DNA from: a virus | IMG/VR virus record: IMGVR_UViG_2582581264_000001 | Coordinates: 1 to 44,209 of that record | Strand: one strand, 5' to 3' | Length of the DNA stretch: 44,209 bases | Shown: positions 1 to 44,209 of the stretch, piece after piece | Numbering within the stretch: the first letter of the stretch is position 1 | Layout: every line of letters begins with the position of its first letter | Position numbers and translations under genes: made by a program | Notes under the pieces: model-generated | Databases searched by the model: none | What the model saw: the letters and a program-made list of their open reading frames with translations, nothing else | Told to the model about the DNA's origin: nothing

Positions 1-95
1 TCCCCGTTGGCGAGTTGCTGGATATTGTGGGAACCCCCTACAGCACGCCAGAAATGGCCGGAGGGGATGACATGCCGGGTGATGGAGGGACAGCC
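1..95. repeat. Terminal direct repeat, left copy (identical to 44115..44209): circular-assembly overlap or terminal redundancy
   Basis: Direct comparison shows bases 1-95 (tccccgttggcgag...ggagggacagcc) are letter-for-letter identical to the last 95 bases of the window. Confidence 0.95.
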
Positions 96-386
96 CGCGT
101 GATTAACCGCGAGGATGCGGCAAGCGCGCTGCGCCGCCACGGCATAAAGGTGGGGAGCCTGGAGCCGCGCAACGCTGGCGGCCCGCTTTATCTCATGGTT
201 GCTGTGTCTAGCGCTGATTGTGCAGCGTGGTTTAAAGACACGCCTTGGGCAACCGCATGGAAAACCACCCTTGCACGCGCGCCCGGTGCAGAGCTACCGC
301 GCAAGCAATTCAGAATTGGAGGCGGGTTGCCGGTGCGGGTGGTTGCTGTGCCAATGGCGGAAATAGAGGGGAGGGGGGGCGTTTAG
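1..386 (+). CDS. C-terminal end of the SF3 (D5/P4-alpha-like) replicative helicase gene that starts at 42716; the gene wraps across the window junction
   Basis: The frame of ORF 15..386 matches the frame of the open reading frame running off the window end once position 1 is equated with 44115. Stop TAG at 384-386. Confidence 0.8.
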   Translation, partial: PVGELLDIVGTPYSTPEMAGGDDMPGDGGTARVINREDAASALRRHGIKVGSLEPRNAGGPLYLMVAVSSADCAAWFKDTPWATAWKTTLARAPGAELPRKQFRIGGGLPVRVVAVPMAEIEGRGGV

Positions 387-391
387 CCCCC
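375..391. terminator. GC hairpin between convergent genes (GGGGGC-gttta-GCCCCC)
   Basis: 6-bp GC stem overlapping the helicase stop codon and 13 nt from the stop of the minus-strand gene 404..721. There is no strong T-run, so terminator function is uncertain. Confidence 0.3.
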
Positions 392-403
392 TTACTCTTG
401 CGC

Positions 404-721
404 TTAAGACCTTACCCAAGAATCTCGTGCTTGAGCGGTCCGCCATACTTGGAGACCCTGCGCTTCATGTGCATTCCATAAAGCCTCAAGCCTTTCGGTT
501 TTAAGGTTATTCAAAACCTTAAACTCTTGCTCGGTAATCTCAACCGCCGGGGCTACCTGCCATCCGGCGGCGGCGCGGCCGGTGTTGGAAAATCCGATTA
601 AACACGGGTTGCGATCCTCCCCCAACATCACAGTGCCAAACTTATAATCGCGGCTTGCGGACTTCCTAAAAAAAGTTACATCCCCGATTGTTGCCTTGAA
701 GAATTTTGCAGCCATTTTCAT
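404..721 (-). CDS. hypothetical protein (105 aa)
   Basis: ORF track entry. GGAG lies 2 nt upstream of ATG 721 (an in-frame ATG at 715 gives an 8-nt spacing), and the ORF is preceded by promoter-like elements at 746-789. Confidence 0.6.
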   Translation of the reverse strand: MKMAAKFFKATIGDVTFFRKSASRDYKFGTVMLGEDRNPCLIGFSNTGRAAAGWQVAPAVEITEQEFKVLNNLKTERLEALWNAHEAQGLQVWRTAQARDSWVRS

Positions 722-729
722 AACTCCGG

Positions 730-747
730 TTGTTTCGTACTAAACAA
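730..747 (+). promoter_or_regulatory. 18-bp conserved motif, copy A (TTGTTTCGTACTAAACAA)
   Basis: One of four near-identical copies (730, 1847, 18302, 32903), all written in the same + orientation. This copy overlaps the -10/+1 region of the minus-strand promoter for 404..721. Internal inverted repeat TTGTTT-N6-AAACAA. Confidence 0.6.
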
Positions 748-789
748 TTACCTCTATTCGAGGTAGCTAGTCAAGCTATCAATGCTATC
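746..789 (-). promoter_or_regulatory. sigma70-like promoter with upstream GATAG repeats, driving 404..721
   Basis: Minus strand reads GATAGcattGATAGC-TTGACT-N17-GTAATT. It has the same architecture as the promoters at 1428, 1861, 4424 and 32854. Confidence 0.5.
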
Positions 790-796
790 ATTTCTA

Positions 797-823
797 TAAA
801 AAATAGCGGGGATTTCTCCCCGC
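797..823 (-). terminator. intrinsic terminator downstream of 830..1381
   Basis: 7-bp stem GCGGGGA/TCCCCGC (806-812 / 817-823) with a 4-nt loop. On the minus strand it is followed by a TATTTTTTA run and lies 7 nt after the stop codon. Confidence 0.7.
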
Positions 824-829
824 TTTGTC

Positions 830-1381
830 TTAGCGTGCAGCGCAATGCGTTCTATGGAGAGCTTGAAAAAACTCGCTCTCAAGATCGCGGGAGGGGTTGG
901 CTAAAAAGCGCTGTTTATATGTCGCCGCCACCTCGTCAATCTCAAGATCAGCACCAGGGAAGCCCTTAGCGGTCAGCCGGTCATGGACGCGGCGCATAAG
1001 CGCACCCGAAAACTCGCGGCGGCAAAAGCTGTAGCCGTAGAAGAAACGCACCAACTTTGCCCCCTCGGGTTGGGGGTTGTGTGCCGGCTGGCAGCAACCC
1101 TTCTGGCCTAGCGTTCCGCGATCTTCAGCGACAATGGCGGAGCCGTCCGGTAACAGCCAGTTGTCAACGCGGTATTCCATGTCGATCGAGCAGTCAAAGC
1201 GGGTGGAGCTATAGGATTGCACCACCTCATCCACCAGCGAGGCAAGCGGGCCGTCAACCCATGAGACATTAAGCGAGCCGCCAGCAATCCGCACGGAAAA
1301 CTTGATGCCTGGAAATTTCTTCTTGAGGGCGGCGCGGACCAGCTTAGCGGTTGCGGCGGGTTTGATATAATCAGCGTCCAT
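830..1381 (-). CDS. LPD29-like (large polyvalent-protein-associated domain 29) stand-alone protein
   Basis: Start chosen at ATG 1381 (MDADYIKPAATAK...), with a GGAG RBS inside the conserved leader. The string AKLVRAALKKKFPGIKFSVR...SLNVSWVDGP matches my memory of the LPD29 family seen on plasmids, ICEs and phages. Not verified by search. Confidence 0.5.
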   Translation of the reverse strand: MDADYIKPAATAKLVRAALKKKFPGIKFSVRIAGGSLNVSWVDGPLASLVDEVVQSYSSTRFDCSIDMEYRVDNWLLPDGSAIVAEDRGTLGQKGCCQPAHNPQPEGAKLVRFFYGYSFCRREFSGALMRRVHDRLTAKGFPGADLEIDEVAATYKQRFLANPSRDLESEFFQALHRTHCAAR

Positions 1382-1389
1382 ATTCTTAG

Positions 1390-1420
1390 CTCCATGCCCC
1401 TGAGACCCCGAGGCGCGGGT
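1390..1420 (-). repeat. 31-nt conserved 5' leader element, copy 1
   Basis: CTCCATGCCCCTGAGACCCCGAGGCGCGGGT is 30/31 identical to 3588..3618. On the minus strand it ends in GGAG 8 nt before the ATG of the downstream gene. Confidence 0.8.
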
Positions 1421-1427
1421 AAATCTC

Positions 1428-1472
1428 TGATACATCGTTTTGAAGTATCTAGTCAAGCTATCTATGATAGCT
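1428..1472 (-). promoter_or_regulatory. promoter plus perfect 17-bp palindromic operator for 830..1381
   Basis: AGCTATC-TAT-GATAGCT (1456-1472) abuts TTGACT (minus strand, 1456-1451), followed by N17 and GTATCA (1433-1428). Confidence 0.55.
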
Positions 1473-1487
1473 CAACTAGAAAAAAAA

Positions 1488-1811
1488 TTATTCGCAAATT
1501 AGGTGGGCGCGCCCATGGTTCTTGCCGCCGCATGAGCATTCGCACTTGAAGCCCTTTGCCTCAGTGCAACGGGCATCGCAGGCATGGGCGGTGCGGAAAC
1601 CTGCAACGCGGGAAGCTTGCGCGCGCATCCCGGAGCAGGACGGGCAGCGCGTATCATATCCGGCTTCAACCTTGCGGCCCGTTTCGGTCTCGCGTTCGTA
1701 GCGCGGAACGCTGCGCCCATATCCCACGGGCACCATGCGGGAATCATATTCCCGCGCCCATACGCGCCCGCAAGCCTTGTTTCCGCAACGGAAAATAAAG
1801 CGGGTTTTCAT
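1488..1811 (-). CDS. Cys-rich putative zinc-binding protein (107 aa)
   Basis: ORF track entry with a GGAG RBS. Cysteine clusters are CGNKAC, CPSC and CDARCTEAKGFKCECSCGGKNHG. No family name assigned. Confidence 0.6.
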   Translation of the reverse strand: MKTRFIFRCGNKACGRVWAREYDSRMVPVGYGRSVPRYERETETGRKVEAGYDTRCPSCSGMRAQASRVAGFRTAHACDARCTEAKGFKCECSCGGKNHGRAHLICE

Positions 1812-1846
1812 GCTGCAAACTCCATAGCTGGATTTTTCGGGGGGTG

Positions 1847-1864
1847 TTGTTTCGTACCATACAA
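1847..1864 (+). promoter_or_regulatory. 18-bp conserved motif, copy B (TTGTTTCGTACCATACAA)
   Basis: Identical to copy D (32903) and overlaps the -10 region of the minus-strand promoter for 1488..1811. Confidence 0.6.
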
Positions 1865-1911
1865 ATACCCGCTATCGTGGCTATGTCAACTATCCATAAT
1901 ATCCATGATAG
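1861..1911 (-). promoter_or_regulatory. promoter with two overlapping operator palindromes for 1488..1811
   Basis: Minus strand reads CTATC-ATG-GATAT and ATATT-ATG-GATAG, followed directly by TTGACA (1889-1884) and a weak -10 (ATTTGT/GTATTT). Confidence 0.5.
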
Positions 1912-2231
1912 CTAATAATTCCGATAAATCCCAACTTCACAACCGCGAGATTGAGAGCATTCGCAAGCCCGCGGTTAAAACCAGGCGCCCCAAACCAGGC
2001 CCTCCGCTCCCCTGGCATAAGTCCACCGCCGCACCGCGACCCCGCCCCCCACGCCAGAGAGAAAAGCCCTCACACGCTATAGGAACAGAAACACCCTCCC
2101 CGTAGGTTGCCCGCTGATGTTGACGCAAACGGCAAATATGGAGGCGCCGCCATGATGTTTTGTTAACTGTAACCCGCCCCGGTTACAGTTTTGGTTACTA
2201 AAAAACGCTGTGTTTTCAGCGTTGTAACCAA

Positions 2232-2320
2232 TGTAACCAATGTAACCACGGGGAACCCCACACACGAACAACCCACCGTTTCATGCGGTGGGTGTTGTGT
2301 ATGTGGTTACATTGGTTACA
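2232..2320. repeat. long imperfect palindrome (cruciform-capable) inside the iteron region
   Basis: TGTAACCAATGTAACCA...ACCCACCG-tttcatg-CGGTGGGT...TGGTTACATTGGTTACA. The outer 17 nt and inner 8 nt are perfectly complementary. Confidence 0.8.
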
Positions 2321-2330
2321 CGCGCGGCTT

Positions 2331-2363
2331 TTATATATATATGTTATTGAAATATATATATAA
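2331..2363. other. AT-only palindrome (candidate DNA-unwinding element)
   Basis: TTATATATATAT-gttattgaa-ATATATATATAA is a perfect 12-bp inverted repeat. The 39-bp stretch 2329-2367 is AT-rich (only two G) in an otherwise GC-rich genome and is flanked on both sides by iterons. Confidence 0.7.
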
Positions 2364-2526
2364 ATAAGGCTCTAAGGCTGTAACCAAGGCTGTAACCAAG
2401 GGCGTAACCAGCCCGTAACCAAGCCGGAAACCGATTTTAAAGACCCTACAGGGCATCTTGTTGGTTTCGGCTACCATCCCACCGGAAGCTTGTTTCAAGG
2501 CATCACAGCCGCAGGAGATTGACCGC

Positions 2527-3096
2527 ATGACCATAAGAGAGACCGTTCATACCGTTGCCCGGCAGACCATGAAACCGCGCCCTGAACCTGCCAAGCGGGT
2601 GCGCGCCACTTCAGAGCGGAAATTGCACAATGTTGACGTTGTGATTGATCGCTGCGGAGCGGAGCGAATTGATAGCGGCGTTATGGCGCTGCACCGCAAC
2701 GGCTCTCTAACCGATTCAGACCTGCATGCAGCAGAACGGTTTTACGCTGATTATGCGCTTGCGGTGCATGGTGCGCGCGACAGCGAGAAAACCGGAGGGG
2801 GTGGAAGCCCTGACAGCATGGGGGTGGCCGTCATCCACGCATCCGCCGCACTGACAGACGCAATCGAGGCGGTGGGAAGTTACGGGAAGGCTATCCTTGT
2901 TGCGTTTGTCGTGGACGGCCTATCCCTAGCTAAGATCGCGCAATCAAGGGGCGAAAATAGGCAAGTCCTTACCGGAATTGTGATTTCCACAATTAAGCGG
3001 CTGAGCGATCATTACTATGCGGTTGATAACCGTCCGCGTTTTCCAATGAAGCGAGCGCGGAGCGTTCAGAAGCAGTTAGCATCCCTAAAAGCGTAA
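2527..3096 (+). CDS. putative DNA-binding protein with a C-terminal sigma70-region-4/LuxR-like HTH (candidate iteron-binding or regulatory protein)
   Basis: ATG 2527 (MTIRETV...), with GGAG 10 nt upstream. The C-terminal LSLAKIAQSRGENRQVLTGIVISTIKRL looks like an HTH. The gene lies immediately downstream of the iteron array. Confidence 0.5.
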   Translation: MTIRETVHTVARQTMKPRPEPAKRVRATSERKLHNVDVVIDRCGAERIDSGVMALHRNGSLTDSDLHAAERFYADYALAVHGARDSEKTGGGGSPDSMGVAVIHASAALTDAIEAVGSYGKAILVAFVVDGLSLAKIAQSRGENRQVLTGIVISTIKRLSDHYYAVDNRPRFPMKRARSVQKQLASLKA

Positions 3097-3313
3097 CGAT
3101 TGCTTGCATTTCACCGGAAACCGCATGAACACCCGTCGCCATGCGAGAGATGGAGAGCAGCCGGGCTTTGAAGGTCCGGCGGTCCCCAAGCGCGCCAAGC
3201 GCGCGAGCAAGCGCCGATTGAGCGCCTTCACCAAATAACTTTTGCAGCTTCACGTAAAACTCTGCCGCGCTATCAGAACGCGCGGTTTTGCTGCGGTTTG
3301 GATGGTTTGCCAT
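2993..3313 (-). CDS. hypothetical protein (106 aa), possible small DNA-binding protein
   Basis: ORF track entry with a strong GGAGAGG RBS. Its 3' end overlaps the 3' end of 2527..3096 by 104 nt (convergent). Confidence 0.55.
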   Translation of the reverse strand: MANHPNRSKTARSDSAAEFYVKLQKLFGEGAQSALARALGALGDRRTFKARLLSISRMATGVHAVSGEMQAIVTLLGMLTASERSALASLENADGYQPHSNDRSAA

Positions 3314-3357
3314 GGTTCACCTCTCCCCGGATTACCCGCCGGGGAACGGGGAAGGGG

Positions 3358-3579
3358 TTAATGGTGCAGATACAGCGCGAGCAACGCGCCGATTGCAGCG
3401 GGAATGATGCCGCCGCCAATAATGGCGGTGAAAAGCGGGAGCCACGGGTGCGCGCGTAACTGCTCGTTAATCATGCGGGTTTCCGCGTTGATCTTGCTTG
3501 TTTCCGCGTTCAGGCGGGTGGTTTCCGCAAAAAGCTTGTCAATCTCAAGCGTGCGTAGATCGTCAGTTGAAGCGCTCAT
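3358..3579 (-). CDS. tail-anchored membrane protein with a heptad-repeat N-terminus (73 aa)
   Basis: TTRLNAE/TSKINAE/TRMINEQ heptads followed by the C-terminal hydrophobic segment WLPLFTAIIGGGIIPAAIGALLALYL. Preceded by the conserved 31-nt leader with GGAG. Confidence 0.6.
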   Translation of the reverse strand: MSASTDDLRTLEIDKLFAETTRLNAETSKINAETRMINEQLRAHPWLPLFTAIIGGGIIPAAIGALLALYLHH

Positions 3580-3587
3580 TTCGTAAT

Positions 3588-3618
3588 CTCCATGCCCCTG
3601 AAACCCCGAGGCGCGGGT
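3588..3618 (-). repeat. 31-nt conserved 5' leader element, copy 2
   Basis: CTCCATGCCCCTGAAACCCCGAGGCGCGGGT is 30/31 identical to 1390..1420 and sits in the same position relative to the downstream ATG. Confidence 0.8.
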
Positions 3619-3625
3619 GGTTGTA

Positions 3626-3817
3626 TCATTGTGCTACCTCATTATGAGGCATGCCGTCAAGCGGCAATTCAACCGGCAGAACGTCAGCGACGCGGGCGCA
3701 CGTCATGATTCCGCCGTCAAGCGATATGCCGAATACAGCCGGTTCAGATTGCACCGCGTAGTGACGCGCAACACGAAACACAATGGACGGGTGACGGGGG
3801 AGGGAAAAAGCTTTCAT
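3626..3817 (-). CDS. hypothetical protein (63 aa; start uncertain, a GTG at 3844 is also possible)
   Basis: ORF track 3626..3844. No convincing RBS for either start. An alternative + strand ORF (3617..3823) exists. The minus strand was chosen because the surrounding operon is leftward. Confidence 0.35.
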   Translation of the reverse strand: MKAFSLPRHPSIVFRVARHYAVQSEPAVFGISLDGGIMTCARVADVLPVELPLDGMPHNEVAQ

Positions 3818-3856
3818 GGTTAGCGGTTCTTTCAGTGATAGCACAGATAGAGTTTT

Positions 3857-4159
3857 TTAAAGGGAAGTCTCAAGGCCGGTCATAGAGCGGAATGTGTCGC
3901 GCAACGCTTCTGCATAAATGCCGGTTTCAATACCGCGCGGCTGAAGGTCTAGGTTGCGCAAGCGCCAAGCCTCAAGCGTGTATGTGTCGCTAGGCTGCAA
4001 CGTCACCCGAAAGCGGTTAATGCCACGCACCGCTAATCGAGCGGGAAGGGTAAAGCTTAGGCTATCGCTGCCTGAGACCAGATTCTTAGCGCCGGTCATG
4101 GTCAAAAATTTATGGCCGCCAAGCTGGCTAAGGATTGTGAGGGCAACTTGCTTTGACAT
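3857..4159 (-). CDS. hypothetical protein (100 aa)
   Basis: ATG 4159 (MSKQVALTILSQLGGHKFLTMTGAKN...) with GGAG 8 nt upstream. The sequence has a conserved-family feel, but I cannot name the family. Confidence 0.6.
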   Translation of the reverse strand: MSKQVALTILSQLGGHKFLTMTGAKNLVSGSDSLSFTLPARLAVRGINRFRVTLQPSDTYTLEAWRLRNLDLQPRGIETGIYAEALRDTFRSMTGLETSL

Positions 4160-4172
4160 TTCGTGATCTCCG

Positions 4173-4394
4173 TTAAAGGCCAAGGGCCGCAAGCAATTCA
4201 TCATCCGTGATCTCAGGGAGGGGACCGTCTTCAGGAAGATTTAAGAATTTCTGTTCATCTGCAATTTCACGTTCGTATTGGCGAACCTTCACGGAGCGCA
4301 TTGTGATTTCCTGGGGGGTTTTCGCCGCAGCTAGGCGGCATAGCTCATGGGAAAGGCCAACCTGCAAGGCTTCAAGGTGGGTTGTGTCGGTCAT
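4173..4394 (-). CDS. hypothetical acidic protein (73 aa), first gene of the leftward operon
   Basis: ORF track entry with a GGAG RBS and the promoter/operator immediately upstream. Confidence 0.6.
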   Translation of the reverse strand: MTDTTHLEALQVGLSHELCRLAAAKTPQEITMRSVKVRQYEREIADEQKFLNLPEDGPLPEITDDELLAALGL

Positions 4395-4423
4395 GGTAGG
4401 CTCCGTAATTCGTGTTGAACCGT

Positions 4424-4475
4424 CATTACGTCGTTTTGAGGTGGTGTGTCAACTATCATGGATAGCAATGATATC
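4424..4475 (-). promoter_or_regulatory. promoter plus operator palindrome for the leftward operon 4394->2993
   Basis: Minus strand reads GATATC-attg-CTATC-CAT-GATAG fused to TTGACA (4452-4447), then N17 and GTAATG (4429-4424). Confidence 0.55.
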
Positions 4476-4508
4476 AAAAAAATAACGCGGCATTGCGGAG
4501 GGTGGCAC

Positions 4509-4568
4509 GGCCAGGGATTGCCCGGCCTTCCTGGCATTGCACGGGGCCAGCAAAAGGCCAGGGATTGC
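4509..4568 (+). repeat. two 13-bp direct repeats GGCCAGGGATTGC (4509-4521, 4556-4568)
   Basis: Exact duplicates 47 bp apart in non-coding DNA. CCTGGC (4530-4535) can pair with GCCAGG in either copy. Confidence 0.85.
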
Positions 4569-4601
4569 AGGGGTTGCGGCGCGAGAGTGGAGCGAAGCGA
4601 A

Positions 4602-4635
4602 ACGGAGCGGCGCAACAGCTTCCGTGCGTTTTTTT
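4602..4635 (+). terminator. candidate intrinsic terminator (+ strand) with no upstream protein gene
   Basis: Stem ACGGAGC / GCT(T)CCGT with one bulge and a 9-nt loop, followed by GCG and a T7 run (4629-4635). Confidence 0.45.
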
Positions 4636-4683
4636 GATCGCACAATACATATATGCGCGCGCGAAAATTTGGCCGCGCAAGCC

Positions 4684-4700
4684 GGGGAGGGGAGGGAGGG
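4684..4700 (+). other. G-quadruplex-forming motif GGGGAGGGGAGGGAGGG
   Basis: Four G-tracts of at least 3 G separated by single-nucleotide loops. Confidence 0.7.
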
Positions 4701-4701
4701 C

Positions 4702-4740
4702 CGAAAAATGCGAAAATTCGCAAAAAATCGCAGAAATCCG
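4702..4740. repeat. four tandem ~10-bp A-tract units (candidate intrinsic bend)
   Basis: CGAAAAATG / CGAAAATTCG / CAAAAAATCG / CAGAAATCCG. The A-tracts start at 4704, 4713, 4722 and 4734, roughly in helical phase. Confidence 0.7.
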
Positions 4741-4751
4741 CCATTTCTAAG

Positions 4752-4809
4752 CTATCAAAGATAATTCGGCTATCAGTTGTAGCCACGCTATCACGAATAT
4801 CATGGATAG
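4752..4809. promoter_or_regulatory. cluster of CTATC/GATAG operator-type sites
   Basis: CTATC-AAA-GATAA (4752-4764), CTATC (4770), CTATC (4788) and ATATC-ATG-GATAG (4797-4809). Confidence 0.5.
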
Positions 4810-4992
4810 GCGGCGCGCCAGCGCTGCGGAGCGTTGCCGCGCCGCTGCTTCTGAACGTGTGCGAGTGCGCAAAAACGCGCGCCAATAAAAAACACAGAAC
4901 GTTTATTATGGAAAGTCGGGCCAAAAATCGCCCTATATCGCTTGAAAAAACAAAGCTCAATTTTGCGCGTCAATCGCGCTGCAATGTCATGT

Positions 4993-5114
4993 GTTGCGCT
5001 GTATTTTGAGTATTTGCCGCGCGTTGCGTTGCGTTGCGTTGCGCTTGAATACGCTGAAAAACAAGGAAAATCCTCACGTTTTGATCGCATACGTTGCAAT
5101 AGCGTTGCGTTGCG
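4993..5114. repeat. GTTGCG/GCGTT short-repeat arrays, including (GCGTT)x4 at 5021-5040
   Basis: GTTGCG-type hexamers at 4993, 5023, 5028, 5033, 5038, 5093 (GTTGCA), 5104 and 5109, all on the + strand. Confidence 0.8.
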
Positions 5115-5416
5115 GTTTACGAACAAACAAGCCGAAAATAACACGCAAACCCGCAGAAAACCTAGCTTTTTTGACGATGTACTATAATAACCATCTGTTT
5201 AGTAGAGAATTGACCCCCCCCATACCCTTTTTTTCGAGTATGAGCGGCGTTGGCCTTCCGAAAACCACTGAGGGGAAAATGGGGATTGGGGCCGATTAGG
5301 AATGCTCCCGCATCCGTGAAACACCCCTCTTGCCGGGCAATCTAGCCCGTAGGCGCCACGGCGCGGCGGAGGCAGGCCACGGTAGCCGCAGCCACCCGGT
5401 AGCCTTCTAAGGCTTT

Positions 5417-5454
5417 GCAGGGCGTTCCTGGGGCATATGCTCTAGGCGCCCTGC
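5417..5454. repeat. 38-bp imperfect palindrome centred on GCATATGC
   Basis: GCAGGGCG-tt-CCTGGGGCAT|ATGCTCTAGG-CGCCCTGC, followed by an A8 run. The run is on the wrong side for terminator function on either strand. Confidence 0.75.
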
Positions 5455-5593
5455 CGCAGCAAAAAAAATCTAAGTATTCCAAGTTGGAGTATAGGAACGC
5501 GAAACAGGAAGCCGTATCACTTTTTCATCATCGCGGTGGTGCGCCAGACAGAAAGACGGCGCACCGCCCCACCATCTGAACCGTGAGGCCATT

Positions 5594-6013
5594 ATGAGAA
5601 CCCGCGCAATTCTATTCGTTCGCGGCGATGTGATAGCGCGCGGCTCGGCCCGGCGGGTTGTGTGGGGCGTTACCTCTGACCGCCTAGTTGCGTTCCCGTT
5701 AATTCCTTCGGACGGCGCGACATATCGCAACGCTGTGTCTTTTTCAGAGATTTCGGACGTTGCGGCTATGGGGTGCGGCAAAGGTGATCTAGCGATACGT
5801 CCGGCGGTGGTGGCTTCGGCTTCCACCGCCGGGTGGAAAAAGGTTGGTGAGATAACAGCGAGCCGCCTTCAAGAATTAGAGAGCGCCGTTAAGCGGGCCG
5901 TGGTGGAGGAATCCACGGTTGCCCGTTGGAGCAAGGCGCCCAAAAAGGTTAAGAATCATGCAAGGCGTGAAAATCTCCGCACGGCAGAAGGCCGCGTTTA
6001 TCGCAGCGCTTAG
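5594..6013 (+). CDS. hypothetical protein (139 aa), weak resemblance to the PemK/MazF-type fold
   Basis: ORF track entry, with GTGAGG 6 nt before the ATG. RGDVI...RRVVWGVTSDRLVAFPLIPS...AIRPAVVASAS...KKVGEITASRLQELESAVKRAV loosely follows the PemK/MazF pattern. Overlaps terS by 56 nt. Confidence 0.35.
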   Translation: MRTRAILFVRGDVIARGSARRVVWGVTSDRLVAFPLIPSDGATYRNAVSFSEISDVAAMGCGKGDLAIRPAVVASASTAGWKKVGEITASRLQELESAVKRAVVEESTVARWSKAPKKVKNHARRENLRTAEGRVYRSA

Positions 6014-6407
6014 CCGGGAGCCGAATGTTGCTGCCGCGTGCAAAGCGGCCAAGGTGGGCCGGTCTGCAATCTACGCCCTGAAGCGAGAGAATGAAGAATT
6101 TTCGGAGCTTTGGGATGAGGTGATGCAGACCGCCGTTGACGATCTTGAGGGCGAAGCCTTCAACCTTGCGCGTCACGGCACGCTTGAGCCGGTGGTAAGC
6201 GCGGGCAAGCTGATTTTTGACCCTGACACTCGCAAGCCGATGTTTGTGAAAAAGGTTATTCCCGCGCTGATTTTGCGCCTTCTGACTGCGCACCGGCCCG
6301 AGAAGTACGCGCCGCAGCCGTCCGGGCAAGCGGCGCTACCGTTTGAGCTTACCCCTGACCCTGAACCCACGCCGGATGAAGCCGGGCCGTCAAAGCCCCT
6401 GCTCTAA
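5958..6407 (+). CDS. terS: terminase small subunit
   Basis: ATG 5958. The N-terminal HTH-like ISARQKAAFIAALSREPNVAAACKAAKVGRSAIYALKRENEEF resembles phage TerS proteins. Positioned upstream of terL. Confidence 0.7.
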   Translation: MQGVKISARQKAAFIAALSREPNVAAACKAAKVGRSAIYALKRENEEFSELWDEVMQTAVDDLEGEAFNLARHGTLEPVVSAGKLIFDPDTRKPMFVKKVIPALILRLLTAHRPEKYAPQPSGQAALPFELTPDPEPTPDEAGPSKPLL

Positions 6408-6432
6408 CTCCGGCGCAACCGGAGTTATCGAA

Positions 6433-6813
6433 ATGGCGAAATTTAAAGCAGGCGACAAGGTTTATTGGGCTGGCACCCGAAAGGGCGGGACTCCGGGTGG
6501 GATGTGGACGGAGGGTAAAGCTTATGCGGTCAATTCCGACGACAGCATTACCGTTTTTGACGATGACGGCAGGCGGTGGTGGGCCGGGGTTAGAGGTGCC
6601 GTCAACGAGTTTAGCCTAACACCACAGGAACCAGTCCCCGCGCGGGCGAAGGCGCCAGCGTTAGTCACCCCGGCGGGATTAGCCGCAATCCAGGCTTGGC
6701 TTGATGAAAGTGGGGCGGAACACCTCTCCCCTGGCGACCGCTGCGCCGCCGATCTCATGGACGCGCTCGGAGTCACATGGCGCAAGCGCAGCTATGAAGC
6801 CGCGTTGAAGTAA
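6433..6813 (+). CDS. hypothetical protein (126 aa) between terS and terL
   Basis: ATG 6433 with a GGAG RBS (MAKFKAGDKVYWAG...). Confidence 0.6.
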   Translation: MAKFKAGDKVYWAGTRKGGTPGGMWTEGKAYAVNSDDSITVFDDDGRRWWAGVRGAVNEFSLTPQEPVPARAKAPALVTPAGLAAIQAWLDESGAEHLSPGDRCAADLMDALGVTWRKRSYEAALK

Positions 6814-6855
6814 TCGCCGCGAGGGCCAACTCGTCGCGGCTCTCACGGAATAATA

Positions 6856-8172
6856 ATGGCAAGAATCCGACCACTACCACCACCTGAACAGATCAGCTTA
6901 ACCCATAAACAATCAAATATATATCAATGGGGTTTTCAGCCGGAGGCTCGTTTCAGGACGGCGGTATGTGGGCGGCGCTTCGGCAAGACTTACCTTGCCG
7001 CGCGCGAAATGAAGCGGGCCGCGCAACTCGCGGCAAAATGGTCCGTTCATCCTGACAATGAAATTTGGTACGGCGCGCCCACCTTCAAGCAGGCAAAGCG
7101 CGTTTTCTGGCCTCGTCTCAAGCGTGCAATTCCGGCGCATTGGGTAGAACACAAAAACGAAAACGAGTGCCATCTAACGACTGTGGCCGGGCATACGCTG
7201 CGAATTGTAGGGCTTGACCTATATGACAATTTGCGCGGGTCCGGCCTTTTCTTTTTCATTGGCGACGAATGGGCGGACGTTCCACCGCAGGCGTGGATTG
7301 AAGTTGTTTCGCCCATGCTTTCGACGGCGCACGGGCACTCTCTGAAAATTGGCACGCCCAAGGGCTTTGACCATTTTTATGACGAGTACGTTTTAGGCCA
7401 GGAAGGCGGAGAGGTAGATCATAAGTCCTGGCATTACACCACCCTTCAAGGTGGCAACGTGCCGCAAGCAGAGCTTGAACGCGCCAAGCGCATTTTGGAT
7501 GCGCGGACGTATGAGCAGGAATATGAAGCGGGTTTCGTAACCTATAGTGGGCGCGTCATTTACGCTTTTGACCGCAAGCTTCATGTGCAAGATTGCCCAT
7601 ATAAGCCGGAGCTTCCGGTTTATATTGGTATGGACTTCAACCTGAATCCCATGTCTGCAACCGTGTGGCAGGAATATGGTGGTGCGATCAGGCAGATTGA
7701 CGAAATTATCCTGCCCACCTCCAACACAGACGACATGAGCGACGTTATAGCGCATCGGTATGGGCGGCCATCCTTTACGCCGGGCGAGATTGAGGTGGGT
7801 CATATTACGGTTTACCCGGACCCTGCCGGAGCGCAAAGCCGCACCAGCGCGCAAGGCCGTACAGACATTTCTATTCTGAGGGGGCGCGGTTTTAGCGTCA
7901 TGGCAATGTCTAAAGCGCCCCTTATCCGTGATCGCATCACAGAGACAAACGCCCGCTTCCGCAACGCGGCGGGCGATATTCGCGCCTATGTTGACCCGTG
8001 CTGCCTTCAAAGCATCAAGGCTTATGAAAAGCAAACATACGTTGAAGGCACGAATGACCCCGACAAAAAGAGCGGGTTTGACCATATCGTTGATGCAACG
8101 GGTTACTTCATCTATGGCCGCTTTGCTTACAAACCCGCCCGCTTTAACCAGGGCTTCAATATAGGGCGGTAG
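6856..8172 (+). CDS. terL: terminase large subunit
   Basis: Walker A CGRRFGKT, Walker B FFIGDEWADV, and C-terminal nuclease-like acidic motifs (YPDPAGAQ, FDHIVDATGY). Confidence 0.9.
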   Translation: MARIRPLPPPEQISLTHKQSNIYQWGFQPEARFRTAVCGRRFGKTYLAAREMKRAAQLAAKWSVHPDNEIWYGAPTFKQAKRVFWPRLKRAIPAHWVEHKNENECHLTTVAGHTLRIVGLDLYDNLRGSGLFFFIGDEWADVPPQAWIEVVSPMLSTAHGHSLKIGTPKGFDHFYDEYVLGQEGGEVDHKSWHYTTLQGGNVPQAELERAKRILDARTYEQEYEAGFVTYSGRVIYAFDRKLHVQDCPYKPELPVYIGMDFNLNPMSATVWQEYGGAIRQIDEIILPTSNTDDMSDVIAHRYGRPSFTPGEIEVGHITVYPDPAGAQSRTSAQGRTDISILRGRGFSVMAMSKAPLIRDRITETNARFRNAAGDIRAYVDPCCLQSIKAYEKQTYVEGTNDPDKKSGFDHIVDATGYFIYGRFAYKPARFNQGFNIGR

Positions 8173-8173
8173 C

Positions 8174-8350
8174 ATGCTGACATTTTGGGATTACGCGCAT
8201 GAGGCGGAGCAAGAGTTTTTAAGCTACCTGCGCCGTGCGTTGTGGGCTTGCTTTTGGCTGTTTGTGGCGTGTGTGGCGCTTTCCGAGGCACCGCAACCGC
8301 CGCGTGGCACAGCATTGCCGCCGGTTGTCCATCATGACGGGAACGGTTGA
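8174..8350 (+). CDS. possible small membrane protein (58 aa, below the ORF-track cutoff)
   Basis: Translated by hand: MLTFWDYAHEAEQEFLSYLRRALWACFWLFVACVALSEAPQ... It fills the terL-portal gap exactly. Confidence 0.3.
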   Translation: MLTFWDYAHEAEQEFLSYLRRALWACFWLFVACVALSEAPQPPRGTALPPVVHHDGNG

Positions 8351-8352
8351 GC

Positions 8353-9855
8353 ATGGATTGGCTTTCCCTCAAGAAAACAATGCCGCAAGACAGAGACTTT
8401 TCGGAGCGCACCCGTGACTTGGTGGCGCTTGGGGCGGTGCTGGATGGAACGCAGTATGACCATATAGCTTATGCGTTCAGCGAGGAAACAAACGGCTCTA
8501 ATGAGTATGTGCCGCTTGACCAGCGCCGCCCGTCCATCAAGACGAATCTTTGCCGGATTGTGGTTGATGATGCCGTTTCGTTGCTGTTCAGCGAGGGTCA
8601 TTTCCCTTCGGTGCAGGCGAAAGACCAGAACACAGCCGACGCGCTAAATCGCATTATAAAGGCCCGGCAGTTGAATAGCGTCATGATCGAAGCGGCAACG
8701 CTCGGCTCCGTTGGCTCCGTTGCCATCTTGATGCGCGTGTTGAAGCGCAAGCTATTCTTTTCAGTTTTGCCCACGGCTTACTTGATGCCGGAGTGGCTGG
8801 CTGATGACCCCGGCACGCTTAAATCAGTGCGTGAGCGCTACAAGGTTGCACCGGCAGACTTGATCGAACGCGGATATGATGTTGACCCCAAGGGCGGCTT
8901 GCATTGGTTTCAACGTGTTTGGGATGACAATGCGGAAACGTGGTTTCAACCCTGGCCCGTTCGTGGCACCCCGAAGGACTTTGAGCCGAAGGTTGATGAA
9001 AAGCGCACAGTGACACATGCGCTTGGGTTTTGCCCTTTTGTTTGGATTAAGAACCTTCCGGGGGGCGAGGGTGTTGACGGGGCTTGCACTTTTAAGCCAG
9101 CGATAGACACGGTAATTGAGGGCGACTATCAAATGTCGCAGGCCGGGCGCGGGCTGAAGTACAGCAGCGACCCAACCCTTGTGTTGAAGGACATGGCGGC
9201 GGGGACCGGCGCGGCTCCCCAGCGTACCGGCGGCGCGGCCCGTATGCTCTCCATTCAACCGGAGAGTGACGCAAAACTCTTGGAAATCAACGGCACAGCC
9301 GCGCAAGCTGTTCTTGAGCATTTCAAGGCACTTCGAGTGCTTGTTCTTGAGATTATCCACGGAAACCGGACGGATGCAGACCGGCTTTCTGCCGCCAGTT
9401 CAGGCCGCGCCATGGAGCTGATGAACCAATCGCTTGTGTGGCTGGCCGACCGGATGAAGATTACTTATGCGGAGGGCGGACTTTTGGCCCTTCTCCGCAT
9501 GATATGCCGCGCCTCCGCAGCGGTGAAGGACGGCCTTATAATCTGTGCGGATGGTGATGACGCCTCTACGGCGGAGGTTGTGGAAAATCTCGACCTTGCA
9601 GGAATATCCTTACGCTGGCCGCCCTGGTACGCACCGACGCACACGGACAAGCAAGCCCTCACAACCGCACTGAAGGTTGCGGTTGGTGGCGGGATATTAA
9701 GCCGGGAAACGGCTGTTTCAGTACTGGCGCCCCTCTACGATATTGAGGACGTGCAGGCAGAATTGACAAAGATTCTCGCTGACCAGAAGGCGGAGGATGC
9801 GCGCGTGAAATCTCAGGCCGCAACTGTTACGGCTAACGAAAATGTGCCCGAATGA
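8353..9855 (+). CDS. portal protein
   Basis: About 500 aa, immediately after terL and before the scaffold and capsid genes. Start taken at ATG 8353 (the track uses TTG 8347). Called by position and size. Confidence 0.7.
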   Translation: MDWLSLKKTMPQDRDFSERTRDLVALGAVLDGTQYDHIAYAFSEETNGSNEYVPLDQRRPSIKTNLCRIVVDDAVSLLFSEGHFPSVQAKDQNTADALNRIIKARQLNSVMIEAATLGSVGSVAILMRVLKRKLFFSVLPTAYLMPEWLADDPGTLKSVRERYKVAPADLIERGYDVDPKGGLHWFQRVWDDNAETWFQPWPVRGTPKDFEPKVDEKRTVTHALGFCPFVWIKNLPGGEGVDGACTFKPAIDTVIEGDYQMSQAGRGLKYSSDPTLVLKDMAAGTGAAPQRTGGAARMLSIQPESDAKLLEINGTAAQAVLEHFKALRVLVLEIIHGNRTDADRLSAASSGRAMELMNQSLVWLADRMKITYAEGGLLALLRMICRASAAVKDGLIICADGDDASTAEVVENLDLAGISLRWPPWYAPTHTDKQALTTALKVAVGGGILSRETAVSVLAPLYDIEDVQAELTKILADQKAEDARVKSQAATVTANENVPE

Positions 9856-10115
9856 GTGACGGGCGCACGCTTTGGGGGTTGGCGATGGAAGCCCCCTTGT
9901 GGCCTACGGGGCATGTGAACAATGCGCCCCCTGAAAGGCTTATGGATTTCCTGCGTGAGCATTTTCGCAATCCGCAGGACTTTACCCTTGGCGATTTGAC
10001 GGCGCTTGGCGGCCTTGTGTCGCGGGCTATCCACCTCATCAAAAACCCGCCGCCGGATGGCCCGGCGCCCCCGCCTGACGGCGGCAGCGCGGCGCCCATG
10101 ACCCTCGCGGCATAG
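9852..10115 (+). CDS. hypothetical protein (87 aa), Pro-rich C-terminus
   Basis: ATGA overlap with the portal stop codon. Confidence 0.55.
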   Translation: MSDGRTLWGLAMEAPLWPTGHVNNAPPERLMDFLREHFRNPQDFTLGDLTALGGLVSRAIHLIKNPPPDGPAPPPDGGSAAPMTLAA

Positions 10116-10135
10116 CAGAGCAGGAAATAAGACGC

Positions 10136-10750
10136 ATGTTCAAGTTTGGTTATCCCTTCGGACCTCAGATTTTGCGAGAGAATGAAGGCGGCGGCGGAAA
10201 TGGCGGCGGCGGTAGCGATGACGCCAACCGCGCGGGCGACCCCGTGGAAATTGACGGTAGGCTTCGGGAACCCACCCGCTACGAGCGCAGCCTACGCGGG
10301 CGCGTGTCCGCTGCGGAGCAGGCGGCCCGCGACGCGCAGGCCAAGGCTGAAGCCGCCGTTCAGGCCGCACAGCAGGAACGGGACGCAGCGGTTGCCAAGG
10401 TCCGCACGGACGGCGAGGCACGGTTAATTCGCGCTGAATTGAAGGCGGAGGCCGTCAAAGCTGGCATCCGTGACCTGAGCGACCTTGCAAGCGTGGATGT
10501 GTCCGGCCTGAAGTTGAATGAAGCGGGCGACCTTGAGGGCGCGGCGGAGTTCATTGCCAAGCTGAAGGAAACCAAGGCCCATTGGTTTGCGGAAGCAACC
10601 GGAGCGGCGAAAGGCACTACCTCTAACACCGAAAAGGCACCTGGTCAGACTAAGACCATAGGCGCCGGTGGTGAAGGTAAGAACGCGCGGGAGATGACCT
10701 CCGAGGAATACGCCGCCGCGAAAGCGGCTCTGATGCGCCGCCGCCGCTAA
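10136..10750 (+). CDS. scaffolding protein
   Basis: Ala/Glu/Lys-rich coiled-coil composition (AAEQAARDAQAKAEAAVQAAQQERDAAVAK...) and position directly upstream of the major capsid gene. Confidence 0.7.
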   Translation: MFKFGYPFGPQILRENEGGGGNGGGGSDDANRAGDPVEIDGRLREPTRYERSLRGRVSAAEQAARDAQAKAEAAVQAAQQERDAAVAKVRTDGEARLIRAELKAEAVKAGIRDLSDLASVDVSGLKLNEAGDLEGAAEFIAKLKETKAHWFAEATGAAKGTTSNTEKAPGQTKTIGAGGEGKNAREMTSEEYAAAKAALMRRRR

Positions 10751-10778
10751 CCTGCGCAACCATCCACCAACACAACGC

Positions 10779-10804
10779 GCCCCGGTCTCCGGGGCTTTTT
10801 ATTT
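10779..10804 (+). terminator. intrinsic terminator between the scaffold and major capsid genes
   Basis: 7-bp stem GCCCCGG/CCGGGGC, 3-nt loop TCT, then TTTTTATTT. Confidence 0.8.
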
Positions 10805-10812
10805 GAGGCCCT

Positions 10813-12213
10813 ATGGCAATTTCTGATTTTCCCACCGCCCTGCAACCCATCATCCAGCAGGGCTTTTTGGAGCGCGAGTTTGAGCAAGGTTTGCGTGCAG
10901 CCGTTGCTTATCGCGCGATTGCTGACCGCGAGGATTTTCCAAACGGCATTGGCGAAACCATCACCAAGACCCGCGCCGGTCTGAAGCCGACTGTTACCAC
11001 TCCGCTCAATTCCGCCTCCAATACCGGCCTGGATAACGGCATGAATCCAGGCAATAACACGTTCCCGGTTGAGCAGTTTACGCTCAGCCTAAACCTGTAT
11101 GCTGTCTCGGGCGACCTGAATACGGTTACAACCCGTGTTGGCATCGTGGGGCAGTTCTTGCAGAACGCCCTGACCAATGGCGATCAGGCCATGCGCAGCC
11201 TTGACGAATTGGCGCGCAACGCTCTGTTTGGCAGCTATTTTAATGGTAACACCCGCGTTACCACGACCCTAGCCGCCGCTGGACCTTCGATTGCCGTGGA
11301 TGATATTCGTGGATTTACGCAGGTTCCGGGCGTTGCCGCCCTTGGAACCGTAGCCAACGCATCGCCCGGCGCGGGCGTTAACCCCTCCCCCACATGGGTG
11401 CCGGTGGGCGCAAGCAACCCTCTCACGGTAACGGTTGGTTCAAACACTTATGAGGTGGTTGGCTATACGGTTGATGCTAACAACACCTCAAGCCTGAAGT
11501 TTTTGGGCGGAGTTTCTGGTACGCTGACCCTCTCCGGCAACGTGACTGTTGCGGACGGGACCGCAGGGAACACCGTGCAGGCTGCTAACGCTTCCACCGT
11601 TCTGCGGCCAAATGCGCGCGGGAACAGCTCTTTGTTGCAGGCTGGTGATGTGTTCACCATGAGCGACATTCAGGACGCGGTTGCGTTCTTGGGGGCGAAC
11701 GGCGTTCCCCGAATTGAGGGTGCATATAACTGCTATTTGGATTCCTATAGCTCCCGGCAACTTTTCTCTGACCCGGATTTCCGGCAGCTTTTCCAGGGGG
11801 CGACCTCATCGAATGACGTGTTCAAATATGGGCGCGTGAGCGACATGCTGGGCGTGCGGTTCATTCCCACTACGCAGGCCCCCGTTCAGGCGCACCCCAG
11901 CATTGCGGGTCTGAAAATCCGCCGCCCCATCATCTGCGGCCAAGGCGCCTTGATTGAGGGCGATTTTGAGGGCATGGCGGACCCGGACCACGCGGACCAG
12001 GGAGGGCGCGGCCCGGTTGAGGTTCACATGGTTGACAATGTGGCGATGACCACCCGTGCCCCCATGGACCGGCTCGGCCAGATCGTTGCTCAGTCTTGGT
12101 ACTGGATTGGCGGTTTCTGCGTTCCTTCGGACGTGACTACCAGCCCGACCACCATCGGGACCGCCAGCAATTCCAGCTACAAGCGCGCGGTTATTGTTGA
12201 GCATGTTGGCTAA
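10813..12213 (+). CDS. major capsid protein
   Basis: 466 aa, directly after the scaffold gene, with composition typical of HK97-fold capsid proteins. Called by position and composition. Confidence 0.7.
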   Translation: MAISDFPTALQPIIQQGFLEREFEQGLRAAVAYRAIADREDFPNGIGETITKTRAGLKPTVTTPLNSASNTGLDNGMNPGNNTFPVEQFTLSLNLYAVSGDLNTVTTRVGIVGQFLQNALTNGDQAMRSLDELARNALFGSYFNGNTRVTTTLAAAGPSIAVDDIRGFTQVPGVAALGTVANASPGAGVNPSPTWVPVGASNPLTVTVGSNTYEVVGYTVDANNTSSLKFLGGVSGTLTLSGNVTVADGTAGNTVQAANASTVLRPNARGNSSLLQAGDVFTMSDIQDAVAFLGANGVPRIEGAYNCYLDSYSSRQLFSDPDFRQLFQGATSSNDVFKYGRVSDMLGVRFIPTTQAPVQAHPSIAGLKIRRPIICGQGALIEGDFEGMADPDHADQGGRGPVEVHMVDNVAMTTRAPMDRLGQIVAQSWYWIGGFCVPSDVTTSPTTIGTASNSSYKRAVIVEHVG

Positions 12214-12431
12214 TGGCGAGGCCGCGTAAGCAAGGTTTGGAAGGGGCGTCGGACACTCCGGCGCCTGACATTCCGCTAATGTCTCGGGGGCGTGTGGCGA
12301 AACACACGCCCCTCATTTTCCGGGGGCGGCACCTGCAATTTCGTCCGGGCGTTGAGTTTACGGCAGAGCGCGAGTTGCGTGCGGCTCTTGATGAGAGTGG
12401 CGCTGACGTTGATTGGAGTAATGACGCATGA
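12213..12431 (+). CDS. small head-associated protein, paralog 1 (72 aa)
   Basis: PLIFRGRHLQFRPGVEFTAERELRAAL aligns with TLIYKGRPLSFRNGIAFTADAMLKAAM of the next gene. Confidence 0.6.
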   Translation: MARPRKQGLEGASDTPAPDIPLMSRGRVAKHTPLIFRGRHLQFRPGVEFTAERELRAALDESGADVDWSNDA

Positions 12432-12664
12432 CGCAAGCCACACACGGCGCCACCATCGTTCAGGGTGGAATGGTCAGCGATCAAGCCACAACGGCACAGA
12501 TTCTTGCGCTGGCTACGCCCGGCATGTCCACGGGCACGCCCACCTCAGATTTTACTCTCATCTATAAGGGGCGGCCTCTCAGCTTTCGTAATGGCATTGC
12601 CTTCACGGCGGACGCAATGCTGAAGGCGGCAATGGCGGGGCAGCCGGTAACGTGGAGTTCTTAA
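12428..12664 (+). CDS. small head-associated protein, paralog 2 (78 aa)
   Basis: ATGA overlap with the previous gene, and a C-terminal half paralogous to 12213..12431. Confidence 0.6.
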   Translation: MTQATHGATIVQGGMVSDQATTAQILALATPGMSTGTPTSDFTLIYKGRPLSFRNGIAFTADAMLKAAMAGQPVTWSS

Positions 12665-12667
12665 CGG

Positions 12668-12991
12668 ATGGCCGTAGGCGCTAATCAACCGTTTAAGGGC
12701 GTTGACAGCCAAGCGATCGCTTGCACTGGGGCGCCCGCCAACGCCGCTCTACCCGGCTCGGGCGAGAGCGTTTTAATTTACAACGCGGGCACTGTGGTGG
12801 CCTTTGTGCTGTTTGGAGGCAATGCGGCCTCGGTCTCTGAGCCTCAAACCTACGGATTAGCAATCCCGCCGGGCGGCTCTCGGCTGCTTGGCGTGTCAAA
12901 ATTTGACAATTTCATCGGCGCCGCATTTGCCGCTGATGGAACCGGAACCGGCACGCTCTATGTATCGCGCGGCTCCGGTACGGTTTACTAG
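12668..12991 (+). CDS. hypothetical virion protein (107 aa)
   Basis: ORF track entry, tightly packed within the head/connector block. Confidence 0.6.
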   Translation: MAVGANQPFKGVDSQAIACTGAPANAALPGSGESVLIYNAGTVVAFVLFGGNAASVSEPQTYGLAIPPGGSRLLGVSKFDNFIGAAFAADGTGTGTLYVSRGSGTVY

Positions 12992-12993
12992 CC

Positions 12994-13467
12994 TTGTCCG
13001 GCTCGGCCCCCCCCGCCACCGCATACAGCCCCACAATCTCAACCACGCCAGTAGGCGGCAATTATTCGGCCAACTTCAGCACAGCGGCGCTTGAGGCTTG
13101 GGAAAAGGCAGACGTGCGCAGGTTTTGCGGATACCCGCCCTATGGCGGCGCGGGAATGTCTGGCTTTTGGGGGTTTCGTTTCTTCCAAGCCTACGGCTTG
13201 CTTGAATACCGCATGACAAACCTTGCGCCCTACGAGTTTCAAGTGGTGCGCTATCATCTAAACTACTTGGTGCAGCTTGAAGCGGCGCAGGCCACGGCCT
13301 CAGATAACCTTGACACTAATCAAGCATCTGTCTGGCTGCACAACCAAAACGAAATCCGTGACCGCGCCATTCTGTTTGACGAATGGCGGCGCAAGCTATG
13401 CAATGCCGTGGGTATTCCGCCGGGGCCGCAGCTTGAGGGAGCGGCAACCGGGAGAATCACGATTTAA
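12994..13467 (+). CDS. hypothetical head-tail connector region protein (157 aa, TTG start)
   Basis: ORF track entry with no alternative early ATG. Called by position. Confidence 0.55.
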   Translation: MSGSAPPATAYSPTISTTPVGGNYSANFSTAALEAWEKADVRRFCGYPPYGGAGMSGFWGFRFFQAYGLLEYRMTNLAPYEFQVVRYHLNYLVQLEAAQATASDNLDTNQASVWLHNQNEIRDRAILFDEWRRKLCNAVGIPPGPQLEGAATGRITI

Positions 13468-14108
13468 TGGACGCGGCAACCATCCAGGCGAAAATATGGG
13501 CCGGGTATGGCAAGGCCGCGTCTCGCGTGGGCGCGCTATACCAACAGTTCCGGCCAACAGATCCGTTGGCGCCCATGGCCAAGGCAAAAGGCACCATCTA
13601 CGCGGCTTTTGACGCGGGGAATTACAAATTCAACGCCCCGCAAGGGTATGGCAAGCCAACGTGGCGCGCCCTGTTAGATGGCCGAAGCACCGCCGTAGGC
13701 GATATTCTCAAAGGCGCCGGTGGAACATTCTTCATTGTAGGGCAAGACGCGCTCCTGCCTATCCTTGCCGTGCAGGCAAACGCCACGGTTACGGTTTACA
13801 AGGCGGCTGCACCCGCAGGCTATGGGGTGCAGCCGTATGGGGGCGACGTGGAGGCCACCCGGCAAGAAATCATGGCCGGTTGGCCCGCCTCAATTCTAAG
13901 CGGCTCCCACACCCCGGAAAATGGCCCCGTGGGCTTGCCGGGTGATGCCCGCACCCCCTGGAAAGAGGTTTTGCTCCCGGCCATCGCTGGCGTGACCATC
14001 ACAACCGATAATTTTATCACGGACTCAGCAGGCGCCCGCTTCCAAGTGAGCGATGCGGAGCTAACATCTATGGGATGGCGCCTAGCGGCAACGCAGCGCG
14101 AGGCTTAA
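13467..14108 (+). CDS. hypothetical virion protein (213 aa)
   Basis: TAATG overlap with the previous gene. Called by position. Confidence 0.6.
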   Translation: MDAATIQAKIWAGYGKAASRVGALYQQFRPTDPLAPMAKAKGTIYAAFDAGNYKFNAPQGYGKPTWRALLDGRSTAVGDILKGAGGTFFIVGQDALLPILAVQANATVTVYKAAAPAGYGVQPYGGDVEATRQEIMAGWPASILSGSHTPENGPVGLPGDARTPWKEVLLPAIAGVTITTDNFITDSAGARFQVSDAELTSMGWRLAATQREA

Positions 14109-14965
14109 TGGCTGATATTTCTGACGTTGCGAACGCGCTGGTAAGCGCGTGCGCCGCCGCGATCTATCCCGGCGGCGCATCCGCAAGCGTGACCGGCGCA
14201 AATACGCGGGTCTATTACGGCTGGCCGGTGGCGGAAAATTTGGACAATGACGGCGCGGCAGGCATCGTCAACGTGTCCGTGTTCGCATCCACCAACATGA
14301 CGAAACTTACAACGCGCTATCCGATTGATTGGGGCGCCATGGTCACGGTGCCAACGGTTACACTTACGGCCACCTTGAGCGGGCAAGTCATTACGCTCGG
14401 TGGGACGGGTGGAGCGGGGCAGAATTTTGGAATATTGGCAGGAAATACCGCTTATATTCACTCCGTTACGGCTTCCGATACTCCCGGCACCGTCGCCGCC
14501 GCGTTTGCTGCGGCTCTTGGCGCGGTTGGTGTTACAGCTTCGGGCGACGCAATCACTTTTCCCGCATCCCTTCCCGTGTACGCGGCCCGCGTTGGCGCGG
14601 TGGGGCAATGGCTTGGAGAAATGCGCAGGCAAGAACAGGGTTTTCTTGTAACCGTGTTTGCGCCAACCCCGGCGCTTCGGGATGCCACGGCAGCAGCGAT
14701 TGACGGCGCCTTGGCCGGGGTCAACTGGCTGACGCTGGCGGACGGTTCAAGCGGGCGCCTCCTTTATCACAGCAGCCGCTCAGATGATAAGCCGGGCGTT
14801 GCGACCGTGTGGCGTAGAACGCTGACATATACGGTTGAGTACGCAACAACACAGGCTTTTGCAGCCGCCCAACTGCTTTTTATGGGCCTAACGGTTACGG
14901 CAGATGGGAGCGCGGTGAACATGCCGCCCGGCAATCTGATGCCATCCACAATCATTCAAATTTAA
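14108..14965 (+). CDS. hypothetical virion protein (285 aa)
   Basis: ATG 14108 overlaps the previous stop codon (TAATG). The product begins MADISDVANALVSA... Confidence 0.6.
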   Translation: MADISDVANALVSACAAAIYPGGASASVTGANTRVYYGWPVAENLDNDGAAGIVNVSVFASTNMTKLTTRYPIDWGAMVTVPTVTLTATLSGQVITLGGTGGAGQNFGILAGNTAYIHSVTASDTPGTVAAAFAAALGAVGVTASGDAITFPASLPVYAARVGAVGQWLGEMRRQEQGFLVTVFAPTPALRDATAAAIDGALAGVNWLTLADGSSGRLLYHSSRSDDKPGVATVWRRTLTYTVEYATTQAFAAAQLLFMGLTVTADGSAVNMPPGNLMPSTIIQI

Positions 14966-14975
14966 CCGAGGTTTT

Positions 14976-15131
14976 ATGGATATTGCCCTGACCGTGCGCG
15001 CCGCTTTCGGCGCGTACTCCATTGGCGACGTGATTACGGAACCGGAGGCCGTGGCCGCCGCTCTGAAAAGCCACCCCTCTTATGTCACCCGGCGCCCGGC
15101 GCCTTCCAAACCGCAGGCCGCCGGAGGCTAA
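14976..15131 (+). CDS. small hypothetical protein (51 aa, below the ORF-track cutoff)
   Basis: Translated by hand: MDIALTVRAAFGAYSIGDVITEPEAVAAALKSHPSY... GAGG RBS. It fills the gap before the sheath gene. Confidence 0.4.
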   Translation: MDIALTVRAAFGAYSIGDVITEPEAVAAALKSHPSYVTRRPAPSKPQAAGG

Positions 15132-15134
15132 TAA

Positions 15135-16715
15135 ATGCCGATTGTAAAGCAAGGCTCTCTTAATACCACCGCGCTTGTGGTGCCAGATTTCTATGTGCAG
15201 ATCGTTCCGCCGCAGGTGCTTAACCTCAACGGCGTCCCCACCAATGTTATTGGCGTTGTAGGCACAGCTAGTTGGGGGCCGTTAGATTCTCCCGTGGTTT
15301 TCGGCAATTCGACTGAATATAATGCCACCTTCGGCCCGATCATGGCGCGCAAGTATGACATGGGCACACAAGTTGCAACGGCCATTCAACAAGGCGCCTC
15401 AAGCTTTGTTGGCGTGCGCGTCTCAGACGGCACAGACGTTGCAGCCGTGAGCAATGCCACCACTCCAACCACATACACAGCCAAATATACAGGGACGCAA
15501 GGCAACAACCTGACCGTTACTCTTGCCGCCGGGTCCGCTGCTAATTCTTGGATGGTGACGGTGGGCATGCCTGGGCAGGCACCGGAGATGTTTAATAACA
15601 TTCCAGGGCCTCCCACGACTTCCCCAAGTTCTTCCGACCTCAACACCTTCTGGCAGGCGGTTGCCACGGCAATCAACAACGGCACGTTGTTGCGCGGCCC
15701 GTCGCAGTTTGTGACCGCAAGCTTCACTACCGCCGCAACCCCGCCCTCCCCCGCCGCCGCTACCTATACATTCAGCGGGGGCACGGACGGCGCTTCAACC
15801 GTTACCGCCTCCACCCTGGTAGGTACAGACATTTCACCGCGTACCGGCATGTATGCCTTGGAGAAGCAGGGCGTTAGCATTGGTGTTTTGGCTGATGCGG
15901 ATGATTCGACGCAATGGAGCGTTCAGGCCGCTTTCGGTTATACCATTGGCGCCTATATGATTCTAGCCAGCCCGGCCAGCCAGACAATCGCCGCCGCCGT
16001 GAGCGCAAAAGCGGCCGCCGGGATTGATGACTATTCAGCCAAGATCATGTTTGGCGACTGGATTTATTGGAACGATCAAACCAACAACGTGACGCGGCTG
16101 GTTTCGCCGCAGGGGTTTGTTGCCGGACGGCTGGCAAACCTGTCACCGGAGCAAAGCAGCCTGAATAAGCCGCTTTATGGAATCGTCGGCTCTCAGAAAT
16201 CCGGGGCACCCGGCTCAACCACTTTTAACACCTATTCGGCGGCGGACCTTTCCGCGCTGCTTTTGGCGGGCATTGACGTAATTGCTAACCCGGCGCCCGG
16301 CGGCAATTATTGGGCGGTGCGTGGCGGCCACAACAGTAGCACAGACGCGGCAATTCAGGGTGATAACTACACGCGCATGACAAATTACATTGCCGCCACC
16401 CTGGCGGCAGGTATGGGCATATTCGTGGGTAATCCAATCAACCTTGGGCTGATGCGTTCCGCGCGATCTACCATGTTGACCTTTCTGAAGAACATGCTTG
16501 GGCAGAACATGCTTGCGCTGCTTGTAGATGGCAGCTTGCCCTATTCTGTGATTTGCGACGCAAGCAACAACCCGCAGAGTCGCGTCTCTCTCGGCTACAT
16601 GCAGGCGGATGCTGCCGTGACCTATCAGGCAATCAATGAGAAATTCATTGTGAACATGCAAGGCGGTCAGACCGTTGTTCAGCCCGCACGGCAGGCGACG
16701 CAGGCCAACGGCTGA
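15135..16715 (+). CDS. tail sheath protein
   Basis: 526 aa. The N-terminal VVPDFYVQIV...VIGVVGTASWGP and the central TGMYALEKQG...LVSPQGFVAGRLANL follow the conserved sheath pattern. Followed by the tube gene. Confidence 0.85.
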   Translation: MPIVKQGSLNTTALVVPDFYVQIVPPQVLNLNGVPTNVIGVVGTASWGPLDSPVVFGNSTEYNATFGPIMARKYDMGTQVATAIQQGASSFVGVRVSDGTDVAAVSNATTPTTYTAKYTGTQGNNLTVTLAAGSAANSWMVTVGMPGQAPEMFNNIPGPPTTSPSSSDLNTFWQAVATAINNGTLLRGPSQFVTASFTTAATPPSPAAATYTFSGGTDGASTVTASTLVGTDISPRTGMYALEKQGVSIGVLADADDSTQWSVQAAFGYTIGAYMILASPASQTIAAAVSAKAAAGIDDYSAKIMFGDWIYWNDQTNNVTRLVSPQGFVAGRLANLSPEQSSLNKPLYGIVGSQKSGAPGSTTFNTYSAADLSALLLAGIDVIANPAPGGNYWAVRGGHNSSTDAAIQGDNYTRMTNYIAATLAAGMGIFVGNPINLGLMRSARSTMLTFLKNMLGQNMLALLVDGSLPYSVICDASNNPQSRVSLGYMQADAAVTYQAINEKFIVNMQGGQTVVQPARQATQANG

Positions 16716-16735
16716 TTTCTCAACTTAACTCAGGG

Positions 16736-16755
16736 AGAGGGGGCGCGCCCCCTCT
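16736..16755. repeat. perfect 20-bp GC palindrome AGAGGGGGCGCGCCCCCTCT between sheath and tube
   Basis: Self-complementary with no T-run. Lies 5 nt before the tube start codon. Confidence 0.85.
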
Positions 16756-16760
16756 AGTGA

Positions 16761-17186
16761 ATGTCGAATCAGTTTAACCTAGGCCGCGACTGTCAAGTGA
16801 CCTTGCAGGGGCCTTATGGCACTGTGAAACTATCTATTGTGACCGGCTTTGAGGCGAAGCAGGTCGTTAATAACGTGAAGGTTGACCCGCTTACCGGGCC
16901 ACCACTTAACGCAAAAGTCCCGCGCGGTTGGAGCGGTTCTTTTTCGGTTGACCGCGCCAGCGATGCGCTTGACTCGCTGGTTTCTCAGATTGAGCAGGGC
17001 TTTTGGGCAAGCGGCGCCTTGGGTTCGTGTGATATTTACCAATACATCACCGAATTGGACGGCTCTACCACCACATATCACTTCGACAACGTGGCAATCT
17101 CGCTTTCCAACGCAGGCAACTATCAGGCCGATCAGGCCGTCAAGCAAACGCTTGAGTTTGACGCAAGCACACGCAAGAGGGTGTAA
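16761..17186 (+). CDS. tail tube protein
   Basis: 141 aa, immediately after the sheath gene. Called by position and size. Confidence 0.75.
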   Translation: MSNQFNLGRDCQVTLQGPYGTVKLSIVTGFEAKQVVNNVKVDPLTGPPLNAKVPRGWSGSFSVDRASDALDSLVSQIEQGFWASGALGSCDIYQYITELDGSTTTYHFDNVAISLSNAGNYQADQAVKQTLEFDASTRKRV

Positions 17187-17189
17187 CCC

Positions 17190-17567
17190 ATGGAAGAAAA
17201 TACCCCCCTCCCCCCGTCAGCCGCGACCGTAAAAACGGCAACGCTTGAGAGCGTTGTTACGGATGCGAAGGGGCGCAAGATCGCTTTTCGCCCCCTCGGC
17301 ATCTTAGATCAGGCGCGAATTTATAAAGCTGTGGGCGCGGACAATTCTGAGAACGGCCCTTACGTCCGCCTTGCAACCATGGCCGCTTCTGTTACCTCCA
17401 TTGACGGCGTGCCTACTCCGGCCAGCCCAACTAATGACCGCGAGGTTGAAGCAGCTATTGCGCGGCTGGGGGACGAGGGCTTTTTAGCCCTCTCCCTCGA
17501 CTTGAACGCCAAGGCTGAAGCCGCCATTGCTGCCGCCCAGGAGGCGGCGGCCTCCGCAAAAAACTAG
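17190..17567 (+). CDS. tail assembly chaperone (G-type, zero-frame product)
   Basis: 125 aa between the tube and tape measure genes. Ends at a slippery heptamer followed by TAG. Confidence 0.75.
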   Translation: MEENTPLPPSAATVKTATLESVVTDAKGRKIAFRPLGILDQARIYKAVGADNSENGPYVRLATMAASVTSIDGVPTPASPTNDREVEAAIARLGDEGFLALSLDLNAKAEAAIAAAQEAAASAKN

Positions 17568-17743
17568 CAACGCACTCCGGCTTTATATCAGCCCTCTGGC
17601 TGGTTAAAAACGGGGTGCCGTATGACGTGGCTATGTGCATGCCGGAAGATGAAAGGCTTGCGCATTGCGTGGTTTTTGGAGAGTTTGAAGGAAATTCCTT
17701 CGATTGGTCCGCCCTAAAATGGCGTGAAAGGCCCTCCGCATGA
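17190..17743 (+). CDS. tail assembly chaperone frameshift fusion (GT-type product)
   Basis: Hand translation after the -1 slip gives ...ASAKK-LATHSGFISALWLVKNGVPYDVAMCMPEDERLAHCVVFGEFEGNSFDWSALKWRERPSA. It has no stop codons and looks protein-like, and its stop overlaps the next ATG (ATGA). Confidence 0.65.
17558..17564 (+). promoter_or_regulatory. -1 programmed ribosomal frameshift slippery site A_AAA_AAC
   Basis: Zero-frame codons are GCA AAA AAC TAG. The -1 frame stays open for 59 further codons, up to TGA 17741-17743. Confidence 0.75.
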
Positions 17744-18204
17744 GGGAATTTGACTTAATGGGGTTCGCTGGGCATCTGGCGGACCTCTCGATTGCCGTTG
17801 AGCATGAGAAAATTGAGGCGTTAACCCGCGCCGCCGTGGTTGTGGAGACCGCAGCAAAGGGCCTTATTGGCCACGATGAAAACCCCGCGGTTGGTCCGTA
17901 TCCTGCTTGGGCCCCCCTGGCGCCGGATACGATTAAGGAAAAGACGGCCCTTGGTTATGTGGGGCGCATCTCCGCTTATGATACTGAGTACCGCACCGGA
18001 GAGTTAGAGCAGAGCATCCATAAGTCTATCAACGCCGCTGGCGCCGTTGTAGGTTCTGCAAGCGAGGTGGCGTTGGTGCAAGAGGAAGGCGACCCGGCCC
18101 ACAATTTGCCGCCGCGTAGCATATTCGGCGCGGCCGGGTTTAAGTCATCGCAAAAAGTTGCGGAGATAATCGGCGCAACTGTGGTTGATATTTTTAAGCG
18201 TTAA
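17740..18204 (+). CDS. HK97 gp10-like tail/neck component
   Basis: ALTRAAVVVETAAKGLIG...YRTGELEQSIHKSI...VGSASEVALVQEEG follows the gp10-family TG-L--SI pattern. Unusual position between the chaperone and tape measure genes. Confidence 0.5.
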   Translation: MREFDLMGFAGHLADLSIAVEHEKIEALTRAAVVVETAAKGLIGHDENPAVGPYPAWAPLAPDTIKEKTALGYVGRISAYDTEYRTGELEQSIHKSINAAGAVVGSASEVALVQEEGDPAHNLPPRSIFGAAGFKSSQKVAEIIGATVVDIFKR

Positions 18205-18205
18205 T

Positions 18206-18319
18206 TTACCAACTCACATAAATCACGCCAAGCAAAAACGCCCACAAGATCGCAACAAAGGCCAGCTTGGCCCCTAATAAAAACCAGCCAAAAACGCTGC
18301 GTTGTTTCGTACCAAACAA
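18206..18319 (-). CDS. candidate antisense small hydrophobic peptide (37 aa, TTG start)
   Basis: Hand translation: MFGTKQRSVFGWFLLGAKLAFVAILWAFLLGVIYVSW. GGAG lies 7 nt upstream of the TTG. The ORF exactly fills the 127-nt gap in the tail operon. No promoter identified. Confidence 0.25.
   Translation of the reverse strand: MFGTKQRSVFGWFLLGAKLAFVAILWAFLLGVIYVSW
18302..18319 (+). promoter_or_regulatory. 18-bp conserved motif, copy C (TTGTTTCGTACCAAACAA)
   Basis: The only copy without an adjacent TTGACA promoter. Lies 12 nt upstream of the tape measure start. Contains a perfect TTGTTT-N6-AAACAA inverted repeat. Confidence 0.6.
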
Positions 18320-18331
18320 AAGGACTCTCCC

Positions 18332-20284
18332 TTGATTGATGCCTACAAGATTGGCGTAAGCATAGCGCTGACCAACGGCGTCTCGCAAGTTCTTCATGTA
18401 ATTCAGCGTGACGTGATGGGGCTGAAGAAATCGGTTGATTTCACAACCGGCAGTCTTGACCGCATGAAGATTGCGGCGGCTGGCTTTGGCGCTGTGATGT
18501 TGGGGGGCGGCGCTCTTACGGCAATGACAAAGCTTGTGGATAAGGGGCAAGCTTTCGTTCAGCAGCAATCAGCCATGAAGCAGGCGGGCATGTCGCAGGC
18601 GCAAGTTGCGCAGGCTACCGCGACGGCGTGGCGCATGACGCAAACCGTCATGACCTCCAACGCCACCGATAACCTGAAGCTACTTCAGGACTTGAAAAAC
18701 ACGCTTGGCAGCATGAATGAGGCCGTTTCGGTTTCAAACCCCATGGGCCGCGTGGTTGCCGTTCTTGGGAATTTGACCGGCAAGCCCTCCGAAGGCGAAG
18801 GCTACGCCCTGGCAAAGTTTTTAGATCAGAGCGGGCGCTTAGTTGACCCGCAGACCGGGGAAATCAGCCCGGCCAATATGCTGAAGTGGGCGCGCATTGC
18901 TGAAGGCATTGCCGCCGCCACGAATGCCCGCGTTGACCCGCGCCAAATGCTCAATTTTCAGGTTGGCGCCAAGGCGGCTGGCTCACAGCTATCAGAACAA
19001 GGGTTTCTTGATTTTGTCCCTACGCTTCTAGCGAACGGCGGTTCCAAGGCGGGCACCTGGCTAGGCTCTCTTGAAGCGCAAATGTTGGGGGGCATTCAAT
19101 TTTATTCGCAATCGGTCCGCTCCTTTGAGGGAATTGGCCTCTTGGACCCGCGCAAGGTTCACAAGGGCGGTGGCGGGCGTTTCGCCATTGGGGATGGCGC
19201 ATGGCAACAATCGGACCTTTTGCGACATGACCCGGCAAAATGGGTTTGGGACGTTCTTATTCCAGACCTCAAAAAGCACGGCTACAAAACGATAGACCAA
19301 CAGGTTAAATTCCTTCAGCACACCGGATTACGGCAGACCGTTTCCGGGTTGCTGGTTGAGTTGCTTCGCAATGAAACAGCCGACAAGCGAGACATTAAAA
19401 ATGTTGGGACGGCGACAAGCGTAGATCAATACAAGATTATGCAAAACACGTCGCCAACGGCGCAGCTAGATGCGTTTAACCAAGCGTGGAATAATTTGTT
19501 GACCGCCTTGGGTTCCCCCATGGTTGGAACGGCCTATCACATGCTTGACCGTGTAACGGCTGAAATCAACAAGCTTGGAGCGTGGGCGGCGGCGCATCCG
19601 AAAGACATTCTTGCCATAGAGAAAATGGTTGCCGCTATCGCCGGTATTACAGTGGTTATGGGCAGCGCTGCGGTGGTGGGTGCGGCTGTAACTGCCTTGG
19701 GCGCCCTAGCGGCTCCCACGGGCCTCCTAGCCCTCGCGGCGGGCATAGCAGCGCTAGGCGACGCCTTCCCAAAAATTCCCAAGTGGCTGATTCACATGGC
19801 GGAGGGCGCAGCGGTAGGGGGCGCGGCTGGCGCCACCGGGGGCGCTTTTGTTGGTGGCGTGGGCGCTGCCCCAGGTGCCGTTGTGGGGTCTATGGTGGGC
19901 GCTGGGGTGGCTGGTGCTGATGAGGTTGGCAAGTGGCTTGCTCATGTCATCATTGGCGCCCAAACGGAACAAAAAGCAGCCCCACCGGCCCATTGGATTA
20001 CTAAACGCGAAAAAAACGGTGACTTGATTTTTTCGGCACCGCCGCAACCCACGGCGCCCCCCACAATTTCGCCAACGGCTCCGGGTGTAGGTTTTAGACC
20101 TCAGTATGTGCCCCCCGCGAAGGATAACAGCACAACGCAGGTTCACACGGTAATCAAGCTAGATGGCCGCGTTTTGGCGCGACACGTCAGCGAACATCAA
20201 GCCCGTGCCGCTAACCGCCCGCCGGCATCCGGCACAGCCTTTGACCCCAGCGCCGCGCCACTCTACCCCAGCAGCGGGAGTTAA
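18332..20284 (+). CDS. tail tape measure protein
   Basis: About 650 aa with a Gly/Ala-rich hydrophobic central region. Start placed at TTG 18332 (AAGGA RBS 7 nt upstream); the track start at 18302 lies inside the conserved motif. Confidence 0.8.
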   Translation: MIDAYKIGVSIALTNGVSQVLHVIQRDVMGLKKSVDFTTGSLDRMKIAAAGFGAVMLGGGALTAMTKLVDKGQAFVQQQSAMKQAGMSQAQVAQATATAWRMTQTVMTSNATDNLKLLQDLKNTLGSMNEAVSVSNPMGRVVAVLGNLTGKPSEGEGYALAKFLDQSGRLVDPQTGEISPANMLKWARIAEGIAAATNARVDPRQMLNFQVGAKAAGSQLSEQGFLDFVPTLLANGGSKAGTWLGSLEAQMLGGIQFYSQSVRSFEGIGLLDPRKVHKGGGGRFAIGDGAWQQSDLLRHDPAKWVWDVLIPDLKKHGYKTIDQQVKFLQHTGLRQTVSGLLVELLRNETADKRDIKNVGTATSVDQYKIMQNTSPTAQLDAFNQAWNNLLTALGSPMVGTAYHMLDRVTAEINKLGAWAAAHPKDILAIEKMVAAIAGITVVMGSAAVVGAAVTALGALAAPTGLLALAAGIAALGDAFPKIPKWLIHMAEGAAVGGAAGATGGAFVGGVGAAPGAVVGSMVGAGVAGADEVGKWLAHVIIGAQTEQKAAPPAHWITKREKNGDLIFSAPPQPTAPPTISPTAPGVGFRPQYVPPAKDNSTTQVHTVIKLDGRVLARHVSEHQARAANRPPASGTAFDPSAAPLYPSSGS

Positions 20285-20286
20285 CC

Positions 20287-21150
20287 TTGAGCTTCCTTTC
20301 AGCAGCTTTTGCGCTCACTGGTGCCCTTGCGGGTGCTGGTGGGGGCGTTACCCTGGCCGGGGTACATCTCACGGGGCTTTCAACCCCGGAAAAGATCAAT
20401 TTTGGCGGCGCGCAAATGGTGGCGGTTCATAAACTGCCCGGCGGGGACCGAATTGTTCACGTCCTTGGCGCTGATGAAAAAGACATAAAATTCTCGGGCA
20501 TCTTCTCCGGTGCTGGTGCCGTCTCTACAGCCTTAAAAATTGACACCGCGCGCAAAGCGGGCATCCCCGTAGCGCTAACTTGGCCCGGCTTCCACCGGCA
20601 AGTTGTGATTGCCGAATTTGATTGCAGTTATGAATCCGGCGGCTTTTTGTTGCCGTATTCGGTGCGTTGCATTGTTGTCCCCTCACCACCCCCCGCACCA
20701 AAACCAACACTTCTCGGCTCTCTCGGCAAAGACGTTCAGAAATCGCTTGGAATTACGGGAATTGTTAGCTCCGTTCAAGGCATTGTAAAAAAAGCCGATG
20801 CGCTGACCTCGCCGCTCCTGGCTGATGCGCAAGGCGCCCTCCTTTCGGTTCAGGGCGTTCTGCCTATCGCTGGCGCGCTCACGGGGGGGAGCGCGGCCTT
20901 TTTGTCTGTGCAGGGGGCAATCAACAAAGCTTCCTCGCTGACCGGCGCAGCGGCGTCCCTAGCGGACGGCAATATGAGTGCGGTGATTGACGCAGCAAGC
21001 AGCGTGGGGGGGGTTATCGGCGGCTCCAATGGCGCAACGGCGATTTCAGCCCTGACCACCGCCGCTAGTGCGGCGGGCGATCTCGCCAACACATTAGCAG
21101 CCAATGGGTTTGTCAAACGCATGGCGGCGAACATTCAGGCGGCGATATAA
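20287..21150 (+). CDS. tail protein (P2 gpU / Mu DNA-circulation N-terminal-domain-like)
   Basis: HKLPGGDRIVHVLGADEKDIKFSGIFSG...ARKAGIPVALTWPGFHRQVVIAEFDCSYE fits the gpU-like pattern. Positioned after the tape measure gene. Confidence 0.5.
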   Translation: MSFLSAAFALTGALAGAGGGVTLAGVHLTGLSTPEKINFGGAQMVAVHKLPGGDRIVHVLGADEKDIKFSGIFSGAGAVSTALKIDTARKAGIPVALTWPGFHRQVVIAEFDCSYESGGFLLPYSVRCIVVPSPPPAPKPTLLGSLGKDVQKSLGITGIVSSVQGIVKKADALTSPLLADAQGALLSVQGVLPIAGALTGGSAAFLSVQGAINKASSLTGAAASLADGNMSAVIDAASSVGGVIGGSNGATAISALTTAASAAGDLANTLAANGFVKRMAANIQAAI

Positions 21151-21338
21151 TGAGCGAGACCGTAACAGTATCAAACACAACTTTGTATCATGTGGCAGCG
21201 GAAAAGCTGGGTGACGCAACACAGTGGATTGTTTTAGCGCAAATAAATGGCCTAAGCGACCCGCAAATAACTGCGCCGGTTTCTTTGAAAATCCCCAGCG
21301 CACCACCGCCCTCAACTGACGGAATCCCTCAACAGTAA
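21150..21338 (+). CDS. tail protein X (LysM-like)
   Basis: 62 aa. TLYHVAAEKLGDATQWIVLAQINGLSDPQITAPVSLKIP matches the gpX/LysM pattern. Confidence 0.7.
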   Translation: MSETVTVSNTTLYHVAAEKLGDATQWIVLAQINGLSDPQITAPVSLKIPSAPPPSTDGIPQQ

Positions 21339-22465
21339 TGACAACGCTTTACCCTACTTCAACCGGAGTCCCCACGGCTTCGGTTGTTGCCCCACGCCTG
21401 CGCATAACGATAAACGGCGCAGATCAGGCGGGCGCAATTCACGCTGACATTGACCAGACCGGGCACTACGGAGCGGATACGTTTGAGGCGGAGATAGCGT
21501 TAGGTAAAAGCGGAGATTATTCGCTTGCTTGGTGGGCCGATCAACAGAACATAGATGTTCAGATCAGCGTTGCGGCCTCAAACGCTGGGGCTTCGGAAAG
21601 CTGGGTTCAGCTTTTTGACGGCATTGTTGACACTGTGGACTTTGATATTGCGCCACAGGTAGTTCGCATCTCAGGCCGTGACAGATCCTCCCTCTTAATC
21701 GACGCGCCAACGCAAGAGGCTTTTCCGAACAAAACCTCAAGCGAAATCGCAACGCTCCTGGCGGAGCGTCATGGGCTAACGCCAAATGTAGCCACAACAA
21801 CAATCTTGGTTGGGCAGTATTACCAGCTTGAACACAGCACTGTCACGCTAGGCGCTTTTTCGCATCAAACGACAGAATGGAACCTGCTAATTTATCTTGC
21901 GCAAAAGGAGGGCTTTGACCTTTGGGTTTCAGGAAATACGCTCAACTTCCAACCGGCGCAGTCTAGTTCAGGTTCGCCCATTGTTGTGAGTTATAAAGCG
22001 CCCTTCGTTGCCTCTCCCTATCCAGTTATGAGCGTGGAAAACCTACAACTTTCCCGCAACCTACGACTGGCAAGCGATATTGAAGTGACAGTGAAAAGTT
22101 GGGACAGCCGCGCTAATCGGGCTTATGAGCGCGTTGTGAGGCTTCCGGGGGTTCACTCAACCGCAACCTCAACGGTTGTAAACTACGTTGAAGTAAAGCC
22201 GGGCCTGTCTCCGGCTGAAGCCCTCAAATACGGCCAGACGATGCTTGCGCAGCTATCGCGGCATGAGCGCGTTATTCATACTGAAATGCCAGCCGATACT
22301 ACGACGACACCGCGCCAAATGGTGCAGCTTTCCAGCACGGGGAGCGCCTTCGATCAGCCTTATTATATAGATTCAATACGGCGCTCCTTGGATTGTAACG
22401 GCGGCTTTACGCAAACGATTAGGGCAAAAAACTCAAGCCCACGGACGCAACAAACGGTGATTTAA
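21338..22465 (+). CDS. baseplate hub / late control gene D-like protein
   Basis: 375 aa, positioned after the X-like and before the V-like gene. N-terminal pattern PRLRITINGADQ...DIDQTGHYGADTFEAEI. Confidence 0.7.
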   Translation: MTTLYPTSTGVPTASVVAPRLRITINGADQAGAIHADIDQTGHYGADTFEAEIALGKSGDYSLAWWADQQNIDVQISVAASNAGASESWVQLFDGIVDTVDFDIAPQVVRISGRDRSSLLIDAPTQEAFPNKTSSEIATLLAERHGLTPNVATTTILVGQYYQLEHSTVTLGAFSHQTTEWNLLIYLAQKEGFDLWVSGNTLNFQPAQSSSGSPIVVSYKAPFVASPYPVMSVENLQLSRNLRLASDIEVTVKSWDSRANRAYERVVRLPGVHSTATSTVVNYVEVKPGLSPAEALKYGQTMLAQLSRHERVIHTEMPADTTTTPRQMVQLSSTGSAFDQPYYIDSIRRSLDCNGGFTQTIRAKNSSPRTQQTVI

Positions 22466-23041
22466 TTGCATGAATTTTTAAACGCCATGAAGCGCGGCTC
22501 GCAGGACATTGCGCGGCGGCTGGCTCAAGCGCGCTACGCCACGATTAAAAGCGTGGACCCGGACAGTTACGCGGTTAAGGTTCTCATCCAACCTGAAGGA
22601 ATCTTAACCGGCTGGCTTCCATGCGGGGCCGCAGCGGTGGGAATCGCGTCTATTTCGGTCCCGCCAATTCCTGAAGATCAGGTGATTGTAGAACCCATGG
22701 AAGGCAGCGCGCAACATTGGGCTATCATTGCCCGCGTGTTTAGCGCTACGGCGCGGCCTCCTATTAGCCCGGCAACAAATAAGCCGGTTCAGTCTGGTGA
22801 AATTGGAATTTTCACCCCCGGCGCGTGGCTGCATTTTACGGGTGGCAATGTTTACGGCGCGGCAACCGATTGGAACCTAAGCGGAAATCTCAATGTCACC
22901 GGGGGCATAAATGCGACACACGACGTTGTGGCAGATTCGGGAGGTTCAACCGTTAGCCTAGCAAATCACGATCATAAAATTTCCGGGGTTCAGTTTGGTA
23001 GCTCCACGCTCACGACCAGCGCCCCCGTACCGGGTTCATAG
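22466..23041 (+). CDS. baseplate assembly protein V / central spike
   Basis: OB-fold-like N-terminus (ATIKSVDPDSYAVKVLIQPEGILTGWLP) and a C-terminal spike segment. Start is TTG 22466 or ATG 22487. Confidence 0.7.
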   Translation: MHEFLNAMKRGSQDIARRLAQARYATIKSVDPDSYAVKVLIQPEGILTGWLPCGAAAVGIASISVPPIPEDQVIVEPMEGSAQHWAIIARVFSATARPPISPATNKPVQSGEIGIFTPGAWLHFTGGNVYGAATDWNLSGNLNVTGGINATHDVVADSGGSTVSLANHDHKISGVQFGSSTLTTSAPVPGS

Positions 23042-23044
23042 CCC

Positions 23045-23413
23045 GTGGCTGATTTATCGTTGGATGCCGGAGGTGATCTTGTTTTAAGCGCCACCGGAGA
23101 CTTGGCCACGGCTTCGGGAAGCCGTTACACGCAACAGCGCCTTTTGCGGCGCCTTTCGTCAATGCCTGCTTCTTACATCTGGCACCTCCCTTACGGTGGC
23201 GGCCTTCCTGCTTTTGTAGGGCGCCCAACCAACGCTGAAGCGATTGAAGCAGTTATTCGGGAGCAGTTGGCGCTTGAAGCGGGTGTTTCAGAGAACCCGG
23301 CCCCTACAATCACAGTTGACGCGGAACCAAACGGCCAAACATACGCGACCATTCGCTATGTGGACGCGGCAACGGGACAGACAGAAACCCTTTCGATGCC
23401 GGTGGGGCAATGA
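23045..23413 (+). CDS. baseplate protein W (GPW/gp25-like)
   Basis: 122 aa with a GTG start. LDAGGDLVLSATGDLATASGSRYTQQRLLRRL fits the gpW pattern, and the gene precedes the J-like gene. Confidence 0.65.
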   Translation: MADLSLDAGGDLVLSATGDLATASGSRYTQQRLLRRLSSMPASYIWHLPYGGGLPAFVGRPTNAEAIEAVIREQLALEAGVSENPAPTITVDAEPNGQTYATIRYVDAATGQTETLSMPVGQ

Positions 23414-24528
23414 CTCTTTCACTTCAAAATTTCACTTCTCTTGTGCAGGGTGCGGCGGCTGCGGTGCAGGGCGCATGTTCGACGCTGCTTGACCTCACAG
23501 TTGGTTCAGTGCTGCGGGCGATCTTGGAAGCCAATGCAGCGCTTGGTTTGTGGATGCAATGGCTAATCGTGCAGGTTCTAGCCGTTTCAAGGCTAAACAC
23601 CTCAACTGGCAGCGACGTTGACAGTTTTATTGAGCAGTTTGGCATGTCGCGCCTTCCTGCCATTGCATCCTCGGGCCAGCTTACCTTTTCGCGGTTTACT
23701 GCTACCGGCTCGGCTTTTGTCGCGGTAGGCGATCAAGCACGCACCGCAGGGGGGGCATATTTCACGGTAACAGCCGACACCTCAAACCCTGTCTATTCCG
23801 CCGCCCTGGCTGGCTATGTCGTGGCCGCCGGGACGGCAAGCATTACCGTTCCAGCCGTTGCGGCTGCCGCTGGTGCAGCCGGAAACGTGCAGGCCGGAGC
23901 GGTCAATCTGCTCGGCAATTCAATCTCAGGCATCGACACGGTGACGAACGCCGCCGCGTTTACCGGAGGCTTGGATGCAGAATCCGATACAGCTTGCATT
24001 GCCCGGTTTCCGCTCTTTTTAGCCAGCCTCGCGGGGGCTACCGTAAACGCGATTAAAGCGGCCATTGCGGGGGTTCAGCAAGGGCTTGATTATGCCATCT
24101 CCGAAAACGTCAACACTCAGGGGACCGCTCAGCTTGGCAATTTTGTGGTTACGGTTGATGATGGGAGCGGCAACCCTTCAGCGGCGTTACTGGCGGAGGT
24201 TAGCGGCGCTGTAAACGCGGAGCGACCAGTAGCCACAAGCTACTCAGTACAGGGGCCTACCGTCACATCCGCCGCCGTGACTTTCTCCTTTGATGCGCCT
24301 TCTACAATCAAAAGCAGCTTGATTGGCCCGGTACAAACCTCAGTAACAAACTTCATTAACCGGCTGACGATTGGCCAAACCCTTTCGCTCTCTCGCGTGT
24401 CAAATATCGCCTACAACGCAAGCGAATACATCTCAAACGTAACAAATGTGTTGATTAACGGGGTGGCAAGTGACTTGACACCTTCAGCCATGGGGGTTGT
24501 TCGCGCTTCCAGCGTGGTAGCCTCGTAA
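23410..24528 (+). CDS. baseplate J-like protein
   Basis: 372 aa with an ATGA overlap. Called by position and size relative to the W-like gene and the fibre genes. Confidence 0.7.
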   Translation: MTLSLQNFTSLVQGAAAAVQGACSTLLDLTVGSVLRAILEANAALGLWMQWLIVQVLAVSRLNTSTGSDVDSFIEQFGMSRLPAIASSGQLTFSRFTATGSAFVAVGDQARTAGGAYFTVTADTSNPVYSAALAGYVVAAGTASITVPAVAAAAGAAGNVQAGAVNLLGNSISGIDTVTNAAAFTGGLDAESDTACIARFPLFLASLAGATVNAIKAAIAGVQQGLDYAISENVNTQGTAQLGNFVVTVDDGSGNPSAALLAEVSGAVNAERPVATSYSVQGPTVTSAAVTFSFDAPSTIKSSLIGPVQTSVTNFINRLTIGQTLSLSRVSNIAYNASEYISNVTNVLINGVASDLTPSAMGVVRASSVVAS

Positions 24529-25238
24529 TGGCAACAGGCGATCAATCGGATATGGTAACGCGCTTAAAGGCGCTGTTGCCTCTTGGATGGTTTGGCAGCA
24601 AGACGATAATTCTCGACGGCCTATTGAATGGCCTTGCCTATGTTTGGGCTTGGGTCTTTAGCCTTACGGAGTGGGCGTTTAGTCAGCTTCGGCTCTCAAC
24701 CATGTCTGGAAGCTTTCTTGACATATTTGCAGTTGACTATCTTGGGCCTAACTTCCTTAGAAAGTCCAACGAGACAGACCCCGCTTTTCGGTCTCGGATT
24801 TACGGGGCGCTTGTGCCCCCGACAGGTACGCGGGCAAGTTTAATCGCTGCTATTTTCAAGCTTACTGGACGAAAGCCAGAAGTCTTTGAGCCTAGAAACC
24901 CTAGCGATACAGGCGGCTACGGCAGCTTATCAACCCCCGCGTGGACTGGCCTAGCATACGGCGTGGCGGGGGGTTATGGAAGCCTCAACCTGCCTTATCA
25001 GGCGTTTGTAACGGCATATAGGCCGCTCTCCCAAGGCATGCCCTTGATGGCGGGCTATCAACCGGCAGACGTTCTTTCTACCTCCACGATTTACGCGCCC
25101 CTCGGCTACGGCGTGGGGCTTGGCTCTTATGTGGATTATTCACAAGCTTTCGACGCTGCAACAGATAGCGACATTTATGCAGCGATAGCGGCGGCAAAAC
25201 CCGCCGCCTCGATCATGTGGACACGCATTAAATCTTAA
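24528..25238 (+). CDS. baseplate wedge / tail protein (P2 gpI or Mu gp48/DUF2313-like)
   Basis: The N-terminal MVTRLKALLPLGWF resembles DUF2313-type proteins. Positioned between the J-like gene and the fibre gene. Confidence 0.5.
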   Translation: MATGDQSDMVTRLKALLPLGWFGSKTIILDGLLNGLAYVWAWVFSLTEWAFSQLRLSTMSGSFLDIFAVDYLGPNFLRKSNETDPAFRSRIYGALVPPTGTRASLIAAIFKLTGRKPEVFEPRNPSDTGGYGSLSTPAWTGLAYGVAGGYGSLNLPYQAFVTAYRPLSQGMPLMAGYQPADVLSTSTIYAPLGYGVGLGSYVDYSQAFDAATDSDIYAAIAAAKPAASIMWTRIKS

Positions 25239-25255
25239 AAAAACAGGATTATGTC

Positions 25256-27250
25256 TTGGATAGAGTAATCGTTTACCCTAGCGCGATTCCGCTAGATACG
25301 GATATTTTGCAGCCCCAGCGGAATGAAATGGTTTCGCTTGGCTGGCTGTTGCAGTCTGTAATGGGCACCGAAACGGGCGCCGTTGGGTTGACCTGCACCC
25401 CCACGAACCCGGCAAGCCTAACCGTGAATATTGGTCCGGGCGCAATTTGGGCAAAATCCGAGGTTGATGCCAATTCCTTCGGCTCTCTCGCTGCGGACTC
25501 ATCCCCGCTTATGAAGATGGGTATTGCCGCAGAAGCGGCAGGAACCGATTTCACGCTTGCCGCTCCAGGTACGGCTGGCCAGTCAATCAATTATCTGATT
25601 GAGGCGTCCTTTGAAGAAGCAGACACAGACCCGGTTGTTCTGCCTTACGTTAACGCGGCAAACCCTTCTCAGCCATTCTCAGGGCCTAACAACTCTGGTG
25701 CTGCACAGAACAAGGTTCGCGCGCAAAAGGTTGCGCTTCAGCTTAAAGCCGGAGCAGCAGCAACGGCAGGCACTCAAGTTACGCCCGCCGTTGATGTTGG
25801 GTGGATTGGCCTTTATGTCGTTACGGTTAACTACGGACAAAGCGCCATCACCTCAACTTCAATCGCGCAATATGCAGGAAACGCCTTTCGCGGCCCTTCT
25901 CTGCTTGAGGTTATACAGTCCGGCGCGACGAATTTTGCTGTTGATAGCAGCCCCACGGCAAACGCTGTTATTTTGGCGTTCCGGCCCGCGCTGACAAACA
26001 CCACGCGGTTGACGGGAACCCGCATTGCCTTCCAGGCGGCCAATTCCAACACGGGCGCAACCAGCCTGACAGACGGCGTTTCGACCTGCACCCTATATGC
26101 CAACGGCGCGGCTATGGTGGGCGGCGAAATTGTGGGGGGCGCCCATTATGTTGCGGAGTATGCCGGAAACAATCAGTATAACCTGATTGCACAGAGCGCC
26201 GGAGAGGTTGCGGTTTCCGCCGCCACGCATGCAACGCATGCTGTAAATCTTGGCCAACTTTTTGAGACCCTTTGGCCTACGGCCAACGAAACCATTAATC
26301 CTACCGCTTTTTTTACGGTGGTTCTTCCCTCTGAAAGCAGCGGCGGCCTTACCTTGCCCTTGAACAAGGGGACCACGCCGGGGCAGCGCGTTTTTATCTA
26401 CGGCACCAACAGTGGCCCCGTAACGATTGCCACGGTAGATAATACTTTCAATATCCAATCCCCAAGCGTGATGCAAAACTCTTACACTCTGCCAAGCGTG
26501 TACGGTTGCTATGTTGAATTTCTTTGGGATGGCCTTGATTATCGCTATCAATCCGGCTCTCAGCCTGAGATTAGACCCGCCGTGCAAAGCTACCAGCCGC
26601 CTACACTCGGGCAAGTTCAGACTGCACTCAATGGCGTGGCGGCCTTCAGTATGCCCCGCCCGGGCGACCTGAACGCCGCTGGCTTGGGATGGAGTTCGTG
26701 GAACGCGGGGGACGGAAATATTCCCGTGGCTGGCTCTTACGGCATCGCTTGGACGGTTTCACAGACGGGAAGCGCCACCCCCAGCGCAAGCAACTGGCTG
26801 ACGCAAATTGCCTGGACAACGGCGGGCTTGCAATTCGTGAGGCAGAATGTTGATAACGCGGGCTGGGGGGCTTGGTCTCAGGTAGCCACAACCGCCGATC
26901 TTCAAGCATCTCAGGCGGTGCAGGCTACCTATTATAACGCGATCAACTACACCGCCAACTCCGTTACGAACATCACAACGTCCGTGACGTTTACAGCGCC
27001 AGCTACCGGAAAATTAGAGGTTATTGCAACCGCTGATTATTATTCGGGTTCAACTGACCTGTCAGTTTCAGCAACCAATGGAACGGTTGGATTTTTCCAG
27101 GCGTCCCGGTCTCCCGCTTCAGCGGGCGGCGCAGGCGCGGGGGTTGGGATTGTATCCGTGACAGCGGGGCAAAGCGTGACCATTCAGGCCAGCGCTTCGC
27201 AGGCCAGCGGCGGCCCGATGAATGTTGCGCTTTATGCCAAGTATATCTAA
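25256..27250 (+). CDS. tail fibre protein
   Basis: 664 aa, Ala/Gly/Thr/Ser-rich, TTG start with an AGGA RBS. Positioned after the baseplate genes. Confidence 0.75.
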   Translation: MDRVIVYPSAIPLDTDILQPQRNEMVSLGWLLQSVMGTETGAVGLTCTPTNPASLTVNIGPGAIWAKSEVDANSFGSLAADSSPLMKMGIAAEAAGTDFTLAAPGTAGQSINYLIEASFEEADTDPVVLPYVNAANPSQPFSGPNNSGAAQNKVRAQKVALQLKAGAAATAGTQVTPAVDVGWIGLYVVTVNYGQSAITSTSIAQYAGNAFRGPSLLEVIQSGATNFAVDSSPTANAVILAFRPALTNTTRLTGTRIAFQAANSNTGATSLTDGVSTCTLYANGAAMVGGEIVGGAHYVAEYAGNNQYNLIAQSAGEVAVSAATHATHAVNLGQLFETLWPTANETINPTAFFTVVLPSESSGGLTLPLNKGTTPGQRVFIYGTNSGPVTIATVDNTFNIQSPSVMQNSYTLPSVYGCYVEFLWDGLDYRYQSGSQPEIRPAVQSYQPPTLGQVQTALNGVAAFSMPRPGDLNAAGLGWSSWNAGDGNIPVAGSYGIAWTVSQTGSATPSASNWLTQIAWTTAGLQFVRQNVDNAGWGAWSQVATTADLQASQAVQATYYNAINYTANSVTNITTSVTFTAPATGKLEVIATADYYSGSTDLSVSATNGTVGFFQASRSPASAGGAGAGVGIVSVTAGQSVTIQASASQASGGPMNVALYAKYI

Positions 27251-27261
27251 GGGGCTTATCC

Positions 27262-27936
27262 TTGCAGTATTATCTTTTTGAGGCAAACGGCGCCATGGGC
27301 GCCGGGGTTGCTTATGACGACACGCTTCCTTCTGGTGCCGTTTCCTGCACACAAGCGCAGTATCAGAACCCGGATGCCTGGGCCATTAGCTCCGGGGCTA
27401 TCGTGGCTTCAACGCTCACTCTAGCGGCTGCGCAGGCCGCGCAACTCGCGGCTCTCAATCAGGCTTGTGCCTCGGCAATCACCGCGGGCTTTTCCGCCAC
27501 GATTAACGGAGCATCCGCCACGGTTACGCTTTCCGCTTCCGATCAGGCAAACATGACCATGAACGCTGCCACGGCGCAAACCGCGTTGCAGGCAGCAGCA
27601 TGGGCGAGCGGGGCAACCTACGCCAAAAACGCGCTGGTTATTGTGGGAGGCGTTCCCCTGGTGACGTTTAGCGGGGGCGTATCTGGAACCGCAGCGCCCG
27701 CAGCGCCCACGGCGTTTCAGTCTGCCGTCACGGATGGTGCTGTGACGTGGTATAAGCTTGGCTTTTGGCTTGGCACCTCCACCGGCAACGTGATGATTGC
27801 CCCCGCCGACATGATTCAGGTGTGCGGTGAAATGGTTGCGCATATCTCTCAATGCCGCAGCAAGTATGAAACCTTCAAGGCGCAGGTGCAGGCCGCGACA
27901 ACCGTTGCGGACGTTCAGGCGATTGTCTGGCAGTAA
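27262..27936 (+). CDS. tail-fibre-associated protein (DUF4376-like / fibre assembly)
   Basis: 224 aa. LAAAQAAQLAALNQACASAITAGF... and the C-terminal ATTVADVQAIVW resemble DUF4376-type proteins encoded next to fibre genes. Confidence 0.45.
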   Translation: MQYYLFEANGAMGAGVAYDDTLPSGAVSCTQAQYQNPDAWAISSGAIVASTLTLAAAQAAQLAALNQACASAITAGFSATINGASATVTLSASDQANMTMNAATAQTALQAAAWASGATYAKNALVIVGGVPLVTFSGGVSGTAAPAAPTAFQSAVTDGAVTWYKLGFWLGTSTGNVMIAPADMIQVCGEMVAHISQCRSKYETFKAQVQAATTVADVQAIVWQ

Positions 27937-27947
27937 TCCAGACGCAT

Positions 27948-27973
27948 AAGGCGCCTTCAGGCGCTTCTTTTTT
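27948..27973 (+). terminator. intrinsic terminator ending the morphogenesis operon
   Basis: Stem AGGCGCC/GGCGCTT (includes one G-T pair), loop TTCA, followed by CTTTTTT. Confidence 0.75.
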
Positions 27974-27984
27974 AAAGAAGAACA

Positions 27985-28194
27985 ATGACAAAAGATAAAG
28001 AAAAAACCTTCACCGTTGATGATTTGACGGCGGAACGCATCGCGGTACTGGTTGAGTTGGCGGAAAACGCCCGCATTGGAAAGAAAATGCTGCATTGGCT
28101 GGTTGTGCTGGGCACAATCGGCGGCAGCATCGCGTTTTTCGCAAACAATGTCATGTCTTTCCTAAAGGCCATGCGTCCTGGGGGCATCCACTAA
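27985..28194 (+). CDS. small membrane protein (69 aa)
   Basis: C-terminal hydrophobic segment MLHWLVVLGTIGGSIAFFANNVM. TAATG overlap with the next gene. Confidence 0.5.
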   Translation: MTKDKEKTFTVDDLTAERIAVLVELAENARIGKKMLHWLVVLGTIGGSIAFFANNVMSFLKAMRPGGIH

Positions 28195-29246
28195 TGGCCC
28201 GTTCTGTCTCGGCTGACGCACTCACCGCAGCCCGCAACGCCTTGGCTGAATACGGCAGCCTGCGCAAAGCAGCGGCGGCTCTCGGCATTCCCCACACCAC
28301 CCTTCAATCCCGCATTGCCATGGCTGAGCGGAAGCTTGAGCGTGAGGAAACCGGCTTTGATATGCCGGAATTGCCTTCCACACTACCCACCGCGCAAGCG
28401 CTGATTGAGCGGCGCAAGGCGGAGTTTGAGCGCGTGGACGCTGCAAAGCAGGCTAGGCGCTTGATTGACGTGCCGGTGAAATTGGCCGGGCCGGTTGGTG
28501 TGTCGTGGTTTGGCGACCCGCACCTTGATGACCCCGGCACTGATATTGCCCTGGTGGAGCGCCACGTTGAGCTAGTGAAGCGCACGCCGGGTCTTTTCGC
28601 TGCGAATATCGGGGATACTGGAAACCATTGGGTAGGGCGCTTGGCCCGGCTCTATGGCGAACAGTCCACCAGCGCGGCGGAGACTTGGGTGCTAGTGGAG
28701 TGGCTAATTCAAGCCCTTCCCTGGCTTGTGATTATCAATGGTAATCATGGTTGCTGGAATGGTGCGGGAGACCCGTTGCGGTGGCTTATCCGCCAGCAGC
28801 CGGGCGCCTTTGATGACAATGGCGTGAGGCTGAATCTCACTTTTCCGAACGGAAAAAAGATCCGTGTCAACGCCCGTCATGACTTCCGGGGTCACAGCAT
28901 GTGGAACCCGGCCCACGGGCTTGCAAAGGCCGTGCAAATGGGTTGGCGCGATCATCTGCTTGTTGCCGGTCATACCCACGTTACCGGCTACAACGTGCTT
29001 AAAGACCCGGCCAGCGGCCTTATATCCCATGCGTTGCGGATTGCCAGCTACAAGACCCACGACCGCTATGCGGACACGCTAGGGCTTCCTGATTCAAACA
29101 TCACGGCCAATGCTGTTACGATCTTCGACCCCGAAGCCACCAGCGAGCGCAACCTTGTGACTGTTTTCCTCGACCCGGAGGAAGGTGCAGACTTTCTGAC
29201 TTGGAAGCGCGGGAAGTATGAGCAGGCCAAGCGCGCCAACGTATAA
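28194..29246 (+). CDS. calcineurin-like metallophosphoesterase with an N-terminal HTH domain
   Basis: Motifs GDPHLD, GDTGNHW, GNHG and GHTH occur in the canonical order. N-terminal HTH-like LRKAAAALGIPHTTLQSRI. Start at ATG 28194. Confidence 0.8.
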   Translation: MARSVSADALTAARNALAEYGSLRKAAAALGIPHTTLQSRIAMAERKLEREETGFDMPELPSTLPTAQALIERRKAEFERVDAAKQARRLIDVPVKLAGPVGVSWFGDPHLDDPGTDIALVERHVELVKRTPGLFAANIGDTGNHWVGRLARLYGEQSTSAAETWVLVEWLIQALPWLVIINGNHGCWNGAGDPLRWLIRQQPGAFDDNGVRLNLTFPNGKKIRVNARHDFRGHSMWNPAHGLAKAVQMGWRDHLLVAGHTHVTGYNVLKDPASGLISHALRIASYKTHDRYADTLGLPDSNITANAVTIFDPEATSERNLVTVFLDPEEGADFLTWKRGKYEQAKRANV

Positions 29247-29255
29247 GGCCACAAC

Positions 29256-29741
29256 ATGAAAAAACAGAGTGCCGCCCCTGATGGGGGCGGCTTGCGGTAT
29301 GACGACGAAAAGCCGCGCTATGATCTCATTCCACCCGACGCGCTCCACGCTCTAGCGGTGCATTACACTATTTCCCTGAAAAAGTATCCAGAAAGGAATT
29401 GGGAACGCGGCATGGCCTGGGGGAAATGCTTTGCATCCCTCATGCGACACGCTTGGGCGTGGATGCGCGGCGAAGATTTCGACCCGGAAACCGGCTCACA
29501 CCACATGATTGCAGCGGCGTGGAACGCCCTCGCAATCGCAACCTACCACATGCGCGGAATTGGAAACGATGACCGCCCCGGCTTCAACAAGGAAAAGCCA
29601 TGTTTTACTACCTCGCTACCCCATACTCAAAATACAAGGGCGGCCTGGATGCTGCTTATAAGATGGCCCTGGACGCTACGGCAAAAATTATGGGGATGGG
29701 CTATCCGGTCTATTCCCCGATTGTTCACGGCCACCCCGTAG
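29256..29741 (+). CDS. DUF5664-like (dATP/dGTP diphosphohydrolase N-terminal-type, MazG-related) protein
   Basis: LRYDDEKPRYDLIPPDALHALAVHY...KKYPERNWERG...LMRHAWAWMRGEDFDPETGSHHMIAAAWNALAI matches the family pattern as I remember it. The last 47 codons overlap the next gene. Confidence 0.6.
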   Translation: MKKQSAAPDGGGLRYDDEKPRYDLIPPDALHALAVHYTISLKKYPERNWERGMAWGKCFASLMRHAWAWMRGEDFDPETGSHHMIAAAWNALAIATYHMRGIGNDDRPGFNKEKPCFTTSLPHTQNTRAAWMLLIRWPWTLRQKLWGWAIRSIPRLFTATP

Positions 29742-29950
29742 CAGCCCGCGCAGGCATCCATATGACAGATCATGATTTCTGGATGAAGGTTGACGCGCCC
29801 ATGATGGAAAGCGCTAAGGGCATCATAGTTTACATGGCGACCGGATGGGAAGAATCCCGAGGGATGGCGCATGAAATCAAAGAGTTTGTCCGCATGCGCA
29901 AGCCAATTCTGCACATTCAGCCGTTTTTCCCTGAGCATCGCTCATGCTGA
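29600..29950 (+). CDS. DUF1937 / nucleoside 2-deoxyribosyltransferase-like protein
   Basis: MFYYLATPYSKY...GYPVYSPIVHGH...IIVYMATGWEESRGMAHEIKEF matches the DUF1937 pattern. AAGGAAAAG RBS. Confidence 0.65.
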   Translation: MFYYLATPYSKYKGGLDAAYKMALDATAKIMGMGYPVYSPIVHGHPVAARAGIHMTDHDFWMKVDAPMMESAKGIIVYMATGWEESRGMAHEIKEFVRMRKPILHIQPFFPEHRSC

Positions 29951-30387
29951 AGCTGTTTTTTTCTGAAGGCTCCGGCATTGGTGGCGCTATAGTCCGCACC
30001 GCAACATGGTCTTGGTGCGCTCACACAGGTTTTCTTTTGAAGAACGGGAATATCCTCGACGCGCACCCGACCTATGGGGTTTCAGAGCGCAAGGCTGATT
30101 TCACCGGGCGGGTGGAATACTTCGCCCTCCCTCAGATCAGCAGCACCCGCGCAGCGCTGATTTTACGTTGCGCCCGCGAGGAAATTGGAAAGCCCTATGA
30201 TTGGGGCGGAATTGTCAATTTTGGGCTGCATCGCAACTGGCGGTCAAAGGATGCGTGGTTCTGTAGTGAGTTCGTGGCATGGGCGATGGCGCGAGCTGGA
30301 ACGCCGCTGCTACGCACCGACCATGTGAACAGGGTTACGCCCCGTGACCTTTTACTTTCACCGCATCTTTGTTCTTCTTCTTGGTGA
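29944..30387 (+). CDS. permuted papain-like (YaeF/YiiX, NlpC/P60-superfamily) amidase
   Basis: The His (WCAHTG) precedes the catalytic-type Cys (WFCSEFVAW), and GKPYDWGG is present. That order is the circularly permuted arrangement. Confidence 0.55.
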   Translation: MLKLFFSEGSGIGGAIVRTATWSWCAHTGFLLKNGNILDAHPTYGVSERKADFTGRVEYFALPQISSTRAALILRCAREEIGKPYDWGGIVNFGLHRNWRSKDAWFCSEFVAWAMARAGTPLLRTDHVNRVTPRDLLLSPHLCSSSW

Positions 30388-30390
30388 TAT

Positions 30391-30918
30391 ATGGATAATT
30401 TTATACCGTGCCGCAATTTCACATTGCAGGAAGAAGGCGGATTCGTGGACAATCCGTGCGACCCTGGGCGCGCCACGAAATACGGCATTACCATCAAAAC
30501 GCTCAGCGCGTGGCGCAAGCGCGCTTGTACTGTGCAAGACGTTAAAGCGCTATCCTCCTTTGAAGCTGGCGCAATTTACCGTGCATGGTACTGGATTCCG
30601 GGCCTACCGCCAGGAATCGACTTGATGACATTTGACTTCGGCGTGAACGCGGGGGACCGCGAATCTGTGGAGCTATTGCAGCGAGCCGCCGGTTTTGTGG
30701 GTGACTTTGTTGATGGTGTGTGCGGCCCTGAAACGCGCGGGCGCGTGTCCGCGTGCAACCCCGTGGAGCTAATCAAAGCATTAGGAATAGCCCAAGAGGC
30801 ATTTTATAGAAAGCTTCCTACTTTTGTGGAGTTTGGTGACGGATGGACGAAAAGAACAGATCGCCGCGAAGCCGTCGCCCTGGGGATGGTCCCCAAAAAA
30901 ATGCAGATTGCAGCTTAA
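30391..30918 (+). CDS. GH108 family muramidase (endolysin) with a PG_binding_3-like C-terminus
   Basis: FTLQEEGGFVDNPCDPGRATKYGIT...YRAWYW...FDFGVNAG...LQRAAG...DGVCGPETR...GWTKR matches the GH108 signature. Confidence 0.85.
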   Translation: MDNFIPCRNFTLQEEGGFVDNPCDPGRATKYGITIKTLSAWRKRACTVQDVKALSSFEAGAIYRAWYWIPGLPPGIDLMTFDFGVNAGDRESVELLQRAAGFVGDFVDGVCGPETRGRVSACNPVELIKALGIAQEAFYRKLPTFVEFGDGWTKRTDRREAVALGMVPKKMQIAA

Positions 30919-30936
30919 CAATTTTTCGGGATTGAT

Positions 30937-31314
30937 ATGAACAGTTACGTTTCCGCGCTGCTTGCCGCAGCGCACATTTCTGCCGTTCTTCCGTACTTGA
31001 CGGTAGCTGTTGCGGTTGCCAGCGCCATTGACGCAGCCTTTCCGCAGCCCGCGCCCGGTTCTCACTGGTTGCCGGTGCGAAAGGTGATTTCCTTTATCGC
31101 TATTAACTTCGGCGCTGCGAAGAATGGTAGCCAGCCACCCTTTGCGACGTGGCTCTTGCGCGTCATGTCGTCGGTTGAGGACGCGGCCAGGGTAGCGGGG
31201 GATTCCGCGCGGGTCTCCGAAGCAGTTGAATTGAAGCGCAGGATTGAACGCCTAACGCCACCTTCTCCCGCGCCGGTTCCGGCTGCGCCGCCTTCCCCTG
31301 CGCCGGTGGCGTGA
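30937..31314 (+). CDS. membrane protein, candidate holin
   Basis: N-terminal hydrophobic segments (SALLAAAHISAVLPYLTVAVAVASAI, VISFIAINFGAA) and a Pro-rich tail. Adjacent to the endolysin gene. Confidence 0.45.
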   Translation: MNSYVSALLAAAHISAVLPYLTVAVAVASAIDAAFPQPAPGSHWLPVRKVISFIAINFGAAKNGSQPPFATWLLRVMSSVEDAARVAGDSARVSEAVELKRRIERLTPPSPAPVPAAPPSPAPVA

Positions 31315-31321
31315 GGCGGAC

Positions 31322-31717
31322 ATGAAACTCAAACACCTTCAGGGCATCGTTGGCGCCTTCCTGGCCGTAGCTGTGTGCGTTGGCCTAAGCGCCTGCGCTC
31401 ACCCTCCGGCAGCCCTGTCCGTTTCTAATGTTCCGGCGCCGGTTACAGCGCTAATGACAACCTATATGGCGGCGGATGCAGGGGCGATGACCTACGAAGC
31501 GCTCCCAGCGTGCGGCGCAGGCCAGACGCCATGTAAAACTGCCGCCACCGTGGCGGAAATCAAGGCCCTGGATGACGCGGCCTGGAAAGCTATCACGCCC
31601 GTAGTGAAGGCGGCGGAGACTGGCCAGAGCGTGACAAACGCGGCTGAAACCTCCGCAGCGCAGGCCGCCGTTTCGGCCTTTTCGTCTTATCTCTCACAAC
31701 ATGGAGTTAAAAACTGA
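31322..31717 (+). CDS. lipoprotein (lipobox LSAC), possible spanin component
   Basis: Signal peptide MKLKHLQGIVGAFLAVAVCVGLSAC. Positioned in the lysis block. Confidence 0.55.
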   Translation: MKLKHLQGIVGAFLAVAVCVGLSACAHPPAALSVSNVPAPVTALMTTYMAADAGAMTYEALPACGAGQTPCKTAATVAEIKALDDAAWKAITPVVKAAETGQSVTNAAETSAAQAAVSAFSSYLSQHGVKN

Positions 31718-32010
31718 TGCTTGCCGCCTTCCTGGCAGCTTTGCAGGTAATCTTGCAAGACCTGCCCGAGTTCGCCGCAATCTGGCCAACCCTGGAAAAG
31801 ACCATCTCAACGGGGGCTGAGCCGACCCCGGCCGACCTTGCCAAAATTTGGGCCGCCGCCGCCGCTGTGCATGAGCGCGTTCAGTCTGGCGGCGCTTCCG
31901 CCGACCCCGCCGCCATTGCTTCAGCAGCCGTCACAGACGCGGCGAGCGCGGCTTCCGGCACTCTAGCGGCCCCGCAGGAAGCCCAAACGCCCGCGACTCC
32001 CGTAGGGTAG
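31717..32010 (+). CDS. hypothetical protein (97 aa)
   Basis: TGATG overlap with the previous gene. Ala-rich. Confidence 0.45.
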   Translation: MLAAFLAALQVILQDLPEFAAIWPTLEKTISTGAEPTPADLAKIWAAAAAVHERVQSGGASADPAAIASAAVTDAASAASGTLAAPQEAQTPATPVG

Positions 32011-32043
32011 TCAAGTCTAAAATATTACTATTAGGAATAAAAA

Positions 32044-32078
32044 AGGCCGTCCCCACCCTGGACGGCCTTTCTCTTTTT
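32044..32078. terminator. bidirectional intrinsic terminator
   Basis: 9-bp stem AGGCCGTCC/GGACGGCCT with a 7-nt loop, flanked by AATAAAAA upstream and TTCTCTTTTT downstream. Confidence 0.8.
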
Positions 32079-32132
32079 GAGGTATGCGCGAATGACCGCC
32101 GTTTGGCGGCGATTCGGAGAGTGACATTGAGC

Positions 32133-32163
32133 TAGAAAAATCGAAGGCCGCCCGAAGGCGGCC
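32133..32163 (-). terminator. minus-strand intrinsic terminator with no adjacent minus-strand gene
   Basis: Stem GGCCGCC/GGCGGCC (32146-32163) with loop CGAA. On the minus strand it is followed by TTCGATTTTTCT. Confidence 0.6.
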
Positions 32164-32298
32164 CATGAAAGAGATTTCATCCTAACTTGCCGGGAAGGAT
32201 GACCTCTCTTTGCACATTCCGGGACCATACGCAACACCTTTCGGTGCGCGGATTTGTGCGCCTTGGGCTTCGGGCGCCTCCGATAATGGGGGCAGAAG

Positions 32299-32835
32299 AT
32301 GAAGCGCGAAAAGATTTTCGGCTTGCCGACCGGCAGGCCACTAGACCGGAACGCAAAGGCCCGGATTATGGCCTATGCAGCGGCATGGTCCGCACGCCAA
32401 CGCCAGCCAGGACAACACACCGGCCCATTGACGCGGGCTTATATGGACGTTTTGCGCGCCCTCCTTTGGGGCTTCCACAACGCTAAAACCGGCGCCTGCT
32501 TTCCCGGCTACGACGCTATTGCAAAGCATGCCCGGTGCCACCGCGACACAGTGCGCAAGGCAATTCGCATGCTTGAATTGTCGGGGCTGTTAACCTGGGT
32601 GCATCGCCTCCGCCGCGTTCCTGGCGCCGTGCTGCGGACAAGCAACGGTTACAGCTTCCGTGACCCCTCCCCCGCGCCGCAACCCCGCGAGAATCCTACT
32701 AAGGCGGAAAATTCGCCCGGAACCCAAAACCAAGATTCTTCTAATATAAAGATCGTGGTTTTAGACCCGGCAAACCGGCTTGACGCAGCCCTTATTAGGC
32801 TCGGGAAAAGCGCCGGAGCGTTGTCACCGGCATAA
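32299..32835 (+). CDS. winged-helix DNA-binding protein (plasmid/ICE-type; replication-initiator-like or regulator)
   Basis: GACFPGYDAIAKHARCHRDTVRKAIRMLELSGLLTW is a typical wHTH segment seen in proteins encoded on mobile elements. Confidence 0.5.
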   Translation: MKREKIFGLPTGRPLDRNAKARIMAYAAAWSARQRQPGQHTGPLTRAYMDVLRALLWGFHNAKTGACFPGYDAIAKHARCHRDTVRKAIRMLELSGLLTWVHRLRRVPGAVLRTSNGYSFRDPSPAPQPRENPTKAENSPGTQNQDSSNIKIVVLDPANRLDAALIRLGKSAGALSPA

Positions 32836-32853
32836 CCTCCCCGCTATTACAAG

Positions 32854-32904
32854 CTATCAGTGCTATCATCGATAGTTGACATATCTTAGCTATCATGTTT
32901 AATT
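32854..32904 (+). promoter_or_regulatory. best-defined early-type promoter: operators + TTGACA-N17-TTAATT
   Basis: CTATC (32854), then CTATC-ATC-GATAG (32863-32875) fused to TTGACA (32876-32881), a 17-nt spacer, and TTAATT (32899-32904). Confidence 0.65.
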
Positions 32905-32920
32905 GTTTCGTACCATACAA
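32903..32920 (+). promoter_or_regulatory. 18-bp conserved motif, copy D (TTGTTTCGTACCATACAA)
   Basis: Starts within the -10 hexamer and covers the predicted +1 of the promoter. Lies 10 nt upstream of ATG 32931. Confidence 0.6.
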
Positions 32921-32930
32921 AACAGAGCAG

Positions 32931-33653
32931 ATGACGATGACAGACAACCCTACCCGACAAGTTTATGTAGGTTTTTCAGAGGCTTATGAGCATTTTAACC
33001 AGGTGCTTTTTGAGGGTCGTTTGCCCGGTTGCATTATCACGATGCAGCGCCACAAGGGTGCGCTTGGGTATTTTGCGGGCGATAGGTTTGGAGAGATTGC
33101 GGGCGACGGCAAGACGGATGAAATTGCATTAAATCCGGTGCATTTTAAGGGGCGCACGGCAGAAGAAACGCTCTCCACGCTAGTTCATGAGATGACCCAC
33201 CTTGAGCAGCACCACTTTGGAAGCCCAAGCCGGGGCGGATACCACAACGCAGAATGGGCTAAGCTGATGAAGCGTGTGGGGCTGCAACCAACTGATACGG
33301 GCCGCGCTGGCGGCAAAGAAACCGGCCCATCTATGACGCACCTCATTGTTGAAGGCGGCCCGTTTGAGTCTGCTTGCCGCGCCCTTCTCGGGAAGGGCTT
33401 TGAAATCCGTTACAGCGACAGGTGGGGCGACGTTGATAATGATGGCTCTCGCTCCCGCGCCCCGTCACGGCCAGCCGGAAACGGTGACGACGAAGGCCAG
33501 GGAGAAGGGGAAGCCCCTGCGCCGCGCAAGAAAACCGCCAATAAAACGAAATTTACTTGCCCGGACTGCGGCGCAAACGCATGGGGCAAGCCTTCTCTCA
33601 ATCTCCTTTGCGGTGATTGCAGCGTGCGGTTTGTGTCTGAAGATGGCGAATAA
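32931..33653 (+). CDS. SprT-like zinc metalloprotease with a C-terminal zinc ribbon
   Basis: HEMTH (HExxH) motif in LSTLVHEMTHLEQHHFG, and C-terminal CPDCG...CGDC. Start at ATG 32931, downstream of the predicted +1. Confidence 0.75.
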   Translation: MTMTDNPTRQVYVGFSEAYEHFNQVLFEGRLPGCIITMQRHKGALGYFAGDRFGEIAGDGKTDEIALNPVHFKGRTAEETLSTLVHEMTHLEQHHFGSPSRGGYHNAEWAKLMKRVGLQPTDTGRAGGKETGPSMTHLIVEGGPFESACRALLGKGFEIRYSDRWGDVDNDGSRSRAPSRPAGNGDDEGQGEGEAPAPRKKTANKTKFTCPDCGANAWGKPSLNLLCGDCSVRFVSEDGE

Positions 33654-33675
33654 AAAAGGGGGCATAAGCCCCCTT
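33652..33675. terminator. hairpin between convergent genes (GGGGGC-ataa-GCCCCC)
   Basis: 6-bp GC stem. The A6 run upstream provides the T-run for the minus-strand par operon. The + strand tail is weak. Confidence 0.55.
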
Positions 33676-33678
33676 CCC

Positions 33679-34017
33679 TCACAAAACCCGGCTTTTAGCC
33701 GTAGGTTGCAAGTCAAACTCCGGCACGTCATAACCGGCCTTCTTGGCTAGAGTGGCTATAAACTGCCTCATGCCAACGTCCCTGGACGCATCCAAAAGTA
33801 GCGAGCAAAATTCACGGGAACAGCGAAAGTTGACTTGCTCAAGCTTTTCACGCTGCGGCTTGGGAGGGCGTCCCCTGCCGCGTTGCTGCTCAACCGGCTC
33901 CGCTGGCTCGGCAACTGCTTGGGCTGGTTTGGGGGTTGTCGCAGGTAAATCCGCCGTTGCTTTAGAAATCTGGCTCACAAGCTCCGCCCCGGAGATTTTC
34001 TTTGCCTTCAACGCCAT
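33679..34017 (-). CDS. small partition partner protein (candidate centromere-binding, ribbon-helix-helix-like)
   Basis: 112 aa, translationally coupled (TAATG) to parA. Has a basic middle region (RGRGRPPKPQREK) followed by QVNFRCSREFCSLLLDASRDVG. Confidence 0.5.
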   Translation of the reverse strand: MALKAKKISGAELVSQISKATADLPATTPKPAQAVAEPAEPVEQQRGRGRPPKPQREKLEQVNFRCSREFCSLLLDASRDVGMRQFIATLAKKAGYDVPEFDLQPTAKSRVL

Positions 34018-34676
34018 TATGCAGCACTCCCAACACGGGCCGCAGGAATGGCCCCGATTTCGGTTAATTCGCCAATAAGCCGGTCAGCCTCAACCCCCAA
34101 CCGCCCACTAACAGGCAGGTTCCCGGTAAAGCTGGCCTTACGGAACGCGGATAGATGAGGCAGCGCGTAGCGCATGACGGGCAACCCTTCAGCCTTCAGA
34201 GCGTCAAGAGTCGCAGATTCAACAAGGCCGCCGGTGCGCCATTGCGTGCCGATTACCCTATAAGGAAGGGCGCGCCGCGCCGCTTTCCCAAGAGACTCAA
34301 TTTTGCGCGCTGTGCGGATAGCTTCGCGGGTGCTGCTTCTGTCTGGCATGCACGGCACAAGGATAAAGTCAGCGACGCTAATTGCGCTGGCGGCGGTTAG
34401 GTTGGCAAAGCCCGCCGTGTCAATCACAACTATATCACCGGCCTCTGCTTCCGCCTGGGCCGCGTCAATCACCTCAACCTCCCGGCACTCGGCAAGACAG
34501 CGAAACGGCGCGCCCTCGTAAACATTGGCATGCCAGTCGGAAAGCGTGGCATTTGCGTCAGCGTCTATCACGGTGACGGCATAACCTAGTTGCGCCAAGT
34601 TGGCCGACAGGCATTGCGCTAGAGTAGATTTCCCGGCGCCACCTTTTGAGGTGGCAATCGTTAGGATGGTGCCCAT
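34017..34676 (-). CDS. parA: ParA-family partition ATPase
   Basis: Deviant Walker A TSKGGAGKST, plus VIDADAN and VVIDTAG motifs. 219 aa. Confidence 0.9.
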   Translation of the reverse strand: MGTILTIATSKGGAGKSTLAQCLSANLAQLGYAVTVIDADANATLSDWHANVYEGAPFRCLAECREVEVIDAAQAEAEAGDIVVIDTAGFANLTAASAISVADFILVPCMPDRSSTREAIRTARKIESLGKAARRALPYRVIGTQWRTGGLVESATLDALKAEGLPVMRYALPHLSAFRKASFTGNLPVSGRLGVEADRLIGELTEIGAIPAARVGSAA

Positions 34677-34679
34677 AAT

Positions 34680-34722
34680 AAAACCCCCTTATGGCGGCAA
34701 CGCGCCGCATGTCGGGGGTTTT
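34680..34722 (-). promoter_or_regulatory. leader hairpin/terminator whose 3' arm contains the parA Shine-Dalgarno
   Basis: Minus strand reads AAAACCCCC-N25-GGGGGTTTT-att-ATG. The AAGGGGG of the 3' arm is the only SD-like sequence before parA. Confidence 0.55.
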
Positions 34723-34765
34723 ATCATATCTCGTCTATCAGAGATAGCGTTATATCTATGCTATC
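34723..34765 (-). promoter_or_regulatory. candidate par promoter/operator (or parS) region
   Basis: -10-like TATGAT (minus strand, 34728-34723), CTATC-AGA-GATAG (34735-34747), ATATC (34752) and CTATC (34761). Confidence 0.45.
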
Positions 34766-34771
34766 CTTGAA

Positions 34772-35320
34772 TTATTCGGGGGCGGCCTCATCCGTAACCC
34801 CCGCCGCCTCCACAAGCGCCGAAGCGCCCGCCGGGGCTGTCCCGTTGATCTTGTGCCAATGCTTAATCACCAGGGGGTCACGCTTATGCGATTCCACGGC
34901 GCCACGGTCCATCTCAGCCGCCCGCGTCCGCGCCTCATCGTGTGTAATCGGCTTGCCTGCCTTTCTGCATGCTTCCACCATCGCGCCTGCCACCGCCTGC
35001 CGCCACTGTGTCAGCTTTAACTCTGTTTTCTTCGGGGCGGGCACCTCCCCCGCACCAAGCTTAGCCATGGCGTCTGCCATATCGCCCGCGCGCGACAGAT
35101 AAGACCATAGCCCCAGCGTAGCTAGGTAATCCATCGACGCCTTGGGCAGTCCGGCGGTTGAGAACGAAAGAACGTCACCGCCGGGAATTGTCACGCGGAC
35201 TGTTCCCGCTCCGCCGTCCACAATGCCGCGACGGCGCTGGGCGCGCGGCTCCGGCGGCTCCCTATAAAATCGCCTGCCCTCATGCTGGGGCGCCGGAGGG
35301 GGTGCGGTTTCGTCACTCAT
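34772..35320 (-). CDS. hypothetical protein (182 aa)
   Basis: ORF track entry. Its start codon overlaps the stop codon of the upstream erf-like gene (ATAATG). Confidence 0.6.
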   Translation of the reverse strand: MSDETAPPPAPQHEGRRFYREPPEPRAQRRRGIVDGGAGTVRVTIPGGDVLSFSTAGLPKASMDYLATLGLWSYLSRAGDMADAMAKLGAGEVPAPKKTELKLTQWRQAVAGAMVEACRKAGKPITHDEARTRAAEMDRGAVESHKRDPLVIKHWHKINGTAPAGASALVEAAGVTDEAAPE

Positions 35321-36087
35321 TATTTACCGTCCTTCTGTTCAGAATCCTTGCAAGCCGCGTCAATTTCAGCGTTGATCTTGTCAACAACAACGCCGTGACC
35401 GGCCTCACGCAGAGCCTTGAAAATCGCTTCATTGCCCTTCTGGGCAGCGCGCAGCGTGGGCAGCTTGCCGTCCTTGACGGCCCATGATGTCAGCTTGCCC
35501 CACCACTCAATGAGGGCCTGCGCCCCTTCGGCTGCGAAGATTTCACCATTTGGCCGCAGCGCTGAAAATAGCGGCAGTTTTTCCTTTGGCTTCGGCTTTT
35601 CAGTCTCTTGGCGCTTCTGGTTGCCGCGCGATTGATTGCGGGCTGGCTGGCGCTGCGCGGTCTCCCCATCGTCATCATCTTCATCTGCCGCAAGACGTAA
35701 TATGCCGCTGTAGCTATAGCGGCGCGCGTAAGTAAGCTCAGAGCCGAAAGGTTGCGGGCCTGCATTCGCCTTGAACAACGGATATTCAGATGTAATCCAT
35801 TGCCCGGATGAGTGGCGCAGGGTGGTGACAAGATCAATGGAATTTCCATCACGCCTGATGACTTGCGTGACCGCAAGCTCATTAGCAGCCAACGCCTCGC
35901 GTGTGGCATCTATGGCGCTGGCGAGCGAAGCATAACGGCTCTTGAAATGAGGGTTTTCCCGGTCCTTCTCAGGATTAGGAAACGCGCCTTGGGCCTTTGC
36001 CAGCGCCGCGTTGATCTCGTCGGTTTTTCCCGATTCAAGCCAGCGCATAGCGGGGTTCTGGTATTGCGCGTCCTCGCTCACTTGCAC
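35320..36087 (-). CDS. ERF-family single-strand annealing recombinase
   Basis: INAALAKAQGAFPNPEKDRENPHFKSRYASLASAIDA...TLRHSSGQW...GSELTYARRYSYSGILRLAADEDDDDG matches the ERF pattern. Start is GTG 36087 or the GTG at 36081 that is coupled to the upstream TGA. Confidence 0.8.
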   Translation of the reverse strand: MQVSEDAQYQNPAMRWLESGKTDEINAALAKAQGAFPNPEKDRENPHFKSRYASLASAIDATREALAANELAVTQVIRRDGNSIDLVTTLRHSSGQWITSEYPLFKANAGPQPFGSELTYARRYSYSGILRLAADEDDDDGETAQRQPARNQSRGNQKRQETEKPKPKEKLPLFSALRPNGEIFAAEGAQALIEWWGKLTSWAVKDGKLPTLRAAQKGNEAIFKALREAGHGVVVDKINAEIDAACKDSEQKDGK

Positions 36088-36263
36088 CCCCCGGTGAAAC
36101 CCTTGGTGAAGTGGTAAAGCTTATCACCGCTCTTGTTTGCTACCACACGCCGGTTGGGCGCACCGGCGTAAAAACGGCGGCGCCCGCGCCGCGCTGCATA
36201 CATGGAGACCCAAGCGGCGGCGGCGCGCTCGTGATTGTGTGCTTTTTGACGGGAGTTAAGCAT
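36078..36263 (-). CDS. small basic hypothetical protein (61 aa)
   Basis: ORF track entry with a purine-rich RBS. Confidence 0.4.
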   Translation of the reverse strand: MLNSRQKAHNHERAAAAWVSMYAARRGRRRFYAGAPNRRVVANKSGDKLYHFTKGFTGGCK

Positions 36264-36280
36264 AGCTCTCTTTCTTTCGA

Positions 36281-36823
36281 TTAATGGCGGACGGTTGCAA
36301 CGGGTTCGCCGTTGCTCAGAGTGGCGCCAGGGACAACCTCACCAGCCTTCAGAGCCTCCGCTATGTCTTTTTTCTTCGGAGTGCGTGTGGTTTCGGTCTT
36401 TATAAACTTCTCAGGTAGAAGCGTAGGGTCTGTAATCTTCGCAGACCGGCGCCCTGGCGTGATGGTCAGTGTAAATTCCACGTCCGGCAGCTTCTTCAGG
36501 CCAAGTGCCTGCATTGTGGCAACAACCGCCCCTTTGATTTTGTCAGCCCTGGCAAGCATTTTCATGCGGCGCGAGGCTAGTGTATCCTGGCGATGCTCTA
36601 TGCCGTCCGCAATGCTTTTCGCTTCCAGAGAGGCCCGCATTGCTGTGCGCAGCATTTCCATGGCCTCCCCCCCTTCCCCGTCAAGCATATCAAAAAGAAG
36701 CGCCTCATCTTCGGCAATCGTTGGGTCCATCTCCAAAAGATCAGAACGCAATCTATGAAGGGTTGCCATTGCTTCAGATAGTTGAAGGCGCGAGTATGCC
36801 GGGGTAGCCTCAGTTTTTTTCAT
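36281..36823 (-). CDS. Gp157-like protein
   Basis: Coiled-coil N-terminus and the C-terminal FTLTITPGRRSAKITDPTLLPEKFIK...KKKDIAEALKAGEVVPGATL pattern typical of the siphovirus Gp157 family. Confidence 0.6.
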   Translation of the reverse strand: MKKTEATPAYSRLQLSEAMATLHRLRSDLLEMDPTIAEDEALLFDMLDGEGGEAMEMLRTAMRASLEAKSIADGIEHRQDTLASRRMKMLARADKIKGAVVATMQALGLKKLPDVEFTLTITPGRRSAKITDPTLLPEKFIKTETTRTPKKKDIAEALKAGEVVPGATLSNGEPVATVRH

Positions 36824-36836
36824 TCACCCGCCCCTA

Positions 36837-37181
36837 CTAAAATGGGCGCAACTGCTGCGCATGATAAATCACTTGCAAGCCGGGGCGCGGTATTGTGCTG
36901 CCTACGGCTCCAACCAAGAGACCATCCCCCCGAGCTATTCCATACCGAAATTTCCATTCGGAGACGTTTTCAACCTCAGTTAGAAGTCCTGCGGGAACAC
37001 CAAGAAGCATGTTCCATTCTTGAGGGGATTTTTTGAAGTCAAAAACAGAAGCTTCAACCCCGGCAACACGATCATTGCGGGCCGCAGCGTAATGGAGGGC
37101 TAGGGCTGAAACGGCAACATGCCGTCGCCGCTCCATTTTGAAAGTTACGCATTCAATCAGGGGATTATCAAACAACCGCAT
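36837..37181 (-). CDS. hypothetical protein (114 aa), first gene of the leftward recombination/partition operon
   Basis: ORF track entry. The start is uncertain (a TTGACA-like hexamer overlaps the ATG). Confidence 0.45.
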   Translation of the reverse strand: MRLFDNPLIECVTFKMERRRHVAVSALALHYAAARNDRVAGVEASVFDFKKSPQEWNMLLGVPAGLLTEVENVSEWKFRYGIARGDGLLVGAVGSTIPRPGLQVIYHAQQLRPF

Positions 37182-37414
37182 GTCAACCGCCTATCACTAG
37201 ATTAAGCGTGCCTATTACATGCTGAATGCTGTTCCTATAGATGCACGGCGCGTCTTGAAATTTATTTTTTTGATACAGCGCGCGCCGGGCTATTCCGGGC
37301 AACAACCCCAGGTGATAAAAGTTATCTGAACAATGGTTAAGATAGTGGGTTACAAAATGAAGGTCACAGGAAAAAGAAAGTTACTTCAAGGTTTTTCCGA
37401 TTGGAGCATCTGCA

Positions 37415-37798
37415 CTAGCCGCGTTCGGTGTTGGGACTGCGGCGCGCCCTGCGCGGAATTTTTAGAGACTGCCCAGGCTCCAATTCACCAAGGCGCGAAA
37501 CCATTTCACGACTACAACGAGAAGATACAAGACCGCGATAAATGTAATCTAAAGTCACGCCAAACTTCGCACAAAACTCAATCATGCTCATAGGGTCAGG
37601 CATATTCATACCCAACTCATATTTTGACCACTTTGCTTGAGTTGTTCCGAGAATTTCAGAAAGTTCAAGCTGAGTTATTCCGGCCAATTCCCTTACTTGC
37701 CGGATGCGCTGGCCTATGTCCTTGCGGACTGTTTCCTCTACGGCTGTCCACCGTGCGCGACTACCAGCCTCACTGGTTGTTGTTTTTTCTTTTGTCAT
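37415..37798 (-). CDS. XRE-family (Cro/CI-type) HTH repressor candidate
   Basis: ATG 37798. IGQRIRQVRELAGITQLELSEILGTTQAKWSKYELG is a classic HTH_3 motif. No S24 peptidase domain. Confidence 0.8.
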   Translation of the reverse strand: MTKEKTTTSEAGSRARWTAVEETVRKDIGQRIRQVRELAGITQLELSEILGTTQAKWSKYELGMNMPDPMSMIEFCAKFGVTLDYIYRGLVSSRCSREMVSRLGELEPGQSLKIPRRARRSPNTERG

Positions 37799-37917
37799 AG
37801 GCTCACAGCCCCTTTTCAAGTAATCTAAGTTGGAATACAAAAGTCCCCGCCCTTCGGAGTTTCGGGGGGTGGGGATTGAACGGCCCCCATTGAAAGACCG
37901 TGCGGGGGCGGAGACGG

Positions 37918-38337
37918 ATGGCGCGAGAAGTACGGCGCTTTTCTGAAGAAGAAAACAGCACAATCGTAATCATGCGCGGCAAGCGTTTTGGATGGAACAC
38001 CATTGCGCGGCAGCTAGGGCGGGCCGTAAATCCGACAATCCGGCACGCCGTCCGCGTCCTCGGCCTTCCCGCTGACTTGTCAGCACCCGATAAGCGTCTT
38101 GATCTCACTGAAGAACAGAGCGAGCAAATCCGCAATCTAGCCATGGATGGCTTGGATGTGGCGGGCATAGCAGATGAAACCGGCCTGAATGTCGGAATCA
38201 TAAGAAATTACTGCGGCCTCAATCAAATACGGTTGACGACAAACGACTCTTTACCCGCTGGCGCGAGCGCGACATGGGGGGCGATTATTGCCGGTACTGC
38301 ACTAGCCGGTTGCCCCTTCCCTTCGGCCCAACACTAA
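37918..38337 (+). CDS. DNA-binding protein with two tandem HTH repeats resembling the GcrA N-terminal / Myb-like motif (Cro or antirepressor position)
   Basis: FSEEENSTIVIMRGKRFGWNTIARQLGRAVNPTIRHAVRVLGL and LTEEQSEQIRNLAMDGLDVAGIADETGLNVGIIRNYCGL are internal repeats. The gene is divergent from the XRE gene. Confidence 0.4.
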   Translation: MAREVRRFSEEENSTIVIMRGKRFGWNTIARQLGRAVNPTIRHAVRVLGLPADLSAPDKRLDLTEEQSEQIRNLAMDGLDVAGIADETGLNVGIIRNYCGLNQIRLTTNDSLPAGASATWGAIIAGTALAGCPFPSAQH

Positions 38338-38414
38338 CGCGCTAATCGTAGCTTGCGGGGGTAGCACTTGGCAAGGCGCCAACAATAACATTCTGAGAAA
38401 GGAATATAACGATT

Positions 38415-38873
38415 ATGGCCGGAACAGTAAACAAAGTGATTCTTGTTGGGAATCTCGGGAAAGACCCCGAAGTTCGCAACACGCAAGGCGGGGGCAAAAT
38501 AGTCAACCTTAGCGTTGCAACTTCTGAGTCCTGGAAGGACAAAAACTCAGGCGAACGTAAGACGCTGACGGAGTGGCATCGCGTGGTTGTTTTTAACGAC
38601 AGCCTTGCAGATGTTGCCGAAAAATACCTCGAAAAAGGCGTAAAGATTTATGTTGAGGGCAAGCTTCAAACCCGCAAATGGACCGATCAGAGCGGCCAAG
38701 ATCGCTATTCAACTGAGGTGATTATTCCTCGGTTTGGCGGAGTCCTTACGATTCTGCAAAGCGTCAGCGGAGATGGCCAAAATGACGGACAGAGCCGCGC
38801 TACCGGACGGGCGCAAGGCGGGGGCGGAAGCCATGACAGCAGCGGTTGGAGTGACGATGAAATTCCGTTCTAA
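38415..38873 (+). CDS. ssb: single-stranded DNA-binding protein
   Basis: The OB-fold N-terminus [16 protein letters not shown]...WHRVVVF, a Gly-rich linker and an acidic tip DDEIPF. Confidence 0.95.
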
Positions 38874-38996
38874 GCGCCTCATGCGCCGCTTTTTTCATAG
38901 CTACAAGCGCCCATGCTTGAGCGCCGTGCAGTTGTTTGCGTGGGTGGCTGAAGGGGCCGCCCTGGCCGCGCTTTCGCTGATTGTGGGGCATTTCAT

Positions 38997-40481
38997 TTGA
39001 TTAACCTTCGCCCCTATCAAAGCGATGCTTTAGATGGTGTGCGCGCCGCCTATGCTGCGGGGCATCGCGCCCCGTTGTTGGTGGCGCCCACCGGGGCCGG
39101 AAAGACCATCATGTTTTCGGACGTTGCGCTACGCGCCGCTGAAAAAAATATGCCCACCCTAATCTTAGCGCACCGCCGCGAGCTTATCCGGCAAGCGTCA
39201 AAAAAGCTGACTCTTTCCAATGTGCCGCACGGCATTATTGCCCCCGGCTTCACCCCTACCCGCGACCTTGTGCGGGTGGGAAGCGTGCAGACCGTTGCGC
39301 GGCGCCTTGATAGGCCGGAGGCGCAGGGCTTCAAGCTTATTGTCATTGACGAGGCGCACCACGCGGTTGCCGGGCAATGGGACCAGATTATTACCGCCAA
39401 CCCTAAGGCGCGTCTGCTTGGGGTTACGGCTACGCCAGAGCGCCAGGACGGGCGCGGTCTCGGGGTGGCGGCTGGCGGTTGCTTTGACGTGCTGGTTGAC
39501 GGCCCGAAAATTGGCGACCTGATAGCAGATGGCTATTTGGTCCGCACTAAGACTTATGCGCCGTCCGTAGAGGCTGACGTGTCAAACGTGCCAATCCGGG
39601 GCGGCGATTATGTACCGGACGCGCTGGCGGAGGTGATGGACACGCCCGCGATCACGGGCGACGTGGTGGCGCATTATGCGCGCTACGCGCCGGGCCTGCC
39701 GACCATCGTTTTCTGTGCCAATCGAAAGCATGGGGAGCATGTCGCGCAAGCTTTCAGTGCTGCGGGATGGCGCGCCGCGTTTGCTGACGGCACCATGAAA
39801 GGCAAAGACCGCGACGCAGCCCTTGGCGGCCTGGAAACTGGCGCGGTTCAGGTGCTTTGCGTGGCGGACCTTGTGAGCGAAGGCGTGGACATTCCCACGG
39901 TTTCTTGCGTCATCTCAGTGCGCAAAACCACAAGTTTGGGATTGTGGATGCAGCAGGTAGGGCGGGGGTTGCGAACCGTTTACGCGCCGGGGTTTGATCT
40001 AAATGACCGTGCCGGGCGGTTGCTGGCCATAGCAGCCAGTAACAAACCGCACCTAATTCTACTTGACCATAGCGGCAACACGCTGCGCCACGGGTTGCCG
40101 GATACTGAGCGCGATTGGAGCCTTGACGGGAAATGCAAAAAGGAACGCACGGCACCAACATTGAAGCAATGCCCTGGCTGTTTTGCCATCCACCAACCGG
40201 CGCCTGTGTGCCCGCATTGTGGCCACGACTATAACGCAGGGAAGGCCACACTATCGGAGTTGCCGCTTGTGTCTGCCCCAGGCGAGTTGAAGGAAGTTGA
40301 TGAAGCCATGGCGGCGCGCATTGCGCAGCTTCGGAAAGGGAAGCTTACAGATATTCTCACGGGCAGCGAAACGCTGGCGGAGTTGCGGGAAATCGGGAAG
40401 GCGCGCGGATACAGCCCGCAATGGCCCTGGATGCAGTTTCAGGAAGCTAAGCGCCGCAGGGAGGCGAAAAAAGCAGCATGA
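38997..40481 (+). CDS. SF2 DEAD/DEAH-box helicase (ResIII-type)
   Basis: Walker A APTGAGKT, DEAH (VIDEAHH) and motif III GVTATPER. C-terminal CxxC...CxxC zinc ribbon. TTG start. Confidence 0.85.
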   Translation: MINLRPYQSDALDGVRAAYAAGHRAPLLVAPTGAGKTIMFSDVALRAAEKNMPTLILAHRRELIRQASKKLTLSNVPHGIIAPGFTPTRDLVRVGSVQTVARRLDRPEAQGFKLIVIDEAHHAVAGQWDQIITANPKARLLGVTATPERQDGRGLGVAAGGCFDVLVDGPKIGDLIADGYLVRTKTYAPSVEADVSNVPIRGGDYVPDALAEVMDTPAITGDVVAHYARYAPGLPTIVFCANRKHGEHVAQAFSAAGWRAAFADGTMKGKDRDAALGGLETGAVQVLCVADLVSEGVDIPTVSCVISVRKTTSLGLWMQQVGRGLRTVYAPGFDLNDRAGRLLAIAASNKPHLILLDHSGNTLRHGLPDTERDWSLDGKCKKERTAPTLKQCPGCFAIHQPAPVCPHCGHDYNAGKATLSELPLVSAPGELKEVDEAMAARIAQLRKGKLTDILTGSETLAELREIGKARGYSPQWPWMQFQEAKRRREAKKAA

Positions 40482-40783
40482 GCCAAACTTATGAAGTCAA
40501 TGCCCGGCTATGGGATGGCGTGCAGAAGTTGCGCGTCACAGTCTCGGATGAAGGCCACGCGCTGAGCGTGGAGGCAATCGAGGCTGATGCAGACCGCAAG
40601 CGAGTTCTGGCGAATATCTCAACCATGCTTGGCCGTGGCGTTTCGCCAATCGAGCTAAGCGTGCGTGCGGATGATTTCAAAGAAATCGTGAACACGCTTC
40701 GCGCAACTGAAAACCAGCACAATGCGCCGCGCCGGGCTGCGGCGCTGGCGGAACACGAAAAAAGGAATAAAAATGGCCAGTGA
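40478..40783 (+). CDS. hypothetical protein (101 aa)
   Basis: ATGA overlap with the helicase stop codon. Confidence 0.55.
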   Translation: MSQTYEVNARLWDGVQKLRVTVSDEGHALSVEAIEADADRKRVLANISTMLGRGVSPIELSVRADDFKEIVNTLRATENQHNAPRRAAALAEHEKRNKNGQ

Positions 40784-41168
40784 ATCAGACATTCAAGCCA
40801 AGATCATGCTGGCGATAGGGGGCCGTCCTGACGTGCGGATTTTCCGCAATCATGTGGGCTTCGGGTGGAGCGGCCAGTTGCTCAAGCAGGAAGGGGACCG
40901 CGTATTACTCAAGAACGCGCGCCCGGCAACTTTCGGCCTTGCGCCGGGGTCTGCCGACCTCATCGGCTGGCGCTCCATAACCATCAAGCCGGAGCATGTG
41001 GGCCGCAAGATCGCGGTTTTTATATCAGGCGAGGTGAAGGCCCTGCGCGGCAAAGCGGCGGAGGCCCAAAAGAATTGGGCGCGCATTGTGGATGCCGCCG
41101 GTGGTTTGGCGGCAATTTGGCGCACCCCAGCGGGCGCAATCGAGACTGTGGAAGGGGCGCTGATTTAA
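40773..41168 (+). CDS. VRR-NUC domain nuclease
   Basis: ESDIQAKIMLAI...GSADLIGW...VFISGEVKALRGKAAEAQKNW follows the PD-(D/E)xK VRR-NUC pattern. ATG 40773 with an AAAGGAA RBS. Confidence 0.7.
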   Translation: MASESDIQAKIMLAIGGRPDVRIFRNHVGFGWSGQLLKQEGDRVLLKNARPATFGLAPGSADLIGWRSITIKPEHVGRKIAVFISGEVKALRGKAAEAQKNWARIVDAAGGLAAIWRTPAGAIETVEGALI

Positions 41169-41380
41169 TGGACGTTAGCGAAAAAGAGATGAGGCGCGAC
41201 ATTGCAACTTGGTCATTCGTTACCTGTCGCCACAGCGTCTTGATCGCGGATGTGGAGGAATTGGCGCAATTCCTAATCCGCCGGGGCTGGCGGAAGGCTG
41301 ATGCGAATAGCGGGGGCGCCGTGATGGTGGGCGCTGATTTATCAACTTCGCCGGATTATGTGGTGGAGTTTTCGGCATGA
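41168..41380 (+). CDS. hypothetical protein (70 aa)
   Basis: TAATG overlap. This is the in-frame tail of track ORF 40865..41380. Confidence 0.45.
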   Translation: MDVSEKEMRRDIATWSFVTCRHSVLIADVEELAQFLIRRGWRKADANSGGAVMVGADLSTSPDYVVEFSA

Positions 41381-41652
41381 GTCACCTTGATGAAGCGCAC
41401 GCGCAAATAAACATCTTGCGCCGGGAGAGGGATGACCTAATGCACCGCGCCATATTGGCGGAACACGCGGCTTGGTGCGCGGCAGAAGAATTGTCGCACA
41501 TCGCAAAAAGCGGGGCGCAATCACCTTCGGTGGCGCGGGAGGCAATCGCCCTCATGCTGAGCCGGGGTTTTGGGAGGATGGAAAACGGACGCGCCTCCGG
41601 GCGTTTAAAGGAAATCCTCGGAAGGGCGCGGATTTCGCCGGAAAGCCTTTAA
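41377..41652 (+). CDS. hypothetical protein (91 aa)
   Basis: ATGA overlap with the previous gene. Confidence 0.5.
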   Translation: MSHLDEAHAQINILRRERDDLMHRAILAEHAAWCAAEELSHIAKSGAQSPSVAREAIALMLSRGFGRMENGRASGRLKEILGRARISPESL

Positions 41653-41671
41653 GCCATGACAGGCTGCTAAA

Positions 41672-42541
41672 ATGACCGCCCTGCCCCAAGAAATCGAAGC
41701 CCTGGCGTTGTTGGGCTGGCGGCTCTATCCGGCCAGCACGCGGAGCCGTGCAGCCCTTGTCAGCCAGTTTAAGGATGGAGCAAAGCCCCACGAATTAGCT
41801 ACGCATGACCTAGACCAGCTTGAAACGTGGGCGCGCCGATTTCCGGGGTGTAACTGGCGTGTTGTCATGGAAGGCTCCGGCATTATCGGGCTAGACGTGG
41901 ACGCGCCGGGAGATGACCATAACGGCGATGGCATAACCGCGTTGCGCGATCTTGTGGCCAAAAACACCCCCCTCCCCCCTCGCCCAACCACGCGAAGTGG
42001 CAGCGGTGGGTTTGCGCTGTTTTTCCGCGATAACGGCGCGCCGATCTGCCGCCGGAGCGGCTGGCCGGTGGCTGGGTTAGATCCCCGCGCCGGGCCGCTT
42101 ACGGTAACTGTGCCTCCCTCCACGCATCTAAGAACGCGCAACGCCTACAGGTGGGCGCCGGGGTTGGCGCCTTGGGAGTGCCCCTTACCCGAGGCGCCCG
42201 CGTGGTTGCTTAAAGCCTTAGCCCCTCCGCCTGAACCGCCTATACCCAAGCGCATGCAGCAGCGCCCGGCAACAGAACCGCGCGCCCGGCGGCGCTTAGA
42301 GCGCGCGGTTGATAATGTGCAATATGCAAAGCCCGGCACGCGCAATGCGGAGCTAAACCGGCAATCCTATGCGGTGGGCCGCTATGTGGGCGCGGGGCTG
42401 CTAGATCAGAATTATGTTATTTCCGTGCTATACACGATTGCGCGTAAATCAGGGTTAGCAGATAAAGAGGCGCGCGACACTATCCGCAGCGGGATGGCGT
42501 CGGGCGTTCGTAATCCAGTAACGACAACAGGAAACGAATGA
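41672..42541 (+). CDS. bifunctional primase-polymerase (PrimPol, AEP-family) N-terminal-domain protein
   Basis: LLGWRLYP..., the IIGLDVDAPGD acidic motif, SGSGGFALFF, and VPPSTH...YRW. Confidence 0.75.
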   Translation: MTALPQEIEALALLGWRLYPASTRSRAALVSQFKDGAKPHELATHDLDQLETWARRFPGCNWRVVMEGSGIIGLDVDAPGDDHNGDGITALRDLVAKNTPLPPRPTTRSGSGGFALFFRDNGAPICRRSGWPVAGLDPRAGPLTVTVPPSTHLRTRNAYRWAPGLAPWECPLPEAPAWLLKALAPPPEPPIPKRMQQRPATEPRARRRLERAVDNVQYAKPGTRNAELNRQSYAVGRYVGAGLLDQNYVISVLYTIARKSGLADKEARDTIRSGMASGVRNPVTTTGNE

Positions 42542-42723
42542 ACATTGAAGATGGCAGGCTTGACCGCGTTTGGGCGGAAAACTGCTTTGCAGACCGGGGC
42601 CGCGTCCTGACGGGTTGGGCATCTCACTATTGCCCGGACTTTGACGGCCTCACGATTGATGAAACTTGCCCGCAATGGCCTTGCCTATGCGCGGATGAAT
42701 TGAAAGAGCGCAATCATGCCTGA
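42538..42723 (+). CDS. small Cys-containing protein (61 aa)
   Basis: ATGA overlap upstream and an 8-nt overlap with the helicase start. Five cysteines, including CPQWPCLC. Confidence 0.45.
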   Translation: MNIEDGRLDRVWAENCFADRGRVLTGWASHYCPDFDGLTIDETCPQWPCLCADELKERNHA

Positions 42724-44209
42724 TTATGGCGGCGATATTGACACAGCCGGAGATATGGAAGGCGGATATAGCGCACCACGCCCTAACCTGCCCTTTCAGG
42801 CTCTCGGTTATGACCGCAGCACGTTCTTTTTTCTGCCAAACAGAGGGGGGCAGGTGTTGGAGTTTTCGGGCCGCGAGCTTGGTTCAGCCGGGGCGTTGCT
42901 TCAGCTTGCCCCGCTTTTCTGGTGGGAATCCGAATGCTCCGGCAAAACCGGCATGGATACAAAGCAAGCGAATGATATGGTTTTGCGCATGTCTTACGCG
43001 GCGGGGCCGTTTGATGCGGGCCGCGTGCGAGGCCGTGGCGTTTGGCTGGAAGATGACGGGCGCCCCGTTGTGCATGCTGGCGATCATTTGGCCGTTGATG
43101 GTCAAATCATCTCGCCTACTGAATGGGAAGGGCAGGGCATCTATGAGCGCGCGCCTAAGCTTGGCGTTTCCTTCAGCGCAGAACCGGCAGAAACCGAGGA
43201 AGCAAAACGCTTCCTTGACCTATGCGCCGCCCTCCCTTGGGAGGATGCAAACGACGATGGCGTGGACACTAGCAGCATGGGCCGCATGCTGGCCGGGTGG
43301 ATAACCGTTTCAGCGTTCTGTGGGGCGATGCCGTGGCGGCCACACGTCTGGATTACTTCGGAGGCTGGCCAGGGTAAAAGCTGGCTGCTTGATAATATCC
43401 TGAAGCCCATGCTTGGCGGGGCTGAGTTGCGGGTGCAATCCAAGACGACAGAAGCCGGGTTACGTGCCGCCCTTGGCCGGGACGCGCGCCCGGTGGTGTT
43501 TGATGAAGCAGAAACGCAGAACCAGCGCGATGCCGACCGCATGCAGCAGGTTCTTGACCTTGCCCGGCAGGCATCAAGCGAGGATGGCGCGGATATTGTG
43601 AAATCAACACAGACCGGACAGGCACGCCGATTCAGAATCAGGTCTATGTTTGCCTTTGCAAGCGTCAACGTGGCGCTCTCGCAAGCGGCTGATGAAAGCC
43701 GGACCATTGTTCTTTCGCTGCGCCCGGCACGGGATAAAGACGCGCGGGCCGCGCATTTCGAGAAGCTGAAAAGCTTGCAGGCCGAAATCGTTACCCCTGG
43801 TTTTGCCGCTCGGCTTCGCGCCCGCACGCTCTCGCTGTTGCCGACTATTCGCGCAAACGCGGAGGTTTTCGCGTCCGCGATTGCGAGGGCAGGGGGGTCA
43901 CGCCGCACAGGCGACACAGTTGGTGTACCTCTCGCCGGTGCATGGTCTCTCCGTTCCCGGCGGACTGCCACCAGGGAGGAAGCGGACGCATTTGTTGCGG
44001 GCACTCCATGGGTACGGGCAGCGGTGGAACGCATCGAGAGCGAGCCGGAATGGAGGCAATGCCTTAACCGGCTGCTCGGGCAGCGCATCCGCCTTCCTGG
44101 CAGGGTTGAAGAAGTCCCCGTTGGCGAGTTGCTGGATATTGTGGGAACCCCCTACAGCACGCCAGAAATGGCCGGAGGGGATGACATGCCGGGTGATGGA
44201 GGGACAGCC
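42716..44209 (+). CDS. SF3 (D5/P4-alpha-like) replicative helicase, 5' part; continues at 1..386
   Basis: Missing from the ORF track because it has no in-window stop. Hand translation MPDYGGDIDTAGD... shows Walker A SEAGQGKSW and Walker B RPVVFDEAET. The combined length with 1..386 is about 594 aa. Confidence 0.8.
   Translation, partial: MPDYGGDIDTAGDMEGGYSAPRPNLPFQALGYDRSTFFFLPNRGGQVLEFSGRELGSAGALLQLAPLFWWESECSGKTGMDTKQANDMVLRMSYAAGPFDAGRVRGRGVWLEDDGRPVVHAGDHLAVDGQIISPTEWEGQGIYERAPKLGVSFSAEPAETEEAKRFLDLCAALPWEDANDDGVDTSSMGRMLAGWITVSAFCGAMPWRPHVWITSEAGQGKSWLLDNILKPMLGGAELRVQSKTTEAGLRAALGRDARPVVFDEAETQNQRDADRMQQVLDLARQASSEDGADIVKSTQTGQARRFRIRSMFAFASVNVALSQAADESRTIVLSLRPARDKDARAAHFEKLKSLQAEIVTPGFAARLRARTLSLLPTIRANAEVFASAIARAGGSRRTGDTVGVPLAGAWSLRSRRTATREEADAFVAGTPWVRAAVERIESEPEWRQCLNRLLGQRIRLPGRVEEVPVGELLDIVGTPYSTPEMAGGDDMPGDGGTA
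44115..44209. repeat. Terminal direct repeat, right copy (identical to 1..95)
   Basis: Letter-for-letter identity with 1..95. Confidence 0.95.

Follow-up and report, generated by a model that had tools for sequence, protein, structure and literature searches.

The window analysed here, 44,209 nucleotides in length, is the circular contig of a 44.1-kb myovirus-like phage-plasmid of Acidocella aminolytica, and its ends overlap (bases 1-95 repeat positions 44115-44209). The element encodes ParA (phrog_164, 34017-34676), which is adjoined by a gene for a small RHH-like ParB (33679-34017), and no integrase was found on it. A Prim-Pol (PF09250, 41672-42541, plus strand), predicted to be the primase of the replicon, is encoded directly upstream of its predicted initiator, an SF3/MCM-like helicase of 594 residues. 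The helicase gene, also on the plus strand, crosses the contig end: its first 498 codons occupy 42716-44209, and its 3' end, corresponding to a C-terminal domain of about 100 residues, occupies 1-386, with the stop codon at 384-386. Three genes on the opposite strand follow (404-1811, comprising 404-721, 830-1456, which encodes an LPD29 domain, and 1488-1811). Beyond a gap of 715 bp (1812-2526) lies a plus-strand gene (2527-3096) for a GafA-like protein with a weak DUF6456 match (phrog_16492) and a sigma-region-4-like C-terminal HTH. The packaging module comes after the replication module (terS at 5919, terL at 6856), and a non-coding region of 1.2 kb (4395-5593) directly precedes the packaging genes. 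A further candidate for a replication protein, of the HTH_36/O-like type, is encoded at 32299-32835. At the DNA level, positions 1500-3500 matched none of 50,697 GenBank phages.

The gap at 1812-2526 contains the repeats that are the subject of this study. An earlier note had described a dense field of GTAACC repeats in non-coding DNA (2167-2432), and both statements hold: no credible ORF is present, and 12 exact GTAACC/GGTTAC sites lie within 2169-2420 (252 bp), where about 0.07 would be expected. The whole window contains 29 such sites for an expectation of 12.6, and the 17 that lie elsewhere thus come close to background. The perfect TGTAACCA octamers, seven in number, are all located inside the field. 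Across 60 shuffles that preserved the dinucleotide content of the window, the most frequent hexamer, counted together with its reverse complement, reached 5-6 copies per 350-bp span, versus the 12 observed. At a distance from the field, no further repeat cluster comparable to crr was found in the window. Neither ARAGORN nor Rfam (gathering thresholds) returned a hit over the same length, and hence no known RNA accounts for the palindromes described below. Literature searches that combined iterons with GTAACC or GGTTAC gave nothing relevant.

With regard to the layout, the leftmost iteron group (2165-2198) is composed of an inverted pair and a GGTTAC at 2193, in the orientation > < <. The inverted pair had been noticed before and is present at 2165-2190, but its arms measure 10 bp (AACTGTAACC-N6-GGTTACAGTT) and not 8. 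A small hairpin, ACGCTG-N6-CAGCGT, with A/T runs on either side (2204-2223), is terminator-like on the minus strand. It is followed by three tandem direct iterons, TGTAACCA(A/C), on the plus strand (2223-2249), which were found as previously listed at 2223, 2232 and 2241, with a spacing of 9 bp; the third reads TGTAACCAC. The imperfect 89-bp palindrome was likewise recovered, at 2232-2320. The outer arms, of 18 nt and 100% complementary, consist of iteron pairs, and the inner arms (2258-2278 and 2286-2306), which are CA/TG-rich, are 76% complementary. As single-stranded DNA, the palindrome gives a fold z of -6.7, and the hairpin at its centre (2271-2293) resembles a terminator on the plus strand. 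Two iterons in reverse orientation, TGGTTACA in both cases (2304-2320, minus strand), stand directly to the left of an AT-rich tract.

This tract (2329-2367), a predicted DNA-unwinding element, comprises 39 bp with 95% A+T and exactly two G, in agreement with the earlier count. Its GC content is the lowest in the genome (0.075 per 40 bp, with 0.20 as the next value), and no other 40-mer forms a less stable duplex: -34.4 kcal/mol versus a mean of -58.9 (sd 4.4), a difference of 5.6 sd. The perfect 12-bp TA palindrome that had been attributed to it is absent; instead, T and A alternate over 11 nt twice (2332-2342 and 2352-2362), and these two runs give rise to perfectly complementary arms of 13 nt (2330-2342 and 2352-2364) separated by a 9-nt spacer. 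To the right, direct iterons of the form (T/C)GTAACCA (2379-2432, plus strand) point away from the tract. The four to five tandem units that had been proposed correspond to exact copies at 2380, 2392, 2404 and 2415 (spacing 12, 12 and 11 bp) and a degenerate fifth one, GAAACC at 2427 (GGAAACC, 2426-2432). The orientation of the iterons across the tract is << [AT] >>>>.

Two other sequence signals were considered. The cumulative GC skew has its raw minimum at 2592, but this was rejected as evidence because it is lost on detrending, which moves the minimum to 37855; the skew tracks gene orientation and is uninformative with regard to the origin. Sites resembling the DnaA box TTATCCACA are not enriched, and the sole such site in the field has two mismatches and overlaps an iteron. 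This absence of enrichment fits a helicase that loads itself.

The helicase matches phrog_35358, annotated as DNA primase, with an E value of 1e-102, the match being in its C-terminal half. Its AlphaFold2 model (pLDDT 84) belongs to the SF3/MCM-like fold class. The closest PDB structures are Cch (5dgk), over the full length, followed by MPXV E5, the SaPI5 primase-helicase (7ola) and vaccinia D5. The similarity to SaPI Rep is at the level of the fold only, with no sequence-level match. One helicase homolog carries the UniRef label DUF927, and the Pfam DUF927 model does not match the helicase of the window. Homologs of the helicase number at least 576, and in many relatives Prim-Pol and helicase are fused into a single protein of 860-930 residues. 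The last 100 residues or so of the helicase (about 495-594) are confidently modelled as a small alpha/beta domain, which we predict to be the iteron-binding module. A profile of this domain found nothing among PDB sequences, and its comparison with a VapE C-terminus also gave nothing; hhalign against the HTH_56 C-terminus of a SaPI-Rep-like protein gave a weak (E = 0.067), topologically sensible alignment.

The occurrence of similar fields was examined in 98 non-redundant viral and bacterial loci that encode helicase homologs with 26-51% identity. An iteron field is present in 66 of them: one hexamer occurs 6-13 times (median 9), in both orientations, and the centre is AT-rich. These fields start at a median distance of 7.5 bp from the helicase stop codon (range -89 to +128), and 59 of the 66 are the strongest repeat field of the roughly 12-kb locus. 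In five further relatives, the field is displaced by 150-1500 bp, and in the remaining 27, including Bordetella phage PBb001, none was found by the same criterion. The phage-plasmid studied here is unusual in that its field starts 1.78 kb past the helicase stop codon (386), with three minus-strand genes in between; most relatives have no intervening gene. The iterons of the relatives are mostly GTAAC variants, and the variants include CGTAACA, GGTAACA, TGTAACG, GTGACA, GGGTACA, CGTGAGA and CGGGACA. Among the 42 non-duplicate relatives with a GTAAC core, 31 carry two iterons on each flank of the AT minimum, in opposite directions, as in the window. The same arrangement of helicase and repeats is seen on the linear Arsenophonus plasmid paNv_CH14 (8.19 kb), where this helicase is the sole replication protein and 12 TGTAAT/ATTACA sites surround an AT-rich core, starting about 60 bp past the helicase stop codon.

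Sequence comparison suggests that the iteron sequence tracks the C-terminus of the helicase. Two relatives, L122 and L123, have helicases that are 88-96% identical in nine of ten N-terminal 50-column windows (80% in the other one) versus 74% identical over the last 100 residues or so, and their iterons differ (GTAACA versus GTGACA). This pair would offer a natural specificity switch for studies of the way in which the C-terminal domain reads the iteron.

In light of these data, we consider that the region 2165-2433 is very probably the replication origin of the element and that, as analogy suggests, its iterons are recognised by the C-terminal domain of the helicase that the element itself encodes. 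The earlier proposal that iterons flanking an unwinding element constitute an origin is supported by the 66 relatives with a field, by paNv_CH14 and by the layout of published SaPI/PICI origins (PMC9371898, PMC6092414). The classical plasmid layout to which it had been assigned does not apply, as the origin would not be of the Rep/DnaA-box type but of the SaPI/PICI/P4 type, with iterons of 6-9 bp and a self-loading SF3 helicase. From the SaPI/PICI and P4 origins we infer the identity of the binder, the melting step and the initiation of replication. The helicase (42716 through the contig end to 386) would bind the 12 exact (T/C)GTAACC(A) iterons and the degenerate copy through its C-terminal domain. 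As the iterons on either side of 2329-2367 point in opposite directions, helicase hexamers would assemble on both flanks, melt the AT-rich tract without DnaA and then load themselves. The separately encoded Prim-Pol (41672-42541) would next prime synthesis. 

A second origin may exist on the element, since the HTH_36/O-like protein and a ParA system are also present. The O-like gene lies 14 kb from the iteron field around the circle, and only terminator-like hairpins, no iterons, were found upstream of it (31950-32300).

Two candidate binders had been put forward. The C-terminal domain of the helicase is favoured by analogy, but the HTH protein encoded at 2527-3096 is not: it is a weak match to the GafA family (DUF6456), none of 114 helicase loci (80 viral and 34 genomic) has a homolog of it within 6 kb of the field, and its homologs elsewhere lack a repeat field. 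The absence of homologs near the field also weighs on the explanation in which the GTAACC sites are operators for this protein or another regulator and the field is a multi-site control region for the 2527-3096 gene, the divergent minus-strand operon (1811 to 404), or both. The field does lie between divergent genes, with the HTH gene starting 95 bp downstream, and contains terminator-like hairpins, and the protein combines its sigma-region-4-like HTH with a weak match to DUF6456, the GafA family of transcription activators (PMC9638019). Nevertheless, the field of the relatives abuts the helicase stop codon, which is no position for a promoter, and the sole promoter-like match in 1700-2700 falls outside the field. 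Moreover, TATCATGGATAG, a dispersed palindromic motif distinct from GTAACC, marks what are likely the minus-strand promoters. We regard transcriptional control as an improbable function of the field. Homologs of the 2527-3096 protein numbered one in a word-indexed search and 223 in a full HMMER search, and no relative was found in IMG/VR. The DUF6456 protein was rejected as a conserved partner of the field, as three contexts of its homologs (L001, L236 and L237) have no field, with a maximum of five copies, which equals background. The 2527-3096 gene is probably outside the origin, and its product is more likely a late-gene activator.

Partition offers another explanation, in which the field would be the centromere for ParA (34017-34676) and the RHH-like ParB (33679-34017), at a distance from the genes of this system. 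Short repeats, direct as well as inverted, make up the arrays of type Ib and type II centromeres, the phage-plasmid N15 has centromere sites away from its par operon, and R1 parC has direct repeats at helical-turn spacing, which the 11-12-bp spacing seen here resembles. No repeat array adjoins the ParA gene or its small neighbour. However, the par genes, at 33.7-34.7 kb, are not adjacent to the field, which tracks the helicase gene instead, and relatives with a field have no ParA homolog in its flanks. An extreme AT-rich core between inverted sets of repeats is a feature of origins and not of centromeres, and a better candidate for a centromere or operator is TATCATGGATAG, of which one copy lies just upstream of parA (34736). 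We regard a centromere as very unlikely.

Least probable of all, with hardly any likelihood left to it, is a pac or cos site bound by the small terminase. Hexamer repeats do stand on either side of the cleavage region of P1 pac, the packaging module comes next after the replication module here, and at least 25 relatives have a terminase gene at 1.2-2 kb past the field. However, this distance and the intervening genes vary among relatives, in which the helicase stop codon is a few bp away. In some of them, the gene that comes next encodes a sliding clamp, a PIF1-type helicase or a DEAD-box helicase and not a packaging protein. The field of the 8-kb Arsenophonus plasmid is accompanied by no terminase, and the non-coding region 4395-5593 is a better pac/cos candidate.

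Returning to the reading as a replication origin, the field is very probably a further example of the kind known from staphylococcal pathogenicity islands, a well-supported and ordinary conclusion that leaves the known mechanism unchanged. It provides a precise candidate origin and a likely initiator for a phage-plasmid that had not been characterised, from an acidophilic alphaproteobacterium. This organisation of the origin has been held to be unique to PICIs (PMC6092414). Our comparative data indicate that full-size phages, prophages and small plasmids routinely have it when they encode Cch/DUF927-like helicases, and origins are therefore predictable from sequence in that large group.

The same iterons recur beside helicases of other families. 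A SaPI-Rep-like DUF927+HTH_56 helicase was found in 95 IMG/VR contigs, followed by a field of the same TGTAACCAA iterons, and an identical TGTAACCAATGTAACCA array adjoins Cch-like, DUF927+HTH_56 and VapE-like genes in phages of 31 to 61% GC. When the ORFs of the window were compared by BLASTP with 120 loci sharing a 17-mer, no common protein was found other than a DEAD-box helicase, in one locus, and a weak match of repressor type, in six; the shared iteron is hence unexplained by BLAST-detectable homology. GTAAC-core iterons might constitute a recognition code common to the origin-binding C-terminal domains of several sequence-unrelated primase-helicase families, which may include the Cch-like, SaPI-Rep-like DUF927+HTH_56 and VapE-like ones, although we find this unlikely. 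If such a code existed and were not the result of convergence, co-resident phages, satellites and plasmids could cross-fire each other's origins. As part of the same unlikely reading, the origin of the phage-plasmid, uncoupled from its helicase gene, would stand directly before the GafA-like activator in a position that could couple late-gene expression to origin firing.

Classical iteron origins (pPS10, R6K, RK2 oriV and P1 oriR) have iterons of 17-22 bp at a spacing of approximately two turns (about 22 bp), initiators of the Rep_3/RepA type and, usually, DnaA boxes and an adjacent rep gene. They share with the present field repeated initiator sites, predicted in our case, beside an AT-rich unwinding element. 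In contrast, the units described here measure 6-9 bp, are spaced by 9-12 bp and are accompanied by no DnaA box, the predicted initiator is a helicase, and the gene adjoining the field is GafA-like and not a Rep gene. SCCmec Cch (PDB 5dgk) is the best structural match to the modelled helicase, over the full length; to our knowledge, no origin has been defined for it. 

Phage P4 has an octamer iteron and a crr element. Short iterons, both direct and inverted, are common to P4 ori/crr and the present field, as is an SF3 helicase that provides or recruits the primase, with C-terminal recognition of the iterons, a feature predicted here. However, in P4 alpha a single polypeptide includes a DnaG-type primase, whereas Prim-Pol and helicase are separate genes in the phage-plasmid, which has a single field, no crr-like second cluster and no sequence similarity to P4 alpha. 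In domain order, a winged-helix domain is C-terminal to the SF3 helicase of alpha (PDB 1ka8; PMC2777425). ORF904 of pRN1 unites Prim-Pol, SF3 helicase and winged helix, and an essential cis region is located 3' of this replication gene (PMC2777425, PMC4234260). The same three functions would be present here, the winged helix being predicted by analogy; unlike the phage-plasmid, pRN1 is an archaeal plasmid without recognisable iterons (PMC2777425).

The closest counterparts are the SaPI/PICI origins, in which 6-12 penta- or hexanucleotide iterons surround an AT-rich centre, with at least two per side in opposite directions; the C-terminal winged helix of Rep binds them, melting is ATP-independent, and plasmid maintenance has been tested with the pri-rep-ori segment of an E. 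coli PICI (PMC9371898, PMC6092414). In contrast to these origins, which lie immediately 3' of the helicase gene, the present field is separated from the helicase stop codon by 1.78 kb, it carries in addition the 89-bp palindrome with iteron arms, left of the AT-rich tract, and its host is a 44-kb myovirus-like phage-plasmid of an alphaproteobacterium and not a satellite of 10-15 kb. In common with them, it comprises 12 exact short iterons and one degenerate copy (2169-2432), those at 2304-2320 and 2379-2432 flank the AT-rich tract with at least two per side and in opposite orientation, and it is associated with an SF3/MCM-like helicase that has a partner or fused primase, with no DnaA boxes. 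Because this layout matches that of the published SaPI/PICI origins, it supports the interpretation of the field as the origin of the phage-plasmid.

This analysis revealed that the GTAACC/GGTTAC repeat field, which the earlier note had read as an iteron-type replication origin, is real. Twelve of the 29 GTAACC/GGTTAC sites of the window fall within 2169-2420, the 17 sites outside the field being close to chance level (12.6 expected per window), and the perfect TGTAACCA octamers all lie inside it (7 of 7). In 60 dinucleotide-preserving shuffles, no hexamer exceeded six copies per 350 bp, compared with the 12 observed in the field. All of the sub-elements described from the sequence were found, with two details corrected: the leftmost inverted pair is present but its arms measure 10 bp rather than 8 bp, and a perfect 12-bp TA palindrome is absent, two 11-nt TA runs pairing instead as 13-nt complementary arms. 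The tract at 2329-2367, 39 bp with two G and no C, is the genome-wide GC minimum (0.075 per 40 bp, the next lowest value being 0.20) and the least stable 40-mer of the genome, 5.6 standard deviations off the mean. As a single strand, the 89-bp palindrome (2232-2320) folds far better than shuffled sequences (z = -6.7). The iterons are arranged around the AT tract in the order << AT >>>>, and the field sits in a 715-bp non-coding gap flanked by a minus-strand operon (1811->404) and a plus-strand gene (2527-3096). GC skew was uninformative on the origin question.

Bases 1-95 of the window repeat 44115-44209, and this 95-nt end overlap indicates a circular contig of about 44.1 kb. An identical copy of one of its proteins is on record for Acidocella aminolytica 101 (DSM 11237). 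The gene content includes small and large terminase, portal and major capsid proteins, a tail sheath, a tape measure and a baseplate, an Erf-like annealing protein, a Gam-like protein, a CI-like repressor and SSB, as well as a DEAD-box helicase, a VRR-NUC nuclease, a Prim-Pol and a large helicase. The contig is circular, ParA is present with a small RHH-like partner (33679-34676), and no integrase was identified in the ORFs that were scanned; the element is probably a myovirus-like phage-plasmid, maintained as an episomal prophage.

With regard to the large helicase (42716->386, 594 aa), whose ORF wraps around the end of the contig, no match was obtained in Pfam or among PDB sequences; it matches phrog_35358 'DNA primase' (C-terminal half, 1e-102). 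It has more than 576 homologs, many of which are fused to a primase domain in proteins of 860-930 aa. An AlphaFold2 model built with 26 homologs (mean pLDDT 84, pTM 0.73) matched SCCmec Cch best, over its full length, followed by MPXV E5, the SaPI5 primase-helicase and vaccinia D5. These matches of the model point to a self-loading SF3/MCM-like helicase, with its Prim-Pol partner encoded just upstream (41672-42541). A winged helix was looked for in the C-terminal domain but could not be established.

The strongest evidence on the function of the field is comparative. We fetched 80 viral and 34 genomic loci encoding homologs of this helicase at 26-51% identity, and the strongest hexamer field of each was sought with no motif specified beforehand. 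Of the 98 non-redundant loci in which at least 400 bp follow the helicase gene, 66 have a repeat field with an AT-rich 40-mer, made up of 6-13 copies (median 9) that occur in both orientations. The distance from the helicase stop codon to the start of the field has a median of 7.5 bp, and no other repeat field of the locus is stronger in 59 of the 66. The field is displaced by 150-1500 bp in five of the 98 loci, and 27 have no field by the criterion used. The closest genomic relatives (Roseomonas, Elioraea, Falsiroseomonas and Azospirillum) all have an adjacent field. Across the relatives, the iterons are mostly variants of one theme (CGTAACA, GGTAACA, TGTAACG, TGTAACC, GTGACA, GGGTACA, CGTGAGA and CGGGACA), and in 31 of 42 non-duplicate fields with a GTAAC core, two iterons per side of the AT minimum run in opposite directions, as they do in the window. 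Since the genes beyond the field vary, comprising a 277-aa protein of unknown function, a sliding clamp, an RHH protein or a terminase 1.2-2 kb away, the comparison of sequences indicates that the helicase is the constant partner of the field.

Several relatives hold an alternating purine-pyrimidine stretch (CACACGCGCGTGTATATATA) at the field centre, as the window does (2258-2306 and 2320-2342), and many centres include such tracts (CACACGCGCGTGTGTATATATA) and are not made up of A+T alone (for example in the comparison loci L122, L129 and L136). Tracts of this kind are prone to form Z-DNA or to melt easily. They are kept across the relatives, and no mention of them was found in the SaPI origin descriptions consulted.

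One pair of relatives is instructive. The helicases of L122 (segment 6278-6576) and L123 (segment 2876-3204) are 88-96% identical in nine of ten N-terminal 50-column windows and 80% in the other. Identity falls to 74% over the last ~100 residues, and the iterons of the two loci differ at a single position (GTAACA versus GTGACA). The two form a natural candidate pair for mapping specificity determinants. In addition, paNv_CH14 of Arsenophonus nasoniae is an 8.19-kb linear plasmid with five annotated genes. One of these encodes a protelomerase, and the only one for replication encodes a homolog of the window helicase; at 3174-3456, 12 TGTAAT/ATTACA sites surround an AT-rich core, starting ~60 bp past the helicase stop. 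A family of similar 8-12-kb plasmids exists in Arsenophonus.

In the window, three minus-strand genes (404-721; 830-1456, with an LPD29 'polyvalent protein' domain; 1488-1811) and a 355-bp spacer separate the helicase gene from the field. As these genes have essentially no counterparts in the 114 related loci, they look like an inserted cassette.

The same iteron was also found beside other helicases. An exact TGTAACCAATGTAACCA search of IMG/VR returned at least 120 contigs. Among the 120 listed (L002-L121), 107 have 5-12 GTAACC/GGTTAC sites inside 350 bp, and these fields share a design in which iteron clusters, direct and inverted, surround a TATATA-rich core. Of the 120, 99 have the field directly at the 3' end of a gene of the primase/helicase type, which encodes a SaPI-Rep-like DUF927+HTH_56 protein in 95 and a VapE-like protein in four. 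The DUF927+HTH_56 protein matches Cch and a SaPI 'pathogenicity island protein' of solved structure (8tch). Fields of the identical TGTAACCAA iteron lie, for instance, at 4315-4525 of L014, 1183-1430 of L080, 2831-3128 of L101, 1943-2201 of L028 and 5619-5838 of L056. Phages with TGTAACCAA fields and either of these helicases have 36-48% GC; for eight further such fields, at 31-61% GC, the stored locus lacks a reference helicase. BLASTP of the window proteins against the 120 listed loci yielded only a DEAD-box helicase in one and a weak repressor-like match in six, with no window protein common to all, and no sequence similarity was detected between the DUF927+HTH_56 or VapE-like helicases and that of the window. 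The identical TGTAACC iteron thus recurs beside helicases of three families that are not related in sequence. This may reflect shared specificity or convergence, and is the most interesting loose end of the analysis.

A less likely alternative is that the field is a control region for the HTH protein encoded just downstream (2527-3096), which the earlier note had also listed as a candidate binder. This protein shows a weak match to DUF6456, the family of the gene-transfer-agent activator GafA (PMC9638019), and a sigma-region-4-like C-terminal HTH. Nevertheless, it is never found beside the field in the relatives, three contigs that encode its homologs lack a repeat field, and a role as late-gene activator fits better with the position of the gene, which precedes the packaging genes. 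Exhaustive searching with HMMER recovered 223 homologs of the protein, and the presence of a GafA-like regulator in a genuine phage-plasmid may be informative about the ancestry of GafA. In L001, a 12.5-kb metagenomic contig with ParA, a resolvase and a plasmid-like backbone, the gene for a DUF6456 homolog comes immediately after that for a close homolog of the O-like/HTH_36 protein of the window (32299-32835; L001 4800-6500). In the window, these two genes lie 14 kb apart around the circle; the pair may represent a plasmid-maintenance module whose parts became separated in the phage-plasmid. Since the O-like/HTH_36 protein is encoded next to ParA-type functions and its L001 context is plasmid-like, the element may have a second, plasmid-mode origin, and the GTAACC field itself may serve lytic replication, plasmid replication or both.

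The field might also serve as a centromere for ParA, but relatives with the field have no par genes nearby, and the dispersed palindrome TATCATGGATAG (core CTATC-N3-GATAG), with a copy just upstream of parA, is a better operator or centromere candidate. It occurs 12 times at up to two mismatches, compared with 1.25 expected (776, 1458, 1890, 1899, 3812, 4454, 4752, 4798, 4904, 25252, 32864 and 34736), nearly always in intergenic, early regions. Two copies stand beside a minus-strand TTGACA upstream of the minus-strand operons starting at 1811 and 4394, and the copies may be repressor operators or dispersed centromere sites. A pac/cos function is the least consistent with the data, as the link of the field to terminase is variable, the 8-kb Arsenophonus plasmid has the field without a terminase, and a separate 1.2-kb region without a credible ORF (4395-5593) is itself a candidate pac/cos or regulatory region. 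This region immediately precedes the packaging genes and contains GCGTTGCGTTG repeats, A-rich runs and two copies of TATCATGGATAG without mismatches.

The reading of the field as a replication origin is thus well supported by comparative evidence, and the C-terminal domain of the helicase is the most likely binder of the iterons. SaPI origins comprise 6-12 penta- or hexanucleotide iterons directly 3' of rep, half of them on each side of an AT-rich centre, with at least two per side in opposite directions; the iterons are recognised by a winged-helix domain in the C-terminus of Rep, which binds and melts independently of ATP and without a loader (PMC9371898). Gram-negative PICIs are reported to have the same organisation, and their pri-ori constructs were tested for plasmid maintenance (PMC6092414). 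In both P4 alpha and pRN1 ORF904, a primase domain is followed by an SF3 helicase and then a winged helix (PMC2777425). The field agrees with all sequence-level features of a SaPI/PICI-type origin except adjacency to the initiator gene. The putative origin of the window belongs to an already known kind, its displaced position being the only local peculiarity.

Follow-up and report, generated by a model that had tools for sequence, protein, structure and literature searches.

Which protein reads the sequence CTATC-N3-GATAG that recurs directly ahead of the -35 box of several promoters in a viral genome, and what would its binding there do? We address this question in a single stretch of 44,209 nt, referred to throughout as the window, whose coordinates we use. 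A preliminary description of these sites had interpreted them as the mark of one regulon, with a regulator to be sought among an XRE protein, the partner of a ParA protein, and the products of genes 2527-3096 and 2993-3313.

The element and its likely host

Because the first 95 nt of the window are identical to its last 95 nt, we treat it as a closed circular element of 44,114 bp, whose junction is spanned by a large primase/helicase-like gene. The same element is present in assembly GCA_000964385.1, as a separate contig of 44,154 bp, and in GCA_025995295.1. It encodes a complete tailed-phage structural module (terminase, SPP1-type portal, scaffold, Baseplate_J and endolysin are among its genes), an XRE repressor with a divergent HTH gene, the proteins ERF, Gp157, SSB, a helicase and Prim-Pol, and an operon consisting of parA and its partner gene. 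No integrase was detected among the ORFs scanned. The best matches of ParA belong to plasmids of Roseomonas, Kozakia and Gluconacetobacter, and Komagataeibacter phages have a terminase with 58% identity to the one encoded here. The most economical reading is that the element is probably a phage-plasmid of an acetic-acid bacterium (Acetobacteraceae). A near-identity search of the DNA from 32000 to 38500 against phages gave no match, protein scans of IMG/VR with ParA and SprT gave none either, and no Rfam family was found in the entire window.

Predicted promoters, boxes and arrays

The predicted promoters to which the boxes are fused are listed here together with their targets.

Promoter A, 32843..32905, plus strand: GCTATT 32843-48 (degenerate), GCTATC 32853-58, GCTATC 32862-67 and GATAG 32871-75; TTGACA 32876-81; a box within the spacer, 32889-94; -10 TTAATT/TAATTG, 32899-32905. 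Target: SprT-like gene 32931-33653 (SprT-like metalloprotease).
Promoter B, 4424..4475, minus strand: GATATC 4475-70 (degenerate), GCTATC 4466-61 and GATAG 4457-53; TTGACA 4452-47; GTAATG 4429-24. Target: 73-aa gene 4173-4394 and the genes downstream.
Promoter C, 1862..1912, minus strand: GCTATC 1912-07, GATAT 1903-1899 and GATAG 1894-90; TTGACA 1889-84; spacer box GATAGC 1876-71, minus strand; TATTTG 1867-62. Target: Cys-rich 107-aa gene 1488-1811.
Promoter D, 1428..1472, minus strand: perfect AGCTATC-ata-GATAGCT (1472-1456), which overlaps CTTGACT; TTGACT 1456-51; GTATCA 1433-28. Target: LPD29-domain gene 830-1381.
Promoter E, 746..789, minus strand: direct repeat GATAGC-att-GATAGC (789-775); TTGACT 774-69; GTAATT 751-46. 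Target: 105-aa gene 404-721.

In promoter A, for example, the plus strand of 32853-32905 reads AGCTATC-agt-GCTATC-atc-GATAG-TTGACA-N17-TTAATT. All of the sites in the preliminary description are present where it had placed them, as we found on re-reading the sequence. Its promoter pattern survives in part: the -35 element is indeed TTGAC(A/T), but the -10 element fits better as TAwnnn, located 18 bp after TTGAC(A/T) as TAATTG, TAATGA, TAATTG or TATCAG, and in promoter C as TATTTG after 16 bp. The promoters of Gluconobacter oxydans, as mapped by dRNA-seq, have the -35 element ttGnnn and the -10 element Tatnnn in highly expressed genes, with spacers of 16-23 bp (PMC5756330). The hexamers of promoters A-E and their gaps of 16-18 bp fit this lax sigma-70-type consensus of Acetobacteraceae (PMC5756330); a strict E. 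coli-type promoter scan did not call them. In every case the distance from promoter to start codon is 25-60 nt. Downstream of the promoters are short cassettes, most of them unannotated and at least one with its own terminator: two of the five targets are annotated (the SprT-like and LPD29-domain genes), those of promoters B, C and E are unannotated, and a terminator hairpin at 824-805 precedes promoter E. That A-E are promoters, and that they deserve the label ‘early’ which they had been given, are both predictions made from the sequence.

The boxes are strongly enriched. Perfect copies of CTATC-N3-GATAG occur at four sites (1458, 4453, 32863 and 34735), compared with an expectation of 0.01, and none of 100 shuffled sequences reaches four. 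The fusion GATAG(C)TTGAC accounts for five of the window's 41 occurrences of TTGAC[AT], and all five are intergenic and aimed at the downstream gene, although this recurrence is inflated, since the promoters are partly paralogous copies (see below) and the counts do not represent five independent events. Clusters containing at least two pentamers per 30 bp number 11, versus 0.78 +/- 0.81 expected, and eight of them are intergenic (776/785, 1458/1466, 1872-1907, 3837/3846, 4453/4461, 4752-4805, 32854-32890 and 34735-34761). The density of pentamers is 6.2 per kb in non-coding DNA, which forms 8.8% of the window, and 1.2 per kb in coding DNA, or about five-fold lower. The shared operator-promoter architecture first described, which had included the region upstream of parA, is upheld by these results, in that the boxes are enriched, intergenic and aimed at the next gene. 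An exact-pattern scan of IMG/VR for CTATCNNNGATAGTTGAC returned 18 single matches, mostly in low-GC contigs; because these contigs are unrelated and have no similarity to the window, we attribute the matches to chance.

When the five promoters are aligned, the only invariant block is GATAG(C)TTGAC; the spacers differ, as does the orientation of the distal box. Two sub-families of promoters can be distinguished, each sharing sequence beyond the boxes, and we conclude that the promoters are partly paralogous copies. Promoters A, C and E have in common a second palindrome, of 18 bp, TTGTTTCGTACnAnACAA, at +1 or just after the -10 element; promoters B and D have in common the spacer TCAAAACGAyGTA. 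A scan of genome contigs with the 18-mer palindrome gave 64 single matches in unrelated taxa, which is approximately the number expected by chance. Such sharing is what one would see if there were no regulator at all, that is, if one or two promoter cassettes had simply been duplicated, or if the boxes were an upstream promoter element for the host RNA polymerase. We nonetheless consider this very unlikely. The boxes have remained intact while their orientation and spacers vary, the same family of boxes lies beside the par operons of unrelated replicons (see below), and in the window boxes also occur without a promoter or, before parA, without TTGAC:

4751..4809, minus strand: promoter-less array; three copies of GATAGC at 18-bp spacing (4792-87, 4774-69 and 4756-51) and CTATC-cat-GATAT (4809-4797).
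34735..34765, minus strand: array of three boxes upstream of parA; GATAGC 34765-60 and the palindrome GCTATC-tct-GATAG 34748-34735.
3837..3850, minus strand: CTATC-tgtg-CTATC, a pair of boxes within the 39 bp that separate genes 3857-4159 and 3626-3817, with no -35 element after it.

The array at 4751-4809 is situated on the margin of a 270-bp non-coding region and has no recognisable promoter; if one site is a dedicated centromere, this is the best candidate. The array at 34735-34765, between the stop codon of gene 34772-35320 and the parA leader, is a candidate autoregulatory operator or centromere.

The 13-bp palindrome had initially been taken as the recognition unit. Across the window, however, boxes are individually 6 bp long and are paired either directly or in inverted orientation, so that the binding unit is the single box GCTATC, with the extended consensus wGCTATCa, and the palindrome is one mode of pairing. 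Boxes form direct repeats at 9 or 18 bp, or stand head-to-head at 8 bp, giving a period of 8-9 bp; no adjacent tail-to-tail pair occurs among the window's arrays. Likewise, the region 1861-1911, which had been described as two overlapping palindromes, actually reads GCTATC-atg-GATAT-tatg-GATAG, that is, one imperfect palindrome and a direct repeat. The spacers between boxes (agt, atc, att, cat, atg, tatg, ata and att) are 3-4 bp long and about 80% A+T, as counted by hand, compared with 43% for the genome. Each site contains 2-6 boxes, or 2-4 in the promoter arrays, and arrays A and B are lengthened by degenerate boxes. In all five promoters the box edges fall at -5/-6 and -14/-15 from the T of TTGAC, and also at -23 where there is a third box.

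The short boxes, their direct or head-to-head arrangement, their period of 8-9 bp and their A+T-rich spacers suggest a protein that binds as one dimer per box, as opposed to a helix-turn-helix dimer. Ribbon-helix-helix centromere binders, ParG and omega among them, occupy DNA in this manner. The same layout bears on whether a host transcription factor recognises CTATC-N3-GATAG and so ties the accessory genes to host physiology. Class II activators also typically have palindromic sites beside the -35 element, but direct repeats, triple boxes and boxes within spacers do not fit a single dimeric factor, and the occurrence of the boxes beside par operons of unrelated replicons suggests a factor that the element itself carries. 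A host factor therefore seems highly improbable.

The extent of the regulon can also be narrowed. The claim that it covers ‘all early, accessory and partition promoters’ was too broad: there is no array at the XRE/HTH divergent promoters, in the SSB-helicase-primase module, at the start of the ERF/Gp157 operon or at the HTH_36 gene. The predicted regulon can be sharpened to the accessory cassettes and par, without the XRE/HTH switch or the replication genes. We confirm, in particular, the earlier observation that the XRE/HTH divergent region lacks boxes, and the argument drawn from it holds: since its own control region is boxless, we reject XRE as the reader of the boxes.

Could the boxes instead be iterons or operators of a replication initiator, either the HTH_36 protein (32299-32835) or the product of gene 2527-3096? 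Promoter A comes immediately behind the HTH_36 gene, and the three direct GATAGC repeats with 18-bp spacing, at 4751-4792, adjoin a non-coding region, as iterons might. But no CTATC box is found upstream of the HTH_36 gene, and between the 18-bp units conservation is limited to the 6-bp box. A separate and much better candidate, the probable origin, is found at 2169-2420, beside gene 2527-3096, where twelve GTAACC/GGTTAC boxes surround a 39-bp stretch of 92% A+T. Because this distinct candidate exists, we rejected CTATC boxes as iterons, and we regard an initiator as even less probable than the absence of any regulator.

The product of gene 2527-3096, which adjoins the GTAACC repeat family, is a weak GafA-type (DUF6456) lookalike.

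The ParA partner and its homologous loci

Of the DNA-binding candidates that we examined, the par operon is the only one whose own control region contains boxes. Its two genes are the following.

34017..34676, minus strand: ParA, small Walker-type protein of the VirC1/CbiA/ParA families; its stop codon overlaps the start of the partner gene.
33679..34017, minus strand: 112-aa ParA partner, the proposed reader of the boxes, encoded directly after parA.

ParA has 219 aa, contains the motif KGGAGKST and has no N-terminal DNA-binding domain; it matches VirC1 (2e-15), CbiA (3e-12), the NCBIfam family ParA_partition (4e-29) and phrog_164 (5e-30). The operon is best explained as type Ib-like, that is, as a small ParA with a small centromere-binding partner.

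The partner itself has no match in Pfam, NCBIfam or PHROGs. It consists of an N-terminal basic peptide (MALKAKK..EL), a Pro-rich linker, a strand (59-67), two helices (68-77 and 83-93) and the tail AGYxVPxxDL. By exhaustive HMMER search we obtained a family of 28 representative proteins, which have in common the N-terminal peptide MxFKPKR..EL, a Pro-rich linker, the core VQxNFRAS-helix-Gly-x-Arg-helix, and the conserved AGYxVPxxDL tail. AlphaFold2, when supplied with the family alignment, predicts a strand-helix-helix core with pLDDT of 94-98 and a Gly-x-Arg turn before helix 2. From the order of these elements we infer that the core may adopt a ribbon-helix-helix fold, and we go no further because no structure or profile search confirmed it. 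Foldseek of the partner against the PDB and BFVD gave no matches, sequence and profile searches of the PDB gave nothing significant, and weak matches to RHH_1, CopG or NikA came from single members of the family only. In comparisons with ParG and omega sequences, hhalign assigned a probability of 0.9% to ParG, with only the strand KRVNVNF aligned with KLEQVNF, and of 0.2% to omega. A word-indexed protein search with the partner found only the partner itself; nothing was found by tblastn of the partner against plasmids and phages, by a profile search of genome contigs with a four-sequence partner alignment, or by blastn of the par operon against plasmids.

We examined the genomic context of nine partner homologues. 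Seven of the nine lie directly after a VirC1-like ParA; of the others, L023 stands alone and L024 lies beside a decayed parA. In the homologous loci, the non-coding DNA adjacent to par contains GCTA(G/T)C boxes in both orientations, spaced by 8-11 bp. For example, there are five boxes just before parA in L029 and six in L031, whereas in L027 seven boxes, including GCTATCaaacGATAGC, come after the partner gene, as do six in a Roseomonas mucosa plasmid. When the loci are pooled, we find 33 GCTA[GT] boxes in 1,442 bp of par-adjacent non-coding DNA, or 22.9 per kb, compared with 3.7 per kb elsewhere in the same loci (Poisson 7e-16). An unbiased ranking of 5-mers, performed on three loci outside the definition of the motif, places CTAGC, AGCTA, TAGCA and ATAGC first. 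The stand-alone homologue of L023 has GGATATagtGGATATC ahead of its own TTGACA. The homologues mix GCTAG and GCTAT, while the window has almost only GCTATC. In L022, which contains the closest homologue (48% identity), no boxes occur in the available part, which leaves out the region upstream of parA.

One locus, L026, serves as a negative control. Its ParA is 62% identical to that of the window and the N-terminal peptide of its partner is similar by eye, but the C-terminal DNA-binding domain of that partner differs. L026 has neither a GCTAK array nor a GATAG-TTGAC fusion, and other repeats are found upstream of its parA instead. Thus, the boxes track the DNA-binding domain of the partner and not ParA.

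The complete sequence of one replicon, a 172-kb Roseomonas plasmid encoding a homologue, allows us to ask how far the arrays spread. Essentially all of them lie at par. Contrary to a possibility that we had considered, dispersal is thus not a habit of the family, and among the few replicons sampled it looks specific to the present element; it follows too that the dispersal seen here could reflect a second reader. Another regulator encoded by the element, such as the 106-aa protein of 2993-3313, the 182-aa protein of 34772-35320 or a small protein made from one of the box promoters, might read the boxes, with par as just another of its targets. Several small proteins of the element lack any annotation, and a regulon of many promoters is atypical of the partner family if the Roseomonas plasmid is a guide. 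These candidates, however, have no boxes in their own control regions, save for the promoter-driven cassettes; the link between the partner family and GCTA(G/T)C arrays would have to be a coincidence; and L026, which lacks this partner's DNA-binding domain, lacks the boxes as well. We consider another regulator unlikely on this evidence.

The partner had already been named as one candidate, and the comparative evidence, from the arrays of homologous loci and the ranking of 5-mers, now favours it among those proposed. Because the boxes follow its DNA-binding domain across loci, which is good evidence, though indirect, we think that the 112-aa ParA partner is probably the reader of the GCTATC boxes, while leaving appreciable room for doubt.

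Proposed mode of action and known systems

How would the partner act at the promoters? The partner family is associated with GCTA(G/T)C arrays in the loci compared; binding to the boxes and a centromere function are our inferences. In the mechanism we propose, one partner dimer would bind each GCTATC box, and neighbouring dimers, at a period of 8-9 bp, would bind cooperatively. An array of 2-4 boxes ends 0-1 bp from the -35 element of each of the five predicted sigma-70-type promoters, with an extra spacer box in A and C. Since the proximal box lies 0-1 bp from a consensus -35 element, boxes are stacked at 9 bp, and A and C have boxes in their spacers, a filled array should exclude RNA polymerase. 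The bound partner would thereby repress the SprT-like gene, the LPD29 gene and three unannotated cassettes during the plasmid state, and the array ahead of parA would make the par operon autoregulatory. These arrays, and chiefly the promoter-less one of six boxes at 4751-4809, would also be centromere sites, at which the partner would recruit ParA and stimulate it through its N-terminal peptide.

We favour repression over activation because polymerase could not bind at the same time as a protein on the spacer boxes of A and C, although we hold this view somewhat less firmly than the assignment of the reader. The centre of the proximal box falls near -39 to -42, the position of class II activators; we judge activation less likely, since the -35 element is a consensus and A and C have boxes inside their spacers, but it may still apply to promoters B, D and E.

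A bolder reading, somewhat less likely than not, combines these elements. An unannotated family of ParA partners would read GCTA(G/T)C boxes, and in the present element it would have been recruited as a plasmid-state repressor of accessory cassettes (possibly establishment or anti-defence cassettes) through arrays whose 9-bp register to the -35 element is fixed, so that segregation complexes and silencing would be one nucleoprotein structure over eight sites of the genome.

Several partition proteins are known to behave in related ways. KorB of the IncP plasmid RK2 is both a partition protein and a global repressor, with class I operators immediately upstream of the -35 element at several promoters. 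KorB is, however, a large helix-turn-helix, CTP-dependent ParB that recognises a 13-bp palindrome and can act at a distance, whereas here we have the small partner of a type Ib-like ParA with short multi-box arrays.

Omega and ParG come closest to our system. The omega protein of the inc18 plasmid pSM19035 is also the small partner of a Walker-type ParA, with an N-terminal tail that interacts with ParA and with short non-palindromic repeats in direct or head-to-head orientation (PMC9499535, PMC2441792); the 7-bp repeats are bound tightly when paired in either of these ways (PMC9499535). Its sites lie across promoters of several operons, par among them, and serve as operators and centromeres (PMC9499535, PMC2441792), which resembles, at the level of sequence, the five promoters and the parA upstream region of our element. 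Omega requires at least four contiguous repeats in order to activate its ParA (PMC9499535), compared with 2-4 boxes in the promoter arrays here. Omega differs in having 7-10 contiguous 7-bp heptads, WATCACW, where our element has 2-6 boxes, each of 6 bp and 3-4 bp apart; in its targets, which are copy control, par and toxin-antitoxin genes on a Firmicute plasmid rather than accessory cassettes of an alphaproteobacterial phage-plasmid; and in having no detectable sequence similarity to the 112-aa partner.

ParG of TP228 recognises 4-bp boxes separated by 4-bp AT-rich spacers, in either orientation (PMC3130281). It is similar to our system, as proposed here, in its short boxes, AT-rich spacers, 8-bp period and binding of one dimer per box, as well as in the placement of arrays upstream of the ATPase gene, where they serve autorepression and act as centromere (PMC3130281). 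Its boxes, in contrast, are ACTC tetramers, 20 of which form one contiguous region, and only parFG is regulated, whereas here arrays are dispersed to five other promoters; nor does ParG have detectable homology to the 112-aa partner.

Finally, the linear phage-plasmid N15 has centromere sites, IR1-4, that are dispersed around its genome instead of being clustered, according to a later paper that cites the original work (PMC7205306, citing Ravin and Lane 1999). The N15 system is of type Ia, SopA/SopB, with a helix-turn-helix protein and single palindromes of the 16-bp class in no fixed register to -35 elements, and it differs from ours in these respects. The Sop system reportedly influences phage gene expression.

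The principle is thus already known from omega, ParG and KorB. What is new here is the unannotated protein family, the phage-plasmid setting, and the rigid register between box and promoter. If our reading is correct, it would provide a recognition box and a testable function for a partition family not represented in Pfam, NCBIfam or PHROGs, and it would extend the principle embodied by omega and KorB, in which one protein performs both partition and global repression, to a tailed phage-plasmid of Alphaproteobacteria. The modular operator-promoter cassette, with boxes at -5, -14 and -23 beside a consensus -35 element, could help in engineering acetic-acid bacteria, since the native promoters of this group are not well characterised. 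More generally, it suggests how phage-plasmids could silence accessory cassettes without an XRE-type lysogeny switch.

Further elements and genes at the box-bearing promoters

Besides the CTATC/GCTATC boxes that lie beside the -35 hexamers of promoters A to E, the window contains an 18-bp quasi-palindrome, TTGTTTCGTACyAwACAA, which is present in four copies compared with 0.03 expected:

730-747, quasi-palindrome copy at promoter E
1847-1864, quasi-palindrome copy at promoter C
18302-18319, fourth quasi-palindrome copy
32903-32920, quasi-palindrome copy at promoter A

In promoters A, C and E the quasi-palindrome begins where the -10 hexamer ends, and it therefore covers the +1 position. The fourth copy is placed directly 5' of the ribosome-binding site of the large gene 18333-20284. 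A one-base variant is found at 8962-8979 of L026, a relative with a similar ParA that has no CTATC boxes. The quasi-palindrome is probably the mark of a second, independent regulator, or else an element of the 5' leader.

Promoters B and D have the same spacer sequence, TCAAAACGAyGTA, for which we find two matches against 0.01 expected:

1431-1443, minus strand, spacer of promoter D
4427-4439, minus strand, spacer of promoter B

Because the two promoters agree in this way, the sequence suggests either a common origin or an additional recognition element.

Among the genes that follow box-bearing promoters, one (32931-33653) codes for a SprT-like metalloprotease and another (830-1381) for an LPD29-domain protein. 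Both types of domain are typical of 'polyvalent' proteins for establishment or anti-defence, which phages and conjugative elements encode. L022, the closest relative, lacks the SprT cassette together with promoter A.

The parA leader and the ParA partner in relatives

The leader of parA (34675-34728, minus strand) folds into a strong hairpin (-31.8 kcal/mol, z = -4.2), whose 3' arm includes the parA ribosome-binding site and AUG, and a U-run comes next. This hairpin could act as a terminator of the upstream gene 34772-35320, could sequester parA translation, or could do both.

The ParA proteins of L026 and the window are 62% identical, and the N-terminal peptides of their ParA partners are similar by eye; the C-terminal DNA-binding domains of the partners, however, are unrelated. 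The difference between the two partner genes (L026 7581-7904 versus window 33679-34017) amounts to a domain swap. The repeats adjacent to par also differ from those of the window, being ACACGAATTAaTAATTCGTGT and two copies of TTACGAA in L026. In a Roseomonas plasmid that encodes a homologue of the partner (NZ_CP147882.1), a single compact site, GCTAGCTATCATAGC, occurs outside the par locus at 116608-116622, where that homologue may have an isolated operator.

Candidate origin and the circular state

The region 2169-2420 holds 12 of the window's 29 GTAACC/GGTTAC boxes, spaced by 9 and 12 bp and flanking a 39-bp stretch that is 92% A+T (2330-2368); it is a probable replication origin. It adjoins gene 2527-3096 (plus strand), whose product matches phrog_16492 and, below threshold, DUF6456 (E 1.6e-4). 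Activators of gene transfer agents that are of the GafA type carry the DUF6456 annotation (PMC9638019). The product may be a late-gene activator or an origin-binding protein. Its homologue in L026, 44% identical, adjoins HTH_36 and ParA genes.

Promoter B is separated from the six-box array by 270 bp of non-coding sequence (4480-4750), which has no match in Rfam. It contains the repeats CGAAAAATCG (4702-4736) and CAGGGATTG/GCAATCCCTGGCC, as well as a terminator-like hairpin at 4722-4709.

Nucleotides 1-95 of the window are identical to nucleotides 44115-44209, which means that the window closes on itself as a 44,114-bp circle, whose junction is crossed by a large primase/helicase-like gene. 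Since the element is a closed circle, makes up a separate contig in each of two assemblies, and shows no integrase domain in any ORF scanned, the evidence indicates a phage-plasmid.

Follow-up and report, generated by a model that had tools for sequence, protein, structure and literature searches.

A ParA-partner cassette and no recognised integrase: a candidate phage-plasmid of Acidocella aminolytica

How does a temperate phage persist in its lysogens when no integrase can be recognised in its genome? The question is raised by a viral record of 44,209 nucleotides (IMG/VR record IMGVR_UViG_2582581264_000001), which was analysed over its whole length and is called the window here. On the strength of a parA-like gene and a small basic partner gene, an earlier note had proposed it as a candidate phage-plasmid. 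This proposal is supported by recombinase-free profiles, self-closing contigs, and modules common to plasmid backbones. We consider the window to be a complete 44.1-kb temperate contractile-tailed phage of Acidocella aminolytica DSM 11237, which most likely resides in lysogens as a circular plasmid and does not integrate. The lack of an integrase, a plasmid-type partition pair, and a plasmid-like replication gene together make plasmid persistence the most likely state.

Circular assemblies and virion genes

Through an exact terminal repeat of 95 bp (1..95 = 44115-44209), the contig closes into a circle of 44,114 bp; this join falls inside the primase ORF and is confirmed in independent contigs. 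Contig BANC01000030.1 of A. aminolytica 101 (= DSM 11237) has 44,154 bp (44,114 + 40) and is 100% identical to the window over the compared stretches, approximately 43.3 of 44.2 kb. It runs across the window's own junction and is itself broken inside a baseplate-region gene (23045-23413). The identical sequence was found in three independent A. aminolytica DSM 11237 assemblies and one Logan read-set assembly, where contigs of 16,830 and 26,700 bp tile the circle; protein accessions of the element are likewise present in the three type-strain assemblies. In host assemblies, where the earlier note had suggested looking for a separate circular replicon, the element appears as a self-closing contig with different break points. 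Such host-free contigs are consistent, though indirectly, with extrachromosomal replication in the lysogen. Another contig, BAPR01000043.1 (14.4 kb), ends in the iteron array and in the terminator hairpin. Its ends were considered as att sites or as marks of a mini-plasmid derivative, and both readings were rejected, as the ends are assembly breaks at a repeat and a hairpin. The sheath gene was located on a fourth contig (20-50 kb), in keeping with a late region on that assembly's second contig.

Genes for terS, terL, portal, scaffold, sheath, baseplate J, tail fibre, a GH108 endolysin, and an XRE repressor were identified with Pfam and PHROGs. Judged from these matches, the phage has the full temperate gene set (packaging, virion, lysis, and repressor) by which a phage-plasmid is recognised. 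The closest deposited virion modules are those of the Komagataeibacter phages phiKX1 and phiKX2 and the Ralstonia phages Raharianne and Hyacinthe, with portal proteins 47-53% identical; phiKX1 and Hyacinthe share a collinear terminase-portal-scaffold-capsid-sheath-baseplate order. The early regions of the phiKX and Ralstonia phages are unrelated to that of this genome. When 14-24 kb of the window was compared by megablast with phage and plasmid collections, only about 100 bp in ssb were matched (Kozakia plasmids), and a tblastn search of the plasmid collection with the portal gave zero matches.

The ParA ATPase, its partner and their plasmid relatives

The N-terminus of the parA product, MGTILTIATSKGGAGKSTLAQ, contains a deviant Walker A motif, with SKGGAGKST at residues 10-18 of the ORF translation. 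Among Pfam families, the gathering cutoffs were passed for VirC1 (9.7e-14; 51.7 bits, cutoff 24) and CbiA (4.5e-11), with further matches to AAA_31, ParA, and MipZ. The protein also matched phrog_164, 'ParA-like partition protein', at 5.5e-29. The match to NCBIfam ParA_partition (NF041546) reached 4.4e-29, yet its 101.5 bits are below the equivalog cutoff of 180, so that the protein is a member of the ParA superfamily and no equivalog of NF041546. Nor was the cutoff of the NCBIfam VirC1 equivalog NF010423 reached (58 bits vs 313). ParF (4dzz) and TP228 ParA (5u1g) are the nearest solved structures, with E-values of about 5e-10 and residues 4-185 aligned. The protein has no N-terminal DNA-binding domain, the alignment starting at ParA residue 4 = ParF residue 3. 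Its small form and its KGGxxK[ST] motif would place it with the type Ib (ParF-like) enzymes. IMG/VR viral contigs scanned with ParA gave zero relatives, and a scan of genome contigs yielded at least two loci among the matches listed.

The partner ATG overlaps the parA TAA (TAATG; GCATAATGGCG), and the partner is basic (pI 9.6; 19 K/R vs 13 D/E). The profiles, this overlap, and the pI confirm the type-I-like ParA (KGGAGKST) with a translationally coupled 112-aa basic partner that had been claimed from the sequence. The partner has zero matches in Pfam, PHROGs, NCBIfam, or PDB sequences; as Pfam, NCBIfam, and PHROGs detect no ParBc domain in it, it does not resemble the ParB/Srx proteins of type Ia. 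A single-sequence search returned only the partner itself, and a family search started from a plasmid-locus seed alignment returned 367 hits in 97 representative clusters. The partner is 43-47% identical to ORFs lying immediately 3' of parA homologues on plasmids, and a ParA homologue was found upstream on the same strand in 40/40 partner loci examined by tblastn. A small cognate partner right downstream, conserved together with ParA, would again point to type Ib.

The AF2 monomer model of the partner (mean pLDDT 70 over the whole chain) consists of a helix at 10-20, a disordered linker, an extended segment, and helices at 68-77 and 83-93 (pLDDT approximately 85). In the family consensus, G-S-T precedes helix 2. 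A Foldseek search with the monomer model gave no meaningful match. A ribbon-helix-helix fold is suggested by the model.

The same module is found in plasmid backbones. Among these is the arrangement parA-partner-RepA_C. In a mobilisable plasmid-like contig (L098), parA and partner are followed by an HTH_36 gene and then by TraD and a MobA/MobL relaxase, and at another locus (L096) an HTH_36 gene adjoins a ParA homologue that is 71% identical to the phage protein. A complete circular Roseomonas mucosa plasmid encodes a ParA that is 54% identical and an unannotated 103-aa partner. A tblastn search of the plasmid collection with the phage partner gave zero matches, although this Roseomonas plasmid encodes the unannotated homologue. 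The phage has its own HTH_36 gene next to par, whose product is 33% and 31% identical to the HTH_36 proteins adjacent to parA-partner in L096 and L098, respectively, and resembles PHROGs 'replication initiation protein' weakly (4e-6 to 8e-3). With these weak profile matches and this context, it is a candidate Rep; no RepA_C-type initiator was found in the genome. The phage would thus carry the 'plasmid partition and/or replication genes' by which phage-plasmids are defined (PMC7969092).

Table 1. Features of the par region, replication genes, and candidate sites in the window
Feature	Position	Strand	Basis or remark
Dispersed palindrome CTATC-N3-GATAG, perfect	1458..1470		intergenic
Dispersed palindrome, 1 mismatch	1899..1911		intergenic
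Iteron / AT-rich field, candidate origin	2165..2433		
Dispersed palindrome, 1 mismatch	3829..3841		5' edge of ORF 3626-3844(-)
Dispersed palindrome, perfect	4453..4465		intergenic
Two one-mismatch palindromes (4752-4764, 4797-4809)	4752..4809		around three GCTATCA boxes, 18-bp spacing
HTH_36 protein, 178 aa, candidate plasmid-type replication initiator adjoining par	32299..32835	+	PF13730 4.5e-9 (above cutoff)
Operator cluster, three GCTATCA boxes incl. palindrome CTATCATCGATAG at 32863-32875	32853..32895		HTH_36/SprT-like promoter region
Intrinsic-terminator-like hairpin AAGGGGGC-TTAT-GCCCCCTT + T-run	33652..33675	-	sequence reading
ParA partner, basic, 112 aa, putative ribbon-helix-helix centromere-binding protein with N-terminal ParA-contact peptide	33679..34017	-	
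parA, 219 aa, deviant-Walker-A partition ATPase, small ParF-like (type Ib)	34017..34676	-	profiles and structure matches
Hairpin, 14-bp stem; 3' arm holds parA Shine-Dalgarno (GGGGG) and AUG	34675..34727	-	inverted repeat and RNA fold
Par operator / candidate centromere: palindrome CTATCAGAGATAG 34735-34747 (13 bp, perfect) and box GGATAGCATAG 34756-34766 (-)	34735..34766		
XRE/CI-like repressor, 127 aa per public assemblies	37415..37798	-	HTH_19, HTH_3, HTH_31
SSB	38415-38873	+	rightward early replication block (38415..44209)
Helicase (DEAD/ResIII)	38997-40481	+	rightward early replication block
Endonuclease-like gene (phrog_93)	40722-41168	+	rightward early replication block
Prim-Pol	41672-42541	+	rightward early replication block
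Primase, 594 aa	from 42716, across window end, on to 96-386	+	

Candidate sites, replication genes and the role of the pair

Two features of the region are less ordinary: the par-associated palindrome recurs at eight mostly intergenic early-region sites, and a hairpin buries the parA start (Table 1). The spacer upstream of parA (34677-34771) has 95 nt, and its palindrome and boxes are 58-90 nt away from the gene. The earlier description of this DNA as repeat-rich is fair but modest, since the spacer holds one palindrome, one further box, and one hairpin. Within 200 nt upstream of parA, CTATC/GATAG half-sites are enriched 5-fold (40 observed vs 8 expected) across 26 other non-redundant loci of the ParA-partner family. 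CTATC-N3-GATAG occurs 8 times in the genome vs 0.35 expected. A role for the GCTATC boxes as operators of the CI-like repressor was also considered. It is unlikely: the interval from the repressor gene to the rightward early genes contains none of them, and par promoters of unrelated plasmids are enriched in the motif.

The RNA fold of 34660-34775(-) has a free energy of -42 kcal/mol (z = -4.9), and 0/200 shuffles were as good. The hairpin at the parA start may be the terminator of the upstream ERF operon, a gate for parA translation, or both. A terminator-like hairpin directly 3' of the partner stop closes the par operon between the convergent par and SprT genes.

The iteron/AT-rich region mentioned in the earlier note was found. 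Of the genome's 29 GGTTAC hexamers, 12 fall within it, as do six copies of TGTAACCAA and a perfect 18-nt inverted repeat; its AT-only core spans 2328-2368. The phage's own replication proteins, which had also been claimed, are present according to Pfam and PHROGs (SSB, DEAD/ResIII helicase, Prim-Pol, and the 594-aa primase), and the rightward block that contains them has a phrog_35358 match of 1.3e-102. The XRE repressor is weakly similar to phage RstR-like proteins in NCBIfam. Pfam finds nothing but an HTH in it and no S24 peptidase domain, in agreement with its description as non-cleavable.

In the mechanism that we propose, the CTATC/GATAG boxes just upstream of parA would be bound by partner dimers, which might also bind the seven other palindromes. 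Together with its boxes, the partner would make up the partition complex and keep the par promoter repressed. The conserved basic N-terminal peptide of the partner would then stimulate ATP hydrolysis by nucleoid-bound ParA, and the ParA gradient would pull sister copies apart. Expression of par is probably insulated from the ERF recombination operon by the hairpin that covers the parA ribosome-binding site. Replication in the lysogen would start via the HTH_36 protein and/or the iteron/AT-rich field, and lytic replication would rely on Prim-Pol/primase, helicase, and SSB.

The pair might instead have a role other than phage partition, with the partner mainly a transcription regulator at the eight palindromes, or the pair interfering with resident plasmids or host segregation, with the phage in pseudolysogeny or a carrier state. 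This would fit the position of the palindromes in promoter-like intergenic sites across the early genome, beyond par, and the strong hairpin that buries the parA start; some phages with par homologues, such as the SPO1-like phages, are moreover unproven as plasmids (PMC7969092). We regard such a role as unlikely, given that the pair is a standard maintenance module of plasmids of related bacteria, with a Rep gene alongside there and here. The element is sequence-identical in three independent type-strain assemblies, which argues for stable inheritance. Regulation is also compatible with partition in type Ib systems, where one ribbon-helix-helix protein, such as ParG or omega, can do both.

A dual function of the partner, as centromere binder and genome-wide prophage regulator, with a palindrome that came with the par cassette and spread to seven more promoter-like sites of the early regions, is possible but doubtful. 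The CTATC/GATAG palindrome is absent at the locus of the closest ParA homologue (L096) and at some others, so the binder at the eight sites could be another phage regulator. If the dual role were true, assembly of the partition complex would be coupled to the silencing or timing of early genes in a multi-centromere arrangement reminiscent of N15, in which several centromere sites are dispersed across regulatory regions. The hairpin at the parA start would then add a switch, lysogenic par expression coming from its own promoter only.

Maintenance without integration and comparison with known systems

The earlier note had claimed that tyrosine and serine recombinases and DDE transposases are missing and had proposed a profile search for integrases as a check. 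That search, like the others, bears out the claim: an integrase, a resolvase, and a transposase were all missing from the matches. Pfam gave no such match at E<=0.1 among 79 ORFs, which represent essentially all coding capacity (a longest-ORF tiling compared with public gene calls). Nothing recombinase-like was detected with PHROGs among the early ORFs and the nine genes from the tail fibre to the late-operon end, or with NCBIfam among ten selected ORFs. Six-frame tblastn with eight recombinase and transposase queries (tyrosine-integrase, serine-resolvase, rve, IS110, DDE, and IS605) gave a best E-value of 0.10 and again nothing recombinase-like. On these searches, the integrase of the phage would be absent or dispensable, as in the definition of phage-plasmids (PMC7969092).

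Circularly permuted virion DNA, or copies excised during spontaneous induction of the culture, would give a circular assembly as well. The phage could integrate via a highly divergent recombinase or one of the host (XerCD), and the self-closing contigs would be excised, replicating, or packaged DNA that out-covers the integrated copy. Early ORFs without assigned function, such as those of 182 aa (34772-35320) and 211 aa (DUF6456-like, 2458-3096), leave room for such an enzyme, and a minor integrated form is compatible with draft assemblies. Integration is nonetheless quite improbable: the profile libraries and six-frame tblastn give zero recombinase signal, and none of the four assemblies has a phage-host junction, the third type-strain assembly and the Logan assembly containing phage DNA only. 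The full-length contigs break inside genes at differing points and not at an att-like site. The third argument comes from phiKX1 (portal 47% identical), which has no annotated ParA and carries an integrase and tRNA-Met between the late-gene end and the leftward early operon; here, this slot is filled by plasmid maintenance genes. A plasmid-derived module (ParA, partner, and HTH_36 gene) would thus occupy the int/att position of the integrative relative, which is distal in the leftward early operon and beside the late-operon end. A linear hairpin-telomere plasmid (N15-like) or a transposable Mu-like phage, both known integrase-free temperate routes, can be dismissed as extremely improbable because protelomerase and transposase are absent (no protelomerase-sized ORF, tyrosine-recombinase fold signal, or rve/DDE transposase), and the molecule is closed in two assemblies, at a different point in each, with variable host flanks not seen.

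Residence as a circular, non-integrating plasmid is the reading that we retain. With it, the acidophile A. aminolytica (Acetobacteraceae) gains a candidate phage-plasmid; a full-text literature search found no paper that ties phage-plasmids to Acidocella, and Acetobacteraceae appeared in passing co-mentions only. An unannotated family of small ParA partners is now identified (97 representative clusters), with conserved promoter-proximal boxes, and the partner gene is missing from the gene table of at least one complete plasmid. For low-copy vectors in acidophilic Acetobacteraceae, candidate building blocks are parA-partner with its upstream DNA, the HTH_36 region, and the iteron region.

Several known systems resemble parts of this element. 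VirC1 of Agrobacterium Ti plasmids is the best single Pfam match of ParA and works with a ribbon-helix-helix partner. Unlike in VirC1/VirC2, phage early genes take the place of a T-DNA/relaxosome context, and the partner is not VirC2-like. ParF-ParG of TP228 shares a small ParA (approximately 200-220 aa) without an N-terminal HTH, operator/centromere repeats (here candidate sites) upstream of parA, and a small downstream partner with a flexible basic N-terminus and, here by prediction, a beta-alpha-alpha C-terminal domain. The phage partner lacks sequence similarity to ParG, and the candidate cis sites differ in sequence and have copies dispersed over the genome.

Phage-plasmids such as P1, N15, SSU5, and the alphaproteobacterial pLM21S1/RhEph10 also combine a full phage gene set with plasmid replication and partition genes, and do not integrate into the chromosome (PMC7969092). 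Unlike P1 and N15, the present phage has no Cre- or TelN-type recombinase, and P1 ParA and N15 SopA belong to type Ia.

The exchange of an integrase for a par cassette is an already documented lifestyle (PMC7157519, PMC7969092). In approximately 20% of cluster A mycobacteriophages, parABS replaces the integration cassette at a collinear position with replication functions alongside, these phages are kept extrachromosomally at about 1-2.4 copies per cell, and the parS arrays that RedRock ParB recognises are built of 8-bp direct repeats (PMC7157519). The present genome likewise has its par cassette at the collinear integration slot with adjoining putative replication functions, as in cluster A mycobacteriophages and Gordonia phages (RedRock, Alma, Miko), and its ParA is approximately 30% identical to theirs over 80-90% of the length. 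It differs from RedRock-type phages, which have a larger ParB, in its 112-aa partner without a family match, its 13-bp palindromes as candidate sites, its alphaproteobacterial host, and its unrelated virion module. It would be another case in which an integration module was swapped for plasmid rep/par genes at the same genomic slot, and the par/rep module found there supports the idea that maintenance modules pass between phages and plasmids.

Circular genome and search for recombinases

The window begins and ends with an exact 95-bp repeat (1-95 = 44115-44209), and a 594-aa primase ORF starting at 42716 crosses the window end and resumes at 96-386, which places the circle join inside this ORF. 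The window is therefore a closed genome of 44,114 bp, in which neither host flank nor tRNA was found. ORF tiling combined with Pfam and PHROGs searches gave the layout of a standard temperate contractile-tailed phage.

Features of the phage genome in window coordinates
Feature	Position	Strand	Remarks
Small leftward gene block	400-4400	-	
Iteron field	2165-2433		TGTAACCAA/GGTTAC in both orientations; perfect 18-nt inverted repeat; AT-only core 2328-2368
Late operon	about 5919-32010	+	terS, terL, portal, scaffold, capsid, sheath, tape measure, baseplate J, fibre, endolysin
terL	6856-8172	+	late operon
Portal	8347-9855	+	late operon; scaffold and capsid genes between portal and sheath
Sheath	15135-16715	+	late operon; tape measure gene between sheath and baseplate J
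Baseplate J	23410-24528	+	late operon
Tail fibre	25256-27250	+	late operon
GH108 endolysin	30391-30918	+	late operon
HTH_36 protein	32299-32835	+	first of two rightward genes
SprT-like protein	32895-33653	+	second of two rightward genes
Leftward early operon	37181 to 33679	-	114-aa ORF, Gp157/Gam-like, ERF, 182-aa ORF, ParA, partner
Partner gene	33679-34017	-	
parA	34017-34676	-	
Hairpin at parA start	34675-34727	-	14-bp stem; encloses parA Shine-Dalgarno and AUG
XRE repressor	37415-37798	-	HTH domain only
Rightward early replication operon		+	SSB, helicase, endonuclease-like gene (phrog_93), Prim-Pol, primase
CTATC-N3-GATAG sites, 13 bp each	starts 1458, 1899, 3829, 4453, 4752, 4797, 32863, 34735		

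An earlier note on this DNA had reported no tyrosine or serine recombinase and no DDE transposase, and had suggested HMM searches for integrases. Pfam was used to scan 79 ORFs, alternative overlapping ones included (E<=0.1), PHROGs to scan all early ORFs and nine genes lying between the tail fibre and the end of the late operon, and NCBIfam to scan ten selected ORFs. Eight reference proteins (the integrase of phiKX1, a Komagataeibacter phage that is a structural relative, two serine resolvases, and rve, IS110, DDE, and IS605 proteins) were also compared by tblastn with all six frames of the circularised genome, with a best E-value of 0.10. None of the profile scans or the tblastn search gave a recombinase-like match, which upholds the reported absence. 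The sole "recombinase" label in the genome belongs to the ERF annealing protein.

Three Acidocella aminolytica 101 = DSM 11237 assemblies supply NCBI accessions for ParA, its partner, and the HTH_36 protein (GAN…, GBQ…, and SHF…). Contig BANC01000030.1 (GCA_000964385.1) has 44,154 bp, i.e. 44,114 + 40, and matches the window in reverse complement, with 100% identity over the stretches compared (about 43.3 of 44.2 kb). Its start corresponds to window position 23233, within the gene 23045-23413, and it crosses the window's own junction unbroken. The circle was thus closed at different, arbitrary in-gene points by the two assemblies. BAPR01000043.1 (14,442 bp) spans window 32056 to 2383 and ends at the iteron array and a terminator hairpin, places at which assemblies typically break. 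The sheath gene was located on four contigs of 20-50 kb each, and two Logan contigs of SRR4096427 (16,830 and 26,700 bp) tile the circle. Host DNA was joined to the element in none of the contigs from the host-strain assemblies and SRR4096427. The search for a separate circular contig, a check named in the earlier note, thus yielded self-closing, host-free contigs in independent DSM 11237 assemblies. This support is indirect, as an identical assembly outcome would be expected from virion DNA that is permuted or from copies that have been excised. Plasmid lysogeny, as first proposed, is supported by these contigs and by the lack of a detected recombinase; it is probable that the prophage is a plasmid whose partition relies on a type Ib-like ParA and its small partner.

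ParA, its partner, and the plasmid family

The ParA gene, its Walker A motif and coordinates, and its 1-base TAATG overlap with the gene of a basic 112-aa partner (pI 9.6) are all as originally described. ParA exceeds the VirC1 and CbiA cutoffs of Pfam, has a match to phrog_164 ("ParA-like partition protein", 5.5e-29), and misses the cutoff of the NCBIfam ParA_partition equivalog (101.5 bits vs 180). Among solved structures, ParF and TP228 ParA, both of type Ib, are nearest to it. Homologues with 50-71% identity are abundant in metagenomes and Acetobacteraceae, and their contexts are plasmid backbones. One arrangement is parA, a 102-106-aa ORF, and then RepA_C; in a mobilisable plasmid-like contig (L098), parA and a 96-aa ORF are followed by HTH_36, TraD, and a MobA/MobL relaxase. 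At the locus of the closest homologue (L096), HTH_36 adjoins the 71%-identical parA and a 114-aa ORF. The complete circular Roseomonas mucosa plasmid NZ_CP025059.1 encodes a 54%-identical ParA and, directly after it at 4178-4489, an unannotated 103-aa partner homologue that is missing from the gene table of that record.

Small ORFs downstream of plasmid parA genes are 43-47% identical to the partner. A profile search retrieved 367 matches in 97 representative clusters; no Pfam domain or informative name occurs among the matches listed, and the family appears to be under-annotated. A ParA homologue was found upstream on the same strand in all 40 loci encoding a partner homologue (tblastn). The HTH_36 protein of the phage is 31-33% identical to those beside the parA-partner pair in L096 and L098, and has weak PHROG matches to replication initiators. 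The rep-par core of a plasmid family is thus present in the phage, with the HTH_36 gene as the candidate rep.

An AlphaFold2 model of the partner (61-sequence alignment) has an N-terminal helix (10-20), a disordered linker, and a C-terminal unit (pLDDT about 85) composed of an extended segment (about 61-66) and helices 68-77 and 83-93. The family consensus includes G-S-T ahead of helix 2, and an invariant Lys and a near-invariant Arg near the N-terminus. ParG and omega are the basis for the pattern of a ribbon-helix-helix centromere-binding protein with a ParA-activating N-terminal peptide. By analogy, and from the model, the partner is a putative protein of this kind, with a possible ribbon-helix-helix fold; Foldseek with the monomer model and a PDB search with the partner profile gave no match. 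In two plasmid homologues, 8-mer arrays (CCTACCCC x6 and GTCGGCAC x6; L011 5051-5750 and L013 11051-11600) lie within and just 3' of the partner gene, upstream of RepA_C, and are probably iterons or a second centromere. An equivalent array 3' of the partner gene is absent in the phage.

Palindromes, hairpin, and candidate origin

The spacer upstream of parA combines one perfect palindrome with another box and a strong hairpin, so that its description as repeat-rich is fair, if modestly so. The folded 116-nt region around this hairpin reaches -42 kcal/mol (z = -4.9), and the structure could terminate transcripts of the ERF operon and/or occlude parA translation. Eight CTATC-N3-GATAG sites occur in the window (four perfect, four with one mismatch), compared to 0.35 expected and a maximum of 2 in shuffles, and the palindrome is present there with a 3-nt spacer only. 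Seven sites are intergenic and all eight are in early regions; the stretch separating the repressor gene from the rightward early operon has none. One copy is 58-71 nt upstream of the parA ATG.

Across 26 non-redundant family loci, the window excluded, the 200 nt upstream of parA contain 40 CTATC/GATAG half-sites vs 8 expected, distributed over 18 loci; the half-site is thus enriched at parA in unrelated plasmids too. Boxes that recur just ahead of the start codon include TATGCTGCTATC(C) and GATAG(C)nGCCT, and two plasmids carry, 35-41 nt upstream of parA, perfect palindromes whose spacing differs. The motif is missing from some family loci, including the closest one, L096. The simplest reading of these sequences is that the motif would be part of the par module and a candidate site for the partner. 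If so, the other seven palindromes would be either extra centromere/regulatory sites or targets of another protein. What is less ordinary about this element is its partner family, which is unannotated and has conserved boxes at the promoter, together with the scattered palindromes and the hairpin covering the start of parA.

The XRE repressor, described as non-cleavable in the earlier note, has an HTH as its only domain. The proposed iteron/AT-rich region is also real: GGTTAC hexamers cluster around the AT-only core, with 12 of the 29 in the genome within 2169-2420. This field is a likely origin, for lytic or plasmid replication. It adjoins a 211-aa DUF6456-like gene (2458-3096, phrog_16492).

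Several further features were observed. A gene-poor stretch of ~1.5 kb upstream of terS (4400-5900) contains three GCTATCA boxes at 18-bp intervals along with GCGTT pentamer runs (5020-5046 and 5102-5117); a pac site or a regulatory region may be located here. The interval 28095-29950, located between the fibre and lysis genes, carries an unusual gene set: a 383-aa HTH protein (28095-29246) that matches phrog_7339, annotated as DNA repair exonuclease, and has metallophosphoesterase-type motifs; a dATP/dGTP diphosphohydrolase (PF18909); and, overlapping the latter, a DUF1937/nucleoside 2-deoxyribosyltransferase-like gene. This set hints at nucleotide-pool or DNA-modification functions. An LPD29 domain protein is encoded at 830-1456 (-), and the SprT-like zincin has a C-terminal Cys-rich (CxxC…CxxC) motif; both domains typify the polyvalent proteins that phages and conjugative plasmids encode. 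Two copies of the 16-mer GTATGGTACGAAACAA are present (1847-1862 and 32903-32918), each with an operator cluster on one side and the start of a gene on the other, namely a Cys-rich 107-aa gene (1488-1811, -) and the SprT-like gene; the 16-mer resembles a promoter or leader that has been duplicated.

Comparison with known systems

Among deposited phages, the virion modules of Ralstonia phages Raharianne and Hyacinthe (portal 53%) and Komagataeibacter phages phiKX1/2 (portal 47%) are the nearest. In phiKX1, the late genes are followed, exactly where the leftward early operon has yet to begin, by an integrase and tRNA-Met; in the window phage this slot holds HTH_36, SprT, partner, and ParA. The same integration-to-par swap has been documented in cluster A mycobacteriophages, in which replication functions are closely linked to par and the prophage copy number is about 1-2.4 (PMC7157519). 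In its phage genes, its plasmid-type genes, and its lack of a detected integrase, the element qualifies under published operational phage-plasmid criteria, whose authors also caution that par homologues by themselves are no proof of a plasmid state (PMC7969092). We regard the phage as a candidate phage-plasmid that has a rep/par module of plasmid origin and is hosted by an acidophilic member of the Acetobacteraceae. It would share its working mode with the parABS phages, lies outside their ParB family, and would be mechanistically closest to ParF/ParG-type (type Ib) systems.
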